In this document: positions 1-64,000 of the stretch, piece by piece | How positions within the stretch are numbered: the stretch's first letter is position 1 | Layout of the letters: each line of letters starts with the position of its first letter | NCBI GenBank assembly: GCA_029564935.1 | Contig: JAKQPD010000406.1 | Location: forward strand, 152-64,151 | DNA from: Bacteroidota bacterium | GTDB taxonomy: Bacteria; Bacteroidota; Bacteroidia; Bacteroidales; VadinHA17 | DNA: 64,000 bases | Direction of reading: 5' to 3' | Notes under the pieces: generated by a model | Told to the model about the DNA's origin: nothing | The model's database searches: none | The model's input: the letters and a program-made list of their open reading frames with translations, nothing else | Translations under genes and position numbers: made by a program

Positions 1-9355: not shown

Positions 9356-9390
9356 AAAGCAAAAGGCAGGATCTTTTGCTTTTTTTGTTT
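9356..9390 (+). terminator. Rho-independent terminator
   Basis: Perfect 10-bp stem AAAGCAAAAG/CTTTTGCTTT (9356-9365 / 9373-9382) with a 7-nt loop, followed by TTTTTGTTT. Confidence 0.85.
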
Positions 9391-9521
9391 CTTATAATGG
9401 GTATACAAATAATTGTATTTCAATAAGTCCACCCCTGGGGGATTTAGGGGTGAAAAGACAAAAACTGACTTTTCACATAATCTCTAGACGGAAGGCAATA
9501 ATTTACAGCAAAATTCTACAG

Positions 9522-10226
9522 ATGAAATATTCTGAGATTATCCGACAGGCTGAAGACTCTTTTCTCGGGTCTGTGGAAGATTTCTTTAAAAAAGCCTGGG
9601 GAGAAACTGATCTTCCGTCACATGATCTTGATCATCACCGAAGGGTATGGAATTATGTAAAAGAGATCCTCGGGTACTACAGCGAACCGGAAATAAATCA
9701 GAAAATTATAATCAACCTGTTAATTGCCAGCTACTTTCACGATATCGGAATGTCAGAAGACCAGGGGATCAGACACGGTTACCGGAGCAGGATGGCTGCT
9801 GAGAGCTATCTGACTCTGAACAGATTAAGATTATCCGATCACATGGATGCACTAACGGCAATAGAAAATCATGACAACAAGGAATACGGTAACCCGGAAA
9901 GCAGCAATATTATCCTGAAGATACTTTCTGTGGCTGATGATCTTGATGCTTTCGGAAGCGAGGGTATTACGAGATATTTAGAGATTTACCGCGCGAGGGG
10001 AATCTCTGAAGAAAGTATAGGTTATAAGATCCTCGAAAATGCTGAATCCCGTTTTGAAAATTTCAAAAAATTTACAGAACCCGGTTCTGAGTTATTCAAC
10101 ATTCACAGTATCCGGTATAATGAACTCCGGGAGTACTTTGAAGGAAATAACCGGACCGGCATGGGATGGAAATCCGGGGGAGAACAATCCGGATCTGATC
10201 AGCATTCGCCTTCATCGAACAAATGA
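9522..10226 (+). CDS. HD-domain phosphohydrolase family protein
   Basis: HDLDHHRRV ... YFHDIGM ... ADDLDAFG (HD motif). I prefer the ATG at 9522. The ORF track starts at a GTG at 9450. The 3' end overlaps the dinB 3' end by 28 bp in convergent orientation. Confidence 0.75.
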   Translation: MKYSEIIRQAEDSFLGSVEDFFKKAWGETDLPSHDLDHHRRVWNYVKEILGYYSEPEINQKIIINLLIASYFHDIGMSEDQGIRHGYRSRMAAESYLTLNRLRLSDHMDALTAIENHDNKEYGNPESSNIILKILSVADDLDAFGSEGITRYLEIYRARGISEESIGYKILENAESRFENFKKFTEPGSELFNIHSIRYNELREYFEGNNRTGMGWKSGGEQSGSDQHSPSSNK

Positions 10227-11272
10227 AGCTGCCTGTCCTCATCATCATCCGACTCGAGGTTTGAAACGCTCACTCCCAAAAGTCGAATTTTATTACCGGG
10301 CAGATCGAGTGATTTTCTTATTTCAGTAACAGCTTTATGAAGTGTTTCAAAGTCCCTTATATAATTTCTGAGTGTCCGGCTTCGCGTTATCTGCCTGAAA
10401 TCTGCAAATTTAACTTTTAATGTGACGGTCCTCCCGGTAGTTCCTGCCTGTTCAAGCCTGTGCATAAGTTCCCTTTCAACCTTATAAAGCTCAGCAATGA
10501 TCCCGAATTGAGTTGTCAGATCCTTTTCATATGTAAGCTCAGTTCCGACAGATTTGCGTTCGGATTCGGTTTCAACCGGACGGTCGTCAATACCACGGGC
10601 AATATCATAATAAAATTTTCCGGCCTTACCGAAATTTCTTATCAGTGAAGGCAGATCCCATTTCTTCAGGTCGGCTCCGTTATGGATGCCCAGCTTGTGC
10701 ATTTTTTCAGCCGTGACCTTCCCGATCCCAAAAAACTTTTCAACGGGCAGCTTTTCAATAAATCCTTCAGCTTCTTCAGGCGGAATTAGAAATAACCCAT
10801 CAGGCTTTTTTATGTCAGATGCAATCTTTGCCAGGAATTTGTTGACAGATATTCCGGCTGAAGCTGTCAGTCCTGTCCGCTTTTTTATCTCCTGCTTTAT
10901 CTCGCGGGCTATTAGGGTAGCTGATTTTATATTTTTCTTATCGACTGTAACATCAAGAAATGCCTCATCGATCGATAATGGTTCGATGATGTCTGTATAC
11001 TCAGTGAAAATTCCGAAAACCTGTTCTGACAGTTCATGGTATCTTTCAAACCTGTGCCTGACAAATATCAGTTGCGGGCAAAGTTTCCGGGCAGTGACGG
11101 AAGGCATTGCCGATCTGACACCATACTTCCTTGCCTCGTAGCTTGCAGCTGCAACAACATGTCGTTCACCACTTCCGCCGACAGCAACAGGTTTCCCTCT
11201 CAGTTCAGGATTATCCAGCTGTTCAACCGATGCAAAGAATGCATCCATATCGATATGAATTATCTTTCTCAA
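10199..11272 (-). CDS. dinB: DNA polymerase IV (Y-family translesion polymerase)
   Basis: MRKIIHIDMDAFFASVEQLDNPELRGKPVAVGG, SIDEAFLDV and a length of 357 aa. Confidence 0.95.
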   Translation of the reverse strand: MRKIIHIDMDAFFASVEQLDNPELRGKPVAVGGSGERHVVAAASYEARKYGVRSAMPSVTARKLCPQLIFVRHRFERYHELSEQVFGIFTEYTDIIEPLSIDEAFLDVTVDKKNIKSATLIAREIKQEIKKRTGLTASAGISVNKFLAKIASDIKKPDGLFLIPPEEAEGFIEKLPVEKFFGIGKVTAEKMHKLGIHNGADLKKWDLPSLIRNFGKAGKFYYDIARGIDDRPVETESERKSVGTELTYEKDLTTQFGIIAELYKVERELMHRLEQAGTTGRTVTLKVKFADFRQITRSRTLRNYIRDFETLHKAVTEIRKSLDLPGNKIRLLGVSVSNLESDDDEDRQLHLFDEGEC

Positions 11273-11308
11273 TTGATTTCAAAACTAAGAAGAAAATATT
11301 TCAATCAA

Positions 11309-11316
11309 TAAGTTTG
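11309..11316 (+). promoter_or_regulatory. Candidate -7 promoter box (TAAGTTTG)
   Basis: Matches TAnnTTTG, 45 nt upstream of the SNF2 helicase start. Confidence 0.3.
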
Positions 11317-11360
11317 AATTTTCTTAAACCTCTCTTAAATTTATAATTTTTTACCCGAAA

Positions 11361-14297
11361 TTGGATCAGACACCTGAAAACAGACAAAGAAAATTTGCCC
11401 TTATTCTGACATCGCACAGGCTCTGGGGAAAGATATTCCTTCCTTATCTTATAGCAGGTGTGCCCGGGAAAAAATATATTATCCTGTCAGAATGCCTTTC
11501 ACCTTACCCGTCCGAGGAGACTTTAAAAACCCTCGACAGTGAAGAGATTGAACTTGTCAGAATCACAAATGAATATTCCGACAGGCCCATTTACAGGCTC
11601 TATTCAAAAGACAAAAGCGTTAAGGAATTCCTTGAAAATGTCTCACAGGAAAAAATTGAAAAATTCATAAGACCATATATTGAAAAAAGGTTAAGGAAAT
11701 GTTATTATCTTCTGAGGGATGAAGGCATTCCATGTTTCATCAGCAGATCACATTCCAACATTGTTCACCCTGAAGACCAGCTTGATTTTCTTGCTGAACC
11801 GGCTGTTCCTCTGTTCCGGTTCGACAGGTCTGATGAATCTGTTACATATAAATTAAAAATCGAATCTGAAGGTAAAAAGATAGAATTATATCATAATCCC
11901 ATCGATATTCTGTGCAACAGTCCATGCATAATTAGAAATGGAAACAAAGTATTGTTGATCAAAGATATCGATGGTCAGAAGCTTCGCCCCTTCCTTACAA
12001 AGGAGGCTGTAATAGTTCCTAAGAACACTGAAACCAGGTACTTCTCAGGATTTATCCTGAACGCTGTAAACAGTTTTAAAACAGAAGGTACAGGATTCAG
12101 AATTATTAATCCTGTTCCCGAAAAGAAAGTATCAATAAGTCTTGAGAACAGTATCAGAGGATATCCTGTGTTAATTCTGAGCTATTACTATTCAGGCATC
12201 CTGGTATCGCCTGATGATGAGTCGGAGAATTTCACAACATTTGAGAACAAGGGAGGGGAGTTTATTTTTCACAAATACGGTCGTGATCTGAAATGGGAAG
12301 AAGGTTGCAGGGATTTCCTACTGGAAGCGGGTTTTAATTCAGATGACCAGGTCAATTATTACCTGCAGGATGATGATCTGAAACCTGTTAAAGATGTACA
12401 CAGGGTTATTGAAGCAATGAACAGGAATTATGAGAACTTTGTTTCTGCCGGCTTTATTGTTTTTTCCAGGCGGCTTGATAAAGAATATAATCTCAAACCT
12501 GTAAATATTGAAATCAGCAATTTAAAGGAGGGCGACTGGTTTGATCTTCAGGCCACTGTAACGATCGGAGAATATCAATTCCCGTTTATCCGGTTTAAGC
12601 ATAATATCCTGAACGAGATACATGAGTTTGAGTTACCGGATGGCACCATTGCAATTCTTCCTGCTGAATGGTTTACAGAATACCGGAGCTTATTTGAGTT
12701 CGGGAAAGATCAGAACGGATCAATAAGGATACACAAGCAGCATTTCCCCTTACTTATTGAAATTCTTAAAGAGGAAGAAAACGAGTCATTTAGATATCTT
12801 GAGAAGCTCCTTATGCCTGAAGAACTGCCATTGCCTGTGAAACCATCCGGACTTAAATGCGAAATGAGGGGGTACCAGTTTGAAGGATTAGGATGGCTGA
12901 TCTGGCTACAGTCATCAGGGCTTGGAGGATGTCTTGCCGATGATATGGGACTTGGAAAAACAATACAGACACTTGCTCTGCTGCAATTGAACAAAGAAAC
13001 AATTCCTGCCTCAGGAAAGGTTTCAGGGAAACCACAATTAACTCTTTTCGATAAACCTTCTGTAAACCTTACCTCATTAATTATCGTTCCTCCGACAATT
13101 ATCCACAACTGGGAGAACGAAATTTACAGGTTTGTCCCCGGAATGAAGGTGTACAGACATAAGGGAACGCAACGTGACCGTCATGCTATGAACTTTTCGG
13201 GATATGATATTGTACTTTCAAGCTATCATACTGTGCGACAGGATATTGATCTCTTTACATCATTCCATTTCCATTATATTATTCTGGATGAAAGCCAGTA
13301 CATTAAAAATCCCTCATCACAGATATATAGAAGTGTTACCAGGCTGAAATCTGATCACAAGCTTGTTCTGACGGGAACGCCCGTAGAAAATTCAATTACA
13401 GATCTATGGGCCCAGCTCAATTTTGTAAACCCCGGGCTGCTTGGTTCCCTTTCATATTTCAGACGTGAATTTGCCAGACCTATTGAAAAAGAGCGTAATG
13501 ATGAGATTGAGACAAAACTGAAAAAGCTTATCAGACCATTTATTTTAAGGCGGAAGAAAGAGATGGTAACACCGGAACTACCGCCGGTTACGGAACAGAC
13601 TGTTTTTTGTGAGATGACAGAGGAACAGGCAAAGATTTATGAAGAAGAAAAATCGGCTGTCAGGAATCTCATCATGAGCGGAATGGAACATAAAGAAGCT
13701 GTAAAGACTGCGATCATTGTTTTACAGGGACTTATGAGGCTCAGGCAGATATCCAATCATCCTGTGATGGCAGATGAAGAATATGCGGGAGGCTCCGGGA
13801 AGTTTGAAACAATTCTGGACAATATTGAGAATGTTGTCAATGAAGGACATAAAATACTTGTATTCTCATCATTTGTTATGCACCTGAAACTGTTTTCAGA
13901 GGCGCTTGAAGAAAGAAACAGAAGGTTTTCGATGCTGACAGGGGCCACTACCAACAGGAAGAAAGTTATAGAAGGTTTTCAGAATGATCCTGACAACCAT
14001 ATCTTTCTGATATCACTGAAAGCAGGGGGAACAGGATTAAATCTGACATCGGCTGATTATGTATTTATTCTTGATCCGTGGTGGAATCCTGCTGCCGAGC
14101 TTCAGGCGCTCAGCAGGGCACACAGGATAGGCCAGGACAAGAATGTTTTCATTTACCGGTACATAACCTCAGGAACCCTCGAAGAAAAGATCCTGAGACT
14201 TCAGGAGAAAAAATCCAAACTTGCCGAGTCCTTTGTCGCAACTTCCAATCCCCTCAGGGATATAGATATAAAGGAGATCCTCGAAATAATCGGGTAA
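11361..14297 (+). CDS. SNF2/RapA-family DEAD/DEAH helicase with about 480-aa uncharacterised N-terminal region
   Basis: LADDMGLGKT (motif I), ILDESQYIKN (DExx), LTGTPVEN, SLKAGGTGLNLT and RAHRIGQ. TTG start according to the ORF track. Confidence 0.9.
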   Translation: MDQTPENRQRKFALILTSHRLWGKIFLPYLIAGVPGKKYIILSECLSPYPSEETLKTLDSEEIELVRITNEYSDRPIYRLYSKDKSVKEFLENVSQEKIEKFIRPYIEKRLRKCYYLLRDEGIPCFISRSHSNIVHPEDQLDFLAEPAVPLFRFDRSDESVTYKLKIESEGKKIELYHNPIDILCNSPCIIRNGNKVLLIKDIDGQKLRPFLTKEAVIVPKNTETRYFSGFILNAVNSFKTEGTGFRIINPVPEKKVSISLENSIRGYPVLILSYYYSGILVSPDDESENFTTFENKGGEFIFHKYGRDLKWEEGCRDFLLEAGFNSDDQVNYYLQDDDLKPVKDVHRVIEAMNRNYENFVSAGFIVFSRRLDKEYNLKPVNIEISNLKEGDWFDLQATVTIGEYQFPFIRFKHNILNEIHEFELPDGTIAILPAEWFTEYRSLFEFGKDQNGSIRIHKQHFPLLIEILKEEENESFRYLEKLLMPEELPLPVKPSGLKCEMRGYQFEGLGWLIWLQSSGLGGCLADDMGLGKTIQTLALLQLNKETIPASGKVSGKPQLTLFDKPSVNLTSLIIVPPTIIHNWENEIYRFVPGMKVYRHKGTQRDRHAMNFSGYDIVLSSYHTVRQDIDLFTSFHFHYIILDESQYIKNPSSQIYRSVTRLKSDHKLVLTGTPVENSITDLWAQLNFVNPGLLGSLSYFRREFARPIEKERNDEIETKLKKLIRPFILRRKKEMVTPELPPVTEQTVFCEMTEEQAKIYEEEKSAVRNLIMSGMEHKEAVKTAIIVLQGLMRLRQISNHPVMADEEYAGGSGKFETILDNIENVVNEGHKILVFSSFVMHLKLFSEALEERNRRFSMLTGATTNRKKVIEGFQNDPDNHIFLISLKAGGTGLNLTSADYVFILDPWWNPAAELQALSRAHRIGQDKNVFIYRYITSGTLEEKILRLQEKKSKLAESFVATSNPLRDIDIKEILEIIG

Positions 14298-14328
14298 AAA
14301 AAAAGCCGGTTGAGACCGGCTTTTTTTC
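14298..14328. terminator. Bidirectional rho-independent terminator between convergent genes
   Basis: A-run, then stem AAAGCCGGT / ACCGGCTTT with loop TGAG, then a T-run. Confidence 0.85.
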
Positions 14329-16108
14329 AATATCCTTCCCGTTCCACATAATGTGTATGGAGCAGTTCGTGAGCCAGATGGCTGTTTGGCTTCCCGAGGA
14401 ATTCCTTGTAAATGGCTATTACATCCGGATTTTCGTGTGATTTCCGGAGAACCATATGTTCATCCTCCGAATAGATTGCCTTCATACGTTTTTTCCTGAT
14501 GTCCATGCTTGTTGGAATAGGCTGTCCGCCACCACCTATACAACCTCCCGGGCAGGCCATTATTTCAACAAAATGGTATGGCGATTTGCCCGTTCTTACT
14601 TCTCTCATTATCTTGTTGGCATTTACTAACCCGTGGGCAATAGCTACCTTCAGTTCGGCACCCTCGAGGAATTTCCAGTCGTCGGTACATCCTTCGATCT
14701 TGATTGTTGCTTCTTTCACGCCCTCCATACCGCGGACAGGAGTAATATTCAGATTTGTGAAAGGAACTTCTTTTCCAGTAACTATCTCATAGGCAGTACG
14801 CAGTGCAGCCTCCATTACACCTCCGGTGGCACCGAAAATGACTGCAGCGCCTGTTGAATCACCCATTACAGAATCATAATGAGAAGGTTCAAGATTCCTG
14901 AAATCTATACCTGCCTGCTTGATCATTACGGCAAGTTCACGGGTTGTAAGGACAAAATCAATATCCTTATATCCGCTTGATCTCATTTCCGGCCGATCGG
15001 CTTCATATTTCTTCGCCGTACAGGGCATAACTGATACTGAGACTACCTTTGAGGGATCAAGTTTCTTCTTCTGGGCATAGAATGTCTTTGCAAGTGCTCC
15101 GAACATTTGCTGGGGCGATTTACAGGTAGAAAGGTTATGAAGAAATTCAGGGTATTTATGTTCAATGAATTTTATCCAGCCTGGAGAACAGGATGTAAAC
15201 ATAGGTATTGATGTTTTCTTATCGCCGTCGACAAGAACCTTCTTCAGCCGGGTAAGTAACTCCGTACCTTCTTCCATAATTGTAAGGTCAGCGCTGAAGT
15301 CTGTATCAAGTACGGAGTCAAATCCCAGTTGTCGGAGGGCAGTGACCATCTTCCCTGTAACACGTTCTCCGGGATCATATCCCAGATCTTCACCCAGGGC
15401 TACTCTCACTGCAGGTGCGGTTTGTACAACGACATGTTTTTCAGGATCGTATATAGCATCCCATACCTGGTCGATATATGTCTTTTCAACGAGTGCACCT
15501 GTAGGGCAGCGGTTTACACACTGACCACAATTTGTACAAACAACGTGGCTCATAGGCCGGTCGTGGAATGAAGATATCTTCTGGTGCATTCCCTTGTTTG
15601 CCACAGCAATTGCTGAAATATGCTGTAATTCCGTACATGTTCTCACACATCTCTGGCAACGGATGCATTTGCTGTCATCCTTGATAAATGAAGGCGAGGA
15701 TCTGTCAATGGTATAGGGGCGATCCTGAACCAGGTCGAGGAATATTGTATCTCCGAAGGCAAATTCATTTGCCAGTCGCTGTAGTTCGCATTTCTGATTT
15801 TTGTAACATTTTGTGCAATCCGACCTGTGTTCTGAAAGCAGGAGCTCAACAATATGTTTCCTTGCATTTCTTACTTTCAGGGTATTTGTTTGTATATCCA
15901 TACCTTCTGCGGCAGGCATTGCACACGCGGCGATCAGTGTTCTTGCCCCGGTCTGTTCGACTACACAAACCCGGCAGTTACCTGCAACGCAAAGGTCGGG
16001 ATGGTTACATAATGTCGGAATGTTAATATTAAGTTTCCTTGCAGCCTCCAGAACAGTAGTGCCCGGCTGAACTGAAACTCTCTGGTTATTTATACTCAGA
16101 TTTATCAT
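14327..16108 (-). CDS. hydA: [FeFe]-hydrogenase catalytic subunit (HydA of NuoE/NuoF-linked trimeric type)
   Basis: H-cluster motifs TSCSPGW, MPCTAKKYE and EIMACPGGCIGGGGQP. N-terminal 2Fe-2S, His-ligated cluster (HRSDCTKC...C) and two CxxCxxCxxxCP motifs. Confidence 0.95.
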   Translation of the reverse strand: MINLSINNQRVSVQPGTTVLEAARKLNINIPTLCNHPDLCVAGNCRVCVVEQTGARTLIAACAMPAAEGMDIQTNTLKVRNARKHIVELLLSEHRSDCTKCYKNQKCELQRLANEFAFGDTIFLDLVQDRPYTIDRSSPSFIKDDSKCIRCQRCVRTCTELQHISAIAVANKGMHQKISSFHDRPMSHVVCTNCGQCVNRCPTGALVEKTYIDQVWDAIYDPEKHVVVQTAPAVRVALGEDLGYDPGERVTGKMVTALRQLGFDSVLDTDFSADLTIMEEGTELLTRLKKVLVDGDKKTSIPMFTSCSPGWIKFIEHKYPEFLHNLSTCKSPQQMFGALAKTFYAQKKKLDPSKVVSVSVMPCTAKKYEADRPEMRSSGYKDIDFVLTTRELAVMIKQAGIDFRNLEPSHYDSVMGDSTGAAVIFGATGGVMEAALRTAYEIVTGKEVPFTNLNITPVRGMEGVKEATIKIEGCTDDWKFLEGAELKVAIAHGLVNANKIMREVRTGKSPYHFVEIMACPGGCIGGGGQPIPTSMDIRKKRMKAIYSEDEHMVLRKSHENPDVIAIYKEFLGKPNSHLAHELLHTHYVEREGY

Positions 16109-16129
16109 TATTTCGCTATGATTTAGTAA

Positions 16130-17290
16130 TTAATAGATGATCTCTTCCCTGAAATTCTCAACAATTGTCTTGAAGGCATTGCCCACTGATTGTCCGAGTC
16201 CGCATTTTGAAGCTACTTTCATAGTATCTGCGAGCTTGACCAGTTCATTAAGATAAGTCGATTTTACTTCTCCCTTTTTGACCTTCTCTACACCTTTGAG
16301 CAACTGCTGGCAACCGACCCGGCAAGGGGTACATTGTCCGCATGATTCTTCCGCGAAGAAATCCAGGTAATTATGAAGAACGTTATACATTGATCTTGAG
16401 CTGTTGAATAACTTCATCGATCCTCCTGTGGGAACGCCTTCAAATCCTATCACTGTCTGTTCAAATCGTTTTCTGGGGACACAGAAGCCTGAAGCACCGC
16501 CAACCTGTACAGCTTTTGTATCACCATCGCCGAATTCATTGACGAATTCCTGTACCGACATGCCAAGTTCAAGTTCAAAGATCCCCGGGGTAGGAGTATC
16601 ACCGGATATGGAGAATACTTTTGAACCCCTTGAGTCTTTTGTACCAAGCTGGCTGTATGATTCAGGACCGTGTTTAATGATCATCATTGATGTAACCAGG
16701 GTCTCAACATTATTTATTGAAGTCGGCTTGCCGAATACACCTGATGTTGTGGGGTACGGTGGTTTATTGCGGGGTTCACCGCGACCACCCTCTACTGATT
16801 CAAAAAGTGCACTTTCCTCACCGCAAATATATGCGCCGCTCCCCATACAGAAATTTATCCTGAAATCATAACCGATCTCCTTTACAAGCTTGTGAAATTT
16901 TTCCAGTTCCATCATCAGCTGAGGCAGAAGGAATTTATATTCACCTCGCAGGTAAACAATACCCTTCTTCGCTCCTATTGCCCTGGCTGCTATAGCCATG
17001 CCTCCATAAACCTTGTAAGCAACCCTGTCCAGAATCTCGCGATCTTTGAATGTACCTGGCTCGCCTTCATCTGCATTGCATACAACATACTTTTCAGGCT
17101 CTTTGACCGCTGCTGTATATTTCCATTTCAGACCTGTAGGGAAACCGGCACCACCACGTCCCTTCAGTCCGGAATCAAGCACCTGCTGAATTATATCTGC
17201 AGGAGACATCTTAAAAGCTATTGTAAGTACTTCTTTCGGATCTATTTTTTCAAAGATCAGATCTACTTTGTTCAGTCCTCTTTTTTCCAT
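16130..17290 (-). CDS. hydB: NuoF-like NAD(H)/FMN-binding hydrogenase beta subunit, minimal form (386 aa)
   Basis: GRGGAGFPTGLKW, CNADEGEPGTFKDR and ESCGQCTPCR...CGLG (N3 cluster). No additional ferredoxin-type CxxCxxCxxxCP domains. Confidence 0.9.
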   Translation of the reverse strand: MEKRGLNKVDLIFEKIDPKEVLTIAFKMSPADIIQQVLDSGLKGRGGAGFPTGLKWKYTAAVKEPEKYVVCNADEGEPGTFKDREILDRVAYKVYGGMAIAARAIGAKKGIVYLRGEYKFLLPQLMMELEKFHKLVKEIGYDFRINFCMGSGAYICGEESALFESVEGGRGEPRNKPPYPTTSGVFGKPTSINNVETLVTSMMIIKHGPESYSQLGTKDSRGSKVFSISGDTPTPGIFELELGMSVQEFVNEFGDGDTKAVQVGGASGFCVPRKRFEQTVIGFEGVPTGGSMKLFNSSRSMYNVLHNYLDFFAEESCGQCTPCRVGCQQLLKGVEKVKKGEVKSTYLNELVKLADTMKVASKCGLGQSVGNAFKTIVENFREEIIY

Positions 17291-17302
17291 AATACCACAG
17301 TG

Positions 17303-17770
17303 TTATCTTTTTTGCATATAACCCTTAATAATCTCAACAACCTTTTCCGGTGTAAGCTCGGTATAAGGCATTTCATTTATCAGGATCGCAGGAGCCTTAT
17401 GGCACCACCCAATACAGTTAGTCTCAATCAGACTGAACTGACGATCCGACGTTGTCTCTCCCACCCTTATCTTAAGCATATCCTCCAGGGTTTGAATGAT
17501 TTCACTCTTACCCTTCATTGAACAGGTTATTGTTTTACAAACCCTGATTACATATTTTCCTCTCACGGTTGTATCGAGAAAGGTATAAAATGAGGCCGTT
17601 CCGTAAACTTCAGCTGCCGATATATCAAGCTCTTTCGCAACTTCAACCATTGCCTCGTCGGTAAGGTAATTATGCCTTTCAACAATACCCTGCAGAATAG
17701 GGATAAGACTATCCCTTGCCCTGCCATGCTTGTCGGATAATTCCTTTACTAGATTTCCCAATTGATACAT
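17303..17770 (-). CDS. hydC: NuoE-like thioredoxin-fold [2Fe-2S] hydrogenase gamma subunit
   Basis: 155 aa. Contains VCKTITCSMKG ... CIGWCHKAP. Position is upstream of hydB and hydA. Confidence 0.9.
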   Translation of the reverse strand: MYQLGNLVKELSDKHGRARDSLIPILQGIVERHNYLTDEAMVEVAKELDISAAEVYGTASFYTFLDTTVRGKYVIRVCKTITCSMKGKSEIIQTLEDMLKIRVGETTSDRQFSLIETNCIGWCHKAPAILINEMPYTELTPEKVVEIIKGYMQKR

Positions 17771-17830
17771 TTTAAGTCGGTTTTTATTAGTTAATATAGT
17801 TTTGTTTTACAGTTTCCCTTTTTTTGGGCG

Positions 17831-17848
17831 CTGTGAAATTAATAACAA
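17831..17848. promoter_or_regulatory. Candidate Rex-type operator (CTGTGAAATTAATAACAA) upstream of hydCBA
   Basis: Matches 11 of the 14 defined positions of TTGTGAAnnnnTTCACAA. Lies 61-78 nt upstream of the hydC start. Confidence 0.3.
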
Positions 17849-17908
17849 TAGACTAAAAAAAAACTGAGTAACTCTATTTGTTGATAATTTAGAATTAAAA
17901 TAAACAAT

Positions 17909-18008
17909 GGCACAGCGGCACAGCGGCACACTGGCGCAGGGGCGCAAAGGCGCAATGGTACAGCGGCGCAATGGCTCAATGCGCAATGGCACAGGAGTGC
18001 AACGGCAG
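17909..18008. repeat. Degenerate tandem 8-bp array (GGCRCANN, about 12 units)
   Basis: ggcacagc ggcacagc ggcacact ggcgcagg ggcgcaaa ggcgcaat ggtacagc ggcgcaat ggctcaat ... Confidence 0.9.
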
Positions 18009-18050
18009 AAATTATTAACAAATATTTTTTTAACAATTTTTAACCAGTCT

Positions 18051-18114
18051 GCACAACCGCACGACTGCACGACCACATGACTGCATGACCGCACGACCGC
18101 ACGACCATACTACC
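18051..18114. repeat. Degenerate tandem 8-bp array (GCACGACC, about 8 units)
   Basis: gcacaacc gcacgact gcacgacc acatgact gcatgacc gcacgacc gcacgacc atactacc. Confidence 0.9.
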
Positions 18115-18117
18115 ATC

Positions 18118-19398
18118 CTAGTCTTCCGTCAGAATGGAACTTATCAGCCGTATGCTCAGTACATTCGAATAATCGTACTGATATAATCCGTCATCACCTA
18201 TAAGGACAAGGACATTTCCCAGAGGGATAACGTCATAGGTATTGATATTGGGATAGGTATAAACAAGGTGATTAGTTATCGTCTTCGGATCAGAAGCATC
18301 ATAGATCTTTAGCCCGGCATTGCCATCGCAAATAAAAAGAAGGTCCCCGTCCTTACCCAGCCCGTGAGGGTTTGTCATTGAATAGGTAGCTACAAGTGAA
18401 GGAGAATTAATGTTCTTTACATTTACAACACTGAGTGTGTTCGTCGAGCCTCCGCAGGTAGTTCCTGTTCTCAGGGTAATATATGCAAGCGTATCATCAA
18501 CAATTACCGGATCACAGCTTCTGGCATGTGAAAAGAATTTTCGGGTCTGTGGAGAAAGAGGAATACTTATATCAAAAATGACCATACCTGTGGTTGTTCC
18601 CAGGAACATTGTATTTTCAGTAAGATACATTGTTTCTACACCCCATCCGGGATAAAGGTCGTTATGCTTTACGGGACTGGTCTTATTTGTAATATCAAAT
18701 ACCTTGAGGGTATTCTGATCAAGGACATAAAGGACATTTCCCTTGATGCCGAATCTTGCCATTGATCCTCCTACTCCTACACCACCACCGCTTACTCCTG
18801 AAGAGTTACCTGATGAATTGGACATCGCAGCAAAATCTGCCTTCAGCCAGAAAATGGGATAGGGATTCCGGTCCTGATTCACTTTCTCTTTAATTTTCTC
18901 AACCTCCCAGTCAATTACTACACCTTTATCCTCATCAACAAAAGCTAAAGGATAATCATTATCTGCAGGAGGTACCGTATATGGAAGAATATCTTTAATC
19001 CTTCCCGCTTCATGGATATTGTTAATATCCTGGACATCCAGAACAACAAGGTCAACAAATGAATCGGCATACATAATATACCCGGAAATTGATATATCCA
19101 CTACTCCCGGAAGGTTCACAAATGCCTTTCTAACAGGAGATGCAGGATTACTGTTATCATAAACATGTATCCCTTTAAGTTCTTCCACAATGAATATATA
19201 ATTGTCCTTGAAATAGATCTTGCCGGGATTTTCAAGCTCTGCGTTCTGCTCTACCTTAACCGCCTTCCTGAGGTTGTCATAAGACATATAGACAGGCGAA
19301 TTTCCTGTGTAAATGCGATATGTTGAATCTTCACAGGAATTAAAAAGGAAGAACCCCATTGCTATAAGAACAACAATTGGAATGATTTTTGCTTTCAT
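18118..19398 (-). CDS. LVIVD-repeat beta-propeller lipoprotein
   Basis: Lipobox FNSC. Repeated motifs: IFIVEELKGIHVYDNSNPASP, LVVLDVQDINN, LYVLDQNTLKVFDITNKTSP, MVIFDISIPLSP, LKIYDASDPK and LYQYDYSN. Confidence 0.75.
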   Translation of the reverse strand: MKAKIIPIVVLIAMGFFLFNSCEDSTYRIYTGNSPVYMSYDNLRKAVKVEQNAELENPGKIYFKDNYIFIVEELKGIHVYDNSNPASPVRKAFVNLPGVVDISISGYIMYADSFVDLVVLDVQDINNIHEAGRIKDILPYTVPPADNDYPLAFVDEDKGVVIDWEVEKIKEKVNQDRNPYPIFWLKADFAAMSNSSGNSSGVSGGGVGVGGSMARFGIKGNVLYVLDQNTLKVFDITNKTSPVKHNDLYPGWGVETMYLTENTMFLGTTTGMVIFDISIPLSPQTRKFFSHARSCDPVIVDDTLAYITLRTGTTCGGSTNTLSVVNVKNINSPSLVATYSMTNPHGLGKDGDLLFICDGNAGLKIYDASDPKTITNHLVYTYPNINTYDVIPLGNVLVLIGDDGLYQYDYSNVLSIRLISSILTED

Positions 19399-19470
19399 AA
19401 GAATTAGGTTTAGCCATTTATATTAAATCAAAAATCATGCTAAACTTTTTAACCCAAATAAAACCTTACC

Positions 19471-20202
19471 ATGAAAAAATTATCTATCCTGGCCATGATA
19501 CTGACTATTATGTCATTACCGCTTGCCGCGCAAAAAAAGAAAGATGCTCTATACCTCAGGAACGGTAGTGTAATTTACGGAAAGCTGCTGGAGATAAGCG
19601 ATAACCAGTATAAAATCCAGTCTTCTGACGGGAGTCTTTTCATATATCCGATCAGTGATGTAGAAAAGTTTATCAAAGAGGTTCCATTTATTTCAGGCAG
19701 AAAATCAGAAGGATTCGGTATAGCGCTTGAAGCAGGTTTTCTTATCGGATCTCAGGTCTCACATTATCCTGCACCATTCAGCTTTAATGTAATGGTCAAT
19801 TATACGCTGAATACCAGGAATATATTCAGCGGTGGATCGGGTGTGGAATTTCTTGGAGCTCCTTATACACCTCTGTTCGCAGAATATAAATATTTGTTAA
19901 AGGAAACCAGGGTTTGTCCGTTTGTTTTTGCACGAGCCGGAGGAATATTGCACCTTGGACCAGATGATATAGATACCTACAATGGTGAGTATGATAAAAA
20001 GAATTTTAAGGGGGGGCCGTCAATAACTATCGGAACAGGTATATCCTGGGCAAAAGAAGACGTCGAGCCCTATCTGACCTTTGCCTACCGCCATACCTCA
20101 ACAAGTTATGTGCAGAAGACCTGGAATAACAATGATTATTACGATTACACATATAAGGACAACTATAACAGGCTTGAAATCAAATTCGGATTTAAGTTCT
20201 GA
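19471..20202 (+). CDS. Putative outer-membrane beta-barrel protein
   Basis: Signal peptide (PLAAQ), alternating hydrophobic pattern and a C-terminal ...KFGFKF aromatic terminus. Confidence 0.5.
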   Translation: MKKLSILAMILTIMSLPLAAQKKKDALYLRNGSVIYGKLLEISDNQYKIQSSDGSLFIYPISDVEKFIKEVPFISGRKSEGFGIALEAGFLIGSQVSHYPAPFSFNVMVNYTLNTRNIFSGGSGVEFLGAPYTPLFAEYKYLLKETRVCPFVFARAGGILHLGPDDIDTYNGEYDKKNFKGGPSITIGTGISWAKEDVEPYLTFAYRHTSTSYVQKTWNNNDYYDYTYKDNYNRLEIKFGFKF

Positions 20203-20226
20203 AAATCAGCTGACTAATAATTCATC

Positions 20227-21234
20227 TTAACATATCCTTGGAAGCTGTAAACCGATGGGCATATCGATTATTCTCTTTCCTCCGGTGACAGTATTAAGAA
20301 TAACATGATTTTTTTCACCGCTTAATACTTCTCCGATTATTTCCGGGCGTGTTCCGGCCGGATCAGAGCGCATGATCCCGAGAATTTTGTCTTCTGATCC
20401 GGCACCGGCTATTATCAGCACCTTACCTTCATTTGCCAGGTAAAGAGGATCAAAGCCAAGCATCTCGCATGCTCCTCTCACTGGGTCGTCAACCGGCACT
20501 GAAGGTTCATCTACTGACATGCCCATTCCAGTAATTCCGGCGATCTCGTTCAATACAGCAGCCAGTCCGCCCCTTGTAACATCGCGCATAAAATGTATTT
20601 CATCACAGGCGTTACAAACCGATTCGATAAGGTGATTCAATGCCGCGCAATCTGAAACCACATTTGTTGTAAAACTGAGATCTTTTCTTGCCCCCAGGAC
20701 GGCTATTGAATGATTTCCGGGAGGTCCGTTAATTATAAGCTTATCCCCCGGGCGAATCCTTTTGCCTGAACTAATATGTTCTCTACCGGGAAGTACAGCC
20801 CCTGCGCCCGAAGTGGTTATGAACAATCCGTCGCACTTACCTTTTTCAACAACCTTCGTATCTCCGGTAACGATCTTTATTCCTGCTTTGTGAGCTTCTT
20901 CAGCCATTGAAGCGGCAATTTCTGATAGTTTAGCGAAAGGAAATCCTTCCTCAATTATAAAAGATGCTGAAAGATATAATGGTCTGGCGCCCGAAACCGC
21001 CAGATCATTTACAGTACCACATACTGCAAGCTTCCCAATATTCCCGCCCGGGAAAAACAAAGGATCAACTACATAGGAGTCAGTCGTAAATGCAAGTTTA
21101 TTCCCGGTGAAATCGAGTATTGCCGAATCTGTAAGAGGCTCAGGCATACCAAAGCTTCCTGTAAAAATTTCTTTTATAAGATCATGCATCTGTTTCCCTC
21201 CACTGCCATGACCGAGGGTTATTATATCTTTCAT
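20227..21234 (-). CDS. hypE: [NiFe]-hydrogenase maturation protein HypE
   Basis: 335 aa with an AIR-synthase-like fold pattern. N-terminal LGHGSGG and the diagnostic C-terminal PRIC. Confidence 0.95.
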   Translation of the reverse strand: MKDIITLGHGSGGKQMHDLIKEIFTGSFGMPEPLTDSAILDFTGNKLAFTTDSYVVDPLFFPGGNIGKLAVCGTVNDLAVSGARPLYLSASFIIEEGFPFAKLSEIAASMAEEAHKAGIKIVTGDTKVVEKGKCDGLFITTSGAGAVLPGREHISSGKRIRPGDKLIINGPPGNHSIAVLGARKDLSFTTNVVSDCAALNHLIESVCNACDEIHFMRDVTRGGLAAVLNEIAGITGMGMSVDEPSVPVDDPVRGACEMLGFDPLYLANEGKVLIIAGAGSEDKILGIMRSDPAGTRPEIIGEVLSGEKNHVILNTVTGGKRIIDMPIGLQLPRIC

Positions 21235-22316
21235 TTTGCCAGTTTGTATTTATACCATGTATTGCATGATCCTTCATTCGAAACCATGCATGCGCCAACC
21301 GGATTCAATGGATTACATGCTCTGCTGAAAAGAGGACATTCTTCAGGTGTTTTCCACCCTCTCAGAATATCGCCGCACATACATAATTCATTATCAGGCT
21401 GTGAATTTACCATCACAGGTATTTGATATTCAGCATCAAATCTCCGGTAATCTTTTCCAGGGACAAGACCGCTTAAGAGTATTGGACCAAATCCTCTCCA
21501 GGAAGCATCACATTTTTCAAAAACAGCCTGCATTACGCTTTTTGCCAGAGGATTCCCATTCCTTGTAACAGCCCTTTTATACTGGATCTCCACAAACGGA
21601 TCATTATTATTTACCTGTTGTATAAGCATATATATACCCAGTAGTATATCTGTCGGTTCAAATCCGGTAACAACACATCCCCTGGAATATTTTTCCGGAA
21701 TGAAATCAAAGGCTGATGAACCTGTAATAACTGCAACATGACCGGGGCAGATAAATCCGTCAATGGCAGTTCCGTCTTTAAGAATTGCCTCCATGGCAGG
21801 AGGCATAACCTTATGTGAGCTGAGAACAAAGAAATTACTGATTTTTTCAATCACAGCACTTTTTATAGTAACAGCTGTGCCCGGAGCTGTTGTTTCAAAT
21901 CCGATACCGAGGAAAATGACCTTCTTATCAGGGTTAATCCTGGCTGTTTTAAGAGCATCCAGTCCTGAAAAAACTATCCTGATATCAGCACCTGAAGATT
22001 TCATTTTCTCAAGTGAAGTGAATGAACCCGGAACCCTCATCAGATCGCCAAAAGTAGTCAGAATAACATCCTTTCTCAAAGAATACTCTATTGCCTTGTC
22101 GATGAAATCCTTTTCAGTCACGCATACCGGACATCCGGGACCGGAAATAAGCTTCACCTCTTCAGGGAGAAGTGACGGAATGCCAAACCTTTGAATGGCA
22201 GCTGTATGACCTCCACAAACCTCCATGAAAGTATATGTCCCTTTTACCGATCTTCTTATCTGAGCGGCAAGCTTCATTATCAGATCCTTGTCCCTGTATT
22301 CGTCGATATATTTCAT
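21231..22316 (-). CDS. hypD: [NiFe]-hydrogenase maturation protein HypD
   Basis: MKYIDEYRD, CGGHT, GPGCPVCV and FETTAP motifs. Confidence 0.95.
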   Translation of the reverse strand: MKYIDEYRDKDLIMKLAAQIRRSVKGTYTFMEVCGGHTAAIQRFGIPSLLPEEVKLISGPGCPVCVTEKDFIDKAIEYSLRKDVILTTFGDLMRVPGSFTSLEKMKSSGADIRIVFSGLDALKTARINPDKKVIFLGIGFETTAPGTAVTIKSAVIEKISNFFVLSSHKVMPPAMEAILKDGTAIDGFICPGHVAVITGSSAFDFIPEKYSRGCVVTGFEPTDILLGIYMLIQQVNNNDPFVEIQYKRAVTRNGNPLAKSVMQAVFEKCDASWRGFGPILLSGLVPGKDYRRFDAEYQIPVMVNSQPDNELCMCGDILRGWKTPEECPLFSRACNPLNPVGACMVSNEGSCNTWYKYKLAK

Positions 22317-22543
22317 TCCGTATCGTTAATGGCGTCTTCCATCTCTTTCAGCAGCTTCATTGTTTCAGAAGCTTCTTCTTCGCTGATCTTCTGAATTGCG
22401 AATCCGGCATGAAGCAGGATGTAGTCTCCGACAGTCACATCTTCGACCATCTGCAGTCCGGCCTTAAAAACCGTTCCGCCGGCAGAAACCTCTGCCATGC
22501 TTCCGTCAATCGAAATTATCCTGGCAGGGATACTCAGGCACAT
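22313..22543 (-). CDS. hypC: [NiFe]-hydrogenase maturation chaperone HypC
   Basis: 76 aa with the N-terminal MCLSIPARI signature. Confidence 0.9.
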   Translation of the reverse strand: MCLSIPARIISIDGSMAEVSAGGTVFKAGLQMVEDVTVGDYILLHAGFAIQKISEEEASETMKLLKEMEDAINDTE

Positions 22544-24762
22544 ATTTCACGCTTTTTTGATGCAATCACCAGCTGACCAAGGGAAATTCCCCCGTCATTT
22601 GGTGGCACATAATGATTAGTAAAAGTTTCAAATTCACACTTCCTTAAAAGATATAAGGATTTTTCCACAAGATATTTGTTCTGAAAAACCCCTCCGGTAA
22701 GGACTATTTTATTAACTGATGTTTCACTGCGTATCTGAACGGCAACGTCAAGAATAAGCCTGGCAATTGTATTATGGAATTTGGCGGAAATGAGTGATAC
22801 AGATCTTTCCGGGATATCTTTCAGAATCTCTTTCAGTGTATCTCTGAACATTACTGTTTTTCCGGCCTGAAAGGGGTAGAAGTCATCCGTGAAATCACAT
22901 ATTGCCGATTCCAGTCTGATGGGAGCTTCCGAATCGAATGATGAAAATGTACACAATCCTGTCATAGCCGATACAGCATCGAACAGACGGCCTGCACCGG
23001 AAGAAAGCGGTGTATTTATTTTCTTATTCAGCATCTCCCTTAATGCTAAGAATTTTTCCTGTGAGATGGTCCTGAAGGCAGGGATGCTATAATAGTCAAA
23101 ATCATCACCAAAATATTTCCACAGATATGAAAATGCAGACCTCCACGGCTCATTTGCCGCTATATCACCTCCGGGAAGTTGTATTTCATCAAAATGACTA
23201 TATCTTCTGAATTCACACAGGTCTGTTATCATGAATTCACCGCCCCAGATTGTTCCGTCTGTTCCAAGACCTGTACCGTCAAAGCACACTCCTATAACCT
23301 CTTCGTCGATACAATTCTCAGCCATACAGGATGCAATATGCGCGTGATGATGCTGCACCTTCAGAAGAGGGATCCCGAGCCTGGCTTCAAGATTTTCTGC
23401 GTATTGTGAAGAAAGATAATCCGGGTGAAGGTCACAGGCTAAATATGAAGGCTTAAAACGGAACAATTTTCCAAATCTCTCTATCGATCCGGTGAAAAAT
23501 TCTAAAGTTGCCTTATTTCTAAGATCGCCGATATACTGACTCAGTATAGCCTGTTTGCCCTTTCCGATACAGAAACTGTTTTTCTGTTCTGCACCCAGCG
23601 CAAGAATACCTTCTGCTTCAAACCTGATATCAACGGGCCCCGGAACGAAGCCTCTTGAACGCCGGATTACAGTTAATCTGTTATTTATGAACCTGACGAC
23701 TGAGTCATCAGCCCTGTTAAGTATTTCACGGTTGTAGCTTACCATAGAATCTGCCACACGGGTCAGTTCATTACAGGCAATCACGTCATCGATTATTACC
23801 GGTTCATCTGACATATTAGCACTGGTAAAAACAATTGCGCGGGTATTTAACTTTTTGAACAACAGATAATGGAATGGCATATATGGCATTAATGCCCCTG
23901 TTGTTGACAGACCATTATTTACTGCAGGAGCCAGTTCATTTTTTTGTCTTAGAATTACAACAGGTCTTCTCCACGACAGGAGTTCATTTTTGTCCTCTTC
24001 ATCAATAAAGCAATATTCCGAAGCTGTCTCAATATCTCTGAACATTACTGCAAACGGTTTAGAATCCCTTTGCTTCCTTTTCCTGAGAGTCAGGACAGCA
24101 TTATTATTAAATGCATCGCACAGAAGGTGGTAGCCTCCAAACCCTTTAATGGCAACTATTTTTCCTGAATCTATCTGAAGCGTAATCCTTTCAACAATAT
24201 CATGAATGTCTGTACAGAATCCGGAATAGTCTTCATATTTATAAACAGGTCCGCATGAGTTACAAGCTATTGGTTGTGCATGGAAGCGCCTGTCATAAAT
24301 ATTACTATACTCAGATTTACATTTACTGCACATTTCAAAGCTTCTCATCGTTGTATTCTGACGGTCATAGGGCAATTCTTCAATAATTGTAAACCTGGGA
24401 CCACAATGTGTGCAGTTTACGAAAGGATAAGCGATCCTGGCGGGATCGGTTTCCATATCATCAAGGCATTCCCTGCAGACCGCAATATCAGGGCTTATCT
24501 CTGTTACATTCCTGTTAAAGTCTTTACTTTCCGCAATAGAAAATCCTTCATAGCCGGCAGTCCTTACAGGGCTCATTTCTATTGACTTTATACGGGATGC
24601 AGGTGGCGCGTTATGGAGCACATCATTTGTAAACCTGTCTATTGCAGAGGAATCGCCCTGAACTATAAGGTAAACTCCGTCGTTCCGGTTGTCAACTTCC
24701 CCTGATAATCCGTGCTTTACTGCCATCCGGTAGATAAACGGCCGGAATCCGACGCCCTGCAC
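22534..24762 (-). CDS. hypF: Carbamoyltransferase HypF
   Basis: Acylphosphatase motif VQGVGFRPF, two Zn-finger CxxC pairs (CRECLDD...CTHCGPRF; CSKC...CNSCGP), and YrdC-like and Kae1-like domains. The true start is probably upstream of the GTG at 24762 (see findings). Confidence 0.95.
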   Translation of the reverse strand: MQGVGFRPFIYRMAVKHGLSGEVDNRNDGVYLIVQGDSSAIDRFTNDVLHNAPPASRIKSIEMSPVRTAGYEGFSIAESKDFNRNVTEISPDIAVCRECLDDMETDPARIAYPFVNCTHCGPRFTIIEELPYDRQNTTMRSFEMCSKCKSEYSNIYDRRFHAQPIACNSCGPVYKYEDYSGFCTDIHDIVERITLQIDSGKIVAIKGFGGYHLLCDAFNNNAVLTLRKRKQRDSKPFAVMFRDIETASEYCFIDEEDKNELLSWRRPVVILRQKNELAPAVNNGLSTTGALMPYMPFHYLLFKKLNTRAIVFTSANMSDEPVIIDDVIACNELTRVADSMVSYNREILNRADDSVVRFINNRLTVIRRSRGFVPGPVDIRFEAEGILALGAEQKNSFCIGKGKQAILSQYIGDLRNKATLEFFTGSIERFGKLFRFKPSYLACDLHPDYLSSQYAENLEARLGIPLLKVQHHHAHIASCMAENCIDEEVIGVCFDGTGLGTDGTIWGGEFMITDLCEFRRYSHFDEIQLPGGDIAANEPWRSAFSYLWKYFGDDFDYYSIPAFRTISQEKFLALREMLNKKINTPLSSGAGRLFDAVSAMTGLCTFSSFDSEAPIRLESAICDFTDDFYPFQAGKTVMFRDTLKEILKDIPERSVSLISAKFHNTIARLILDVAVQIRSETSVNKIVLTGGVFQNKYLVEKSLYLLRKCEFETFTNHYVPPNDGGISLGQLVIASKKREICA

Positions 24763-24773
24763 CAGACCCTTAA

Positions 24774-25457
24774 TCAGTATTTCATACCCTTGTATAATAG
24801 CTCCAGGTTTTTAGTTCCGTCAGCCTTAATCTGTTTGTGAACATAATAGATCACACTTTCAAGTTCATCGCAGAGGTTGACATTATTAATTACAACGTCG
24901 GGGGGCATTTTCAGAAGGACCGGGGCGAAATTCACAATTCCCTTAATACCAAGACGAACCAGCTCATCTGCAACCTCCTGGGCAGATATCTCAGGAACTG
25001 CAATTATGGCAACCCTGACTTTAAACCTGTCGATGATCTCTTTCAGTCTGCTCATTGAATAAACCGGGAGGTCAGATCGCTGCTTCTGCTTGAAAGGATC
25101 GATATCGAAAGTTGCCACAATATTCATGTTCCTCTGAACAAACCGACTGTACTTCGATAATGCAAGGCCGAGATTACCCATCCCGATAAGAACTATATTA
25201 TGATCCTGATTCCTGTGAAAAATACTTTCCAATTTTTCCAGCAACTCATCTATTTTATAGCCTCCTCTCTTGTTTCCGGTAATTTTAAATTCTGAAAAGT
25301 CTTTCCTGACCTGATCAGAAGTAACCCCTGTTTCATGAGCCAGAGTATAGGAATATACCCGTTCAACTCCCATAAGTTTCAGTCTTACAAGACATGCCCT
25401 GTAGAGAAAGATCCTTTTAAGGCTGTTTTTTATTACATGTTTTGTGATTTGTTTCAC
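24774..25457 (-). CDS. rex: Redox-sensing transcriptional repressor Rex
   Basis: Winged-helix N-terminus (RVYSYTLAHETGVTSDQVRKDFSEF...GKRGGYKI) plus the Rossmann motif IVLIGMGNLGLAL. First gene of the rex-hypFCDE string. Confidence 0.9.
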   Translation of the reverse strand: MKQITKHVIKNSLKRIFLYRACLVRLKLMGVERVYSYTLAHETGVTSDQVRKDFSEFKITGNKRGGYKIDELLEKLESIFHRNQDHNIVLIGMGNLGLALSKYSRFVQRNMNIVATFDIDPFKQKQRSDLPVYSMSRLKEIIDRFKVRVAIIAVPEISAQEVADELVRLGIKGIVNFAPVLLKMPPDVVINNVNLCDELESVIYYVHKQIKADGTKNLELLYKGMKY

Positions 25458-25559
25458 ATTATTTCCTGATTAAACTATTTTTCCGAAATTTAATCAATTA
25501 TTTTAAAAAATAAAAAAGTATTTTATTTAATTGATTATTAACTTATTATCTCTTACAAA

Positions 25560-25567
25560 TATTTTTG
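25560..25567 (+). promoter_or_regulatory. Candidate -7 promoter box (TATTTTTG) for the hydrogenase operon
   Basis: Matches TAnnTTTG, 79 nt upstream of the 25646 start. Confidence 0.3.
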
Positions 25568-25625
25568 CATGAGAAAATCAGTAATTTTTCATTTGTTATT
25601 TAATATACAGAATATAATTTTATAT

Positions 25626-25643
25626 ATGTGAACTTTATCACAT
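25626..25643. promoter_or_regulatory. Candidate Rex (or CRP/FNR-family) operator ATGTGAACTTTATCACAT
   Basis: Perfect TGTGA-N6-TCACA core. Matches 11 of the 14 defined positions of the Rex consensus TTGTGAAnnnnTTCACAA. Ends 3 nt before the first start codon of the operon, in the rex-divergent intergenic region. Confidence 0.5.
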
Positions 25644-25645
25644 AA

Positions 25646-26647
25646 ATGCGTTATAATAGCATAACAAAGAAAAAATGGGATAAAGTAATTCTTGATTTGC
25701 TTTCATCTCATGATGTCTTTGCCCCTGTCAGCAGTGAGCACGGCCATGATTATAAATATATAGCCGTTTCAGATATTGAGGCAATAGTCTATAACGAACC
25801 GAAACCTGTAACTCCTCTTAAAAATTTCTTCCTGCCTGTGAAAGAAAATGTGACAGGCGAAAGGATTGGTGAAAGACCAAGGATAATCATCGGACCACCG
25901 AATTGTGATGTTGAAGCGCTTGCCCTGCTTGATGAAATTTATCTGGGCAGTGACTTCAATGACATTTTTTACAGGAAGCGTCGTGAGAATACGATCATTA
26001 TTGGTTCTGACTGTATTGGAAAGCAGGAACATTGCCATTGCACTTCCTATGGTATAAGACCATATCCGACAACCATTGCCGATCTTGGCCTGATTATCAT
26101 TGAAGGCATTGTGTATCTAAGGATAATTACACAGAAGGGTGAAGATTTCCTGAATAAAATTGAGTCATCACATGAATGCAAGGAGGAAGAAATTCTCTCT
26201 CTGATCGAAAGGGAACACTCTGCGACTGAGGCTCTGCTGGCAGAAACAAATAAGGGACTTCCGGATTATAAGCGAACGGGAGAGATAGTCAGCCTGGCTG
26301 GAAAAGAGATATGGTTAAAATATTCATCAAAGTGTGTTTCATGCGGTGCATGTGCAACAATTTGTCCCACATGCAGCTGTTTTCTGCTTATTGACAAGCC
26401 CGGTTTTGAAAAGGTAAAACAGCTTGACGCCTGCCAGTATCCTGGTTTTGAAAGGGTAGCCGGAGGTGAAGATTCGCTTTTCCGTCTCCACAACAGGTTC
26501 AGGAACAGATATATGTGCAAATATATCTGGAAACCTCAAAAATTCAGACCGGTCGCCTGTACCGGTTGTGGAAGATGCATCGATGCCTGTATAGGCAAGA
26601 TAAATAAAAATGAATTGTTTATGGAACTTGCCCGGACAGCTTTATGA
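25646..26647 (+). CDS. AsrA / sulfhydrogenase-beta-like Fe-S protein
   Basis: 333 aa. Contains PVTPLKNFFLP, CVSCGACATICPTCSCF and CTGCGRCIDAC. Confidence 0.75.
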   Translation: MRYNSITKKKWDKVILDLLSSHDVFAPVSSEHGHDYKYIAVSDIEAIVYNEPKPVTPLKNFFLPVKENVTGERIGERPRIIIGPPNCDVEALALLDEIYLGSDFNDIFYRKRRENTIIIGSDCIGKQEHCHCTSYGIRPYPTTIADLGLIIIEGIVYLRIITQKGEDFLNKIESSHECKEEEILSLIEREHSATEALLAETNKGLPDYKRTGEIVSLAGKEIWLKYSSKCVSCGACATICPTCSCFLLIDKPGFEKVKQLDACQYPGFERVAGGEDSLFRLHNRFRNRYMCKYIWKPQKFRPVACTGCGRCIDACIGKINKNELFMELARTAL

Positions 26648-27468
26648 GCGGCCAAAGAAATATTTACAAGCCATTAAAGGCCAGACTGACTGAAGTGATT
26701 GAAGAATCGCCTCTGATAAAAACATTTGTCCTTATTCCTGAGGAAGATTTCAGTTTCAGTACCGGGCAGTTCATTGAATTATCTGTTGATGGTATCGGGG
26801 AAGCGCCTTTCACTCCTTCATCATCGCCTTTGATACATGACCGGCTTGAGGTAACTGTAATGAAAACCGGATATGTTACGGAGATCATGCACAATCTTAT
26901 TCCGGGTGTTTTTATGGGTATAAGAGGTCCGTATGGCAGGGGTTATCCTGTTGAAAGGTTCTTCGGGAAAGAGGTTCTGATACTTGGAGGCGGTTGCGGC
27001 CTTGCTCCTATCAGATCACTGCTCTATGCCCTGGAACATGTTAAGGACAATCTTGAGAAGGTAATCCTTTGCTACGGTTCCAAAACACCGGCAGACTGTA
27101 TTTATAAACCTCTGTTTAACAGGCTGAACAGCATTGATAAATTTGAAGCCTACAGGACAGTTGATAAAGGAGACGAAGAGTGGGACGGACCTGTCGGGGT
27201 TGCCCCTACCCTTCTGAATAATGTCAGTGTCAACGTCACTAATTCTGTAGCTGTTGTCTGCGGTCCGCCTGTAATGATGAAATACGGAACCCTTAAGATC
27301 CTTGAAATGGGCTATAAAGACGAACAAATTTACCTTTCAATGGAAAAAAACATGTCCTGCGGACTCGGGAAATGCGGCCACTGTATGATGGGTGAGTTCT
27401 TTGTCTGCAAAGACGGTCCCGTATTCACTTACAATGAAATTAAAGATCAACCAAATATATGGGACTGA
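26644..27468 (+). CDS. AsrB / sulfhydrogenase-gamma / PyrK-like FAD-NAD(P)-binding [2Fe-2S] oxidoreductase
   Basis: 274 aa. Contains GQFIEL...APFTPSS (flavin), LILGGGCGLAPIRS (NAD(P)) and a C-terminal CGLGKCGHCMMG...VCKDGPVF cluster. Confidence 0.8.
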   Translation: MSGQRNIYKPLKARLTEVIEESPLIKTFVLIPEEDFSFSTGQFIELSVDGIGEAPFTPSSSPLIHDRLEVTVMKTGYVTEIMHNLIPGVFMGIRGPYGRGYPVERFFGKEVLILGGGCGLAPIRSLLYALEHVKDNLEKVILCYGSKTPADCIYKPLFNRLNSIDKFEAYRTVDKGDEEWDGPVGVAPTLLNNVSVNVTNSVAVVCGPPVMMKYGTLKILEMGYKDEQIYLSMEKNMSCGLGKCGHCMMGEFFVCKDGPVFTYNEIKDQPNIWD

Positions 27469-27469
27469 T

Positions 27470-27967
27470 ATGCCTAAGAACCTTGTAATAGATATGATCA
27501 GGCTACGGGAGGCAATGTCCGGTAATTCTGACCTTACACTCCCTGAAGGATTATTCTGCCAGTCCCCAAATTCAAACGGTCTGAAAACAATTAGGGAACT
27601 GGCGACCTTCATGTTCACCTGCAGAAAATGTGAAGATGCTCCCTGTATTGCTGTCTGTCCGACTGAAGCACTTGAAAAGGACAGTGATGGAGTTGTTACA
27701 CGCCGTACCAACCTTTGCGTTTCATGTAAGTCGTGTGTTACAATATGTCCTTTCGGAACCATGATGACAGATTTCTTTGTTCATCACCGTAACCGGGAAC
27801 TGTTTTACAACCTTGGTGATGAGGATGAGGTGAAAAAATTCATTGACGCCTGTCCTGCCGGAACAGCTTATTTGACTGACGACGGTGAATCGCCTGAAAA
27901 GAATATTTACCGGCTCAACGAAAAAGTTCTTATAAGAGAGTATCTCTATAAAACTGAAATAAAATAA
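27470..27967 (+). CDS. HycB-like 4Fe-4S ferredoxin subunit
   Basis: CRKCEDAPCIAVCPTEAL and CVSCKSCVTICPFG. The ATG at 27470 lies directly after the preceding stop. The ORF-track start at 27392 overlaps the previous gene. Confidence 0.75.
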   Translation: MPKNLVIDMIRLREAMSGNSDLTLPEGLFCQSPNSNGLKTIRELATFMFTCRKCEDAPCIAVCPTEALEKDSDGVVTRRTNLCVSCKSCVTICPFGTMMTDFFVHHRNRELFYNLGDEDEVKKFIDACPAGTAYLTDDGESPEKNIYRLNEKVLIREYLYKTEIK

Positions 27968-27968
27968 T

Positions 27969-28901
27969 ATGGCAGTCAATTTCTTTTATTTCTTTATTTT
28001 CCCGGGACTGCTTTTCACCGCGGTTACAGGAGCATTTCTGTCATGGTTCGACAGGAAGATCACTGCCAGGGTTCAGTTCCGCAAGGGACCTCCTCTGCTG
28101 CAACCGTTTTATGATTTTTTCAAACTTTTACTTGTTAAGGAAACTATTCTCCCGAAACACGGATCTCCTGTCCTGTTTCTGCTGGCTCCTGTTTTCGGGG
28201 TTATCGGAGCTGTACTGGCAGGTATTTTCATCCTGTTGCCTCTGTTTGACATAACCACGGGATTCAAAGGAGATCTCCTGGTCATCTTTTACCTGCTTAC
28301 AATCCCGTCGTTTTCTTACATAACAGGTTCTCTGGCTTCCGGAAATCCGCTAGCTGCTATCGGGGGATCGAGGGAAATGAAGCTCATTATGAGTTACGAG
28401 CTTACATTCCTGCTCTTTATTGCAGGAATAATCATGAAATGTGATCAGCAGTTCGACCTGTATAATATCATTCACGCACAACAGACAGGGTCACCTTTTA
28501 TTGCAAGCATATCCGGGGTGCTTCTTTTTATTGTTGGTGTATTCTGTATCCAGGCAAAACTGGCATTGGTCCCCTTTGATATGCCTGAAGCAGAAGCAGA
28601 GATAACAGAAGGTATATTCATTGAATATTCAGGCCCGGCATATGCGCTGATAAAACTCACAAAATATATTATGATCTTCATCCTTCCGGCACTTCTTGTT
28701 GCAGTACTGATGAACGGATTCAGGCTCGAAGGGATAAATATTTTGTGGGCAGTGCTTAAAATACTGCTGGTTGTTCTGATATTAACACTGATAAGGAATA
28801 CAAATCCAAGGATTAAGATAAAGCAGGCTATCGGCTTCTTCATGATCTGGATGAATCTGATAGCTGTTATTGCACTGGTTTTGATTTCGTTTGGCTATTA
28901 A
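27969..28901 (+). CDS. NuoH/HycD/MbhM-like membrane subunit
   Basis: 310 aa, polytopic. N-terminal DRKITARVQFRKGPP motif. Confidence 0.85.
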   Translation: MAVNFFYFFIFPGLLFTAVTGAFLSWFDRKITARVQFRKGPPLLQPFYDFFKLLLVKETILPKHGSPVLFLLAPVFGVIGAVLAGIFILLPLFDITTGFKGDLLVIFYLLTIPSFSYITGSLASGNPLAAIGGSREMKLIMSYELTFLLFIAGIIMKCDQQFDLYNIIHAQQTGSPFIASISGVLLFIVGVFCIQAKLALVPFDMPEAEAEITEGIFIEYSGPAYALIKLTKYIMIFILPALLVAVLMNGFRLEGINILWAVLKILLVVLILTLIRNTNPRIKIKQAIGFFMIWMNLIAVIALVLISFGY

Positions 28902-29322
28902 AATTAAGAAAGTGGGATTTAAGAATTATTGCTTTAAAAAATCACTGTGGGTCTTTCATTTCGGAGGGGCCTCCTGCAATAATTGCGATATTGAGATACT
29001 TGATTGTCTCACGCCGAGGTATGATCTTGAACGTTTCGGGATCCTTCTGGTCGGAAGCATAAGACATGCTGATGTACTTCTTGTTAACGGATCAATTAAT
29101 AAGCGCGATAAAGACAGGTTGATTGAAATATATAATCAGGCGCCCAAACCAATACTGGTGGTAGCAATAGGGGCATGCGGCTGCACAGGCGGGATATTTG
29201 CCGAAGGGATTACGTTTGCCGGACCGGTTGACAGGATTATCCCTGTTGATGCTTATATACCAGGGTGTCCGCCAAAGCCGGAAGCGATAATTGCCGGGAT
29301 AGTGAAACTGGCGGGGAGATAG
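28891..29322 (+). CDS. NuoB/HycG/MbhJ-like [NiFe]-hydrogenase small subunit
   Basis: GGASCNNCDIE, GACGCTGGIF and IPGCPPKPEAI. Confidence 0.9.
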   Translation: MAIKIKKVGFKNYCFKKSLWVFHFGGASCNNCDIEILDCLTPRYDLERFGILLVGSIRHADVLLVNGSINKRDKDRLIEIYNQAPKPILVVAIGACGCTGGIFAEGITFAGPVDRIIPVDAYIPGCPPKPEAIIAGIVKLAGR

Positions 29323-29354
29323 TGAGGTGTGAGGGGTGAGTTTAAAATAACTGG

Positions 29355-29807
29355 TTGGAACGATATACAATGGAAACGGATCTGGTAATAGAAAAATTAA
29401 AGAAGAGCTTCGATACTGAGGTACTTAAAGTGACAAAGAAGAGCGAGAGGCGGGCAACGGTATCAGTGAAACCGGAATCCATTGTCAGAATCGCTGAGTA
29501 TCTGTACAAGACTGCAGGATTAAGGTTCATAATAGCTTCAGCCCTTCATACAAAAAGAGGATTTGAGATCAATTATCACTTCAGTCTTGATTCAACAGGA
29601 CTTGTCCTTAACATTCATGTGATAATTAACAGGGAAAATCCTCAGATAGAGTCTCTTTCAAATTTATTCAATGCATCAAACTGGATCGAGAGGGAGATTC
29701 ATGAATTATTTGGAATTGACTTTCTGAATCATCCCAACCAGGAAAAGCTTATATCTGAAGGTAACTGGGCTGAAGGTGTTTATCCTTACAGGAAAGAGTT
29801 TAAATAA
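29355..29807 (+). CDS. NuoC/MbhK-like subunit
   Basis: 150 aa. NWIEREIHELFGIDFLNHPN motif. Confidence 0.85.
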   Translation: MERYTMETDLVIEKLKKSFDTEVLKVTKKSERRATVSVKPESIVRIAEYLYKTAGLRFIIASALHTKRGFEINYHFSLDSTGLVLNIHVIINRENPQIESLSNLFNASNWIEREIHELFGIDFLNHPNQEKLISEGNWAEGVYPYRKEFK

Positions 29808-29818
29808 GAACTGGCAAA

Positions 29819-31015
29819 ATGGGTACAAAAACGCTCATACCGATTGGTCCCTATCATCCTCTGCAGGAAGAACCTGAGCTGTTCAAGCTATTCTGCGACG
29901 GTGAGATCGTAAAGGATATAAAGTGGGAAACGGGATATAATCACAGGGGGATTGAGAAGCTCAGTGAATCAAAAACCTATGATCAGGTCTTCTTCCTTGT
30001 CGAGCGGATTTGCGGGATATGTTCCACCTCTCATCCCTTTGCTTTTGCCAATGCTGTTGAGGAGATTGCCGGTATTGATATAACTGACAGGACCAGATAT
30101 ATTAGGTCCATAATCGGTGAACTTGAAAGGATCCATAGTCATCTCCTGTGGGTTGGTCTGGCAGGTCATTTCCTGGGATATAATACTGTTTTCATGTGGG
30201 CCTGGAAGTACCGTGAGCCCATTCTCGATCTGTTTGAGATGATAACCGGTAACAGGAACAGTTATGCAATGTTCAAGGTCGGAGGTGTGCGCCGGGATAT
30301 TGAAAACAATAAAATTTCCACAATAAGAAAAACCCTTTCCGATGTAAAGAAGAAAACAGATCTGCTCACAGGTGCAGTGATGGATGATCCCGTTATACAT
30401 GCCAGGACAAAGGGAGTCGGTGTACTTACCAGACAGGACATTAGTGACTTTGGCGCTGTAGGTCCGACTGCAAGGGCTTCCGGTGTTTCTATAGATATAA
30501 GAAGAGATGATCCTTATGCTGCATATCCGCTTGTCAGCTGGAAGGTGATCACAGCGGAAGAGGGTGATGTTTTTGCAAAAGTGAAGGTAAGATTACTGGA
30601 GATGTATGAATCCATCTCAATTATTGAACAATGTCTTGGCGGACTTGAAAAAACCCCGGAGGGAGATATTGCAGTTAAGGTGAATGAGATACCTGAAGGT
30701 TCCGGGACAGGCCGCGCAGAGGCTCCCAGAGGGGAAGTCTTTCATTTTGTGGTTTCTGACGGCTCTAATTCTCCGGTAAGGCACAAGATCAGAGCTCCAA
30801 GCTATGTCAATATTGCAACCTTTAAGAAATCCTGTATCGGTCAGACTATTTCAGATGCAACTATCTCACTGGCAGCGGTCGATCCTTGTTACTGCTGCAC
30901 GGAACGAATGGCCGTGGCCCTCGACATTAATTCCGGAAGGAAATTGATGAACGCGAAAGAGCTTATAGAACTATCACTTAAAAGAACAATTGAGCTGAAG
31001 AAAAAAATAACATAG
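29819..31015 (+). CDS. Group-4 [NiFe]-hydrogenase large subunit (MbhL/HycE/EchE/NuoD-like)
   Basis: N-terminal RICGICSTSH and C-terminal DPCYCCTER Ni-Fe ligand motifs are intact. A tail of about 32 aa follows the CxxC-xx-R, consistent with proteolytic maturation. Confidence 0.92.
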   Translation: MGTKTLIPIGPYHPLQEEPELFKLFCDGEIVKDIKWETGYNHRGIEKLSESKTYDQVFFLVERICGICSTSHPFAFANAVEEIAGIDITDRTRYIRSIIGELERIHSHLLWVGLAGHFLGYNTVFMWAWKYREPILDLFEMITGNRNSYAMFKVGGVRRDIENNKISTIRKTLSDVKKKTDLLTGAVMDDPVIHARTKGVGVLTRQDISDFGAVGPTARASGVSIDIRRDDPYAAYPLVSWKVITAEEGDVFAKVKVRLLEMYESISIIEQCLGGLEKTPEGDIAVKVNEIPEGSGTGRAEAPRGEVFHFVVSDGSNSPVRHKIRAPSYVNIATFKKSCIGQTISDATISLAAVDPCYCCTERMAVALDINSGRKLMNAKELIELSLKRTIELKKKIT

Positions 31016-31017
31016 AA

Positions 31018-32916
31018 ATGAGCGGATTATTCTCAATAGTATCAAATCCTTCAGTTTGTAAATTCCTTCAACTTCTGATATTGCTTCCTTTTCTTGCAGG
31101 TATTGTTCTGTTTCTGGTACCGGAAAAGTATCTGAAAGCTAAAGGTTACTTTGCACTGCTGATCAGCCTTATTACCGGTTACTTAACAATTCCCTTTTTC
31201 ACATCGGCGGCTCAGATTGTTACTCTTGAGGGGATTATGGACAGGACCTGCAATGTGCTTCTGGGTTCGGATCTGACAGACGGTGCAGAAAGCTTCTTTA
31301 CATTCTCGGTCGACAACCTGAGCAAGCTTATCATCCTGTTTATAAGCCTTTTTTCGATACTAATACTTATTTATTCAATAATATATATAAAGAAAGGAAG
31401 GGCAAAGCATTACTATCAATGGTTCCTGATCACACTCGGATGTTCATATGGTGCAGTTCTGGCAGATAATCTTATAATGTTTCTTATCTTCTGGGGTATT
31501 CTTGGCATTACCCTTTATAAGCTTATCCCGGGCAGGGATGAAGATAGTTCGGCCACTGCAAAGAAAACTCTTATACTCATCGGAGGCTCGGATTCAATAA
31601 TGATCATTGGTATTGCCATGGTTTACAGGCTGACGGGATCTTTCAGCATTGATTCCGTATCTCTTACCACGGACAACATCCTTTCTGTGACAGCCTTTAT
31701 TGCTCTGCTTATCGGATGTTTCACAAAAGCAGGCGCCTTCCCCTTCCATACATGGGTACCCGATTATGCAAAAGATGCTCCGGCATCCTCTTCAGCAATC
31801 CTGCCGGCTTCTCTTGATAAACTTCTTGGGATCTATTTCCTTGCCAGAATTACGACGGATATTTTCATAATGAATGATGCTATGAGACTCGTCCTGCTGA
31901 TCACCGGATCAATCTCAATAATTGCTGCTGTGATGATGGCCCTTGTACAACACAATTACAAGCGTCTGCTGGGCTTTCATGCAGTATCGCAGGTAGGTTA
32001 TATGATCCTTGGTTTTGGTCTTGGTTCGATGATCGGAGTTGCCGCCGGCTTGTTCCATATGATAAATAATGCCCTTTATAAAAGCGGCCTTTTCCTTACA
32101 GCCGGAAATGTAGAATACAGGACGGGAGAGGTGAATATTGACGACCTTGGAGGTCTGTCGACGAAAATGCCCGTAACATTTATAACGGCAATGATATTTG
32201 CGGTATCTATTTCGGGCGTCCCTCCATTCAACGGATTTGCTTCAAAATGGATGATATATCAGGGGATAATCGAGTCAGGAGCACAGGAAGGAATTGCAGC
32301 AAAACTATGGGTACTATGGCTTGGACTTGCTGTGCTTGGGTCTGCGCTGACCCTTGCGAGCTTTATCAAATTCATCGGGGGCATTTTCCTTGGCCGCCGG
32401 AAAGAATCACTTGAAAATGTCCGCGAAGTACCAGTCCTGATGTGGCTGCCTTCAGCCATTCTGGCTCTATTTTGTACCGCATTCGGGATCTTCGCAACAA
32501 ATCTTGTCGTGAAAGGACTTTTCATGCCTGTAACCGGAGAATTTCAATTCGCAGGATTCTGGGATTCCTCATTTGTTTCACTTCTTGTAATAATATCATT
32601 AGTATTCGGACTGATATTCTATCTTATACTGAACTATAGGAATTTCAGGAGAGAAGACAGTTTTATAGGGGGTGAAAGAATTCAGGATCATACTGCTTAT
32701 CCGGCACATGAATTCTACAAAACGTTGTCGGAGTTTGGGTTTATTTCGGGTATTTATAAAAGAGCCGAAGAGAAATGGTTTGACATTTATGATCTGTCAA
32801 AAAGGTTTGTACTCCGGCTGAGCCACATTTTCAGCGAGGCACACACGGGAGTTCTGCCGGGTTATATAATCTGGGTCTGTGCCGGACTGATAATCATGCT
32901 GATAATCATGATATAA
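31018..32916 (+). CDS. MrpA/NuoL-like antiporter subunit
   Basis: 632 aa, polytopic. FPFHTWVPDYAKDAPASSSAIL motif. Confidence 0.85.
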   Translation: MSGLFSIVSNPSVCKFLQLLILLPFLAGIVLFLVPEKYLKAKGYFALLISLITGYLTIPFFTSAAQIVTLEGIMDRTCNVLLGSDLTDGAESFFTFSVDNLSKLIILFISLFSILILIYSIIYIKKGRAKHYYQWFLITLGCSYGAVLADNLIMFLIFWGILGITLYKLIPGRDEDSSATAKKTLILIGGSDSIMIIGIAMVYRLTGSFSIDSVSLTTDNILSVTAFIALLIGCFTKAGAFPFHTWVPDYAKDAPASSSAILPASLDKLLGIYFLARITTDIFIMNDAMRLVLLITGSISIIAAVMMALVQHNYKRLLGFHAVSQVGYMILGFGLGSMIGVAAGLFHMINNALYKSGLFLTAGNVEYRTGEVNIDDLGGLSTKMPVTFITAMIFAVSISGVPPFNGFASKWMIYQGIIESGAQEGIAAKLWVLWLGLAVLGSALTLASFIKFIGGIFLGRRKESLENVREVPVLMWLPSAILALFCTAFGIFATNLVVKGLFMPVTGEFQFAGFWDSSFVSLLVIISLVFGLIFYLILNYRNFRREDSFIGGERIQDHTAYPAHEFYKTLSEFGFISGIYKRAEEKWFDIYDLSKRFVLRLSHIFSEAHTGVLPGYIIWVCAGLIIMLIIMI

Positions 32917-32930
32917 ATTACATAATCCAG

Positions 32931-33458
32931 ATGGAAATTGCAATATCCGTAATAACAGGACTAATGATTGTGGGGGCATTATTTGCAATCCATGCAAAGG
33001 ATCTTCTTTCAGCAGTAATTGCATGCGGGATAGTGGGTTATGGCCTTGTAATATGTTTCCTGCTGTTAAAGGCTCCGGATCTGGCAATTGTTCAGATAGT
33101 AGTTGAAACGATTTCATTGATAATAATGGTTGCAGTGGTGCTTGACAGTTCGAGGGAAGAGCTCTATTCCAAACCCGACACGCAGAGTTATGTAAATGCT
33201 GTAACTGCAATATTCGTTGTAATTGTTTTGTTCTGGTTTTTCAGGGCTGCAGCAAACGTCCTGAGCCCGTTTGGTGATAGCACTCTGAGGATGGCTGAAC
33301 CGTATATTGAGGGGGCGATGTCAAAAACGGGCAGTGCCAATCTCGTTACAGGGGTGGTCTTTGATTTCAGGGGATATGATACACTGGGCGAAGCTACGGT
33401 GCTGGTAACAGCGGTGCTGGGGGTATTGACGATTTTGAGGGTGAAGGGGAGGAAGTGA
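32931..33458 (+). CDS. MrpA C-terminal / MbhE-like (DUF4040-type) membrane subunit
   Basis: 175 aa. VVFDFRGYDTLGEATVL motif. Confidence 0.75.
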   Translation: MEIAISVITGLMIVGALFAIHAKDLLSAVIACGIVGYGLVICFLLLKAPDLAIVQIVVETISLIIMVAVVLDSSREELYSKPDTQSYVNAVTAIFVVIVLFWFFRAAANVLSPFGDSTLRMAEPYIEGAMSKTGSANLVTGVVFDFRGYDTLGEATVLVTAVLGVLTILRVKGRK

Positions 33459-33479
33459 GGCATTGGAGTAATTCGATAA

Positions 33480-33526
33480 GGATTGCTTCGTCGTCCCGCC
33501 TTATGCGGGACTCCTCACAATGACGG
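33480..33526. repeat. REP-like palindromic element, copy 1 (short form)
   Basis: GGATTGCTTCGTCGTCCCGC-cttat-GCGGGACTCCTCACAATGACGG. It is the reverse complement of the arms of the element at 63146-63220, with one arm mismatch. Confidence 0.9.
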
Positions 33527-33536
33527 TAACTAAAGA

Positions 33537-33989
33537 TTGATCTATGAGAGTATGAAAGGGATGACAGTAATAGTAAAGAAAACGACGCAGCTGATTGCAG
33601 GGCTTGTATTTCTTTATGGTATTTATGTGATCGTCCATGGTCACCTTACACCGGGAGGCGGATTTGCCGGAGGAGTAATCATTGCAGGATCATTTATCCT
33701 CCTCATTCTTGCCTTCGGAAGCGATTTCATGAAATTGACAAAGGAGGAATCGGGATCGACACTTTATGAGAACCTTGCCATTCTCATTGTGGCATTCCTG
33801 GCATGTTCCGGATTAATTTTCGGTACAGGGATATTTTTCCTGAACTGGTTACCTAAAGGAACAGCCGGTGAACTGATAAGCGCAGGGATCATTCCCCTGT
33901 ATAATATTTTTGTCGGTATAGAAGTTGCCGCATCCATACTTACTATTTTTCTTGCACTAATAATTTTCAAGGAGGAGATGCCCGAATGA
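33537..33989 (+). CDS. MrpB/MbhF-like antiporter subunit
   Basis: GHLTPGGGFAGGVIIAG motif. Alternative ATG start at 33552. Confidence 0.85.
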   Translation: MIYESMKGMTVIVKKTTQLIAGLVFLYGIYVIVHGHLTPGGGFAGGVIIAGSFILLILAFGSDFMKLTKEESGSTLYENLAILIVAFLACSGLIFGTGIFFLNWLPKGTAGELISAGIIPLYNIFVGIEVAASILTIFLALIIFKEEMPE

Positions 33990-34324
33990 TACCATACCTG
34001 ATGTGTTTTGGATTGTTCCTTACAGGCCTGTATGGCATAATTACAAGAAGAAACCTTGTGAAAATAGCCATTTCGCTTTCCGTTATGGAATTCAGTACCT
34101 TCCTTTTCCTGGCGCTGATCGGATATATTGAAGGCGGAACAGCGCCGATTGTTGATCCTGCCGATCCGGTAAAAGTATATGTAGATCCCTTACCCCAGGC
34201 GCTTGTTCTGACCGCCATTGTGATCGGACTTGCCACAACGGCAATGATAATGGCCGTTATCATAAGGATCTACAGAAAATACGGAACATTTGATATAAGA
34301 GAGATTAAAAACCTCAAAGGATAG
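33986..34324 (+). CDS. MrpC/NuoK-like antiporter subunit
   Basis: 112 aa with 3 TM helices. GLYGIITRRNLVKIAISLSVME motif. Confidence 0.85.
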   Translation: MIPYLMCFGLFLTGLYGIITRRNLVKIAISLSVMEFSTFLFLALIGYIEGGTAPIVDPADPVKVYVDPLPQALVLTAIVIGLATTAMIMAVIIRIYRKYGTFDIREIKNLKG

Positions 34325-34327
34325 ATT

Positions 34328-35866
34328 ATGAATCCGCTGATCCCTTTATTTGTAATAATACCCCTGGCCGGAGCCTTCCTTATAATGATTATTGGCAGGT
34401 TCATCAGGGATTTCGATAAGTATTTTGCCACACTAGTACTTCTTTTTCTGGCTGTGGTCAGCTTCTGGTTTCTTTTCTCTACAGGTGAGAAGGTTACAGT
34501 ATATAAAGCAGGCGGCTGGGAGCCTGTCAACGGTGTCCCTGTCGGTATTTACATGGTCCTCGACGGATTCAATACCCTGGTTTTGTGTATAATAAATCTT
34601 ATCGGATTCCTTTCGGTCTTTTATTCAATATCCTATATGAACAGATATACCTCCGGAAATTATTTCTACTCACTTTTCTGCCTCATGGTAGCAGGAATGA
34701 ACGGAGTAGTAATAAGCGGAGATATCTTTAACATTTTCGTATTTCTTGAGATATCGGCAATCTCATCTTATGCGCTTGTTGCATTCGGGGTTGAAAAGAA
34801 TGAACTTGAAGCGACTTTTAAATACCAGGTTCTGGGTGGTATCGCATCGTTTATGATACTTTTCGGAATAGGATTCATCTACTGGAAAGCCAAAACCCTT
34901 AACATTGCCGATATCCGTATTGTGTTCAGTACAGGATATGACAGGACATACTATCTTTTTGTGCAGATCCTCCTTTTAGCCGGATTTGGTCTGAAGGCAG
35001 CAATAATGCCTTTCCACGCATGGCTTCCCGATGCGCATTCATCAGCACCTTCCCCGATTTCTGCGATGCTTTCGGGGGTTCTGATCAAGGCTGTCGGAAT
35101 ATATGTGATTATCAGGTTGTTTTTTAACATGTTCGCCATCAGTCAGGCCATGTCTGTACTTATCACATCACTTGGTGCACTGTCGATGCTGATCGGTGTC
35201 TTGCTGGCCATAGGGCAATGGGATATCAAACGGCTGCTTGCATACCACAGCATCAGTCAGATGGGATATGTTGTCCTTTCTGTCGGGATCGGGATGATGC
35301 TGATTTCAAAGGGAATGAGAAACGAAATTGCCGCACTTGCAATAGCAGGCGGAATATTTCACCTGATAAACCATGCTGCATTTAAAGGGTTGCTATTCCT
35401 CAATGCCGGGGCAATAGAATATGCTGCAGGGACTCGTGATCTTCATGAGATGGGTGGTCTGGCCAGGCAGATGCCGGCTACTGCTGCCACATCCTTTACC
35501 GCATCAATGGCAATTTCCGGCATACCACCCTTTAACGGATTCTTCAGTAAGCTCATAATAATCGTTGCAGCTGTGATGGCAAGATATTACCTACTTGCAG
35601 TACTTGCCGTGATAGTCAGCATTATTACGCTGGCGTCATTTCTTAAATTTCAGCGCTATGCATTTTTTAATAAATCTGAAGGCCCGAACACAGGAAAAAT
35701 CAGGGAAGTTCCTTTCCCGATGGTGTTCAGCATGATAATATTAAGCATTATCTGCTTGCTTCTCAGTCTGCTGGTATTGCCCGGCATTAGGGAAACAATT
35801 CTTACACCGGCAACGGATATACTTATGGATCCGTCAAAATATCCATCTCAAATAACTGGCATATGA
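34328..35866 (+). CDS. MrpD/NuoM/N-like antiporter subunit
   Basis: 512 aa, polytopic. MPFHAWLPDAHSSAPSPISAMLSG motif. Confidence 0.88.
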   Translation: MNPLIPLFVIIPLAGAFLIMIIGRFIRDFDKYFATLVLLFLAVVSFWFLFSTGEKVTVYKAGGWEPVNGVPVGIYMVLDGFNTLVLCIINLIGFLSVFYSISYMNRYTSGNYFYSLFCLMVAGMNGVVISGDIFNIFVFLEISAISSYALVAFGVEKNELEATFKYQVLGGIASFMILFGIGFIYWKAKTLNIADIRIVFSTGYDRTYYLFVQILLLAGFGLKAAIMPFHAWLPDAHSSAPSPISAMLSGVLIKAVGIYVIIRLFFNMFAISQAMSVLITSLGALSMLIGVLLAIGQWDIKRLLAYHSISQMGYVVLSVGIGMMLISKGMRNEIAALAIAGGIFHLINHAAFKGLLFLNAGAIEYAAGTRDLHEMGGLARQMPATAATSFTASMAISGIPPFNGFFSKLIIIVAAVMARYYLLAVLAVIVSIITLASFLKFQRYAFFNKSEGPNTGKIREVPFPMVFSMIILSIICLLLSLLVLPGIRETILTPATDILMDPSKYPSQITGI

Positions 35867-36351
35867 GGAGATATATAGCTGTATTCATATTATCACTGAT
35901 ATTCTGGTTACTGCTAACCTTCAGGATCACTGTCCCCAATATCATTACCGGTTCGGTGGCTTCAGCACTTACCTCCGCAATTTTCGCCAGGTATTATTTC
36001 AATAATGTCTATAAGTATCTTCAGCCCGCCAGGTGGTTCTGGTTTCTGATTTATCTTATTGTTTTCCTGTGGGCATGCATAAAAGCTAATTTCGATGTAG
36101 CTTACAGGGTTCTTCATCCCGCAATGCCGATCAAACCCGGTATAGTAAAAGTTAGAACAACTCTCAGATCGGAATTTGCAAAAACCATTCTTGCCAATTC
36201 CATAACAATGACACCGGGAACAATCACAGTCGATATTATTGAGAATGATTTCTATATCCACTGGATTTATGTAAGTTCCGATGATCCCGAGGTTTATACT
36301 AAGAAAATCACCGGGAATTTTGAAAAATACATTAAAAGATTTGCAGAATGA
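35863..36351 (+). CDS. MrpE-like subunit
   Basis: 162 aa. NFDVAYRVLHPAMPIKPGIVKV motif. Confidence 0.8.
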   Translation: MRRYIAVFILSLIFWLLLTFRITVPNIITGSVASALTSAIFARYYFNNVYKYLQPARWFWFLIYLIVFLWACIKANFDVAYRVLHPAMPIKPGIVKVRTTLRSEFAKTILANSITMTPGTITVDIIENDFYIHWIYVSSDDPEVYTKKITGNFEKYIKRFAE

Positions 36352-36614
36352 ATGAATTACTTAACATACTGCTCTATATCCAGATCGGTCTGAGTGCGGC
36401 CTGTCTTTACAGGATCATCAGGGGACCCACAATTCCCGACAGGATGGTAGGCATAGATATCTTTGGCATACTGGTTGTCGGCATCTGTGCAATAATCTCA
36501 ATCCAAACCGAAAGATCATTCATCCTTGACATCGGTATTGCCTGGATAATTTTAAGCTTCACGGGAACCCTGACACTTGCAAAATATCTGAGCGGGAAAA
36601 AATTAAACGAGTAA
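36348..36614 (+). CDS. MrpF-like subunit
   Basis: 88 aa. YRIIRGPTIPDRMVGIDI motif. Confidence 0.8.
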   Translation: MNELLNILLYIQIGLSAACLYRIIRGPTIPDRMVGIDIFGILVVGICAIISIQTERSFILDIGIAWIILSFTGTLTLAKYLSGKKLNE

Positions 36615-36615
36615 T

Positions 36616-36933
36616 ATGGCTACAATAATATTTATTTGTATAGGTGTGTTGTTCAATACTTTCGGATGCATAGGGCTGATCCGTCTGCCGGATGTCTATA
36701 ACAGGCTGCAATCGGCCACCAAATGTGTCACACTTGGCTGCTGCAGTATGCTCACCGGGGTGATAATCCATTTCGGGGTAAGTGATGCAGGCGCCAAAGC
36801 GCTGATAGCCATACCGATCCTGTTTTTCAGCTCAACAGTGGCCGCTCATGCCCTTATCAGAGGTTCATATCATTTCGGGACCAGGTTATCTGACAAGACA
36901 GTGAAGGATGATTATAAGGAGGCGGTAAAATGA
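36616..36933 (+). CDS. MrpG-like subunit
   Basis: 105 aa. GLIRLPDVYNRLQSATKCVTLG motif. Confidence 0.85.
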   Translation: MATIIFICIGVLFNTFGCIGLIRLPDVYNRLQSATKCVTLGCCSMLTGVIIHFGVSDAGAKALIAIPILFFSSTVAAHALIRGSYHFGTRLSDKTVKDDYKEAVK

Positions 36934-37550
36934 AATATCCAAAGCTCAGAGAATTAAAAGAAGCCGTAATCTCACTGGTAACGCCGGCATACACTTCAAA
37001 ATTCCCGGCTGAGCCTCATGTTCCGTTTGAGAGATTCCGCGGAAAACCTGTTGTCGATGACCGGAACTGTGTCGGTTGCGAGACCTGTGCCAACGTTTGC
37101 CCTCCCCATGCAATTACTTTTAAGGATGATAAAATAAAGAAGATCAGGACCATCACCCGCGATTACGGGAAATGTATATTCTGTGGGATGTGCCAGGAGC
37201 ACTGCATTACAGGTAAGGGAGTTGCTTTATCAGACAAGATATTTGACATAGCTGCATTCGACAGGAAAACTATAATTGAATACCAGGAAAAAGAGTTGCT
37301 TATCTGTGAAAACTGCGGAGCAATCATTACAACGGCAGAACATCTTTATTACATGCACAGGAAACTTGGCCCCAAAGCGTTTTCATCAATCCTTAATCTT
37401 AATATGCTGAACCGGAACCTGAAGCTTGCCGAAGGACAGGATGTTGATGTGGAAATAAAGGACGGACTTAAAAGAAAAGACATGTTTAATATAATTTGTC
37501 CCAACTGCCTGCGCCAGGTCCTTGTAAAATACTTATATAAAGGTGTTTAA
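36930..37550 (+). CDS. NuoI/HycF/MbhN-like 2x[4Fe-4S] subunit
   Basis: CVGCETCANVCPPHAI and CIFCGMCQEHC. An additional CENCG...CPNC pair lies in a C-terminal extension. Confidence 0.85.
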   Translation: MKYPKLRELKEAVISLVTPAYTSKFPAEPHVPFERFRGKPVVDDRNCVGCETCANVCPPHAITFKDDKIKKIRTITRDYGKCIFCGMCQEHCITGKGVALSDKIFDIAAFDRKTIIEYQEKELLICENCGAIITTAEHLYYMHRKLGPKAFSSILNLNMLNRNLKLAEGQDVDVEIKDGLKRKDMFNIICPNCLRQVLVKYLYKGV

Positions 37551-38010
37551 AGAACTCGATAAGATCCTGGAAAATAAGCACGGAAAGATACTTTTTGCAG
37601 GTATCGGGAATGTCCTGAAAAGCGATGACGGAGCCGGAGTATATGTTAGCAACAGGATAATCAGTAATGACAACATCCTTGCTCTTACTGTTGAAACGGG
37701 AATAGAGAATTATATCGGAAAAATAAACTCGCTGAATCCCGATATTCTTGTGTTGATTGATTGTGCGGACATGAACCTTCCTCCGGGAAGTTTCAGCCTA
37801 CTGGATACTAATCACATACAGGACTTAACCTTCAATACACATAACATATCGCTCAGCAGACTGACGGATTTTTTTAATATGCCGGTTTATACTCTCGCAA
37901 TTCAACCGGAAAATATTCATTTTGGAGAAAATATTTCGTATATTGTAAAGGAAATTGCAGATAAAATTATTAACCGAATAAACAGACAGGAGGATCAAAA
38001 ATGGCCGTAG
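37543..38010 (+). CDS. hycI: [NiFe]-hydrogenase maturation endopeptidase (HycI/HybD family)
   Basis: FAGIGNVLKSDDGAGVYV and LIDCADM motifs. 155 aa. Confidence 0.85.
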   Translation: MFKELDKILENKHGKILFAGIGNVLKSDDGAGVYVSNRIISNDNILALTVETGIENYIGKINSLNPDILVLIDCADMNLPPGSFSLLDTNHIQDLTFNTHNISLSRLTDFFNMPVYTLAIQPENIHFGENISYIVKEIADKIINRINRQEDQKWP

Positions 38011-38420
38011 AATATCTTTGTAAAGTTTGCAGAGGTCATCTCAATGTAAAGACCTCTATTATCCTTACTGCTACCAACCTTGCTGATCGTTCACAGAAGG
38101 GATTGGTTTATCTGAATCCCGAGATCGGGAACTACACTCATACCACCCACCCTACATTCAGTATAAAAGAGGGAGAGGAATACATCTTCACCTGTCCAAT
38201 TTGCGGAGCACAGCTGAACAGCATGAAGTATCTTCACCTTGTCAGGATTCTGATGAAGGATGATGAAGGCAAGGAATTCAATATTTACTTTTCAGGGATC
38301 GGGGGTGAGAAGTGCACATACAAGATCCGGGGTAACAAGATTGAAGCCCGCACAGGACCTGACGTAAAAGCATACGACAAGTATTTCGAAGTTCCCGACG
38401 AGGACAGAAAATATCTGTAG
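38001..38420 (+). CDS. Unknown Zn-ribbon protein, last gene of the hydrogenase operon
   Basis: 139 aa. Two CxxC pairs (CKVCRGH, CPICGAQ). The start overlaps the protease gene by 10 nt. Confidence 0.6.
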   Translation: MAVEYLCKVCRGHLNVKTSIILTATNLADRSQKGLVYLNPEIGNYTHTTHPTFSIKEGEEYIFTCPICGAQLNSMKYLHLVRILMKDDEGKEFNIYFSGIGGEKCTYKIRGNKIEARTGPDVKAYDKYFEVPDEDRKYL

Positions 38421-38454
38421 GGCCATTCCATGGAATGGCCAGAAGACATTTTTG
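38421..38454 (+). terminator. Candidate operon terminator: perfect 20-bp palindrome GGCCATTCCATGGAATGGCC
   Basis: The palindrome begins on the base after the stop codon. The T-run (TTTTTG) begins 10 nt after the stem, so it is atypical. Confidence 0.45.
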
Positions 38455-38544
38455 TAACAAGTTTGCAGGTATTTTTCATTTTTTTCTGTAAACATAAAAT
38501 CCTATTTTTACCGCCATTAAACTAATAATGGTAAAATCCTTGTT

Positions 38545-40587
38545 ATGAATATTGATATCAATAAACTTGCAGCCGACAATATCAGGATCCTTTCAATGGC
38601 GATGGTAGAGAAGGCCAGATCGGGGCATCCCGGAGGTGCCATGGGAGGAGCGGATTTCATTCATATCCTTTTCTCTGAATTCCTGAGTTTTGATCCTGGT
38701 GATCCTTCATGGATAAACCGCGACAGGTTTTTCCTTGATCCGGGACATATGTCTCCAATGCTCTATTCTGTTCTTACCCTTACGGGCCATTTCAATGCTG
38801 AAGAGCTTAAGCAATTCCGTCAATGGGGAAGTCCCACCCCGGGGCATCCCGAACTCGATATTATGAGAGGTGTGGAGAACACATCAGGTCCTTTAGGGCA
38901 GGGACACACGATGGCGGTGGGTGCTGCAATAGCTGAAAGATTCCTTGTTGCAAGGTTCGGTGATCTTTTTTCACATAAGACATTTGCATTCATTTCCGAC
39001 GGAGGTGTCCAGGAAGAAATATCCCAGGGAGCCGGAAGGCTTGCAGGTCATCTTGGGCTCAGCAATCTGATAATGTTTTATGATTCAAATGATATTCAGC
39101 TTTCAACTGAAACAAAATCTGTAACATCGGAAGATACGGCAAAGAAGTATTCATCATGGGGCTGGGAAGTAATTACTATTGACGGTAATGACCAGAACCA
39201 GATCAGAAAGGCTCTTGGTGAGGCTGTAAAATCAAAGGACAAGCCTGTAATTATTATTGGAAAAACTGTAATGGGTAAAGGACTTGTCGATAATGAGGGC
39301 AATAGTTTTGAAAGGAAAACATCCACACATGGGATGCCTGTCAGTGAAGCCGGAGGTTCCTTTGAAAAATCACTTGTAAATCTCGGAGGCGATATGACAT
39401 ATCCTTTCAGAGTATTCCCCGGGGTAAGAGAACATTACGATAAAGTTCTTGAAGGAAAGCGTAAAGCTGCTTCAGAATGGAAGAAGAAAAAAGCTGAATG
39501 GGCAGCCATAAACAGTGAATCTGACCAAAAGCTTCAGATGTTCTATTCAGGCAATATTCCTGAAATAGATTTCCGGGCTATCCAGCAGAAGGAAGGATCA
39601 GCTACCAGGGCAGCATCAGCTGCCGTACTTGGAGTACTGGCAAAGAAAGTCGAAAATATGATCGTCGCTTCAGCCGATCTTTCAAACTCTGATAAAACAG
39701 ACGGATTCCTTAAGAATACAAAACCGTTTACAAGGGGTGATTTTTCCGGAGCATTTCTTCAGGCAGGGGTTTCAGAGCTTACAATGGCTGCAGTTATGAA
39801 CGGAATGGCTCTTCACGGAGGTATTATCCCTGCATGCGGTACATTCTTTGTCTTCTCCGACTACATGAAACCGGCTGTCCGTCTTGCTTGTCTGATGGAA
39901 CTGCCTGTACGATATATCTGGACACATGATGCGTTCCGTGTAGGTGAGGACGGCCCTACACATCAGCCTGTAGAGCAGGAAGCACAGATAAGGCTCATGG
40001 AACACCTTAAAAACCATCATGGGAAGAACAGCATGCTTGTATTGAGGCCTGCCGATGCAATCGAAACAACCGTCGCCTGGAAACTAGCCCTGGAAAATAC
40101 AAATACACCTACAGCCCTTATTTTATCGCGACAAAATATTAAGGATCTCCCTTCAGCCTCAGGTAACAGATATAATGATGCCCTGAAATCAGAATCCGGG
40201 GCGTATATTGTTTCCGACTGCGAGGGGAAACCTGATATTATTCTGGTTGCAAGCGGATCTGAAGTATCAACACTTGCCGAAGGAGCTGTTCTGCTGAAAA
40301 ATGACGGACTTAAAATAAGGATCATTTCTGCTCCGTCTGAAGGATTATTCAGGGGACAGAATGATGATTACAGAAAATCGGTAATACCGGATGACATTCC
40401 GGTATTCGGACTTACAGCAGGATTATCAGTCACACTTCAGGGTCTGGTTGGTGCCGGAGGTAAAATATGGGGCGTGAATACATTCGGATATTCCGCACCT
40501 TATAAAGTGCTGGACGAAAAGCTCGGATTTACAGGAGAGAATGTTTACCGTCAGGTTAAGGATTACCTGGCTCAATATAAAAAGTAA
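38545..40587 (+). CDS. tkt: Transketolase
   Basis: RSGHPGGAMGGADF, GPLGQGH and ISDGGVQEEIS (in place of the usual GDG-type TPP-binding motif). 680 aa. Confidence 0.95.
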   Translation: MNIDINKLAADNIRILSMAMVEKARSGHPGGAMGGADFIHILFSEFLSFDPGDPSWINRDRFFLDPGHMSPMLYSVLTLTGHFNAEELKQFRQWGSPTPGHPELDIMRGVENTSGPLGQGHTMAVGAAIAERFLVARFGDLFSHKTFAFISDGGVQEEISQGAGRLAGHLGLSNLIMFYDSNDIQLSTETKSVTSEDTAKKYSSWGWEVITIDGNDQNQIRKALGEAVKSKDKPVIIIGKTVMGKGLVDNEGNSFERKTSTHGMPVSEAGGSFEKSLVNLGGDMTYPFRVFPGVREHYDKVLEGKRKAASEWKKKKAEWAAINSESDQKLQMFYSGNIPEIDFRAIQQKEGSATRAASAAVLGVLAKKVENMIVASADLSNSDKTDGFLKNTKPFTRGDFSGAFLQAGVSELTMAAVMNGMALHGGIIPACGTFFVFSDYMKPAVRLACLMELPVRYIWTHDAFRVGEDGPTHQPVEQEAQIRLMEHLKNHHGKNSMLVLRPADAIETTVAWKLALENTNTPTALILSRQNIKDLPSASGNRYNDALKSESGAYIVSDCEGKPDIILVASGSEVSTLAEGAVLLKNDGLKIRIISAPSEGLFRGQNDDYRKSVIPDDIPVFGLTAGLSVTLQGLVGAGGKIWGVNTFGYSAPYKVLDEKLGFTGENVYRQVKDYLAQYKK

Positions 40588-40605
40588 ACATTATGATCAT
40601 TCGTG

Positions 40606-40637
40606 AAAGGCCGCCTCATCAGCGGCCTTTCTTATTT
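40606..40637 (+). terminator. Rho-independent terminator
   Basis: Stem AAAGGCCGC/GCGGCCTTT with a 7-nt loop, followed by CTTATTTG. Confidence 0.7.
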
Positions 40638-40723
40638 GTGGGGAAATACTTTTTTTTGTCGCTGTTTTATAGTAAATTCGGTCGTGAAATTCAGGTCAGC
40701 AACATTTAATACAGCTCATTAGC

Positions 40724-41791
40724 ATGAAAAAAGCAATACTCCTCTCCTTCCTGCTGTCAGTGATCAGCACAATTACATCATTCGGCCAGCTGGATTCCCT
40801 CAACATGAAATATGCAGTATCAGATACTGTGAGGGATGACATAATACTCTTCGACAGGGATGATCTTATGGAAATATCCCTCAGGTTCGACATAACCCAT
40901 TACAGGAGAAAAAAAGATGAAAGCCAGTATTTTGATGCAACCCTTATTTATCATACAAGCCCTTCGGATTCAATTGTAAAAACCCTGAAGCTAAGGCCAA
41001 GGGGAATATCGCGGCTGTCAATCTGCGACTTCCCTCCTATTATGCTCAACTTCAAAAAACAGGATTCTGTCGGCGGTGAGTTCAGTAAAATTGACAAAAT
41101 AAAAATGGTAACCCACTGCAGCGCGGGAGGTGAAGATTATCTTCTCAAGGAATTCCTGGTATACAAAATGTTCAATGTACTTACAGAATACAGTTTCAGG
41201 GTCAGACTTGTTAGGGTCAATTATATTAATACTTTCAAAGAGAGTAAACCGATAAGGGAGTTTGCTTTCCTTATTGAACCCGTCAAGTCCCTTGAAAAAC
41301 GTACAAACAGTAAAGAGATCGATTCCGCTCATGTTACACAGAAGCATATCAGAAGACAGGTGATGGACAGGATGGCCATTTTCAATTATATGATCGGAAA
41401 TACCGACTGGTCAGTTCCGATAAGGCATAATACGCTTACTATAGCCCAGGGACAATACGGCGGTTTGGAATCGGGCATCATTATCCCGTATGATTTTGAT
41501 TATTCAGGACTGGTAAATACTGATTATGCAATTCCTTTTGAAGGTCTGGGGCTTGAGTCGGTGAGGGAACGAAAATACCTCGGTGTATGCAGGTCAGAAT
41601 CGGAATTCCTTGAAGCACTGGCAGAATTCCGTGATAAAAAAGAGGAAATCTATAAAGTGATCAATGATTTCGAGTATCTTGATGCAAGAAATAAAAAAGA
41701 AATGATAAATTACCTTGAAGGTTTCTACAAAAGTTTTGATAAACGCAATTCCATTGTTTTTCAGCTACTTAAAGATTGTCTCGAATTTTAA
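40724..41791 (+). CDS. Secreted hypothetical protein
   Basis: 355 aa with a signal peptide (TSFGQ). Contains NYMIGNTDWS...RHN...PYDFDYSG. Family not recognised. Confidence 0.6.
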   Translation: MKKAILLSFLLSVISTITSFGQLDSLNMKYAVSDTVRDDIILFDRDDLMEISLRFDITHYRRKKDESQYFDATLIYHTSPSDSIVKTLKLRPRGISRLSICDFPPIMLNFKKQDSVGGEFSKIDKIKMVTHCSAGGEDYLLKEFLVYKMFNVLTEYSFRVRLVRVNYINTFKESKPIREFAFLIEPVKSLEKRTNSKEIDSAHVTQKHIRRQVMDRMAIFNYMIGNTDWSVPIRHNTLTIAQGQYGGLESGIIIPYDFDYSGLVNTDYAIPFEGLGLESVRERKYLGVCRSESEFLEALAEFRDKKEEIYKVINDFEYLDARNKKEMINYLEGFYKSFDKRNSIVFQLLKDCLEF

Positions 41792-41883
41792 CCCGGTTAA
41801 CTGAACTTATGTCGCTTTAAAACTCGCACTGGAACATACTCTTCTCAATATACCAATCTTTCAGATATTTAATATTAATTTAT

Positions 41884-41891
41884 TATTTTTG
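41884..41891 (+). promoter_or_regulatory. Candidate -7 promoter box (TATTTTTG, followed by CGC)
   Basis: Matches TAnnTTTG, 15 nt before the 41906 ATG. This implies a very short leader. Confidence 0.25.
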
Positions 41892-41905
41892 CGCCTTGTT
41901 TTGAA

Positions 41906-42508
41906 ATGATGCTATACGATATTCAACAGGGAGTAAAGGGGCTTATATTTGATCTGGACGGTACACTTGCAGATACAATGCCGTATCATTTTCAGGGATG
42001 GAAGAAAGCCTGTGAAAAGTTTGGTGCACATATAGATACCAGTTTTCTGAGGAAACATACCGGCAGTCCCGGATGGATAATTGCCAAAGAAATAATCACG
42101 GACTGCGGACTCAACGGAAGTGTTACAATTGAAGAGATAATGAGTGAGAAGCTCAAAGAGTTTTTCAGGCTTCAGCATCTTGTAAAACCCATTACTCCGG
42201 TCACTGATATAGTAAAGAAATACCATCTTAAGCTGCCGATGGCGGTAGGCACGGGCGGACACAGGGAAGCGGTTGAACGGACGCTTGAGATCACTGGTCT
42301 GCGACAGTATTTTGATATTGTTGTAACAGCAAATGATGTAAACGCATTCAAGCCGGATCCGGAGACCTTCCTGAAATGTGCCAGGCTGATGAATGTCGAA
42401 CCCCGGTTCATTGAAGTCTTCGAAGACGCAGAACTTGGTATCCAGGCTGCCCGCAATGCCGGTATGATGGTTACCGATGTACGGTCGTGGTACGACTCAA
42501 ACTGGTAA
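41906..42508 (+). CDS. HAD-superfamily hydrolase (beta-phosphoglucomutase-like subfamily IA)
   Basis: LIFDLDGTLADT (motif I), VGTGG, KPDPETF and FEDAELGIQAA. Confidence 0.85.
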   Translation: MMLYDIQQGVKGLIFDLDGTLADTMPYHFQGWKKACEKFGAHIDTSFLRKHTGSPGWIIAKEIITDCGLNGSVTIEEIMSEKLKEFFRLQHLVKPITPVTDIVKKYHLKLPMAVGTGGHREAVERTLEITGLRQYFDIVVTANDVNAFKPDPETFLKCARLMNVEPRFIEVFEDAELGIQAARNAGMMVTDVRSWYDSNW

Positions 42509-42600
42509 GGCGCAGGGCTCAGGGCTCAGAGCTCAGAGCTCAGGACCCAGGGCAAAGAGCGAAGGGCGAAGAAAGAGCGGTGAGCCGTGAGCGCTGAGCC
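42509..42600. repeat. Degenerate tandem 7-bp array (GGCTCAG-type, about 13 units)
   Basis: ggcgcag ggctcag ggctcag agctcag agctcag gacccag ggcaaag agcgaag ggcgaag aaagagc ggtgagc cgtgagc gctgagc. Confidence 0.9.
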
Positions 42601-42610
42601 ATTGCAAATC

Positions 42611-43519
42611 TCAAATCAAAATTTTTGTCTGAATATTTATAAGACTTGTCTTAATATCACCGAAAGGATTATTGTCCCTGCTGAGATCCTGTTCAACAAC
42701 CATATATTTCATCCCTGCGGTTTCTTTCACGGCAAGCAACCTTTTAAAATCTATTACACCGGCACCTACGGGAGCAAAATCCTGAACTCCCACGGTTGTG
42801 AAGAAGGGAGCCTCTTTGGTGAACATGTCCTTCATATGGTATAATTCAAACCTTCCCGGATATTTCTTTATGATCTCAACGGGATCCTGACCTGCCTTTG
42901 TGGTCCAGAAGATATCAATCTCCATAGTAACAAGGTCCTTATCCAGTTCCTTCATGAAAACATCAAAATACGGGATCTTTCCTTCAACCGTGTCAAACTC
43001 GAAATTATGATTATGATAGCCGAACTTTATCCCATGCTGTTTCATAATCTCTCCTACCTTATTCCAGTCGGCAGCCATCTTCTGATAACTTGCAATTGTT
43101 GTCCGGGCTTCTTCGACCACCCACGGCTGAATACAATATTTGACCCCAAGCTTTGCATGGTCTTCAGCCATTTTCTGAGCATTTTCAAGAGTTATACCCT
43201 GTGCTTCAACCTGGGTATGACTGCTTAGAATTTCCATACCAAGATCATTGACAAGCTTTTTGAACTCGACGGGTTCATAACCGTAGAACTTACCATCGGC
43301 ATAACCGGCAAGCTCCAGGTATTTATAACCAATTTCAGCTACCTTTTTTAGCGATCCCGCAGGATCTGCTGTCATCGCATCCCGGATAGTATATAGCTGA
43401 AGACCTATTCCCGGGATCTTTTTACTGCAGGAATAGTTCGATAATAAAAAGGCACCTGCCGTACCGGCTGCTGCCATCTTTACGAAATCTCTTCTTGAAT
43501 GTAAATTTCTCATGGTCAT
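42611..43519 (-). CDS. TAT-exported sugar-phosphate isomerase/epimerase (xylose-isomerase-like TIM barrel)
   Basis: Twin-arginine leader SRRDFVKMAAAGTAGA. Typical GYKYLEL ... FGYHNHNFEF ... EQD pattern. Confidence 0.8.
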   Translation of the reverse strand: MTMRNLHSRRDFVKMAAAGTAGAFLLSNYSCSKKIPGIGLQLYTIRDAMTADPAGSLKKVAEIGYKYLELAGYADGKFYGYEPVEFKKLVNDLGMEILSSHTQVEAQGITLENAQKMAEDHAKLGVKYCIQPWVVEEARTTIASYQKMAADWNKVGEIMKQHGIKFGYHNHNFEFDTVEGKIPYFDVFMKELDKDLVTMEIDIFWTTKAGQDPVEIIKKYPGRFELYHMKDMFTKEAPFFTTVGVQDFAPVGAGVIDFKRLLAVKETAGMKYMVVEQDLSRDNNPFGDIKTSLINIQTKILI

Positions 43520-43589
43520 AAATATTTATTAGTATGTTTGTTATTGTTTACGATAAATCAGGTAATAAAAATAATACAATACTCTCAAA

Positions 43590-43597
43590 TAATTTTG
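43590..43597 (+). promoter_or_regulatory. Candidate -7 promoter box (TAATTTTG, followed by CG)
   Basis: Matches TAnnTTTG, 29 nt upstream of the heptamer array. The array would therefore lie in the transcribed leader. Confidence 0.3.
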
Positions 43598-43625
43598 CGT
43601 TGGCAGGAATTTTATTTAATATTCC

Positions 43626-43702
43626 GGCGTGCGGCGTGAGGCGTGAGGCGTGAGGCGTGAGGCGTGCGGCGTGAGGCGTGCGGCGTGAGGCGTGAGGCGT
43701 GA
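43626..43702. repeat. Tandem 7-bp array (GGCGTGM) x11
   Basis: 11 contiguous units: 8 GGCGTGA and 3 GGCGTGC. There is a TGA in every reading frame on the plus strand. Confidence 0.97.
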
Positions 43703-44391
43703 GGTCGCCGGAAGCCGGAATAAAAATTGAAGCTTTGAATAAAATCGTAACAACAGGCGACGGATCTCATACGATCTATGTTCCTGAGATTAATGAGCAC
43801 TATCATTCAATTCATGGTGCAGTACAGGAATCGGAATTTATTTTCATAAAAAACGGCCTGGACCTCTGTAATACCGACCCGGTTTGCATTTTTGAAGTTG
43901 GTTTCGGGACTGGTCTGAATGCGCTCCTTACTTCAGTAAAAGCTTTCGGACAACGCAGATCTGTTTTTTATACTGCCATAGAGAAGGATCCTCTTGATGA
44001 AAATACAATCAGTTTACTGAACCACCATAATTTTGCCGGTGAAAACGGGAAGGAAATCTTTGAACGGATACATGGTGCCGGATGGGGCGTTATGAGTCGT
44101 ATTTCGCCTTATTTCAGCATCCATAAGATCAAAGGGGATATGCTCACTGAAAAGATAACCGGAAATTATGATCTGATATATTTCGATGCCTTTGGTCCGG
44201 ATAAGCAACCGGGAATTTGGGCCAGGGAAATTCTGGCAAAAATATCGGAAGCAACTGTAAAGGGAGGGATTTTTGTGACCTATTCCTCAAAGGGTGAAGT
44301 GAAGCGTAACCTTAATGCATGCGGTTTCAAAGTAAATGTGACTGAAGGTCCTCCCGGAAAGAGACATATTATCCGGGCAATAAAAATCTGA
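43699..44391 (+). CDS. tRNA mnm5s2U34 methyltransferase-like protein (MnmC methyltransferase-domain / MnmD family)
   Basis: DGSHTIY, HSIHGA, FEVGFGTGLN and YFDAFGPDKQPGIW. The only canonical start (GTG at 43699) lies in the last heptamer unit. TTG at 43735 is an alternative. Confidence 0.8.
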   Translation: MRSPEAGIKIEALNKIVTTGDGSHTIYVPEINEHYHSIHGAVQESEFIFIKNGLDLCNTDPVCIFEVGFGTGLNALLTSVKAFGQRRSVFYTAIEKDPLDENTISLLNHHNFAGENGKEIFERIHGAGWGVMSRISPYFSIHKIKGDMLTEKITGNYDLIYFDAFGPDKQPGIWAREILAKISEATVKGGIFVTYSSKGEVKRNLNACGFKVNVTEGPPGKRHIIRAIKI

Positions 44392-44430
44392 AAAAAAGTA
44401 AGCAATCCTTTTTTACAAGGCTCAAAGTAT

Positions 44431-44438
44431 TATCTTTG
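44431..44438 (+). promoter_or_regulatory. Candidate -7 promoter box (TATCTTTG, followed by CGC)
   Basis: Matches TAnnTTTG, 30 nt upstream of the FKBP gene start. Confidence 0.4.
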
Positions 44439-44467
44439 CGCAAACTTAAATTAAAAAATTATCTAAA

Positions 44468-45181
44468 ATGAAAATCAGGGGAATAGTTGTTCCAATTTTA
44501 TTGACTGCCATAATGATGGGATCATGCGGCAAAAATGCAATTCAGGGTTCAAAGCTTAAAACAAAAGAAGATTCTCTTTCATACGCTTTTGGCATAGTAA
44601 ACTACAATGCACTTTTAACAGATAGTCTGAAGCTTAATCCGATGGTCGTTGCAAAAGCAATGTCTGATGGAGAAAAAGGCAAACCGGAAATGTCGGACGA
44701 GGTTGCAAGAGGATTTATAATGATGTTTTTAAACCAACGTGAAACTGAAATGATGGCAAAACAGGCAGAACTTAACAAGGAGACATACAAAGTCTATATT
44801 GCTGAGAATGCAGCATTCCTTGCTAAAAACAAAGAAAAGACAGGAGTTATTGTTACCCCCAGTGGATTACAATACGAAGTCATTAAGATGGGAAGCGGTC
44901 CCAAACCGACAGCTGAAAATGAGGTAAAAGTTCACTATACGGGAACTCTGATCGACGGGACAGAATTTGATTCATCGGTTAAAAGAGGCGAACCTGCCCA
45001 GTTCATGGTGTCGGGTGTAATTCCGGGCTGGACTGAAGCATTACAGCTGATGCCTGTCGGATCAAAATTCAAGCTCTATCTTCCTGAGAATATAGCTTAT
45101 GGCGCTAATGGCGCAGGTGAGATGATCAAACCATTCTCAACCCTTATATTTGAAGTTGAACTTCTTGATATTCTTAATTAA
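44468..45181 (+). CDS. FKBP-type peptidyl-prolyl cis-trans isomerase (FkpA/FklB-like, lipoprotein)
   Basis: Lipobox MGSC. GLQYEVIKMGSG...VKVHYTGTLIDGTEFDSS...IPGWTEAL...L(I)FEVELL. Confidence 0.9.
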   Translation: MKIRGIVVPILLTAIMMGSCGKNAIQGSKLKTKEDSLSYAFGIVNYNALLTDSLKLNPMVVAKAMSDGEKGKPEMSDEVARGFIMMFLNQRETEMMAKQAELNKETYKVYIAENAAFLAKNKEKTGVIVTPSGLQYEVIKMGSGPKPTAENEVKVHYTGTLIDGTEFDSSVKRGEPAQFMVSGVIPGWTEALQLMPVGSKFKLYLPENIAYGANGAGEMIKPFSTLIFEVELLDILN

Positions 45182-45210
45182 GAGATCATTCATTAAAAAT
45201 ACTTACCAGG

Positions 45211-45591
45211 ATGGCATTTGAAATAAGCGGTAAAGTCATTGAGATTTTACCTGTTAATCAGGTAAGCGATAAATTCCGTAAACGCGAATTTATTATCGAG
45301 AGGAAAGAGTCGGGCGGAGCCGCCCTGTTCATCGATTATATAAAATTCCAGCTTGTGCAGGATAAATGTGACCTTATAAATGAGTCGTTCCTGAATGATG
45401 AAGTTAAGGTCACCTTCAATATTAAAGGCAACAGGTGGGAACGGGATGGTAAAGTAAACTATTTTACAAACCTCGATGCCTGGAAGATAGAGCGGGTGTC
45501 AACTGCGGAAAAACCCCAGGGCGCTCCTCCGCAGCCTAAACTTGAGGACCTTCCACCGGATATTGACGACCTGAGCGATCTGCCGTTCTGA
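45211..45591 (+). CDS. DUF3127-family protein
   Basis: MAFEISGKVIEILPVNQVSDKFRKREFIIE, typical of the Bacteroidota DUF3127 family. Acidic/proline-rich tail. Confidence 0.7.
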   Translation: MAFEISGKVIEILPVNQVSDKFRKREFIIERKESGGAALFIDYIKFQLVQDKCDLINESFLNDEVKVTFNIKGNRWERDGKVNYFTNLDAWKIERVSTAEKPQGAPPQPKLEDLPPDIDDLSDLPF

Positions 45592-45600
45592 AAGGAATAT

Positions 45601-45633
45601 GAGACTGGACCGGAAATTCAGTCTCTTTTTTTT
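45601..45633 (+). terminator. Rho-independent terminator
   Basis: Stem GAGACTG/CAGTCTC with an 11-nt loop, followed by T8. Confidence 0.75.
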
Positions 45634-45684
45634 ATCTTTAAAGCTTATAATCCTGTTGGAAATTGAAAGCATCATCCTGTTTAA

Positions 45685-48369
45685 ATGCATAAACTGAACG
45701 CAATGAAATATAAATATGTATTATTCCTGTTGCTGATCTTCACAGAGATACATTCACAGGTCGCAGTTGTTCCAGGAACAACCACAAATTCGAGACAATT
45801 TCAGCTTCCATATAACAGGCTTGTCAATCCTGCCGGTCTTCAGATTGTCTTTGGCAACGAAGCACGGGAAAATCACACTATGGATCTGTCACTTTCGCCA
45901 GACGGCAAATGGCTGGCTGTTGAGGAAAGATTCAGCATCGTTTTCATAAGTACTGCGGATAACAAGATAAAATACACTTTGTATAATGACCTCAATCCCG
46001 ATCTGAGGGGTGGCCGTAATACCTACTCAGGAATTATCTGGGATACCGATGAAGGCGTCAGCAAAGTCTACTGGAGTTCTGTGGGAAGCGATAACAGGTC
46101 ATTTGTCGTATCGGCCTTCTGGAACGGGGTGATCGCCGGATTTGAAAGGATCTTCACTTATATGCCGGATCAGGGAGCAGATTACGCTCTTGCAAATGAA
46201 GTTCTTATAACAAAAGAATCGGGCAAAAAATTCATATATGTAGTACTCAACGGAAATAATAAAGTCATTAAGCAGGATCTTGTAACAGGCGATACGATCT
46301 GGACAGCTTATCCCGGAGTCGCTCCCTACGGTATTGTGAAAGCAGCCGGAAAAATATATGTGACAAACTGGGCGGGAAGGTATCCTGAGGAAAATGATAA
46401 GGATATTGCCGGGGTTCCCTGGGGTGCGGCCAGGGTGGACAATAATGCAGGCGGGGCTACCAGAGAAGGAAGTGTAGCAGTGATCGATCCTGCCACAGGC
46501 CTTGTAATAAAAGATATCATAACAGGATTACACCCGAATGAAATAATCAGTGACGCGAAAGGAAGATATATTTATGTAACCAATTCAAACAGCGATAATG
46601 TTTCAGTAATAAGTACCGTAACAGACAAGGTTACGGAAACTATTAGTGTCAGACTTCAGCCTGAGATCAATCCCTGGTTCGGAGATTCTCCAAACGGATT
46701 ATGCCTGTCTCATGATCAGCATACACTCTATGTTGCAAATGGAATGGACAATGCCCTTGCAGTAGTTTCTCCTGGTAAGAAAGCCGCCAGGAAAAGCAGG
46801 TTAAAAACGAGCACCGTCACCGGATTCATTCCTACAGGAGCTTATCCGTCAGCTATTTGTATCACTCCATCCGGGATGATATATGTAGGAAATATTGAGG
46901 GAAACGGCATACACATAGGCCTCAAAAATCCCGACGGGGATAATATTATTTATAATTCCCACCACATGATGGCTTCGGTATCGGCATTTCCTGTTCCAGG
47001 GAAACACGATCTCAAAGCATATACAGATACAGTTATTGCTGTTAACGACCTTTCAAGAGCAGTCCTGGCAAGGGAAGCTCCCAGACAAGGTCAGCCACCG
47101 AAACCTGTACCTGACAGGATAGGTGAGCCCTCGCTGTTCAGGCATGTACTTTATATTATTAAAGAAAACAGGACGTATGATCAGCTCCTTGGTGATATGA
47201 AAGAAGGCAAAGGAGATCCGTCGCTATGTACATACGGAGAAGAGGTAACCCCGAACACTCATAAGCTTTGCAGGGAATTCCTTCTTCTCGACAATTTCCA
47301 TGTATCGGGAAAATGTTCTGCAGAAGGTCATCAATGGACTGATGCATCAATAGTTACTGATTATATCGAGAAGAACATGTATGCATGGTTCAGAAGCTAT
47401 CCGCATGTTCAGGAAGATGCTCTTGTATATGCCCCTACCGGATTTATCTGGGATAACGGACTTAAGCACGGAAAATCAGTAAGGATATATGGCGAAGCGG
47501 CATCGCCATATTTTAGCCAGGATAATGTGACATGGACAGATGTTTACAGGAAATATACAAATGGTGAAAAAGTCGAATTTGAAAACCGTACGACTCTGGA
47601 GCCGGTAAAAGACATCCTTTGCCCTTCCTATCCTTCTTACGGACCCCATGTTTTCTCCGATCAGATGAGAGCCGACGAATTCATAAAGGAGCTCAGAAAA
47701 TTTGAAGCGATGGAAGGTGATCAGCTGCCTGAACTTATGATAATGGCTCTTCCTAATGATCACACGGCCGGAACGAGACCAGGCTACCCCACTCCACGTG
47801 CCTTTGTTGCCGATAATGATCTGGCGCTTGGAAGAATTGTCGAAGCTGTATCAAAAAGCAGATTCTGGAATAATACTGTCATCCTGGTTGTTGAGGATGA
47901 TTCACAGGGCGGCTGGGACCACGTTTCCGCTTATCGCACTGCCGCACTTGTAATAAGCCCCTATTCAAGGCTGAAGAAAACGATCAGTACTTTTTACACA
48001 CAGCCTTCGATGGTCAGAACTATCGAACAGATACTTGGAATTCCACCAATGAACATCCAGGATGCAATTGCCAATCCTATGAATGATTGTTTTACAAGCA
48101 GGGCAGATCTTACCCCTTACATTTCAGTCCCCAATAACATTCCATTGGATGAAATGAACAAGCCGTTGTCCTCACTTTCCGGCCGCGAACTGCACTTTGC
48201 CAGAAAAAGCATGCTCCCTGTTTTTGACAGAGTAGATTCAGGCCATGATGACCTCCTTAACAGGATCCTCTGGTATTCAGCCAGAGGTAATGCCCCCTAT
48301 CCTGCAAAATATGCCGGAGCCGTCGGCTCTGATGAAGAAGATGAAGAAGAAACCGAAAATGGCAGGTGA
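45685..48369 (+). CDS. Bifunctional YncE-like beta-propeller / phosphoesterase (PLC-AcpA family) protein
   Basis: Signal peptide. YVTN-type repeats (YVTNSNSDNVSVIS, LYVANGMDNALAVV). Phosphoesterase motifs IIKENRTYDQLLGD, LPNDHTAG and EDDSQGGWDHV. Confidence 0.8.
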   Translation: MHKLNAMKYKYVLFLLLIFTEIHSQVAVVPGTTTNSRQFQLPYNRLVNPAGLQIVFGNEARENHTMDLSLSPDGKWLAVEERFSIVFISTADNKIKYTLYNDLNPDLRGGRNTYSGIIWDTDEGVSKVYWSSVGSDNRSFVVSAFWNGVIAGFERIFTYMPDQGADYALANEVLITKESGKKFIYVVLNGNNKVIKQDLVTGDTIWTAYPGVAPYGIVKAAGKIYVTNWAGRYPEENDKDIAGVPWGAARVDNNAGGATREGSVAVIDPATGLVIKDIITGLHPNEIISDAKGRYIYVTNSNSDNVSVISTVTDKVTETISVRLQPEINPWFGDSPNGLCLSHDQHTLYVANGMDNALAVVSPGKKAARKSRLKTSTVTGFIPTGAYPSAICITPSGMIYVGNIEGNGIHIGLKNPDGDNIIYNSHHMMASVSAFPVPGKHDLKAYTDTVIAVNDLSRAVLAREAPRQGQPPKPVPDRIGEPSLFRHVLYIIKENRTYDQLLGDMKEGKGDPSLCTYGEEVTPNTHKLCREFLLLDNFHVSGKCSAEGHQWTDASIVTDYIEKNMYAWFRSYPHVQEDALVYAPTGFIWDNGLKHGKSVRIYGEAASPYFSQDNVTWTDVYRKYTNGEKVEFENRTTLEPVKDILCPSYPSYGPHVFSDQMRADEFIKELRKFEAMEGDQLPELMIMALPNDHTAGTRPGYPTPRAFVADNDLALGRIVEAVSKSRFWNNTVILVVEDDSQGGWDHVSAYRTAALVISPYSRLKKTISTFYTQPSMVRTIEQILGIPPMNIQDAIANPMNDCFTSRADLTPYISVPNNIPLDEMNKPLSSLSGRELHFARKSMLPVFDRVDSGHDDLLNRILWYSARGNAPYPAKYAGAVGSDEEDEEETENGR

Positions 48370-48402
48370 TCCATACCTTTCTGATCAGATGATTTGCATA
48401 TC

Positions 48403-48465
48403 TACGTATTATAATACGTATTTTAATACATATTTTAATACGTTTTTTAATACATATTTTTTTAT
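48403..48465. repeat. AT-rich 12-13-bp periodic repeat (AATACRTATTTT, 4-5 units)
   Basis: tacgtatta taatacgtatttt aatacatatttt aatacgtttttt aatacatattttttt. Lies 40-100 nt upstream of purL. Confidence 0.85.
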
Positions 48466-48505
48466 AAATCCTTAAACGTTTTTTTCTATTAATCCTCCTG
48501 AAAGA

Positions 48506-51500
48506 ATGATCTTATTTTTTGAAAATCACAGCAAGACGATTATTGCGGCGGGAACATCGGTTGAACCCGACAAAGATCAGATCTCAAAACTTGAGTGGCT
48601 GTTCGGAGATGCCAGGCTGCTTGGTAAGAGCAGGCTGACAGGCAATTTCAGAGGACCCCGTAAAGAGATGATAACTCCCTGGAGCACAAATGCAGTTGAG
48701 ATAACCCAGAATATGGGGATTGAGGGAATTTCACGGATTGAAGAGTTCGTACCCGTATCAGGTAAACCGGTCTGGGATCCTATGCTTCAGGCTATCTACG
48801 ACAGTCTCGGACAGGATCTGTTCACCATTGAGAGAAAGCCTGACCCGGTGCTGGCTGTTGAAAATATCCGTGAATACAATAAGTCTGAAGGACTTGCTCT
48901 GAGTGAAGAAGAGATAGATTACCTTGAAAGACTTAGTATAAGCCTTGGAAGGAAACTTACAGACAGTGAAGTATTCGGATTTTCGCAGGTCAACTCGGAA
49001 CATTGCCGTCACAAGATATTCAACGGGACATTCATAATTGACGGTAAGGAAATGGATAGCTCACTGTTCCAGTTAATAAAGCTTACAACAAAGACCAATC
49101 CCAACAAGGTTGTCTCGGCATATAAGGACAACTGTGCATTCATTGAAGGACCGGTTATTGAACAGTTTGCACCTGCCACGCAGGATAAACCGGACTTTTT
49201 CAGGATAAAAGACTTTAAGGCTGTTCTGTCACTGAAAGCCGAAACACATAATTTCCCTACCACCGTGGAACCCTTCAACGGAGCTTCCACGGGAACAGGC
49301 GGGGAGATACGGGATCGTATAGCCGGGGGGAAAGGTGCATTTCCTGTTGCCGGGACTGCTGTATATATGACCTCATATCCTCGTCCTGAAGGTGGCCGGC
49401 TATGGGAAAAAGCCATAAAAGAACGGCCATGGCTTCATCAGACACCTGAAGATATCCTTATAAAGGCATCGAACGGGGCCAGCGACTTCGGCAATAAATT
49501 CGGACAACCTCTAATCTGCGGATCATTATTCACCTTCGAACATAAAGAGAACAATAAACTGTATGGTTATGATAAGGTCATAATGCTTGCCGGAGGGATA
49601 GGAACAGGGAAGCTGGCTGACAGCGAAAAAAACAGTCCGCAAAAAGGGGATCTGATAATACTGCTTGGCGGAGACAATTACCGGATAGGAATGGGCGGAG
49701 GGGCTGTATCATCAGTGGAAACTGGCAGGTACGATAGCTCCATTGAACTGAATGCGGTTCAGCGGGCCAATCCCGAGATGCAGAAGAGGGTTTATAATGC
49801 GATACGGGCCCTGGGAGAAATGGATAAGAATCCTGTAATCTCGATACATGATCATGGCGCCGGAGGACATCTTAACTGCCTGTCGGAGCTTGTTGAAGCG
49901 ACAGGAGGAAGAATAGATATCAGCAAATTACCTGTAGGTGATGCGACATTGTCGGCAAAAGAAATAATAGGTAATGAGTCGCAGGAACGGATGGGGCTCG
50001 TAATGAAAAAACCATCGGCTGAAATCCTCAGAAAGATCGCTGAGAGGGAAAGAGCGCCATTTTACGTGATTGGGGAAATAACCGGCGACCATCAGTTTAC
50101 ACTTATAAACCCTGTTACCGGAGAAAAACCCGTTGACATAAAGCTTGAATCACTTTTCGGCGATCCTCCTAAAACAGTAATGAATGATGTAACAATTCCT
50201 TCATCATTCAGGAAAGTAGAATACAAGCAGGATCTTATTAATGAGTACATTGAAAGGGTTCTGAGCATTGAAGAGGTTGCCTGCAAAGACTGGCTTACAA
50301 ATAAGGTTGACAGGTCGGTAACCGGCAGGATAGCGAAACAACAATGCGCTGGACCGCTTCAGCTTCCTCTTAATAATCCGGGGGTTATTTCACTTGATTA
50401 TAAGGGCAGATACGGAATGGCAACATCCATAGGCCATGCTCCGGTTGCAGCTCTGGCTGATCCGGCAGCGGGGTCGGTCCTGGCAATTGCCGAAGCTTTA
50501 ACAAACATTATCTGGGCCCCTCTCACCGACAGCCTGAAAAGTGTTTCCCTTTCTGCAAACTGGATGTGGCCATGTAAAAACAAGGGCGAGGATGCAAGGC
50601 TATATTCAGCAGTAAAAGCTGCCAGCGATTTTGCAATTGCTCTGGGTATAAATATACCAACTGGTAAAGACAGCCTTTCGATGACCCAGAAATACAGTGA
50701 TGTGGTTGTCTATTCACCGGGTACTGTCATAATTTCCGCTTCAGGGGAAGTAAATGACATAAGAAGAATTGTCGAACCGGTAGTTGTAAATGATCCGTAT
50801 TCAAGCCTCCTGTACATTGATATGAGCAGGGATTCCTTCAGGCCGGGAGGCAGCAGCTTTGCCCAGGTATTGAACAGTGTCGGTGATGAAATCCCTACTG
50901 TAAAGGACCCGGGATACTTCGCCGAAGTATTTGAATGTATACAGGAACTGATCCGTGAAGACAAGGTAATGGCGGGTCATGATATTTCTGCCGGAGGCAT
51001 GGTGACAACCCTTCTTGAAATGTGTTTCTCAAACACAAACGGAGGATTATCTGTTGATATTTCCGCAATTGATGAAGCTGATACAGTTAAGATACTTTTC
51101 AGCCAGAATCCGGGAATTATAATACAGGTAAAGGATGTGAATGATGTCTCGGAACGCCTTCTTGAAAATGGAATATCATACTATGCAATAGGTCATCCAG
51201 TTAATGAAAGAACCCTGACTGTCACCCATGGCGCTTTTTCGGAAACATATGATATTGATGTCCTTCGCGATATCTGGTTCAAAACATCATATTTTCTCGA
51301 CAGGCGGCAGACCGCACCCGATCTTGCCCTCGAACGATTCCTGAACTATAAGAATCATTCCCTCAACCTCAACCTCGACCTTAACCTTAAACATGACTGG
51401 ACTTTCAGGTCTCTCGGTGTTTCACCATCACGGAGGAAAAAGAGTGGTATAAAGGCTGCAATAATCAGGGAAAAGGGAGTTAACGGAGACCGTGAGATGG

Positions 51501-52198
51501 CTTATGTGCTTTACCTTGCCGGGTTCGATGTGAAAGATGTCCATATGACAGATCTGATGTCGGGCAGGGAGACGCTTGAGGACATCAGCATGATAGTTTT
51601 TGTGGGAGGATTTTCAAATTCCGATGTCCTCGGTTCAGCCAAAGGATGGGCAGGAGCTTTCAGATATAACGGATCTGCCGGAAAAGCACTTGAGAATTTT
51701 TACAGAAGAAGAGACACTCTTTCACTGGGAGTTTGTAATGGCTGTCAGCTTATGGCTGAACTGGGACTGATATGTCCGGATCATGAAGAGATGCCAAAAC
51801 TCCTGCATAATAAATCGGGGAAGTTTGAATCAATATTTCTCAATGTAAGGATACAGGAAAACAAGTCTGTTATGCTCGGCAGTCTGTCCGGTATGGAGCT
51901 CGGCGTCTGGGTTGCACATGGGGAAGGGCAGTTCAGGTTGCCGTACAATGAGGAAAAATATAACATTCCTGTTAAATATTCCCATCATACTTATCCGGCC
52001 AATCCGAACGGTTCTGATTATGATGCGGCTGCGCTTTGTTCTGATGACGGCAGGCATCTTATAATGATGCCACATCCTGAAAGGGCTTTCTTACCATGGC
52101 AATGTGGCTGGTATCCGGCAGACAGGAAAAAAGATGAAGTCACTCCCTGGTTAAAGGCATTTGTAAATGCCCGCAGGTGGATAGAAGAGAACATGTAG
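48506..52198 (+). CDS. purL: Phosphoribosylformylglycinamidine synthase, single-chain large form
   Basis: 1230 aa. NSEHCRHKIF, ETHNFPT, SGGEIRD-like GTGGEIRDR, and C-terminal glutaminase motifs GVCNGCQLM and PHPER. Confidence 0.95.
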   Translation: MILFFENHSKTIIAAGTSVEPDKDQISKLEWLFGDARLLGKSRLTGNFRGPRKEMITPWSTNAVEITQNMGIEGISRIEEFVPVSGKPVWDPMLQAIYDSLGQDLFTIERKPDPVLAVENIREYNKSEGLALSEEEIDYLERLSISLGRKLTDSEVFGFSQVNSEHCRHKIFNGTFIIDGKEMDSSLFQLIKLTTKTNPNKVVSAYKDNCAFIEGPVIEQFAPATQDKPDFFRIKDFKAVLSLKAETHNFPTTVEPFNGASTGTGGEIRDRIAGGKGAFPVAGTAVYMTSYPRPEGGRLWEKAIKERPWLHQTPEDILIKASNGASDFGNKFGQPLICGSLFTFEHKENNKLYGYDKVIMLAGGIGTGKLADSEKNSPQKGDLIILLGGDNYRIGMGGGAVSSVETGRYDSSIELNAVQRANPEMQKRVYNAIRALGEMDKNPVISIHDHGAGGHLNCLSELVEATGGRIDISKLPVGDATLSAKEIIGNESQERMGLVMKKPSAEILRKIAERERAPFYVIGEITGDHQFTLINPVTGEKPVDIKLESLFGDPPKTVMNDVTIPSSFRKVEYKQDLINEYIERVLSIEEVACKDWLTNKVDRSVTGRIAKQQCAGPLQLPLNNPGVISLDYKGRYGMATSIGHAPVAALADPAAGSVLAIAEALTNIIWAPLTDSLKSVSLSANWMWPCKNKGEDARLYSAVKAASDFAIALGINIPTGKDSLSMTQKYSDVVVYSPGTVIISASGEVNDIRRIVEPVVVNDPYSSLLYIDMSRDSFRPGGSSFAQVLNSVGDEIPTVKDPGYFAEVFECIQELIREDKVMAGHDISAGGMVTTLLEMCFSNTNGGLSVDISAIDEADTVKILFSQNPGIIIQVKDVNDVSERLLENGISYYAIGHPVNERTLTVTHGAFSETYDIDVLRDIWFKTSYFLDRRQTAPDLALERFLNYKNHSLNLNLDLNLKHDWTFRSLGVSPSRRKKSGIKAAIIREKGVNGDREMAYVLYLAGFDVKDVHMTDLMSGRETLEDISMIVFVGGFSNSDVLGSAKGWAGAFRYNGSAGKALENFYRRRDTLSLGVCNGCQLMAELGLICPDHEEMPKLLHNKSGKFESIFLNVRIQENKSVMLGSLSGMELGVWVAHGEGQFRLPYNEEKYNIPVKYSHHTYPANPNGSDYDAAALCSDDGRHLIMMPHPERAFLPWQCGWYPADRKKDEVTPWLKAFVNARRWIEENM

Positions 52199-52226
52199 AA
52201 AAAAAAAGGGCTGCCATTCGCAGCCC
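52199..52226. terminator. Hairpin terminator between convergent genes (T-run on the minus strand)
   Basis: A9, then GGGCTGC-cattc-GCAGCCC. Read on the minus strand, the stem is followed by T9. Confidence 0.7.
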
Positions 52227-52246
52227 ATCGCCAGGAAATTTACCTT

Positions 52247-52798
52247 TTATCTTTTGACAGGAGTGAATGAAACAGAGAGGAGCTTTGATAAATCCTCTTT
52301 TGAACCATCTCCCATAGATGCATCCTTTGGCAGGATCTGTTCGCTAATGACCTGTATCTGAAATTCTCCGGTATCTTTAATATACATTGATCCGATAAAT
52401 GAATCTGCTCTGTAGTATGGATATGATACCTCGCTTGAATTCCTTATTATCTTATCCGGGGCAGGACGGCCTTCAATCCTGGTCTCATGAACACTGACAA
52501 GTACTTTATTCTTGTAATTAAGATCAGTTGTATCACGTGTGGCACTTGACAGCCATACATTGTACCTTCCGGATTTTGAAACAATAACGTTCCATTCTGC
52601 AGTATTTTCTGAAGGATCCTGTGTGTCACTGTAACAATCAGCATTATCCAGCTGTAAAGAAATGGTACCGTCGGGCTGCTGAATGATTTTTTTCACCGTT
52701 GCATTTTCATCTGCAGTCTTTGTATCATTATTCCCGCATGAAGATAAAATGCCAAGTCCTGTTATTGTCACAATAAAAAAATAGAATAATCTTTTCAT
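52247..52798 (-). CDS. Hypothetical lipoprotein
   Basis: 183 aa with lipobox LSSC. No family recognised. Confidence 0.6.
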   Translation of the reverse strand: MKRLFYFFIVTITGLGILSSCGNNDTKTADENATVKKIIQQPDGTISLQLDNADCYSDTQDPSENTAEWNVIVSKSGRYNVWLSSATRDTTDLNYKNKVLVSVHETRIEGRPAPDKIIRNSSEVSYPYYRADSFIGSMYIKDTGEFQIQVISEQILPKDASMGDGSKEDLSKLLSVSFTPVKR

Positions 52799-52974
52799 GC
52801 CTTTTTTAAAGATTTTTTTGGTTTACTGCATATAGAACGTTACAAAAACCATTCCATTGTACACGAATAAAATTTTAAATTATTAAATAAATTATTTAAA
52901 AAATAAGGGGCTCATTTTGACACGCAAAGATATAAATGTAAAGTATAACAGATGAAGATATGGTGAAAAAATCA

Positions 52975-54876
52975 TCAAATGATTGCAGTTGCCTTGAGTC
53001 TGGATAATTTCTTTTCAGATGTATTTTTTACCGGATCCTGAATAACAAGGGCTTCGGCAACAATTTCAGCTATATCGGCCACTTTGGTTTCAGTAGCTCC
53101 TGCAAAAGTTTTTTTACACAGAGGACAGGCAGTGGCAAGAATATCCGGATTATCTTTTGTAAGTTCAGCAGCTGCGTCAGATGCAATCTTATTCTTCTGC
53201 TGATAACTTATCCTTGTATTTCCGAGGCTTCCTCCGCAGCATAGTGAATTTTCATCGTCAAATCCGGTTTTCAGAAGACGGGCGACATGCATCAGTACCC
53301 TTTTCGGATCATCATAAACACCGGATCGTCTCCCGAGTTCGCAGGGAGTATGATATGCAATTGTTTTACGAAGGAAATTCAGCTTTATTGAACCTTCAAG
53401 GATAAGACGTCTGATGAACTGTGTATGATGCAGAATTTCAACATCGAGATAATAGCTTTCCCTGAATACTTTATAGCAGATCGGGCATGAAGTAACCAGT
53501 ATCTTTGCTCCTGATTTCCAAATAGCCCGTGAATTATAATTAATCAGCTCCCTTGCTTCCCTGTCCTGGCCGGCAAGCATGAGAGGGCGGCCACAACATA
53601 CTCCTCCGTCTTCATCGATAAAATTATAATTTACGCCCGATGCTTCAAGAATCTTTTTCATTGCAATCTTAATTGCCGGAGTAAGATGTGTCATACATCC
53701 TGCAAAGTATATTACATCGGCTTTTGCAGGGTCTGTTTCGGGAAGCCAGTTATATGAAGGACTTGTTGCCGGTTTGGATCTTATATTGAAGGAGTGGTCG
53801 GGAAAATATCTTTTCAGGAGACCCGGATTGCTTACAGGAGTTTCCGTTATCCTTCTTGCGTTCATCCTGATCGGAGTGAGTTCTATTCCCACAGGACATT
53901 TCTGATCACATCGTCCGCACATCAGGCAGTTATCAGCAATATTGCTCACATCAGTTTCATTTCTTAATCCTTTCAGCAGGTAAGCTGACTGAATGTTTAT
54001 TATACCGGCAGAAAAGTTAAGCTGGCAGGCATCGATACAGATACCGCATGAGGAGCATGAATAGATCTGCATTTCCTGGAAAGCACCCGGCTGGTCGCCT
54101 GTTCTGATACCTGAATTCCTGGCAAAAATAAGGAAGAGCTCAGTCGGAATATGCATATAACGGGTGAGAGGGAGAAGGACGAAGAATGTTCCAAGTGAAA
54201 GTGAATAGAGCCACCAGAAAGGGTAAGCCATTTCTATTGCAGGGAGAAAGGATGCCAGGGCAGAACCGAGAGTTCCCGTAAGAAAGCTGCCCGTTCCGTA
54301 TGCCCCGCTTGTGAAACTTTCTGCAAGGAGCCGGCTTGGGAAGATGAGCCACAAGGATGTAAGAGCGACCTTGTCGAGGGGTTTCAGCTTTGTTGTTCTT
54401 TTCATTCCTACTACCGGTGACCAGAATCTTTTAATGACTGCCAGGATAAGACCGGAAAGAATGAATGCCAGGATAAAATCCATCAGGAAACCATAAGCAG
54501 CTTCTATTCCCATTCTTCCGTGAACCGGATTAAAGAACTTGAAAAATATAGCCTTATACGGAGAATTGAGATGTGATTCTCCGAAGACGTCAGCTTCTAT
54601 TGTCCCGAACAAAATAAGAAGGAACCATCCGAAAGCCAGGCTCATATGCATGTATCCCAGCCGGAAATTGGTTTTAAGTATTTTCCTGTGGATAAGGCTT
54701 TCGAGGAATATTTCCTTAATGCTCTGGCCGAATGCCCGTCCGAAGAATCCTCTCTGAAGTCTGAGCTTGTCGGAACGGGAAAGTGCCCTGAACCAGATTA
54801 TACTTCTGGCCACCGCATAAATCAGGATGAAATAGAGGCCAATATTAAAAGGTATTATAAAAGGATCAAACTGCAT
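52975..54876 (-). CDS. Fusion of an N-terminal polytopic membrane domain (HdrE/NarI/DsrM-like?) with an HdrD/DsrK-like Fe-S + 2xCCG domain
   Basis: 633 aa. About 6 hydrophobic helices lie in the first 250 aa, with His in the helices (YMHMSLAFGW, RYMHIPTE). Then CSSCGICIDAC and CLMCGRCDQKCP. CCG motifs are GVCCGRP and SLCCGGSLG. Confidence 0.8.
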   Translation of the reverse strand: MQFDPFIIPFNIGLYFILIYAVARSIIWFRALSRSDKLRLQRGFFGRAFGQSIKEIFLESLIHRKILKTNFRLGYMHMSLAFGWFLLILFGTIEADVFGESHLNSPYKAIFFKFFNPVHGRMGIEAAYGFLMDFILAFILSGLILAVIKRFWSPVVGMKRTTKLKPLDKVALTSLWLIFPSRLLAESFTSGAYGTGSFLTGTLGSALASFLPAIEMAYPFWWLYSLSLGTFFVLLPLTRYMHIPTELFLIFARNSGIRTGDQPGAFQEMQIYSCSSCGICIDACQLNFSAGIINIQSAYLLKGLRNETDVSNIADNCLMCGRCDQKCPVGIELTPIRMNARRITETPVSNPGLLKRYFPDHSFNIRSKPATSPSYNWLPETDPAKADVIYFAGCMTHLTPAIKIAMKKILEASGVNYNFIDEDGGVCCGRPLMLAGQDREARELINYNSRAIWKSGAKILVTSCPICYKVFRESYYLDVEILHHTQFIRRLILEGSIKLNFLRKTIAYHTPCELGRRSGVYDDPKRVLMHVARLLKTGFDDENSLCCGGSLGNTRISYQQKNKIASDAAAELTKDNPDILATACPLCKKTFAGATETKVADIAEIVAEALVIQDPVKNTSEKKLSRLKATAII

Positions 54877-55210
54877 TTTTCAATCTTTTTTGAAAAGCTT
54901 CCCTTGCAAGTAAAATCACGTTTCTTGTATTGACACCGCGGGGGCAGGCAAGAGTACATTTACCACATAGCATGCATTTATTGATGACCTCGCGTACACT
55001 CTCATTTTCACCGCGTTTAAGCAATATCTGAAGTTCCCTCAGACTGAACCGGGTAAAATTGCCTGTCGTACAGGTAGCAGTGCAGCATCCGCATTCAATA
55101 CATATCCTGAAACTTGGTTCCCTCTCGGAGATGTATTCAGCAATACTCTTATCATTCGAATCATAATTGATATGTCTGGCTTTCAATATAGAAAATCCGA
55201 ATTTCTCCAT
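54866..55210 (-). CDS. Small HdrC-like 2x[4Fe-4S] protein
   Basis: 114 aa. CIECGCCTATC and CMLCGKCTLACPRG. Confidence 0.75.
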   Translation of the reverse strand: MEKFGFSILKARHINYDSNDKSIAEYISEREPSFRICIECGCCTATCTTGNFTRFSLRELQILLKRGENESVREVINKCMLCGKCTLACPRGVNTRNVILLAREAFQKRLKNAV

Positions 55211-56244
55211 CAGCTTTCCTGGTTTCTGAAATAATCTATTACATCTGCAGCTGCAGCCCGCGCATGAGAAATAGTATCGGTGATATTCATGGGTGCCGTG
55301 CAGGCGCCTGCATAAAATACACCGTCTGTTTTGCTTTTATTACTACCGAAATGATGATCGGCCGGTGCGAAAAACCGGTTCTCGCCTGTCTGAAGTCCTG
55401 ATGATCTTGCCAGATCAAGACCGCTTTTAGACATTTCCATCCCGGCCATCAGCACCAGCATATCAAGTTCCATTTTCAGGGGTCTGCCGGCCAGAGTGTC
55501 TTCAACTTTCACAACAAGTTTATTTTCAATATTCTCCGATACTTCCGATAACTTCCCCCTGATATAATTTATCCCGTATTTTTCCTGGGACTCCTTGTAC
55601 AGTTCTTCATACATGGCTCCACCCATTCTCATATCCATGTAAAAGCAGAAAACTCTGGCATCAGGAATATGTTTCTTTACCTCCATTGCCTGCTTGACTG
55701 CTGTTATACAACACAGCTTTGAACAATATACATTACCGACCTTTTCATCTCTTGATCCCACGCAATGGATAAATCCGACTTTCCGGGGTATTTCTCCGTT
55801 ATGCCTTCTTATTTCATTCTTCCTGAACAATGTTTCAAGATCGGCTGAAGTAATTATATTATCATAAATACCGTAGCCATATTCTTCCTTCCTCTCGCTC
55901 CGGAAAAGGTCAAAACCTGTTGCGACTATTATTGCATCAGACTTTATTTCACCGTCACCGGATGTTTTTATCACAAATAAACCGTTATTTTTCTCAAGGC
56001 GCTGAACGGTAATTCCTGTACGCAGAGTTACATTTTTATGTCCGGCCTGTTTCTTAAGATACTCAATAACCTCCTTGCTGTCGCGTCTGTCGGGGAACAG
56101 ATGATACCAGTCCTTGACGTGTCCTCCTGTCTGGCCATCTTTTTCAAGCAGAGTAACCAAATAACCGGATCTGGCAAGCTGGCCTGCTGCTTCCATTCCG
56201 GCAGCACCTGCTCCAATTACTGCAATATGTTTTTTCTCAGGCAT
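55210..56244 (-). CDS. hdrA: Short HdrA-like FAD/[4Fe-4S] oxidoreductase
   Basis: 344 aa. VIGAGAAGMEAA dinucleotide fold. HdrA cluster signature CVGSRDEKVGNVYCSKLCC. Confidence 0.85.
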   Translation of the reverse strand: MPEKKHIAVIGAGAAGMEAAGQLARSGYLVTLLEKDGQTGGHVKDWYHLFPDRRDSKEVIEYLKKQAGHKNVTLRTGITVQRLEKNNGLFVIKTSGDGEIKSDAIIVATGFDLFRSERKEEYGYGIYDNIITSADLETLFRKNEIRRHNGEIPRKVGFIHCVGSRDEKVGNVYCSKLCCITAVKQAMEVKKHIPDARVFCFYMDMRMGGAMYEELYKESQEKYGINYIRGKLSEVSENIENKLVVKVEDTLAGRPLKMELDMLVLMAGMEMSKSGLDLARSSGLQTGENRFFAPADHHFGSNKSKTDGVFYAGACTAPMNITDTISHARAAAADVIDYFRNQES

Positions 56245-57298
56245 TGATCAGATTCTGTGGAACAGGCATCTGCCTTCCGTCCTTAGTTTTGAATTTATTA
56301 TCAGGATCATATTCGATACCGATCTTTTTCAGAAGAGGTTCAGACTGTACCATATGAAATTGCAGACCCAGGTCCCATGGATTGATTCCCAGAACAAGCC
56401 CGGCAAGCTCCTCATATGTAAGAATGGGAATCGACTCACCGTTTTCTCCATATACGGTACCTTCCATTTCCTTCATTGTATATTGCCATTTATCCATGAA
56501 CATGTTACAGCCCGGACAATTTGTAAGGACAAAGTCGGGTTTGAACGGTTTCATCGATTCGAATTTCTTTACTGTATTTGAAAGTGAATACCCTCTGTTA
56601 GCCTGGACAAGATACTGTCTGAAGCCGAATCCGCAGCAATGCCTTCTCTCGGGATAATCGATAACCTTACCTCCCCAGCTGTCAATCATACCTCCAAGCA
56701 CGTTCGGGAATTCTGCACCTCCCACGCCGTATTTCGGGAACATCTTGGAATAATGACAGCCGATATGTTCAACAACATTCAGTGGTTCTCCGGTTTCCTT
56801 GTTTATAAGCTTATATTTAGCCTTTTCTGCTATTTCATTCCTGAATTTATAGATAATATCACTTGTGTGTGCCATATTCTCAGGAACATCAAACTCACGG
56901 CCTGTAGCTTTATAAAGGTATTCGCGTGTCTTTTCAAGCTCTTCGGGAAAATGTTTCCAGGTTTCTATTATTTCGGTATAAATACCAAATGATGTTACAC
57001 ATGAGATGGCAATATTTTTGTACCCCGACTCTTTCATCAGGGCAAAATGCCTTGCTACAACAGTCATTATTGTTGCCAGAGGAACAACATCACCGTGGTA
57101 ACCTATTCCGGTGCATGTTGTATGAGAAGGATTTTCATAAACGTCTTTCCCGAGAATATCCCTCATGAAGTGAAGGAAAAACTGTTCGGATCCGGGGAAG
57201 AAGCTTTGTCTGATACATGATCTCACATAGAAAAAATGATCATCTGCTATTTCCTTCTGATAATCTGACCATATCCTTTTCTTGCCATCCTGTTGCAT
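56237..57298 (-). CDS. hdrB: HdrB-like CCG-domain subunit
   Basis: CVTSFG..., RRHCCGFG and TNCPGCNMF. The ATG at 57298 (MQQDGKK) is preferred, 7 nt after the hdrC stop. The ORF-track start at 57349 overlaps hdrC by 44 nt. Confidence 0.85.
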   Translation of the reverse strand: MQQDGKKRIWSDYQKEIADDHFFYVRSCIRQSFFPGSEQFFLHFMRDILGKDVYENPSHTTCTGIGYHGDVVPLATIMTVVARHFALMKESGYKNIAISCVTSFGIYTEIIETWKHFPEELEKTREYLYKATGREFDVPENMAHTSDIIYKFRNEIAEKAKYKLINKETGEPLNVVEHIGCHYSKMFPKYGVGGAEFPNVLGGMIDSWGGKVIDYPERRHCCGFGFRQYLVQANRGYSLSNTVKKFESMKPFKPDFVLTNCPGCNMFMDKWQYTMKEMEGTVYGENGESIPILTYEELAGLVLGINPWDLGLQFHMVQSEPLLKKIGIEYDPDNKFKTKDGRQMPVPQNLINA

Positions 57299-57305
57299 AA
57301 GTGAA

Positions 57306-58019
57306 TTATTTATTATGATGATCTTTTTTATTTGCAGTGAATACTTCAATGAAATATTCGTTGTCTATTCCTTTGTCACTGAACTGAAGTCCCATTTCCG
57401 CAGCTTTTTTCTTTGAATGTCGTTCAATGTCATTATAAAAATCCATTCCTCCGGTGACTTCAAATATCTTCTTCAGTTCTGTTTTGGCATCCTCCGGGAT
57501 CTTTCTTAATGGCCCTGCACCGAGCTCATCTATATGTCCGCCCATTCGTTCAAAAACATCTGTGCTGTTATCGAGGATATATTTCCAGATCGGGCCCTGT
57601 TCAGCGTGCATTTCCGGGCTGACAGCATAGCTTGCAACACAATAGCCGTATTTGAAGATATTTTCACCGACGGTACGTTTTATTGCGAATTGTTGTCTGC
57701 CTTTTTCAGATTCTGTAAAGAATCCGAGCTTCTGGGAAAGAGTTCTTAGCGCCATTACAACCAGAGCCGGGGTATTACCTCTCGGGCAGCGGGTTTTACA
57801 CGACATGCACTCTCCGCAATACCATATGGTCTCCGACTTCAGAAGCTTTTCAATTTCTGCATTATCACCCGACTGAACCAGATCTACAATTTTTCTCGGA
57901 TCGTAATCATAAAATTCCGCTGCGGGACAGATGGCTGTACAAACACCGCAATTCATACAGGCATTAAGTCCTTCTTCGAACCTTATATCCTGCATGAGCA
58001 TTTCATGGTAATTCTGCAT
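57306..58019 (-). CDS. hdrC: HdrC-like 2x[4Fe-4S] subunit
   Basis: 237 aa. CMNCGVCTAICP and CGECMSCKTRCPRGN. Confidence 0.85.
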   Translation of the reverse strand: MQNYHEMLMQDIRFEEGLNACMNCGVCTAICPAAEFYDYDPRKIVDLVQSGDNAEIEKLLKSETIWYCGECMSCKTRCPRGNTPALVVMALRTLSQKLGFFTESEKGRQQFAIKRTVGENIFKYGYCVASYAVSPEMHAEQGPIWKYILDNSTDVFERMGGHIDELGAGPLRKIPEDAKTELKKIFEVTGGMDFYNDIERHSKKKAAEMGLQFSDKGIDNEYFIEVFTANKKDHHNK

Positions 58020-58037
58020 TCCCTGGATTTATTTCCT

Positions 58038-58051
58038 TCTGATTAATCAGA
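58038..58051. promoter_or_regulatory. Perfect 14-bp palindrome TCTGATTAATCAGA (candidate operator)
   Basis: Lies 19-32 nt upstream of the hdrC start and abuts the candidate -7 box. Confidence 0.4.
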
Positions 58052-58052
58052 A

Positions 58053-58060
58053 CAAAAGTA
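58053..58060 (-). promoter_or_regulatory. Candidate -7 promoter box (minus strand TACTTTTG)
   Basis: The plus strand CAAAAGTA is the reverse complement of TAnnTTTG. Lies 34 nt upstream of the hdrC start. Confidence 0.35.
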
Positions 58061-58124
58061 TTGATATACTGAAGACCAGGTAAGAGGATTAAGACCTATT
58101 TTGAATGGGGTATAAATACGTATC

Positions 58125-58302
58125 GGCGCAGGGGTGCAGGGGCACACAGGGGCACAATGGCGCAGGGGCGCAGAGGCGCAACGGCAAAACGGCGCAGGGG
58201 TGTTAGGGCGTTAGGGTGTTATGGCGTTACGGCGTTAAGGCGTTAAGGCGTTAGGGTGTTAGGGCGTTAGGGGGTCAGGGGGTTAGGGGGTCAGGGGGTG
58301 CG
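58125..58302. repeat. Compound tandem 8-bp array (about 22 units): GGCGCAGG-type, then GGCGTTAG-type, then GGGGTYAG-type
   Basis: ggcgcagg ggtgcagg ... ggcgcagg ggcgcaga ggcgcaac ... ggtgttag ggcgttag ggtgttat ggcgttac ggcgttaa ggcgttaa ggcgttag ggtgttag ggcgttag ggggtcag ggggttag ggggtcag ggggtgcg. Confidence 0.95.
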
Positions 58303-58333
58303 GCATGGCTGTCAACCGGAGTTTTGGGGAGAA

Positions 58334-58551
58334 AAGTTTCCCCTCCTTTTTTTTAAGGAGGGGTGGCCAGACCACAAAATCACCTAGTGTGTAGAGATAT
58401 ATATTCTGGCCGGGGTGGTTTATATTATTCTGAGAAAAAAAGTTTTACGTTTACTAAGTCCGTTTTAACCACCCCGGCCGGGAAAGTATTCTTGTAAACG
58501 TTTCAAAATCAGCAATCCCGGCCACCCCTCCTTAAAAAGGATGGGAAACTT
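58334..58551. repeat. Nested inverted-repeat (MITE-like) element, about 220 bp
   Basis: Outer arms are AAGTTTCCCCTCCTTTTTTTTAAGGAGGGGTGGCC (58334-58368) and GGCCACCCCTCCTTAAAAAGGATGGGAAACTT (58520-58551). Inner arms are GGCCGGGGTGGTT (58408-58420) and AACCACCCCGGCC (58467-58479). Confidence 0.8.
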
Positions 58552-58636
58552 ACTTACCAATATTGCAAATGATTACAATAGTTATATTTATTACAATATT
58601 TCTTAAGTTAACGGCTATGGGGGGCACTGTAAGGAT

Positions 58637-61600
58637 TTAATAGCTTATTGAGTCGTTTTTACGGGTGATCTGATTTATCTTATGGTCAGGATCAAGTTCA
58701 AATTTTGCGGCAGAATGACCGTTCCCCGAAGGAATGGCGATCCTGATATCTGTATGCTTTGGTTTTAGATCGGCCGGTGCATCAATGGCAGGTACTGATG
58801 CGGAACCAATCCGTTTTCCTTTCGCATCCGTAACAGCTATTTCAGTTTCCGGAGAAATTATTGCTCCGATGTTATGTACACGAACTGTAATTTCATTTTC
58901 TGAAACCGTTATATCCTCTTTGCCGATGGCAATATCCGGAAGTTCCCAGTATCCCTGATCCGATGGTTCTTTAAGCTCAAGTATTATTATAGTGTTTCTT
59001 CGGGGCACAAAATTAAGTTCCATAGACTCTCCCCTGCCTGCAACAACAGATGATTCACTGAGGTCATAATCGGGTTTCTGATCATCATCCGTATCAATGC
59101 CCACAGTCATGCTCCACTTTCCCGGAATAACATCCCAGAGGGTCATTTCAGCCTTCACAGGATCATTTTCCAGATTATATGCTATTATCTTTAACTTTTC
59201 CGGTCCGGACTCCTGAACAAATACAGCTGTACTTTCCCATGAAGCCGGCGCCTTAAATTTCCAGCTTACACGATTCATGGGATAAAGGATATTTGTTCTT
59301 GTTAACGCAACCCCTCCCAGACGGTCTTCCTGAATTACCGGGTTGAATGATGATATCCTGTCGATCCATACGCTTCCTTCAGTATTTATATATTCGCGGA
59401 TCCCGAGGTTTGATATTTCATTCCTGTAATTATCTGCAATTTTTTTCCTGTTAAATTCCCGTTTGTAAAAGAAGTTCTGTGGAAGAGGTTCCATGTATTT
59501 CTTATCACCTGTGAGCTTCCATGCTGCCAGGAATAACGACCATGGCTTGCCCCTGTTTCCCGTATCGTCCCTCGACTCATCGGTTGAAAAATTAATTTCG
59601 GTAAGTAATTTCCCGTCTTTAGAATGTTCAAGCAAAGCATCAGCAAGTTCAGTGATCATTTTTATAAGCTGCGGGTTGCCGTTATAGCGGGCAAGCAGAT
59701 ATGCAGGCTGGAGGACGTGATAGGAATGATTAACGGACCACTGCCATGGATCTTCTCCGGCAATTCGTGTTCCGCTGTAAAATCTTGATCTGAAGTGACG
59801 ATGACCTTTTTCATTAACCTGTGTAATATCGTTCAGCATCCTGGAGGCTGTTTCCATTCCGCGTTCAATATGCAGAGGATTTCCGTAATCAAGAAGCATA
59901 CATTGAGCGACTACCTGGATTCCTTCTTCAAGCGAATGCAGTTCATCAGTAAAAATGGTAGCCAGTCCGTTTGTAAACAAAGGCAGACTACGCTGTTTCA
60001 GTCCGGATTCATTTGAAGGACGGTCCTGATCATAGTAGGCTGACATTTGCAGCAGGAGCGATTTAAGTAATTTATCAGGATCAATACCCAGAAAAGCCAT
60101 ACCCGGCCACATATTTGTCAGATCACCGTCATCAGAAAGGCCGCCCCCGAATTCCCCGTTGGCTATCTGCCTGTTATCAATATAATATGATGCTATCTTT
60201 TCAAGCTTTTTGAGATATTCTATCTGAAGGAATGCCCACTCAGGAATACCCTCAGGGACTTCAGGAATTTTATATTCCGGTCTGTTTTCCCCGGTGAGTG
60301 CATACCTGTATGTCTGTGCAAGCCAGTGATCGGGTTTTACCGACAACAGGTCGTTACAATCCGCTATAAAACGGTTATAAAGATTTAATCTGGGGGTAAC
60401 AGGTCTCTCTTCAACAATATGTGCATACAGATCACGTACCTGGGTGAAACGATCCGTAACATGTTCATTTAACGAGTTCTCTGCAGTTTTAAATACCAGC
60501 CTGACCTTTGTTCCTGAAAGCATTTCAGCCGTAAGATCATCCCCGGCTCCGGCAATGGTCAGGTACAGAGCCTTATCCGGAGGCAGTATCCTGTCGCGTG
60601 TATCTATCCATAATACGGGAGCCTCACCTGGTCTGACAGAGAAACTGAAATCAGCCAGATCGCGCATTGGCCATAAAGGATCCTTTATCCTTATATTAAC
60701 AGGATATACACCACTGTGTGTCGGGCTGACATTCAGCGAAGGCAATCTTATTTCAATCCCGTCAAGTCCTCTGTCCTTATTTGCTGTATATGGTATCAAT
60801 ATATGTATAAAAGGCAGCATGTCATTATCCGGATTTCCTTTTGCGGATTTACCGGCACTTCCTTCCCGCACGCCGGTCATCATAGCCCTTTCATCTGCCG
60901 GATACCGTCCTTTGATGAAAGAGATAACCTCATTCAGGGATTTATTTTCAGGGGTCACCATAAAAGGTTCTGCGATGAATGTTTCACTTACAGATCTCTC
61001 CGGTGCGCTTCCACTAGAAATATTATAAACTTCAAATGACCCGATTGGTTCTTCGATAAGGGCATTATCGAAACGGACAACACCGCCCTTTTGCGGTTCA
61101 GAGAGATGATGAAATGATTTTATCTGATCCTGTCTTCTGACACCGAAAGTAAAATCGGGCTCCTTATCATCTTCCAGGGTAAGCTGGCCCCAGGCTTTGC
61201 CCCACATCTCGATACGATTCCACTGCTCGTCCGGAAGAGTGAACCTTACTGTCTGGCCGGAGCCGGAATAACAATCCCAGTCGGGCAGAACAAAATAATC
61301 ATATCTGCCCGGCAGTCGTGACATATTATATACAGCCGGCCATGTTGTTTCCCTTATACCGTCATTCGCTTTCCAGTACCAACGTTTTATGTCAAGTGCA
61401 TCGTGTATATCGACCTTCCTTACAGCTGTTTCTGATGAAGGAAGCAAGGGTGGCGGCGGATTCGGAATGTTCCATCCGTTTCTCAGCCACCATTCACCAC
61501 GCCATTTTTCTACTGAAAGATCACGTCTGAAAGGCGCTAATTTTCTCAGGCTTTTTCCGGCAGCAAGTAAAAGGATACTCTCATCAGGAAGCATTCTGTC

Positions 61601-62368
61601 ATAGATCCTTATCTCATCCACGTCGCCTCCGCGGGAAAAGCAGTAGGCGCTCTGTACCTGGTAGGGGCTTATAATACGGGAATGGGGACCAAACTGGTCA
61701 AGACCGGCATCATAAACAGATCCGTTAACCGTTTGTCGGGCGACCATTTTCCCGTCGACATAGAATCGTATGCCTTCAGTCTCATCCCATGAAAGGGCTA
61801 TATGGATCCATTTATCTGCAGGAGGAAAATTTTCCGTGTACCACGACACGCGTGTCCTTGCAAGGCCGATATCTGTAACAAAGGCATCGAAACCGGAGCC
61901 ATTATAGTCAATTCTCAGCCATATCATATCCCAGCTTGAGTGATCGGCATATCCGACACGAAAGACAGGGAAAGGAGTCGGTCCGGCGGGATAATGTGAA
62001 CGCCAGAAAAAAGAGAGCGTTCCCCGCTGGGCGAAAATATTTCCGGGAGCCCAGTATGACATGAGTTGAGTATCCTCAGCCCTGAATCCTTTTCCGACCG
62101 CCCCGTCAGGAATGATAGTGACATCCTTCAGAAAATTTGGATCCGTTTGTCCCCCTGCAGCAAAGTTTGCGCTAAACTCCTGATCGCCGGACAGATAAAA
62201 CAACAATCCGGGTTCTTTCGATACCATACTGTGTACAGCCTGTCCTGCCATAACTCCGGGTTTTGGCTCGGGCGATAGCTGTGCACTCACAGGATAGCAG
62301 AACATTATAATCCCGGGAAGTATTAAGAACAATGTGATCGCTGAAGATCCGAATTTATGTCTTTTCAT
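58637..62368 (-). CDS. Large secreted LamG/concanavalin-A-like domain protein
   Basis: 1243 aa with a signal peptide (PVSAQ). LamG_3-type hallmark GGDVDEIRIYDRML near residue 250. The remaining roughly 950 aa were not recognised. Confidence 0.7.
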   Translation of the reverse strand: MKRHKFGSSAITLFLILPGIIMFCYPVSAQLSPEPKPGVMAGQAVHSMVSKEPGLLFYLSGDQEFSANFAAGGQTDPNFLKDVTIIPDGAVGKGFRAEDTQLMSYWAPGNIFAQRGTLSFFWRSHYPAGPTPFPVFRVGYADHSSWDMIWLRIDYNGSGFDAFVTDIGLARTRVSWYTENFPPADKWIHIALSWDETEGIRFYVDGKMVARQTVNGSVYDAGLDQFGPHSRIISPYQVQSAYCFSRGGDVDEIRIYDRMLPDESILLLAAGKSLRKLAPFRRDLSVEKWRGEWWLRNGWNIPNPPPPLLPSSETAVRKVDIHDALDIKRWYWKANDGIRETTWPAVYNMSRLPGRYDYFVLPDWDCYSGSGQTVRFTLPDEQWNRIEMWGKAWGQLTLEDDKEPDFTFGVRRQDQIKSFHHLSEPQKGGVVRFDNALIEEPIGSFEVYNISSGSAPERSVSETFIAEPFMVTPENKSLNEVISFIKGRYPADERAMMTGVREGSAGKSAKGNPDNDMLPFIHILIPYTANKDRGLDGIEIRLPSLNVSPTHSGVYPVNIRIKDPLWPMRDLADFSFSVRPGEAPVLWIDTRDRILPPDKALYLTIAGAGDDLTAEMLSGTKVRLVFKTAENSLNEHVTDRFTQVRDLYAHIVEERPVTPRLNLYNRFIADCNDLLSVKPDHWLAQTYRYALTGENRPEYKIPEVPEGIPEWAFLQIEYLKKLEKIASYYIDNRQIANGEFGGGLSDDGDLTNMWPGMAFLGIDPDKLLKSLLLQMSAYYDQDRPSNESGLKQRSLPLFTNGLATIFTDELHSLEEGIQVVAQCMLLDYGNPLHIERGMETASRMLNDITQVNEKGHRHFRSRFYSGTRIAGEDPWQWSVNHSYHVLQPAYLLARYNGNPQLIKMITELADALLEHSKDGKLLTEINFSTDESRDDTGNRGKPWSLFLAAWKLTGDKKYMEPLPQNFFYKREFNRKKIADNYRNEISNLGIREYINTEGSVWIDRISSFNPVIQEDRLGGVALTRTNILYPMNRVSWKFKAPASWESTAVFVQESGPEKLKIIAYNLENDPVKAEMTLWDVIPGKWSMTVGIDTDDDQKPDYDLSESSVVAGRGESMELNFVPRRNTIIILELKEPSDQGYWELPDIAIGKEDITVSENEITVRVHNIGAIISPETEIAVTDAKGKRIGSASVPAIDAPADLKPKHTDIRIAIPSGNGHSAAKFELDPDHKINQITRKNDSISY

Positions 62369-62396
62369 AACCTTTTAGATTTTTACCATGGAGGAA

Positions 62397-62446
62397 CACG
62401 GAGTCATCACGGAGTTTACACGGAAGTTCATTATTTTAACTCCGTG
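62397..62446. repeat. Three 11-bp direct repeats (CACGGAGTnnn) ending in a hairpin
   Basis: cacggagtcat cacggagttta cacggaagttc, then AACTCCGTG pairing with the last unit. Confidence 0.8.
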
Positions 62447-62462
62447 CCATACTCAGTGTAAC

Positions 62463-63116
62463 TCAGTGGTTAATAACAATTTTACCATTAATCAGACTAA
62501 TCTTCTTTTGAGCGTATTTCGAAGCTTCCGGACTATGAGAAACCAGTAAAATAGTACCCCCTTTTTTGTTAAAATCATTCATAAGTGACATTAAAATCTC
62601 ACTGTTTGCAGGATCGAGATTTCCGGTTGGTTCATCCGCGAGGAGTATCTCGGGTTCAGTAATAATTGCCCTGAGGAATGCAGTGCGTTGTTTCTCGCCG
62701 ACGCTCAGTTCGGAGGGATACTTATCCCTGAGGCCCGTTAAGGAGCATTGCTCCATCAGCGTATCAATTTTGGCACACAGAGATTTTTCATAACAGGCCA
62801 GCATAATATTTTCTTTAACAGTCAGAAAAGGCATCAGGTGAAATTGCTGAAATACAAATCCGACATGTTTTTTCCTGTATTCATTTTTTTCTTTAGCAGC
62901 CAGGTTGTATATATTCCCGCCATTATATAAGACCTCACCCGAATCCGGACGTATCATTCCGCCGGCTATATACAGAAGAGTTGACTTCCCTGCCCCGCTT
63001 GGTCCTGAAATTACTATATAATCACCCTTTCTGATCTCCAGGGATACATTATCCAGAGCTGTGAACTCCATCGCTCCTTTGTAGTATTTCTTAGTTACTT
63101 TCCTTATTCCCAACAT
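62463..63116 (-). CDS. ABC transporter ATP-binding protein (MacB/LolD family)
   Basis: GPSGAGKSTLL (Walker A), LSVGEKQR (signature) and LLADEPTGNLD (Walker B). Confidence 0.92.
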   Translation of the reverse strand: MLGIRKVTKKYYKGAMEFTALDNVSLEIRKGDYIVISGPSGAGKSTLLYIAGGMIRPDSGEVLYNGGNIYNLAAKEKNEYRKKHVGFVFQQFHLMPFLTVKENIMLACYEKSLCAKIDTLMEQCSLTGLRDKYPSELSVGEKQRTAFLRAIITEPEILLADEPTGNLDPANSEILMSLMNDFNKKGGTILLVSHSPEASKYAQKKISLINGKIVINH

Positions 63117-63145
63117 ATCTTAATTAGTAAAGATCCATCCTTGTT

Positions 63146-63220
63146 CCCGTCATTGCGAGGAGTCCCGCCATACGCCTTCGGTAAACCTACGGCGTATAAA
63201 AGCGGGACGACGAAGCAATC
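63146..63220. repeat. REP-like palindromic element, copy 2 (long form with nested hairpin)
   Basis: CCGTCATTGCGAGGAGTCCCGC-[catacgccttcggtaaacctacggcgtataaaa]-GCGGGACGACGAAGCAATCC. Confidence 0.9.
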
Positions 63221-63234
63221 CGTTTCCAACATTA

Positions 63235-64000: not shown

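Follow-up and report, generated by a model that had tools for sequence, protein, structure and literature searches.

Gene content and distribution of the operon

What does a group-4 [NiFe] hydrogenase react with when its genes are preceded by a sulfhydrogenase-type flavin/NAD(P) module and followed by a Mrp antiporter? This question is raised by a Bacteroidales operon in the stretch of 64,000 nucleotides analyzed here (the window). The operon consists of 18 co-directional ORFs at 25646-38420 on the forward strand (Table 1). All ORFs were recovered where a first-pass annotation had placed them, and its picture of tightly packed genes holds, since the widest intergenic gap is 78 nt (33458 to 33537) and overlaps measure 4-11 nt. 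Its domain assignments (AsrA, AsrB, HycB, NuoH/B/C, [NiFe], Mrp, NuoI, HycI) agree with Pfam and NCBIfam. The gaps between hunB and hunC and between hunC and hunD are 1 nt each, and a terminator scan found no terminator-like site at either junction; a transcript boundary at 27468-27969, named beforehand as a possible objection, has no room there. The palindrome behind the last gene is a possible operon terminator; the scan made no call there because its T-run is weak.

Table 1. Features of the hun locus and its surroundings in the window.
Feature	Position	Strand	Evidence
hypE	20227-21234	-	Pfam AIRS
hypD	21231-22316	-	Pfam HypD
hypC	~22313-22543	-	TIGR00074 HypC, 72.7 (cut-off 48)
hypF	22534-24762	-	Pfam HypF domains; downstream of rex
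rex, redox-sensing (NADH/NAD+) transcriptional repressor	24774-25457 (start codon uncertain)	-	NCBIfam NF003996, 221.7 (cut-off 138); Pfam Put_DNA-bind_N, CoA_binding
Rex-operator-like palindrome 1, TTGTGATTTGTTTCACAT	25442-25459	.	At rex start; 2 mismatches to TTGTGAA-N4-TTCACAA
Rex-operator-like palindrome 2, ATGTGAACTTTATCACAT	25626-25643	.	Ends 2 nt before hunA ATG
hunA, AsrA/sulfhydrogenase-beta-like Fe-S subunit (333 aa, 17 Cys)	25646-26647	+	Pfam Fer4_22
hunB, AsrB/sulfhydrogenase-gamma/PyrK-like FAD + NAD(P) + [2Fe-2S] subunit (274 aa)	26644-27468	+	Pfam FAD_binding_6, NAD_binding_1, DHODB_Fe-S_bind
hunC, HycB/HydN-like ferredoxin, at least two [4Fe-4S] motifs (165 aa)	27470-27967	+	Pfam Fer4_11; NCBIfam HydN/AegA-type matches; Cys pattern
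hunD, NuoH/HycD-like membrane anchor	27969-28901	+	Pfam NADHdh, E 1.3e-63
hunE, NuoB-like hydrogenase small subunit (proximal [4Fe-4S])	28891-29322	+	Pfam Oxidored_q6; NCBIfam NF005012, 136.9 (cut-off 116)
hunF, NuoC-like subunit	29355-29807	+	Pfam Complex1_30kDa
hunG, group-4 [NiFe] hydrogenase large subunit	29819-31015	+	Pfam NiFeSe_Hases, Complex1_49kDa
hunH, MrpA-N/NuoL-like antiporter subunit (632 aa)	31018-32916	+	Pfam Proton_antipo_M; end-to-end alignment with NuoL and MrpA models
hunI, MbhD+MbhE/MrpA-C-terminal (DUF4040) subunit	32931-33458	+	Pfam MbhD, MbhE; NCBIfam MrpA C-terminal region
hunJ, MrpB/MnhB-like	33537-33989	+	Pfam MnhB
hunK, MrpC/NuoK-like	33986-34324	+	Pfam Oxidored_q2
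hunL, MrpD-like antiporter subunit (512 aa)	34328-35866	+	Pfam Proton_antipo_M; NCBIfam PRK08376, 410 bits
hunM, MrpE	35863-36351	+	Pfam MNHE, E 1.7e-42
hunN, MrpF	36348-36614	+	Pfam MrpF_PhaF
hunO, MrpG	36616-36933	+	Pfam PhaG_MnhG_YufB; TIGR01300, 79 (cut-off 63.1)
hunP, NuoI/HycF-like 2x[4Fe-4S] subunit	36930-37550	+	NCBIfam PRK12387 'formate hydrogenlyase complex iron-sulfur subunit', E 4.7e-27
hycI-type large-subunit C-terminal endopeptidase	37543-38010	+	TIGR00072, 74.7 (cut-off 47.45); TIGR00142 hycI, E 1.4e-24
139-aa protein, two CxxC pairs, last operon gene	38001-38420	+	Kept in Bacteroidales loci
Perfect 20-nt palindrome, GGCCATTCCATGGAATGGCC	38422-38441	+	Right after last stop codon; read from sequence

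By its gene content, the locus belongs to the Hun family as a Bacteroidales representative: its 16 predicted subunits (HunA-P) are joined by a HycI protease and by a Zn-ribbon protein specific to the lineage. The same gene order was found in 55/55 Bacteroidales loci and in 88 of 90 loci spread over at least 12 other phyla. This order is not due to chance, because it is kept as a whole in every related locus with enough flanking sequence. The first-pass annotation had tentatively read the operon as a "modular swap" and had proposed a large-subunit phylogeny and a genome search. Both speak against a local one-off: in a neighbor-joining tree HunG clusters with clades P0122 and P0121, in which the loci have the synteny of the present one, and apart from MbhL and HycE, while hunAB lie upstream of the large subunit gene in 143/145 loci (55/55, 49/51 and 39/39 by locus set). 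The architecture is thus the normal make-up of a large and widespread clade, and it is not new. It was noted in 2019 in Saganbacteria and in 2020 in Elusimicrobia, and was named in 2021 as the 16-subunit "Hun" supercomplex, hunA-P (Glass et al., 2021), with the order seen here; the clade also appears in the literature as 'Mbh-Mrp-oxidoreductase type'. A characterized subgroup routinely carrying both genes had been named as what would overturn the earlier interpretation. Routine presence was indeed found; the subgroup is described, not biochemically characterized.

Hydrogenase core and Mrp arm

Judging from the predicted domains, the Hun locus is built of three parts, a group-4 [NiFe] module, a Mrp arm and a HunA/HunB input module. 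HunG carries the L1 motif RICGICSTSH and the L2 motif DPCYCCTER, as annotated before, and its 35-aa C-terminal tail, already suspected to be cleavable, can be aligned with the tail that HycI removes from E. coli HycE. Glass et al. (2021) assign HunG to HydDB group 4g and give CYCC in L2 as the Hun signature, which is also seen here. The predicted wiring resembles that of formate hydrogenlyase (FHL): HunC is HycB/HydN-like, HunP is HycF-like, the HunG tail is HycE-like and a hycI gene is part of the operon. HunP has a C-terminal extension with two extra CxxC pairs, as seen in the Cys map. Beyond rex lies a hypF-hypC-hypD-hypE maturation set (20227-24762, reverse strand) in a conserved arrangement. 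On the evidence of its [NiFe] ligands and cleavable tail, and of the hycI and neighboring hypCDEF genes, HunG is predicted to have a working hydrogenase site, unlike Mbx/Mbs.

The Mrp set had rightly been called complete, but the label MrpA for HunH was too wide: HunH corresponds to the NuoL-like N-terminal part of MrpA only, and the C-terminal part comes from HunI. Together, HunH-O form a complete Mrp-type arm with two antiporter-like subunits, which is predicted to translocate ions. The product of the last gene matched no Pfam family, is 42-93% identical among Bacteroidales loci and is absent from the loci of other phyla; its AF2 model was unusable (pLDDT 44).

The HunA/HunB module and its predicted electron donor

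According to domain and structure matches, hunA and hunB encode a sulfhydrogenase beta/gamma-type flavin/NAD(P)/Fe-S module, with no intergenic space before the hydrogenase-Mrp genes. NCBIfam matches of HunA to ShyB/AsrA/HydB all stay under the equivalog cut-offs, and its best PDB match is the beta subunit of sulfhydrogenase 1 (9nez_B, E 4.9e-28, residues 1-319). HunB matches 9nez_C with an E-value of 2.2e-47. Over their full length, the two proteins are homologous to P. furiosus sulfhydrogenase I (SHI), HunA to its beta and HunB to its gamma subunit. The start of hunC is most likely the ATG at 27470, one base past the hunB stop codon, rather than the GTG at 27392 given by the ORF lister; the position of hunC is conserved among related loci.

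The sole published mechanism for Hun is electron transfer from ferredoxin to H2 (Glass et al., 2021), and HydDB lists group 4g as putatively ferredoxin-coupled. In such an Mbh-like respiratory hydrogenase, reduced ferredoxin would feed HunABC or HunP, protons would be turned into H2, the Mrp arm would export Na+ or H+, and the nucleotide site of HunB would be a vestige, serve regulation or form a minor side-branch. Among solved large subunits, HunG is indeed closest to the ferredoxin-dependent MbhL (288 bits). Furthermore, two Cloacimonadota loci (L138, L093) have hunC-P without hunAB, and therefore the Hun core can work with another donor. The free energy of ferredoxin-dependent H2 formation would also suffice for a two-pump arm, which looks oversized for the tiny yield from NAD(P)H.

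However, a vestigial site would not keep its motifs: GE.PFTPSS, GGG.G.AP.R and CGPP.MMK of HunB and the four [2Fe-2S] cysteines are invariant in 128/128 orthologues from more than 10 phyla. This invariance also bears out the AsrA/AsrB-type NAD(P)H module that had been annotated as joined to the hydrogenase-Mrp genes. To our knowledge, all characterized relatives of HunB (SHI gamma, PyrK, AsrB and NfnA) react with NAD(P)(H). Moreover, Mbh works without such a module, while nearly all Hun loci keep it. We therefore regard a ferredoxin-driven enzyme as rather unlikely, and the evidence favors NAD(P)H as the predicted substrate of HunAB over the ferredoxin proposal. Position 147 of HunB is K or R in all orthologues compared (n = 128), where the NAD-specific PyrK carries Glu. 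This hints at NADPH, whereas Rex senses NADH.

rex and its candidate operators

The rex gene is adjacent and divergent to hunA in 53/55 Bacteroidales loci. Palindrome 1 was found in all 59 Bacteroidales intergenic regions and palindrome 2 at the matching position in about 50 of the 59; no other part of the rex-hunA spacer is as well conserved as these two blocks. Together with rex, they flank the promoter. In loci of the Planctomycetota/Omnitrophota type, rex lies co-directionally just upstream of hunA in 18/39 cases, with boxes upstream of rex. Five loci (L156, L206, L210, L211, L240) have Rex boxes with 0-1 mismatches 43-62 nt upstream of hunA. A Rex box was not found in most non-Bacteroidales P0122-type loci. 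The rex gene and the putative operators lend independent support to a pyridine-nucleotide-linked role. Rex boxes are also known upstream of ferredoxin- or CO-linked group-4 hydrogenases, such as Ni-CODH/ECH (PMC13077300), a point in favor of ferredoxin; therefore, Rex control is no proof of NADH as substrate. A trimeric NADH-linked [FeFe] hydrogenase is encoded 8 kb away in the same genome and could already handle NADH.

Proposed function and comparison with known systems

On balance, the complex encoded here is probably an NAD(P)H:H+ oxidoreductase that is coupled to ion movement, is derepressed through Rex and disposes of reductant by releasing H2. Electrons would pass from NAD(P)H to FAD and the [2Fe-2S] cluster within HunB, then via the [4Fe-4S] clusters of HunA to HunC and HunP, and finally via the proximal cluster of HunE to the [NiFe] site of HunG. 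HunC would thereby wire HunA/HunB into an FHL/Mbh-type module (HunD-G and HunP), and the Mrp arm would couple electron flow to Na+/H+ movement. The adjacent Rex would repress transcription and be released when NADH/NAD+ rises, so that surplus reductant could be vented in fermentation. With E0' set at -320 mV (NAD(P)H) and -414 mV (H2), we calculated that H2 formation from NADH is exergonic only below ~60 Pa H2. At ordinary H2 pressures an ion gradient would thus have to drive the reaction with NADH, while a reduced NADPH pool or very low H2 might allow a small energy conservation.

In the opposite direction, energy would be conserved by pumping ions as H2 is used to make NAD(P)H; this H2:NAD(P)+ oxidoreductase reaction would be exergonic at high H2 (by our calculation, ~18 kJ per 2 e- at standard conditions). 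Group-4 hydrogenases and SHI are reversible in vitro, and some hosts (Omnitrophota, Elusimicrobia lineages) are predicted H2-using acetogens. Yet the apparent Rex derepression at high NADH/NAD+ in this organism is opposite to the needs of an enzyme that makes NADH, hosts are mostly fermenters of low-H2 habitats, and a HycI-type protease with FHL-like wiring is typical of H2 evolvers, which makes uptake improbable. Least probable of all is a redox hub with HunAB as exit, in which either electrons would flow from ferredoxin (or H2) to NAD(P)+ with ion translocation, an activity once suggested for Mbx, or HunAB would reduce sulfur or polysulfide, as once suggested for sulfhydrogenase beta/gamma: an archaeal 'dehydrogenase-linked MBX' with a SudA-type NADPH module has been hypothesized, a SudA-like complex adjoins the hunAB-less operon of L138, and a divergent molybdopterin-like protein inserted between hunB and hunC in some Hun operons suggests several entry or exit points, but the predicted working site of HunG and an operon without sulfur-handling genes argue against it.

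Under the preferred reading, H2 formation from an NADPH pool at ~-370 mV and at 10 Pa H2 would yield ~-14 kJ per 2 e- by our calculation, which resembles the 12 kJ/mol quoted for Mbh (PMC8165549). Compared to formate hydrogenlyase, the Hun complex would carry an NAD(P)H dehydrogenase in place of the formate dehydrogenase.

Gene Content and Organization of the hun Operon

The ORF list contains 18 co-directional genes between 25646 and 38420, separated by at most 78 nt and overlapping by 4–11 nt. The first-pass annotation had described an 18-gene same-strand operon here, and the ORF list, Pfam and NCBIfam bore out this run of genes together with every family assigned to its members, with the correction that MrpA is divided over two genes. 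We use the names hunA to hunP (Glass et al., 2021) for the first 16 genes. A single base separates hunC from each of its neighbours, hunB and hunD, and the terminator scan revealed no terminator-like element at either junction. The start of hunC is probably the ATG at 27470, one base past the stop codon of the preceding gene. A perfect 20-nt palindrome lies 3' of the last stop codon of the operon, and a strong terminator was found 3' of the transketolase gene, which is the next gene past the operon; the counts in the sigma-70 promoter and terminator scans equalled the shuffled expectation. Judged from the sequence, co-transcription of hunA-P is very likely.

Beyond its two [4Fe-4S] motifs, the 206-aa HunP carries the additional CxxC pairs C126/C129 and C190/C193, which could form a further metal site or a docking surface for HunC. 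The last gene of the operon encodes a 139-aa protein that is 42–93% identical across the Bacteroidales hun operons and absent from those of other phyla. This protein may be a maturation or assembly factor; its AF2 single-sequence model reached a pLDDT of 44 and was unusable. The position of the transketolase gene is kept in about half of the Bacteroidales loci, and may reflect plain synteny or a tie to pentose-phosphate/NADPH metabolism.

Features of the hun operon and its surroundings (genes 1–17 assigned by Pfam/NCBIfam)
Feature	Position	Strand	Description
DinB-type polymerase gene	10199-11272		adjoins helicase gene
SNF2-family helicase gene	11361-14297		978 aa
[FeFe] hydrogenase operon	14327-17848	-	trimeric; 8 kb upstream of hunA
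HydA gene	14327-16108	-	NCBIfam "NADH-dependent [FeFe] hydrogenase, group A6", 891 bits (cut-off 765)
NuoF-like gene	16130-17290	-	
NuoE-like gene	17303-17770	-	
Weak Rex-like box	17831-17848		CTGTGAAATTAATAACAA, 3 mismatches; just upstream of [FeFe] operon
hypF, hypC, hypD, hypE	20227-24762	-	
rex	24774-25457	-	divergent from hunA
Rex-operator-like palindrome 1	25442-25459		at rex start
Rex-operator-like palindrome 2	25626-25643		two bases before hunA ATG
Gene 1 (hunA)		+	AsrA/ShyB-like Fe-S protein
Gene 2 (hunB)		+	AsrB/HydG/PyrK-like; FAD, NAD(P) and [2Fe-2S] domains
Gene 3 (hunC)		+	HycB/HydN-like ferredoxin
Genes 4–6 (hunD-F)		+	NuoH-, NuoB-, NuoC-like
Gene 7 (hunG)		+	[NiFe] large subunit, 398 aa
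Genes 8–15 (hunH-O)		+	Mrp-type: NuoL/MrpA-N-like, MbhD+E/DUF4040, MnhB, C, D, E, F, G
Gene 16 (hunP)	36930-37550	+	NuoI/HycF-like
Gene 17 (hycI)		+	HycI protease
Gene 18	38001-38420	+	139 aa, two CxxC pairs, no family match
Transketolase gene	38545-40587		directly 3' of operon
Heterodisulfide-reductase-like cluster	52975-58019	-	

HunG Belongs to a Clade Apart From MbhL and HycE

The large subunit HunG contains the motifs RICGICSTSH (L1, CGIC) and DPCYCCTER (L2, CYCC), as first read, and its 35-residue tail aligns with the tail that HycI removes from E. coli HycE. Among 150 representatives, the CYCC motif is confined to those closest to HunG. The best solved relatives are P. furiosus MbhL (288 bits) and E. 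coli HycE (276 bits), while MbsL and the complex I subunits score well below both. In a neighbor-joining tree of 83 motif-bearing sequences, HunG joins the representative large subunits P0122, then P0121, then P0124, and MbhL and HycE fall in other clades (distance 0.60 to MbhL compared with 0.37 to P0121/P0122). By the tree and the identities, HunG can thus be placed with neither the Mbh (4d) nor the FHL (4a) large subunits. A search of the whole library of representatives returned only P0121 and P0122 as close outgroups (about 60% identity), all others being at most 48% identical. A related Cloacimonadota MAG (locus L138) has been called group 4g (PMC8542988).

The AsrA/AsrB-Like Pair Is a Regular Part of Hun Operons

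Large subunits identical or nearly identical to HunG were found in Bacteroidales MAGs. With one genome scanned per species, at least 552 relatives were confirmed, the best 80 at 83–90% identity, and all among the matches listed belong to Bacteroidales, Rikenellaceae-labelled or Bacteroidota MAGs. When we looked for a cultured Bacteroidales host, the close relatives and cluster members all proved to be MAGs. Searching all window proteins against the Bacteroidales loci (tblastn) recovered the full 18-gene order wherever the contig was long enough, and none of the 55 loci with 6.5 kb or more of upstream sequence lacked the AsrA/AsrB-like pair. Loci of the P0122 type occur in Thermotogota (Kosmotogaceae), Ignavibacteriota, Cloacimonadota, Marinimicrobia, KSB1, Calditrichota, Acidobacteriota, Bacillota and Planctomycetota, those of the P0121 type in Planctomycetota, Omnitrophota, Elusimicrobia, Spirochaetota and others. 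The order from the AsrA-like to the NuoI-like gene is kept in 49 of 51 and 39 of 39 of these loci, respectively. The operon had initially been read as a modular swap. A unique or local swap did not survive the comparison, since 143 of 145 related loci have the pair upstream, and the pair is the rule of a large clade.

Two hun-like operons of Cloacimonadota lack hunAB (L138, 208-8149; L093, 1-8000), indicating that the hunC-P core can use other partners. In L138, from Ca. Celaenobacter antarcticus, a gene for a CBS-domain protein precedes the HycB-like gene, and before it lies a second complex-I-like set (NuoL/H/B/C/D-like) that ends in a 619-aa fusion of a ferredoxin and a GltD/SudA-type NAD(P)H oxidoreductase. 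The place of the CBS-domain protein and this set is taken in L093 by a histidine kinase and a response regulator. In a Planctomycetota subclade, a protein of about 540 aa is encoded between hunB and hunC (L162, 6292-7911, 539 aa; also L164-L166, L168, L173 and L181, weaker in L169-L171 and L178). Pfam and PDB searches with the 539-aa protein gave no match. Its N-terminal CxxCxxxC..C motif resembles the 4Fe-4S domain of molybdopterin oxidoreductases, which suggests a degenerate molybdopterin protein, probably the highly divergent counterpart of the "molybdopterin domain protein" of Glass et al. (2021).

HunB Carries a Strictly Conserved NAD(P) Site

Along its entire length, HunA is homologous to the beta subunit of P. 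furiosus sulfhydrogenase I (SHI; PDB 9nez; E 4.9e-28), and HunB is likewise a full-length homologue of that enzyme's gamma subunit (E 2.2e-47). Both proteins score far below the equivalog cut-offs for AsrA, AsrB, ShyB, ShyC, HydB and HydG (TIGR02910, 118 against 323; TIGR02911, 192 against 288.6) and form a separate subfamily. We aligned HunB of the window with 127 orthologues extracted from the related loci. Throughout these 128 sequences there is no variation in the flavin motif GE.PFTPSS, the nucleotide motif GGG.G.AP.R, the CGPP.MMK motif or the four [2Fe-2S] cysteines. A non-functional NAD(P) site would have spoken against the first-pass reading; at the sequence level, the invariant motifs speak otherwise. 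Conservation this strict over more than 10 phyla speaks for a functional pyridine-nucleotide site. Directly after the second strand of the nucleotide domain, every sequence has Lys or Arg, whereas NAD-specific PyrK has Glu at the aligned position and the corresponding region of the NADPH-using SHI gamma subunit contains Arg. This invariant basic residue hints at NADPH.

Rex Is Linked to hun in Two Ways

The gene divergent from hunA encodes Rex (NF003996, 221.7 against an equivalog cut-off of 138) and precedes hypF, hypC, hypD and hypE, which share its strand. The divergent rex arrangement was found in 53 of 55 Bacteroidales loci. The 188-nt spacer between rex and hunA contains two palindromes near the Rex operator consensus TTGTGAA-N4-TTCACAA (PMC2883068; PMC13077300). 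Palindrome 1 is at the same position in all 59 Bacteroidales loci and palindrome 2 in about 50 of the 59; aligned over 58 spacers, they stand out as the two best-conserved blocks, and the background rate of such matches is about 0.1–0.15 per kb. By its sequence features, rex and the two palindromes, the window locus qualifies as a candidate member of a Rex regulon, with NADH-sensitive binding of Rex and derepression being predicted.

A second, independent way of tying Rex to Hun is seen in 18 of 39 P0121-type loci, where rex lies directly 5' of hunA on the same strand, as first gene of the hun operon, with the conserved box TTGTGAATGTGAACACAA 5' of rex. The same-strand loci (L172, L174, L176, L180, L182-L184, L186-L191, L194, L195, L199, L200, L203 and L208) are from Planctomycetota (Sedimentisphaerales/Phycisphaerae) and Omnitrophota. 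In several loci where no rex adjoins the operon, boxes with 0–1 mismatch lie 43–62 nt upstream of hunA. Rex boxes are mostly absent from the P0122-type loci of other phyla (5 of 56 have one), and the predicted Rex control is therefore lineage-restricted.

Other Redox and Unrelated Loci in the Window

The [FeFe] hydrogenase operon, hypEDCF, rex and hun together make up a hydrogen-metabolism island of about 24 kb. The heterodisulfide-reductase-like cluster encodes a 633-aa TfrB/HdrD/DsrK-like protein, a pyridine-nucleotide-disulfide oxidoreductase, a CCG-domain protein and a 2x[4Fe-4S] protein, and may be a further flavin/Fe-S redox module of a fermenter. The SNF2-family helicase is similar to defence helicases of the ZorD/DrmD type and unrelated to hun.

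Proposed Function and Energetics

The subunit logic of Hun is that of formate hydrogenlyase. Electrons would pass through the HycB-like and HycF-like ferredoxin chain to the NuoB-like cluster and on to the [NiFe] site, with HunAB standing in place of formate dehydrogenase and the membrane part enlarged into a full Mrp set that includes two antiporter-like subunits. From this wiring, the HunAB pair and the full Mrp set we infer that Hun is probably an ion-coupled NAD(P)H:H+ oxidoreductase. On the evidence of sequence, electron donation by NAD(P)H is plausible and better supported than the published ferredoxin guess. The further-reaching idea, that Hun represents a new functional class of ion-gradient-coupled NAD(P)H:H+ oxidoreductases, switched on via Rex when NADH accumulates, we regard as quite possible, with a chance slightly below even.

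Calculated from standard potentials, H2 formation from NADH costs about 18 kJ per 2 e- under standard conditions and becomes exergonic only when H2 falls below about 60 Pa. If NADH is the donor, the Mrp arm would for the most part have to spend ion-motive force. For a strongly reduced NADPH pool (about -370 mV) and 10 Pa H2, we calculate that about 14 kJ per 2 e- are available, similar to the 12 kJ quoted for Mbh (PMC8165549). Rex control implies induction at a high NADH/NAD+ ratio, and this fits reductant disposal by H2 evolution better than H2 uptake.

A ferredoxin-driven Hun, as published, is a serious rival, even if we consider it rather unlikely. Rex boxes are also found 5' of CO/ferredoxin-linked group-4 hydrogenases (PMC13077300), so that the Rex link is supportive of NAD(P)H and not decisive. 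The ferredoxin model also gains from the two Cloacimonadota loci that have hunC-P alone, and from the trimeric NADH-linked [FeFe] hydrogenase encoded in the same window; it is for these three reasons that it has to be taken seriously, while the conserved HunB site points to NAD(P)H. The uptake direction, which agrees less well with the expected induction, and a "redox hub" role of Hun are less likely.

Implications of the Proposed NAD(P)H-Dependent Hydrogen Formation

Disposal of NADH electrons as H2 by anaerobes is a central problem of fermentation and syntrophy, because it requires energy input except at very low H2. Anaerobes are known to solve it by electron confurcation or by reverse electron transport via separate enzymes. 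If the NAD(P)H reading of Hun is true, one Mrp-coupled [NiFe] hydrogenase that depends on NAD(P)H would add a third solution and offer, at the membrane, an alternative to electron-confurcating [FeFe] hydrogenases. Such an enzyme would link hydrogenases and complex I directly in function, as a living analogue of a "complex I with protons as acceptor." In over 550 species of Bacteroidales and in a dozen other phyla, fermenters would then vent pyridine-nucleotide electrons directly as H2, at the cost of ion-motive force or with a little gain. Hun is a very widespread family whose habitats include digesters, sediments and the subsurface; present annotations call it "NADH-quinone oxidoreductase subunit D" or Mbh, and MAG studies model it as ferredoxin-dependent. 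These metabolic reconstructions would need revision if the donor is NAD(P)H, and the Rex link offers a cheap, testable handle on Hun.

Comparison With Known Systems

The architecture is already known and typical of its clade. In Saganbacteria RX5A, Matheus Carnevali et al. (2019) reported a group-4 hydrogenase, termed "enigmatic," with Mrp, a molybdopterin protein, cooF, asrA and asrB, and Meheust et al. (2020) found the same kind in Elusimicrobia as "Mbh-Mrp-oxidoreductase type," stating that the function of the oxidoreductase is unknown. Both share with our locus the combination of a group-4 hydrogenase, Mrp and an AsrA/AsrB module. The Saganbacteria version has a molybdopterin oxidoreductase and cooF, whereas the window locus lacks both; the related 539-aa insert is restricted to some Planctomycetota loci. 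Glass et al. (2021; bioRxiv 10.1101/536078) named a 16-gene operon hunA-P, encoding the Hun supercomplex, in MAGs of Atribacteria, Firmicutes, Omnitrophica, Elusimicrobia and Bacteroidetes and in Kosmotoga isolates. They reported that HydDB places HunG in group 4g, though distant from other 4g sequences, singled out its CGIC/CYCC motif pair and proposed that HunABC receive electrons from ferredoxin. HydDB lists the role of group 4g as undetermined. Our literature search found neither a later paper using the name Hun nor a biochemical study of it.

The window operon corresponds to this Hun gene for gene, with the same 16 genes, order and Mrp arm, the AsrAB-like pair without an AsrC-like gene, and the CGIC/CYCC motifs of HunG. 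It adds hycI, the Zn-ribbon gene (gene 18), the divergent rex-hypFCDE genes and two Rex operator-like sites. As to the donor, our sequence evidence points to NAD(P)H instead of the proposed ferredoxin. New here are the quantified conservation of the HunB NAD(P) site, the rex/hyp neighbourhood with conserved operator-like sites that recurs in other phyla, and the scale of the family in Bacteroidales.

Among solved complexes, P. furiosus Mbh (group 4d, PDB 6CFW) has the closest large subunit and shares the Mrp-derived membrane arm and the NuoB/C/D/H/I-like core. However, Mbh consists of 14 subunits (MbhA-N) with one antiporter-like subunit, lacks HycB-like and AsrAB-like subunits and uses ferredoxin, whereas the window operon encodes two Proton_antipo_M subunits and HunABC; the L2 motif is CLSC in MbhL and CYCC in HunG. 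With the formate hydrogenlyases, E. coli FHL-1 (4a, PDB 7Z0S) and the Mrp-linked Fdh2-Mfh2-Mnh2 of T. onnurineus (4b), the operon has in common the HycB-like and HycF-like Fe-S chain, the HycE-like cleavable tail, HycI, the coupling of a low-energy donor to H2 evolution and, in group 4b, Mrp. In place of their molybdo-/tungstopterin formate dehydrogenase, 25646-38420 encodes a flavin/NAD(P) protein pair as donor module. The NADP-dependent Fdh3 of T. onnurineus was ruled out as a precedent for HunAB, its NAD(P) subunit being NfnB/SudA-like and not AsrB-like, and the genome papers on Staphylothermus, Thermosphaera and Caldithrix offered a conceptual precedent at most (SudA-linked MBX), or nothing. 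The AsrABC sulfite reductase is not matched, as HunAB stay under the AsrA/AsrB cut-offs and AsrC is missing from the operon. In P. furiosus sulfhydrogenase I (3b, PDB 9NEZ), the beta and gamma subunits homologous to HunA and HunB form the NADP(H)/FAD/Fe-S half; there, the hydrogenase half is a soluble group 3b enzyme (HydA/HydD), whereas that of the window is a membrane-bound group-4 enzyme of the NuoD/NuoB type.

Follow-up and report, generated by a model that had tools for sequence, protein, structure and literature searches.

Five close-packed genes on the minus strand (58019..52975) of a 64,000-nt stretch of DNA from a Bacteroidota bacterium, the whole of which was analysed and is referred to here as the window, form an invariant, self-contained unit that recurs across some 130 loci and in an archaeon. 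The candidate reading favoured here, to which we give a probability of about one half, is that the five genes encode one membrane-bound Hdr-like thiol/sulfur:menaquinone oxidoreductase. No description of the five-gene module was found in the searchable literature, and the module is not a characterised one such as the known Hme, Dsr or Tmc variants; a match to one of these would have spoken against the preliminary description of this locus.

Gene order and expression signals

The open reading frames, checked in the window, agree with the earlier account of five co-directional genes that overlap or nearly abut, their junctions being, in order, +7, -8, -1 and -11 nt. The first gene, C1 (57306..58019, on the minus strand like all other features given here), encodes an HdrC-like subunit of 237 aa, and is followed by B1 (56237..57298), an HdrB-like non-cubane-cluster subunit of 353 aa, A (55210..56244), a short HdrA-like flavoprotein of 344 aa, C2 (54866..55210), an HdrC-type 2x[4Fe-4S] ferredoxin of 114 aa, and MD (52975..54876), a 633-aa fusion of the HdrF/EMO/EtfD/HdrDE architecture. 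The B1 reading frame opens, with 370 aa, at an alternative TTG start (57349) overlapping C1, but since its homologues (353-357 aa) begin at the equivalent of Met18, this methionine is most likely the genuine start.

A consensus scan revealed no terminator-like site inside the five-gene unit, which together with the overlapping junctions argues for co-transcription of the five genes and not for the separate transcription that would have weakened the preliminary description. The same scan found none between MD and the gene of a 183-aa lipoprotein, so that the transcript may run on through 52247..52798; a terminator-like hairpin with a T-run lies 3' of the lipoprotein gene (52208..52226). At the other end, the segment 58053..58124 is a putative promoter/operator that comprises a -7 box of the Bacteroidetes type, TACTTTTG, at 58053-58060, and an upstream element, GATACGTATTTATACCCC..CAAAATAGGTCTTAATCCTCTTACC, at 58079-58124, which is kept in 69 related loci and is weaker yet recognisable in 63 distant ones.

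Subunits C1, B1, A and C2

All five subunits score far under the equivalog cutoffs of NCBIfam. C1 is nevertheless a full-length HdrC-like protein, as first proposed, with a Fer4 dicluster (Pfam), 95.6 bits to NCBIfam HdrC (positions 29-194 of 198, cutoff 350), two CxxCxxCxxxC [4Fe-4S] motifs at residues 21 and 68 and a long HdrC-typical C-terminal extension. The small C2 also carries the expected Fer4 dicluster with two CxxCxxCxxxC motifs, and matches the N-terminal core of HdrC alone, without the C-terminal extension; its gene is found directly upstream of the MD gene in all related loci, including that of the Altiarchaeales.

B1 is HdrB-like over its entire length (138 bits in NCBIfam vs a cutoff of 450, with a single Pfam CCG match), and aligns end to end with methanogen HdrB at 29% identity (116 bits). 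Of the CCG motifs originally reported in the plural, the C-terminal one alone is intact (C181, C221-C222, C261-x2-C264), whereas the N-terminal site is degenerate and keeps three of its five cysteines (C28, T61-C62, C100-x2-S103; C..TC..CxxS). All eight cysteines of the protein occupy cluster-ligand positions. The B1 family is rare and nearly restricted to the five-gene module, a search at E<=1e-30 finding just 65 of 1.84 billion representatives.

A matches Pyr_redox_2 (Pfam) and the HdrA core (261 bits to NCBIfam HdrA2 vs a cutoff of 1100), with an FAD-binding GxGxxG at residue 11 and, at residue 161, the previously noticed signature CVGSRDEKVGNVYCSKLCC, whose C161, C174, C178 and C179 make up its one [4Fe-4S] motif. 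Over residues 99-335, A shares 41-43% identity with the core of methanogen HdrA (43% with 9sfi) and 33-39% with sHdrA. Compared with methanogen HdrA, it has no N-terminal domain and neither the inserted nor the C-terminal ferredoxin domain, and domain analysis revealed no donor module (MvhD, FdhB or NAD(P)H-binding). The term flavin-based, used in the preliminary description, thus holds for a flavo-iron-sulfur module, but not in its electron-bifurcating sense, since the N-terminal domain and the two ferredoxin domains of bifurcating HdrA are missing from A.

The fusion protein MD

The membrane domain of MD (residues ~1-255; 54112..54876) is NarI/HdrE-like and cytochrome-b-like, with five long helices, and makes up ~40% of the protein; it is polytopic, as foreseen, but larger than the N-terminal third first assigned to it. 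The remainder is HdrD/DsrK-like with two 4Fe-4S motifs and two CCG domains, also as foreseen: Pfam and NCBIfam recognise a Fer4 dicluster at residues 271-331 and two CCG domains (91 bits), and there are two CxxCxxCxxxC motifs and two complete C..CCG..CxxC sets. The stretch between the membrane and 2 x CCG domains (53842..54084) was delimited by Pfam and motif reading, and the non-cubane-cluster domain itself (residues 385-610; 53047..53724) holds all ten CCG cysteines (C394, C427-428, C464, C467; C512, C546-547, C584, C587). All 18 cysteines of MD occupy cluster-ligand positions.

Analysis of the membrane domain returned the five helices and conserved proximal-heme histidines. Across 58 homologues (38-90% identity) H77 and H242 never vary, and they align with the proximal heme b ligands H78/H241 of EtfD and H87/H251 of EMO; H63 and Y224 are invariant in the homologue alignment too. 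A distal-heme histidine is absent, the residue being Y218 in the window protein and missing in the archaeal homologue. From these residues, MD would carry a single proximal heme b liganded by H77 and H242. The AlphaFold model (pLDDT 87.9) finds its best PDB fold match in Mycobacterium smegmatis EtfD (9OJN; E 6.5e-21, TM 0.67 across the whole chain), and EtfD is also the best PDB match by sequence, over its full length.

Conservation and genomic context

A synteny survey in Bacteroidota, counting only loci with enough flank (128 together), found the same five genes colinear in 67/67 loci of the window's clade and in 61/61 of a much broader Bacteroidia sample, whatever the flanks, and the arrangement is therefore not due to chance. 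In three long-contig genomes the module is embedded in wholly different surroundings, and a Candidatus Altiarchaeales contig carries it at 38-47% identity (C1 46%, C2 47%; 50% over residues 99-335 of A). Cultured carriers include Gaoshiqia hydrogeniformans and Marinilabilia salmonicolor, and NZ_CP186334.1 is one of the complete genomes with the module. No fixed accessory gene stands alongside the module across the loci surveyed, and no conserved substrate clue was found in the window, the clade loci or the broader sample. In one genome, an AhpC/Redoxin-family gene is located directly 3' of the module.

The previously claimed absence of lipoate-binding, sulfur-carrier and Etf partner genes from the window was corroborated by tblastn, which detected no homologues of LbpA, sHdrH, lipoate ligase, DsrE3 and EtfA/B, nor of TusE/DsrC, DsrE2, YeeE and rhodanese. 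The absence of a Mvh partner also stood: the window does encode hydrogenases, a HydABC-like [FeFe] enzyme at 14327-17770 and a group-4 [NiFe] enzyme at ~28-38 kb, but none is of the Mvh type and all are 15-40 kb distant. In a related clade (L084) there is no MD, and a membrane domain is fused instead to the HdrC1-like subunit adjoining B1 and A, which indicates that the B1-A core has been repeatedly linked to the membrane. An SQR-like gene follows the B1-A pair in this clade.

Relation to known Hdr-like systems

Proteins that fuse a membrane domain to an HdrD-like part are a known class, HdrF/EMO/EtfD (PMC2702500, PMC13083937, bioRxiv 10.64898/2026.08.18.745454), and this single-chain class is a more precise comparison for MD than the HdrED, DsrMK and HmeCD pairs first invoked, with which it has the membrane plus HdrD-like composition in common. 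M. smegmatis EtfD, Syntrophus aciditrophicus EMO and HdrF of Desulfobacterium autotrophicum, taken for comparison, likewise join in one chain a five-helix NarI/HdrE-like heme b domain, an HdrC-like two-cubane domain and a 2 x CCG domain, conserve the proximal-heme histidines and are encoded beside an electron-supplying module. However, the partner of MD is HdrC1-B1-A plus a small ferredoxin instead of EtfAB or GlpAB, identities are 16-23%, and MD lacks the distal-heme histidine and the long disordered C-terminus. MD also keeps its ten CCG cysteines, whereas the distal cluster is modified in EtfD and EMO, and one CCG motif is mostly gone from an EMO encoded in a type II shdr cluster.

In its complete catalytic cysteine set, MD resembles HdrE and HdrD joined in one chain, although HdrDE, the methanophenazine:CoM-S-S-CoB oxidoreductase of Methanosarcina, consists of two polypeptides and works alone. 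Regarding HdrABC, A corresponds to the HdrA core, B1 to HdrB and C1 to HdrC, but HdrA is larger by three Fe-S domains and bifurcates electrons together with Mvh/Fdh; the hosts of the module presumably make no CoM/CoB. QmoABC, the quinone-interacting membrane-bound oxidoreductase of sulfate reducers, also pairs HdrA-like flavoproteins with a subunit in which a cytochrome b membrane domain is joined to HdrC-like clusters, the same kind of fusion observed in L084, but has two HdrA-like subunits, no HdrB/CCG subunit and no CCG domain in QmoC, and is linked to AprAB, absent from the module.

Proposed complex and alternative readings

We infer a single complex of the five proteins, together with its carrier order, heme and quinone binding, type of substrate and electron direction, as follows. 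A dimer of A, with FAD and one [4Fe-4S] cluster, would be the hub of two arms. The first would comprise C1, with two cubane clusters, and the catalytic B1, with two sites, a canonical one for a non-cubane [4Fe-4S] cluster and another of the sHdrB1 type that is short of two cysteines. In the second, C2 would wire A to MD, docking on its cytoplasmic non-cubane-cluster domain at the place taken by ETF on EMO/EtfD, and electrons would run through the two non-cubane clusters, two cubane clusters and single proximal heme b of MD to a quinone site in the membrane. Most likely, B1 would oxidise a reduced-sulfur substrate in the cytoplasm, be it a dithiol, a persulfide or another compound, and menaquinone would be reduced, the menaquinol being re-oxidised by fumarate reductase or terminal oxidases.

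Menaquinone has a more positive potential than the common dithiol/disulfide couples, and the reduction of ordinary disulfides by menaquinol is uphill. The characterised HdrF/EMO/EtfD/GlpC-type relatives feed electrons to (methyl)menaquinone (PMC2702500, PMC13083937, bioRxiv 10.64898/2026.08.18.745454). The direction of these relatives and the potential of menaquinone favour electron flow from thiol to menaquinone. On the other hand, HdrDE, the nearest catalytic analogue of MD, runs reductively, which counts against an oxidative reading, and a simple linear wire does not explain two potentially catalytic non-cubane-cluster sites (B1 and MD).

A reductive mode like that of HdrDE or Qmo is rather unlikely. 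Here a disulfide or polysulfide in the cytoplasm would be reduced by menaquinol, at B1, at the complete CCG site of MD or at both. Proton-motive force might assist, or else electron confurcation, with a second donor of low potential converging at the FAD of A, and fermenters would gain an electron sink or a thiol-repair system. This mode would account for the full HdrD/HdrB cysteine set of MD, unlike the purely electron-transferring EMO/EtfD, finds a precedent in heterodisulfide reduction by HdrDE with a membrane carrier, and agrees with the bifurcation-like geometry that an FAD hub with two Fe-S arms would keep, with the several low-potential hydrogenases of the window's organism and with the redoxin-family neighbour in one genome. 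Moreover, SaEMO shows that the same scaffold can couple to proton-motive force (bioRxiv 10.64898/2026.08.18.745454), but the distal-heme histidine of that coupled enzyme is replaced in MD. Besides the uphill energetics, A has neither ferredoxin-interacting domains nor a donor module, and no conserved acceptor-related gene was found near the module.

It is unlikely that the module represents a third, compact type of sulfur-oxidising sHdr system, in which B1 takes protein-bound sulfane sulfur to sulfite, as proposed for sHdrB1, the role of sHdrC2B2 (type I) or sHdrB3-EtfAB-EMO (type II) falls to C2 and MD, which hand electrons directly to menaquinone, and the genes of the lipoate-binding protein and sulfur transferases lie at other places in the genome. 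The order C1-B1-A-...-C2-[B2-like domain], already likened to sHdr loci in the preliminary description, parallels shdrC1B1AHC2B2, A resembles sHdrA in length and domains (PDB 6TJR, E 5e-53), and that comparison gains from the N-terminal site of B1 (C..S/T-C..C-x2-S), with the two diagnostic Cys-to-Ser/Thr replacements of type I and type II sHdrB1. Type II clusters (shdrC1B1AHB3-etfAB-emo) also end in an EMO of MD-like architecture, part of the window's clade has TusE/DsrC-like, DsrE2-type, SQR-like, or YeeE together with rhodanese genes 4-7 kb upstream, and the SQR-like gene of L084 would fit as well. However, these sulfur-relay neighbours are absent from the broader Bacteroidia sample, and the likeness fails the definition of the published systems, which are defined by sHdrH and always have LbpA and sulfur transferases alongside (PMC11094781): sHdrH, LbpA, lipoate ligase, DsrE3 and EtfA/B gave zero tblastn hits in 1.47 Mb (the window plus 81 loci). 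Identities to sHdr are low (A 33-39%, B1 25-28%, MD vs EMO 22-23%) and not above methanogen Hdr values (A 43%, B1 29%), sHdrB1 has Asp where B1 keeps C261, C2 has 114 aa vs ~240 aa for a sHdrC2-like ORF in another locus (L126), and the hosts, Altiarchaeales and fermentative or facultatively anaerobic Bacteroidia, include no known sulfur oxidisers. Identity with an sHdr system proper was rejected for the lack of sHdrH, LbpA, lipoate ligase, Etf and HdrB2/B3 and for identities of just 22-39%.

The five genes might instead encode two separate enzymes that only share an operon, a soluble complex of the HdrC1B1A type and, independent of it, an ETF:menaquinone oxidoreductase of the EMO/EtfD type (C2-MD) that would serve beta-oxidation or other ETF-linked dehydrogenases encoded elsewhere. 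This would suit the architecture of MD and the pairing of HdrF/EMO genes elsewhere with etfAB or glpAB, but is very improbable given the co-occurrence without exception in 128 loci and an archaeon, the overlapping junctions, the lack of etfAB in the 1.47 Mb of flanks, the near restriction of B1 to the module and the departure of MD from EMO/EtfD exactly at the cluster sites that take electrons from ETF.

Regarding the oxidoreductase favoured here, its quinone link is most likely by analogy with M. smegmatis EtfD, for which experiments have shown that electrons from the cytoplasm reach menaquinone through four Fe-S clusters and heme b (PMC13083937), and the EtfD-like fold and conserved heme-b histidines of MD strengthen the support for such wiring. 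The central proposal of the preliminary description, an HdrABC-like module wired to the quinone pool by a fused membrane HdrD-like subunit, is thus supported by both the invariant unit and the fold. The module probably encodes an uncharacterised Hdr-like iron-sulfur flavoprotein complex, and it is shared by hundreds of anaerobic Bacteroidia, some of them cultured species, as well as by archaea of the Altiarchaeales.

The five-gene module and its limits

The five genes of the Hdr-like module lie on the minus strand (58019..52975), where each open reading frame named in the preliminary description was found again, with junctions of +7, -8, -1 and -11 nt in the order C1-B1-A-C2-MD. C1 (58019..57306, 237 aa) is a full-length HdrC-like dicluster protein according to Pfam and NCBIfam. 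B1 (57349/57298..56237) aligns over its whole length to HdrB in NCBIfam and, judged from its homologues, probably starts at Met18, giving a protein of 353 aa that matches them in length. A (56244..55210, 344 aa) corresponds in Pfam and NCBIfam to the FAD/[4Fe-4S] core of HdrA, and C2 (55210..54866, 114 aa) to the ferredoxin core of HdrC, which is the sole part matched. The last gene, MD (54876..52975), encodes a 633-aa fusion protein with a hydrophobic N-terminus, followed in Pfam by one dicluster and two CCG domains.

The cluster signature ascribed earlier to the short HdrA-like gene is present in A as C161-VGSRD-x8-C174-x3-C178-C179, together with a GxGxxG motif. Likewise, C2 and MD contain the 2x[4Fe-4S] motifs attributed to them, as two CxxCxxCxxxC apiece that are also found in C1, and both C...CCG...CxxC sets of MD are complete in sequence. 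In the case of B1, introduced as an HdrB-like protein with CCG motifs, the likeness to HdrB holds along the whole protein but an intact motif is found only at the C-terminus. Of the cysteines, 18/18 in MD and 8/8 in B1 fall on ligand positions predicted from sequence motifs. The NCBIfam scores of C1, B1 and A (96, 138 and 261 bits) are far under the curated equivalog cutoffs (350, 450 and 1100, respectively), which indicates divergent paralogues and not a CoM-S-S-CoB reductase. Bifurcating methanogen HdrA has N-terminal, inserted-ferredoxin and C-terminal ferredoxin domains, whereas A lacks all three and aligns to HdrA only at residues about 144-230 and 318-561. QmoABC differs as well: it combines two HdrA-like subunits and lacks one with CCG domains, whereas the module has a single HdrA-like gene and CCG motifs in B1 and MD; C1 scores 48 bits against qmoC, for a cutoff of 300 (NCBIfam).

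A consensus scan placed one terminator-like hairpin at 58363..58340, 3' of the upstream 1243-aa gene, and a second one at 52226..52208, 3' of a gene for a 183-aa lipoprotein (52247-52798, minus strand), with no such site within the cluster or from MD to the lipoprotein gene. This protein has an LSSC lipobox, no Pfam family and two kept motifs (NTAEW and VW..SAT.DT..L.Y), but no conserved cysteine besides that of the lipobox. In the window's clade, 67 of the 80 loci have its gene, always co-oriented and usually 90-270 nt 3' of MD. Among 80 loci of the broader Bacteroidia sample only one has it, and none was detected in the archaeal locus described below; the lipoprotein was rejected as a part of the module. 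In one genome, an AhpC/Redoxin-family gene directly follows MD.

Distribution and conservation

A genome scan with MD as query returned at least 547 species-representative genomes, and the best 80 are without exception uncultured Bacteroidales, their sources being fens, lake sediments, soils and digesters. A second scan, with a diverse alignment as query, reached at least 584 genomes, with hosts including Prolixibacteraceae, Marinilabiliales and Bacteroidales of rumen and gut. Six carriers are cultured: Gaoshiqia hydrogeniformans Z1-71 (complete genome), G. sediminis, Plebeiibacterium sediminum, Marinilabilia salmonicolor, Mariniphaga sediminis and Maribellus luteus.

The preliminary description had called for a synteny survey in Bacteroidota, and its outcome is uniform. 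The five genes are colinear on a single strand at all 67 window-clade loci with sufficient upstream sequence (in six of them, one or two of the genes match only in truncated form), and they keep their order at 61/61 loci of a broad Bacteroidia sample, with insertions in five. The flanking genes, on the other hand, are wholly different from lineage to lineage: purL and the lipoprotein gene adjoin the module only in the window's clade, and the broad sample shows a single neighbour that recurs even mildly, a two-component system (13-14 loci). Such an invariant order between variable flanks shows that the module behaves as a self-contained unit.

Outside Bacteroidia, the nearest full-length relatives of B1 come from Candidatus Altiarchaeales, with 45-47% identity. 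The locus of Candidatus Altiarchaeales WOR_SM1_SCG (MCBE01000066.1, 4360-16000; L081 in our comparison) carries A, C2 (47%) and an MD of 630 aa (38%, full length), besides duplicated C1 and B1 and one additional small ferredoxin, so that the entire module is found across the boundary between Bacteria and Archaea. Other features of this archaeal locus are a small HTH regulator 5' of each C1-B1 pair, a NifX/NifB-like gene of 123 aa between C1' and B1', the position of the extra ferredoxin (~65 aa, 2x[4Fe-4S]) between A and C2, and two convergent nitrogenase-like genes downstream that look like members of the NifD/K family.

A high-GC and more distant locus, L084 (JGI 3300035696, Ga0374055_0073639, 1-4875), lacks MD; it encodes an HdrC1-like subunit fused to a QmoC-like membrane domain, then B1-like (41%) and A-like (31%) proteins and an SQR-like Pyr_redox_2 protein, and is thus another way to anchor the B1-A core in the membrane. 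A MAG labelled as an Oscillatoriales cyanobacterium (CAITND010000033.1, 7974-9044) has a B1-like gene without the other four, 70% identical to Altiarchaeales B1, and rhodanese-like and thioredoxin-reductase-like genes a few kb 3' of it; this lone gene may have arrived by transfer or be an artefact of binning. An exhaustive HMMER search with B1 among 1.84 billion representatives recovered no more than 65 proteins at E<=1e-30, most of them fragments from its own family, and the names and taxa of the second-tier relatives gave no placement with respect to sulfur oxidisers.

The membrane fusion protein

By its domains, motifs and predicted fold, MD shares the single-chain build of the EMO/EtfD/HdrF proteins: a five-helix heme b domain, two cubane [4Fe-4S] motifs and two CCG domains. 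This protein type received the name HdrF in 2009, with genes adjoining glpAB or etfAB (PMC2702500), and two members, EtfD and the EMO of S. aciditrophicus, have been experimentally characterised, with electrons passing from the non-cubane clusters to two cubanes, heme b and (methyl)menaquinone (PMC13083937; bioRxiv 10.64898/2026.08.18.745454). The sole sequence relative of MD in the PDB is EtfD of M. smegmatis (9OJN, E 1.6e-14). A first AlphaFold model, built from 18 close homologues, was discarded (pLDDT 53, membrane part unusable), and a second one from 58 sequences of 38-90% identity reached a pLDDT of 87.9 and a pTM of 0.83, with five long N-terminal helices. The top Foldseek match of this model in the PDB is again EtfD 9OJN, along the whole chain (E 6.5e-21, TM 0.67), followed by HdrB and LutA with matches confined to the CCG domain of MD.

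Invariant residues in the 58 homologues comprise the eight cubane cysteines, the ten CCG cysteines and H63, H77 and H242, without any further invariant histidine in the membrane part. H77 pairs in the alignment with the EtfD heme ligand H78, and both H77 and H242 are kept in the EMO of a type II shdr locus (L133). The prediction of membrane helices and heme ligands proposed in the preliminary description therefore gives five helices in the model and places H77 and H242 as predicted ligands at the proximal heme b, equivalent to the bis-His pairs of EtfD (H78/H241) and EMO (H87/H251). The third histidine of the S. aciditrophicus EMO, which serves its distal twin heme, is replaced by Y218 in the window's MD and absent in the archaeal homologue; accordingly, MD most likely holds a single proximal heme, as far as can be read from its sequence.

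The cluster sites set MD apart from these relatives. In the EMO of the type II shdr cluster, the first CCG motif is missing its CC and CxxC and the second has one cysteine fewer, and EtfD has one cysteine replaced by threonine, whereas the full set is intact in MD. It follows that MD is HdrD-like in its cluster sites and EtfD-like overall. Moreover, EtfAB is the genomic and functional partner of EMO and EtfD, whereas the constant partners of MD are C1, B1, A and C2, and tblastn found no etfA or etfB in the flanks of about 80 loci.

Relation to sulfur-oxidising Hdr-like complexes

Authentic shdr loci were retrieved with a partial Hyphomicrobium sHdrA sequence from the 6TJR alignment. The type I locus of Hyphomicrobium sp. 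GJ21 (L089) carries sLpl, DsrE3, C1, B1, A, H, B2 and LbpA, the C2 expected between H and B2 not being resolved by ORF calling, and the type II locus L133 carries B1, A, H, B3, EtfB and EMO, together with an EtfA ORF. Queries with sHdrH of both loci, LbpA, sLpl, DsrE3, EtfA and EtfB gave no tblastn match in the window and 81 Bacteroidales loci (1.47 Mb), in agreement with the earlier statement that the window has no lipoate-binding or Etf partner gene.

In type I clusters, sHdrH sits between A and C2, whereas the module has no sHdrH and the 1-nt overlap of A and C2 leaves no space for it there. Type I also has sHdrB2 as a soluble protein of its own, with two classical CCG sites and sHdrC2 preceding it; the module has no separate B2 (tblastn with sHdrB2 gave weak partial matches of 24-27%), its CCG domains sitting instead in MD behind the membrane domain and its C2 being a minimal ferredoxin of 114 aa. 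Type II clusters include an sHdrB3 fusion and etfAB, neither of which is in the module, and sHdrB3 of L133 gave weak matches to MD and C1 only. Both types are associated with lbpA, a lipoate-protein ligase and DsrE/TusA/rhodanese genes; of these, LbpA, sLpl and DsrE3 had no match in the 1.47 Mb of flanks, and DsrE2, TusE and rhodanese genes lie 4-7 kb off in a subset of one clade but not in the broader sample.

Over residues 99-335, A has 50% identity with the Altiarchaeales protein, 41-43% with the HdrA core of methanogens and 33-39% with sHdrA, and the corresponding values for B1 are 42%, 29% (methanogen HdrB) and 25-28% (sHdrB1). The N-terminal site of B1 (C, S/T-C, C-x2-S) is nevertheless common to sHdrB1 of both types, although B1 keeps C261 where sHdrB1 has an Asp, and its overall identity to sHdrB1 is no better than that to methanogen HdrB. 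The module thus resembles sHdr in one functionally suggestive detail, the N-terminal pattern of B1, but falls outside the published definition of sHdr (PMC11094781), the accessory genes being absent from the window and the 81 loci searched.

Proposed mechanism, direction and substrate clues

If the HdrABC structure and the sHdr model (PMC11094781) are taken as guides, a dimer of A would bear two Fe-S arms. The C1-B1 arm would end at the substrate site and C2 would bridge to the non-cubane clusters of MD, from which electrons would go to heme b and menaquinone. The oxidative direction, from a reduced thiol or sulfane sulfur to menaquinone, is favoured because the characterised relatives of MD reduce quinones, because the reaction is exergonic that way, and because B1 resembles the oxidative sHdrB1. 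The module may instead run reductively or by confurcation. A lacks the ferredoxin domains required for classical bifurcation.

Returning to the oxidative direction, the module could represent a third, lipoate-cluster-independent sHdr-type machinery for sulfur oxidation, with a catalytically competent HdrED-like fusion as its direct link to menaquinone, a doubtful proposal to which we would give a probability of roughly 15%. If true, hundreds of 'fermentative' Bacteroidia and Altiarchaeales would cryptically oxidise sulfane sulfur or thiols in the cytoplasm, feeding anaerobic (fumarate) or microaerobic respiration in sediments, peat, digesters, rumen and gut.

Sulfur genes are also found 4-7 kb 5' of C1 in part of the window's clade, always with unrelated genes intervening. 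They form either a divergent trio of SQR-like, TusE (DsrC-like, with a single C-terminal Cys) and DsrE2-type genes or a split YeeE/YedE transporter with a rhodanese-like lipoprotein, two sets that are alternatives at the same position beside a small secreted protein (cluster c12). The loci concerned fall in two groups (L011-L014, L036, L045, L046, L055, L057, L060 and L064; L022, L023, L031, L052, L054, L061, L068, L071, L072 and L078). Both sets are absent from the window and from the broader Bacteroidia sample, so they amount to weak, lineage-specific evidence, and these neighbours were dropped as a substrate clue in favour of lineage-specific synteny.

Upstream region and redox setting

A Bacteroidetes-type -7 box, TACTTTTG, lies at 58053-58060, about 35-40 nt 5' of the C1 start codon. 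Further 5' there is an element of ~45 nt (58079-58124, minus strand; consensus taTa.GTATaaATACccc....AAATAGGcTTTAAgC.TcTT.c), strongly kept in 69 related loci and weakly but recognisably in 63 distant ones; it is a likely regulator binding site. A sigma-70 promoter scan, whose scope excludes Bacteroidetes promoters, gave 17 sites against 16 expected from shuffles, and Rfam revealed no riboswitch, leader or other known RNA element in 52000-58800, only a chance lncRNA match.

The window organism is an uncultured member of Bacteroidales, its closest MAGs among the MD matches listed being labelled Rikenellaceae, and its metabolism is fermentative and centred on hydrogen. A HydABC-type [FeFe]-hydrogenase operon (14327-17770, minus strand) encodes HydA (593 aa, with Fe_hyd_lg_C and small-subunit domains), a NuoF-like protein (386 aa) and a NuoE-like protein (155 aa), a set that indicates an NADH/ferredoxin-linked and probably bifurcating hydrogenase. 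HypE/HypD/HypF-like maturation genes (20227-24762, minus strand) were recognised by eye only from ORF translations. Pfam identified a Rex-like regulator (24774-25457), a Fer4_22 protein with an NAD-binding/DHODB-type Fe-S protein (25646-27468), and the small (28891-29322) and large (29819-31015) subunits of a group-4 membrane-bound [NiFe]-hydrogenase, in whose cluster (about 27969-38420) NuoH/L-like and Mrp-like antiporter subunits were assigned by eye only.

A C-rich tandem array of 8-nt units occupies 58125-58296 (minus strand), about 105-280 nt 5' of the start codon of the hdrC1-like gene; another of similar kind and the same orientation lies at 17925-18010 (minus strand), about 130-240 nt 5' of the hydC-like start (17770). 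The units are (YTGCGCCN)n followed by (TAACGCCC)n with telomere-like CCCTAAC units, and the pattern CTGCGCCNNTGCGCC has 7 matches against 0.02 expected. Arrays of differing lengths occur at the same position in some relatives (L002, with about 20 units, L005, L017, L034, L050 and L061), the sequence at this position being N-masked in L001. The arrays 5' of the hydrogenase and Hdr-like operons are possibly a shared cis-regulatory or variable-number repeat element, and their presence in both hints at a possible joint regulation.

Significance

Hdr-like modules have a central place in anaerobic energy conservation, and substrates are known for only a few of them. The components of the present module are all of known kinds; their combination, sequence clade and distribution are apparently new. 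A literature search covering Bacteroidales, Bacteroidota, Marinilabiliales and Altiarchaeales found no description of the cluster, which the HdrA(BC) review of Appel et al. (2021) could mention. The module unites three parts from separate systems, namely a short HdrA of the kind found in sHdr, a catalytic subunit resembling sHdrB1 and an HdrE-HdrD fusion of the EMO/EtfD type, the latter unusual among such fusions in keeping its catalytic cysteines complete. The module is found very widely, in hundreds of species-level Bacteroidia genomes from peat, sediment, digester, rumen and gut as well as in an archaeal lineage, and its presence in cultured, sequenced strains makes its function directly testable. 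The identity of the substrate would help to explain how domains with non-cubane clusters switch between catalysis and pure electron transfer, and would define a new way into or out of the menaquinone pool for an ecologically dominant group of anaerobes.
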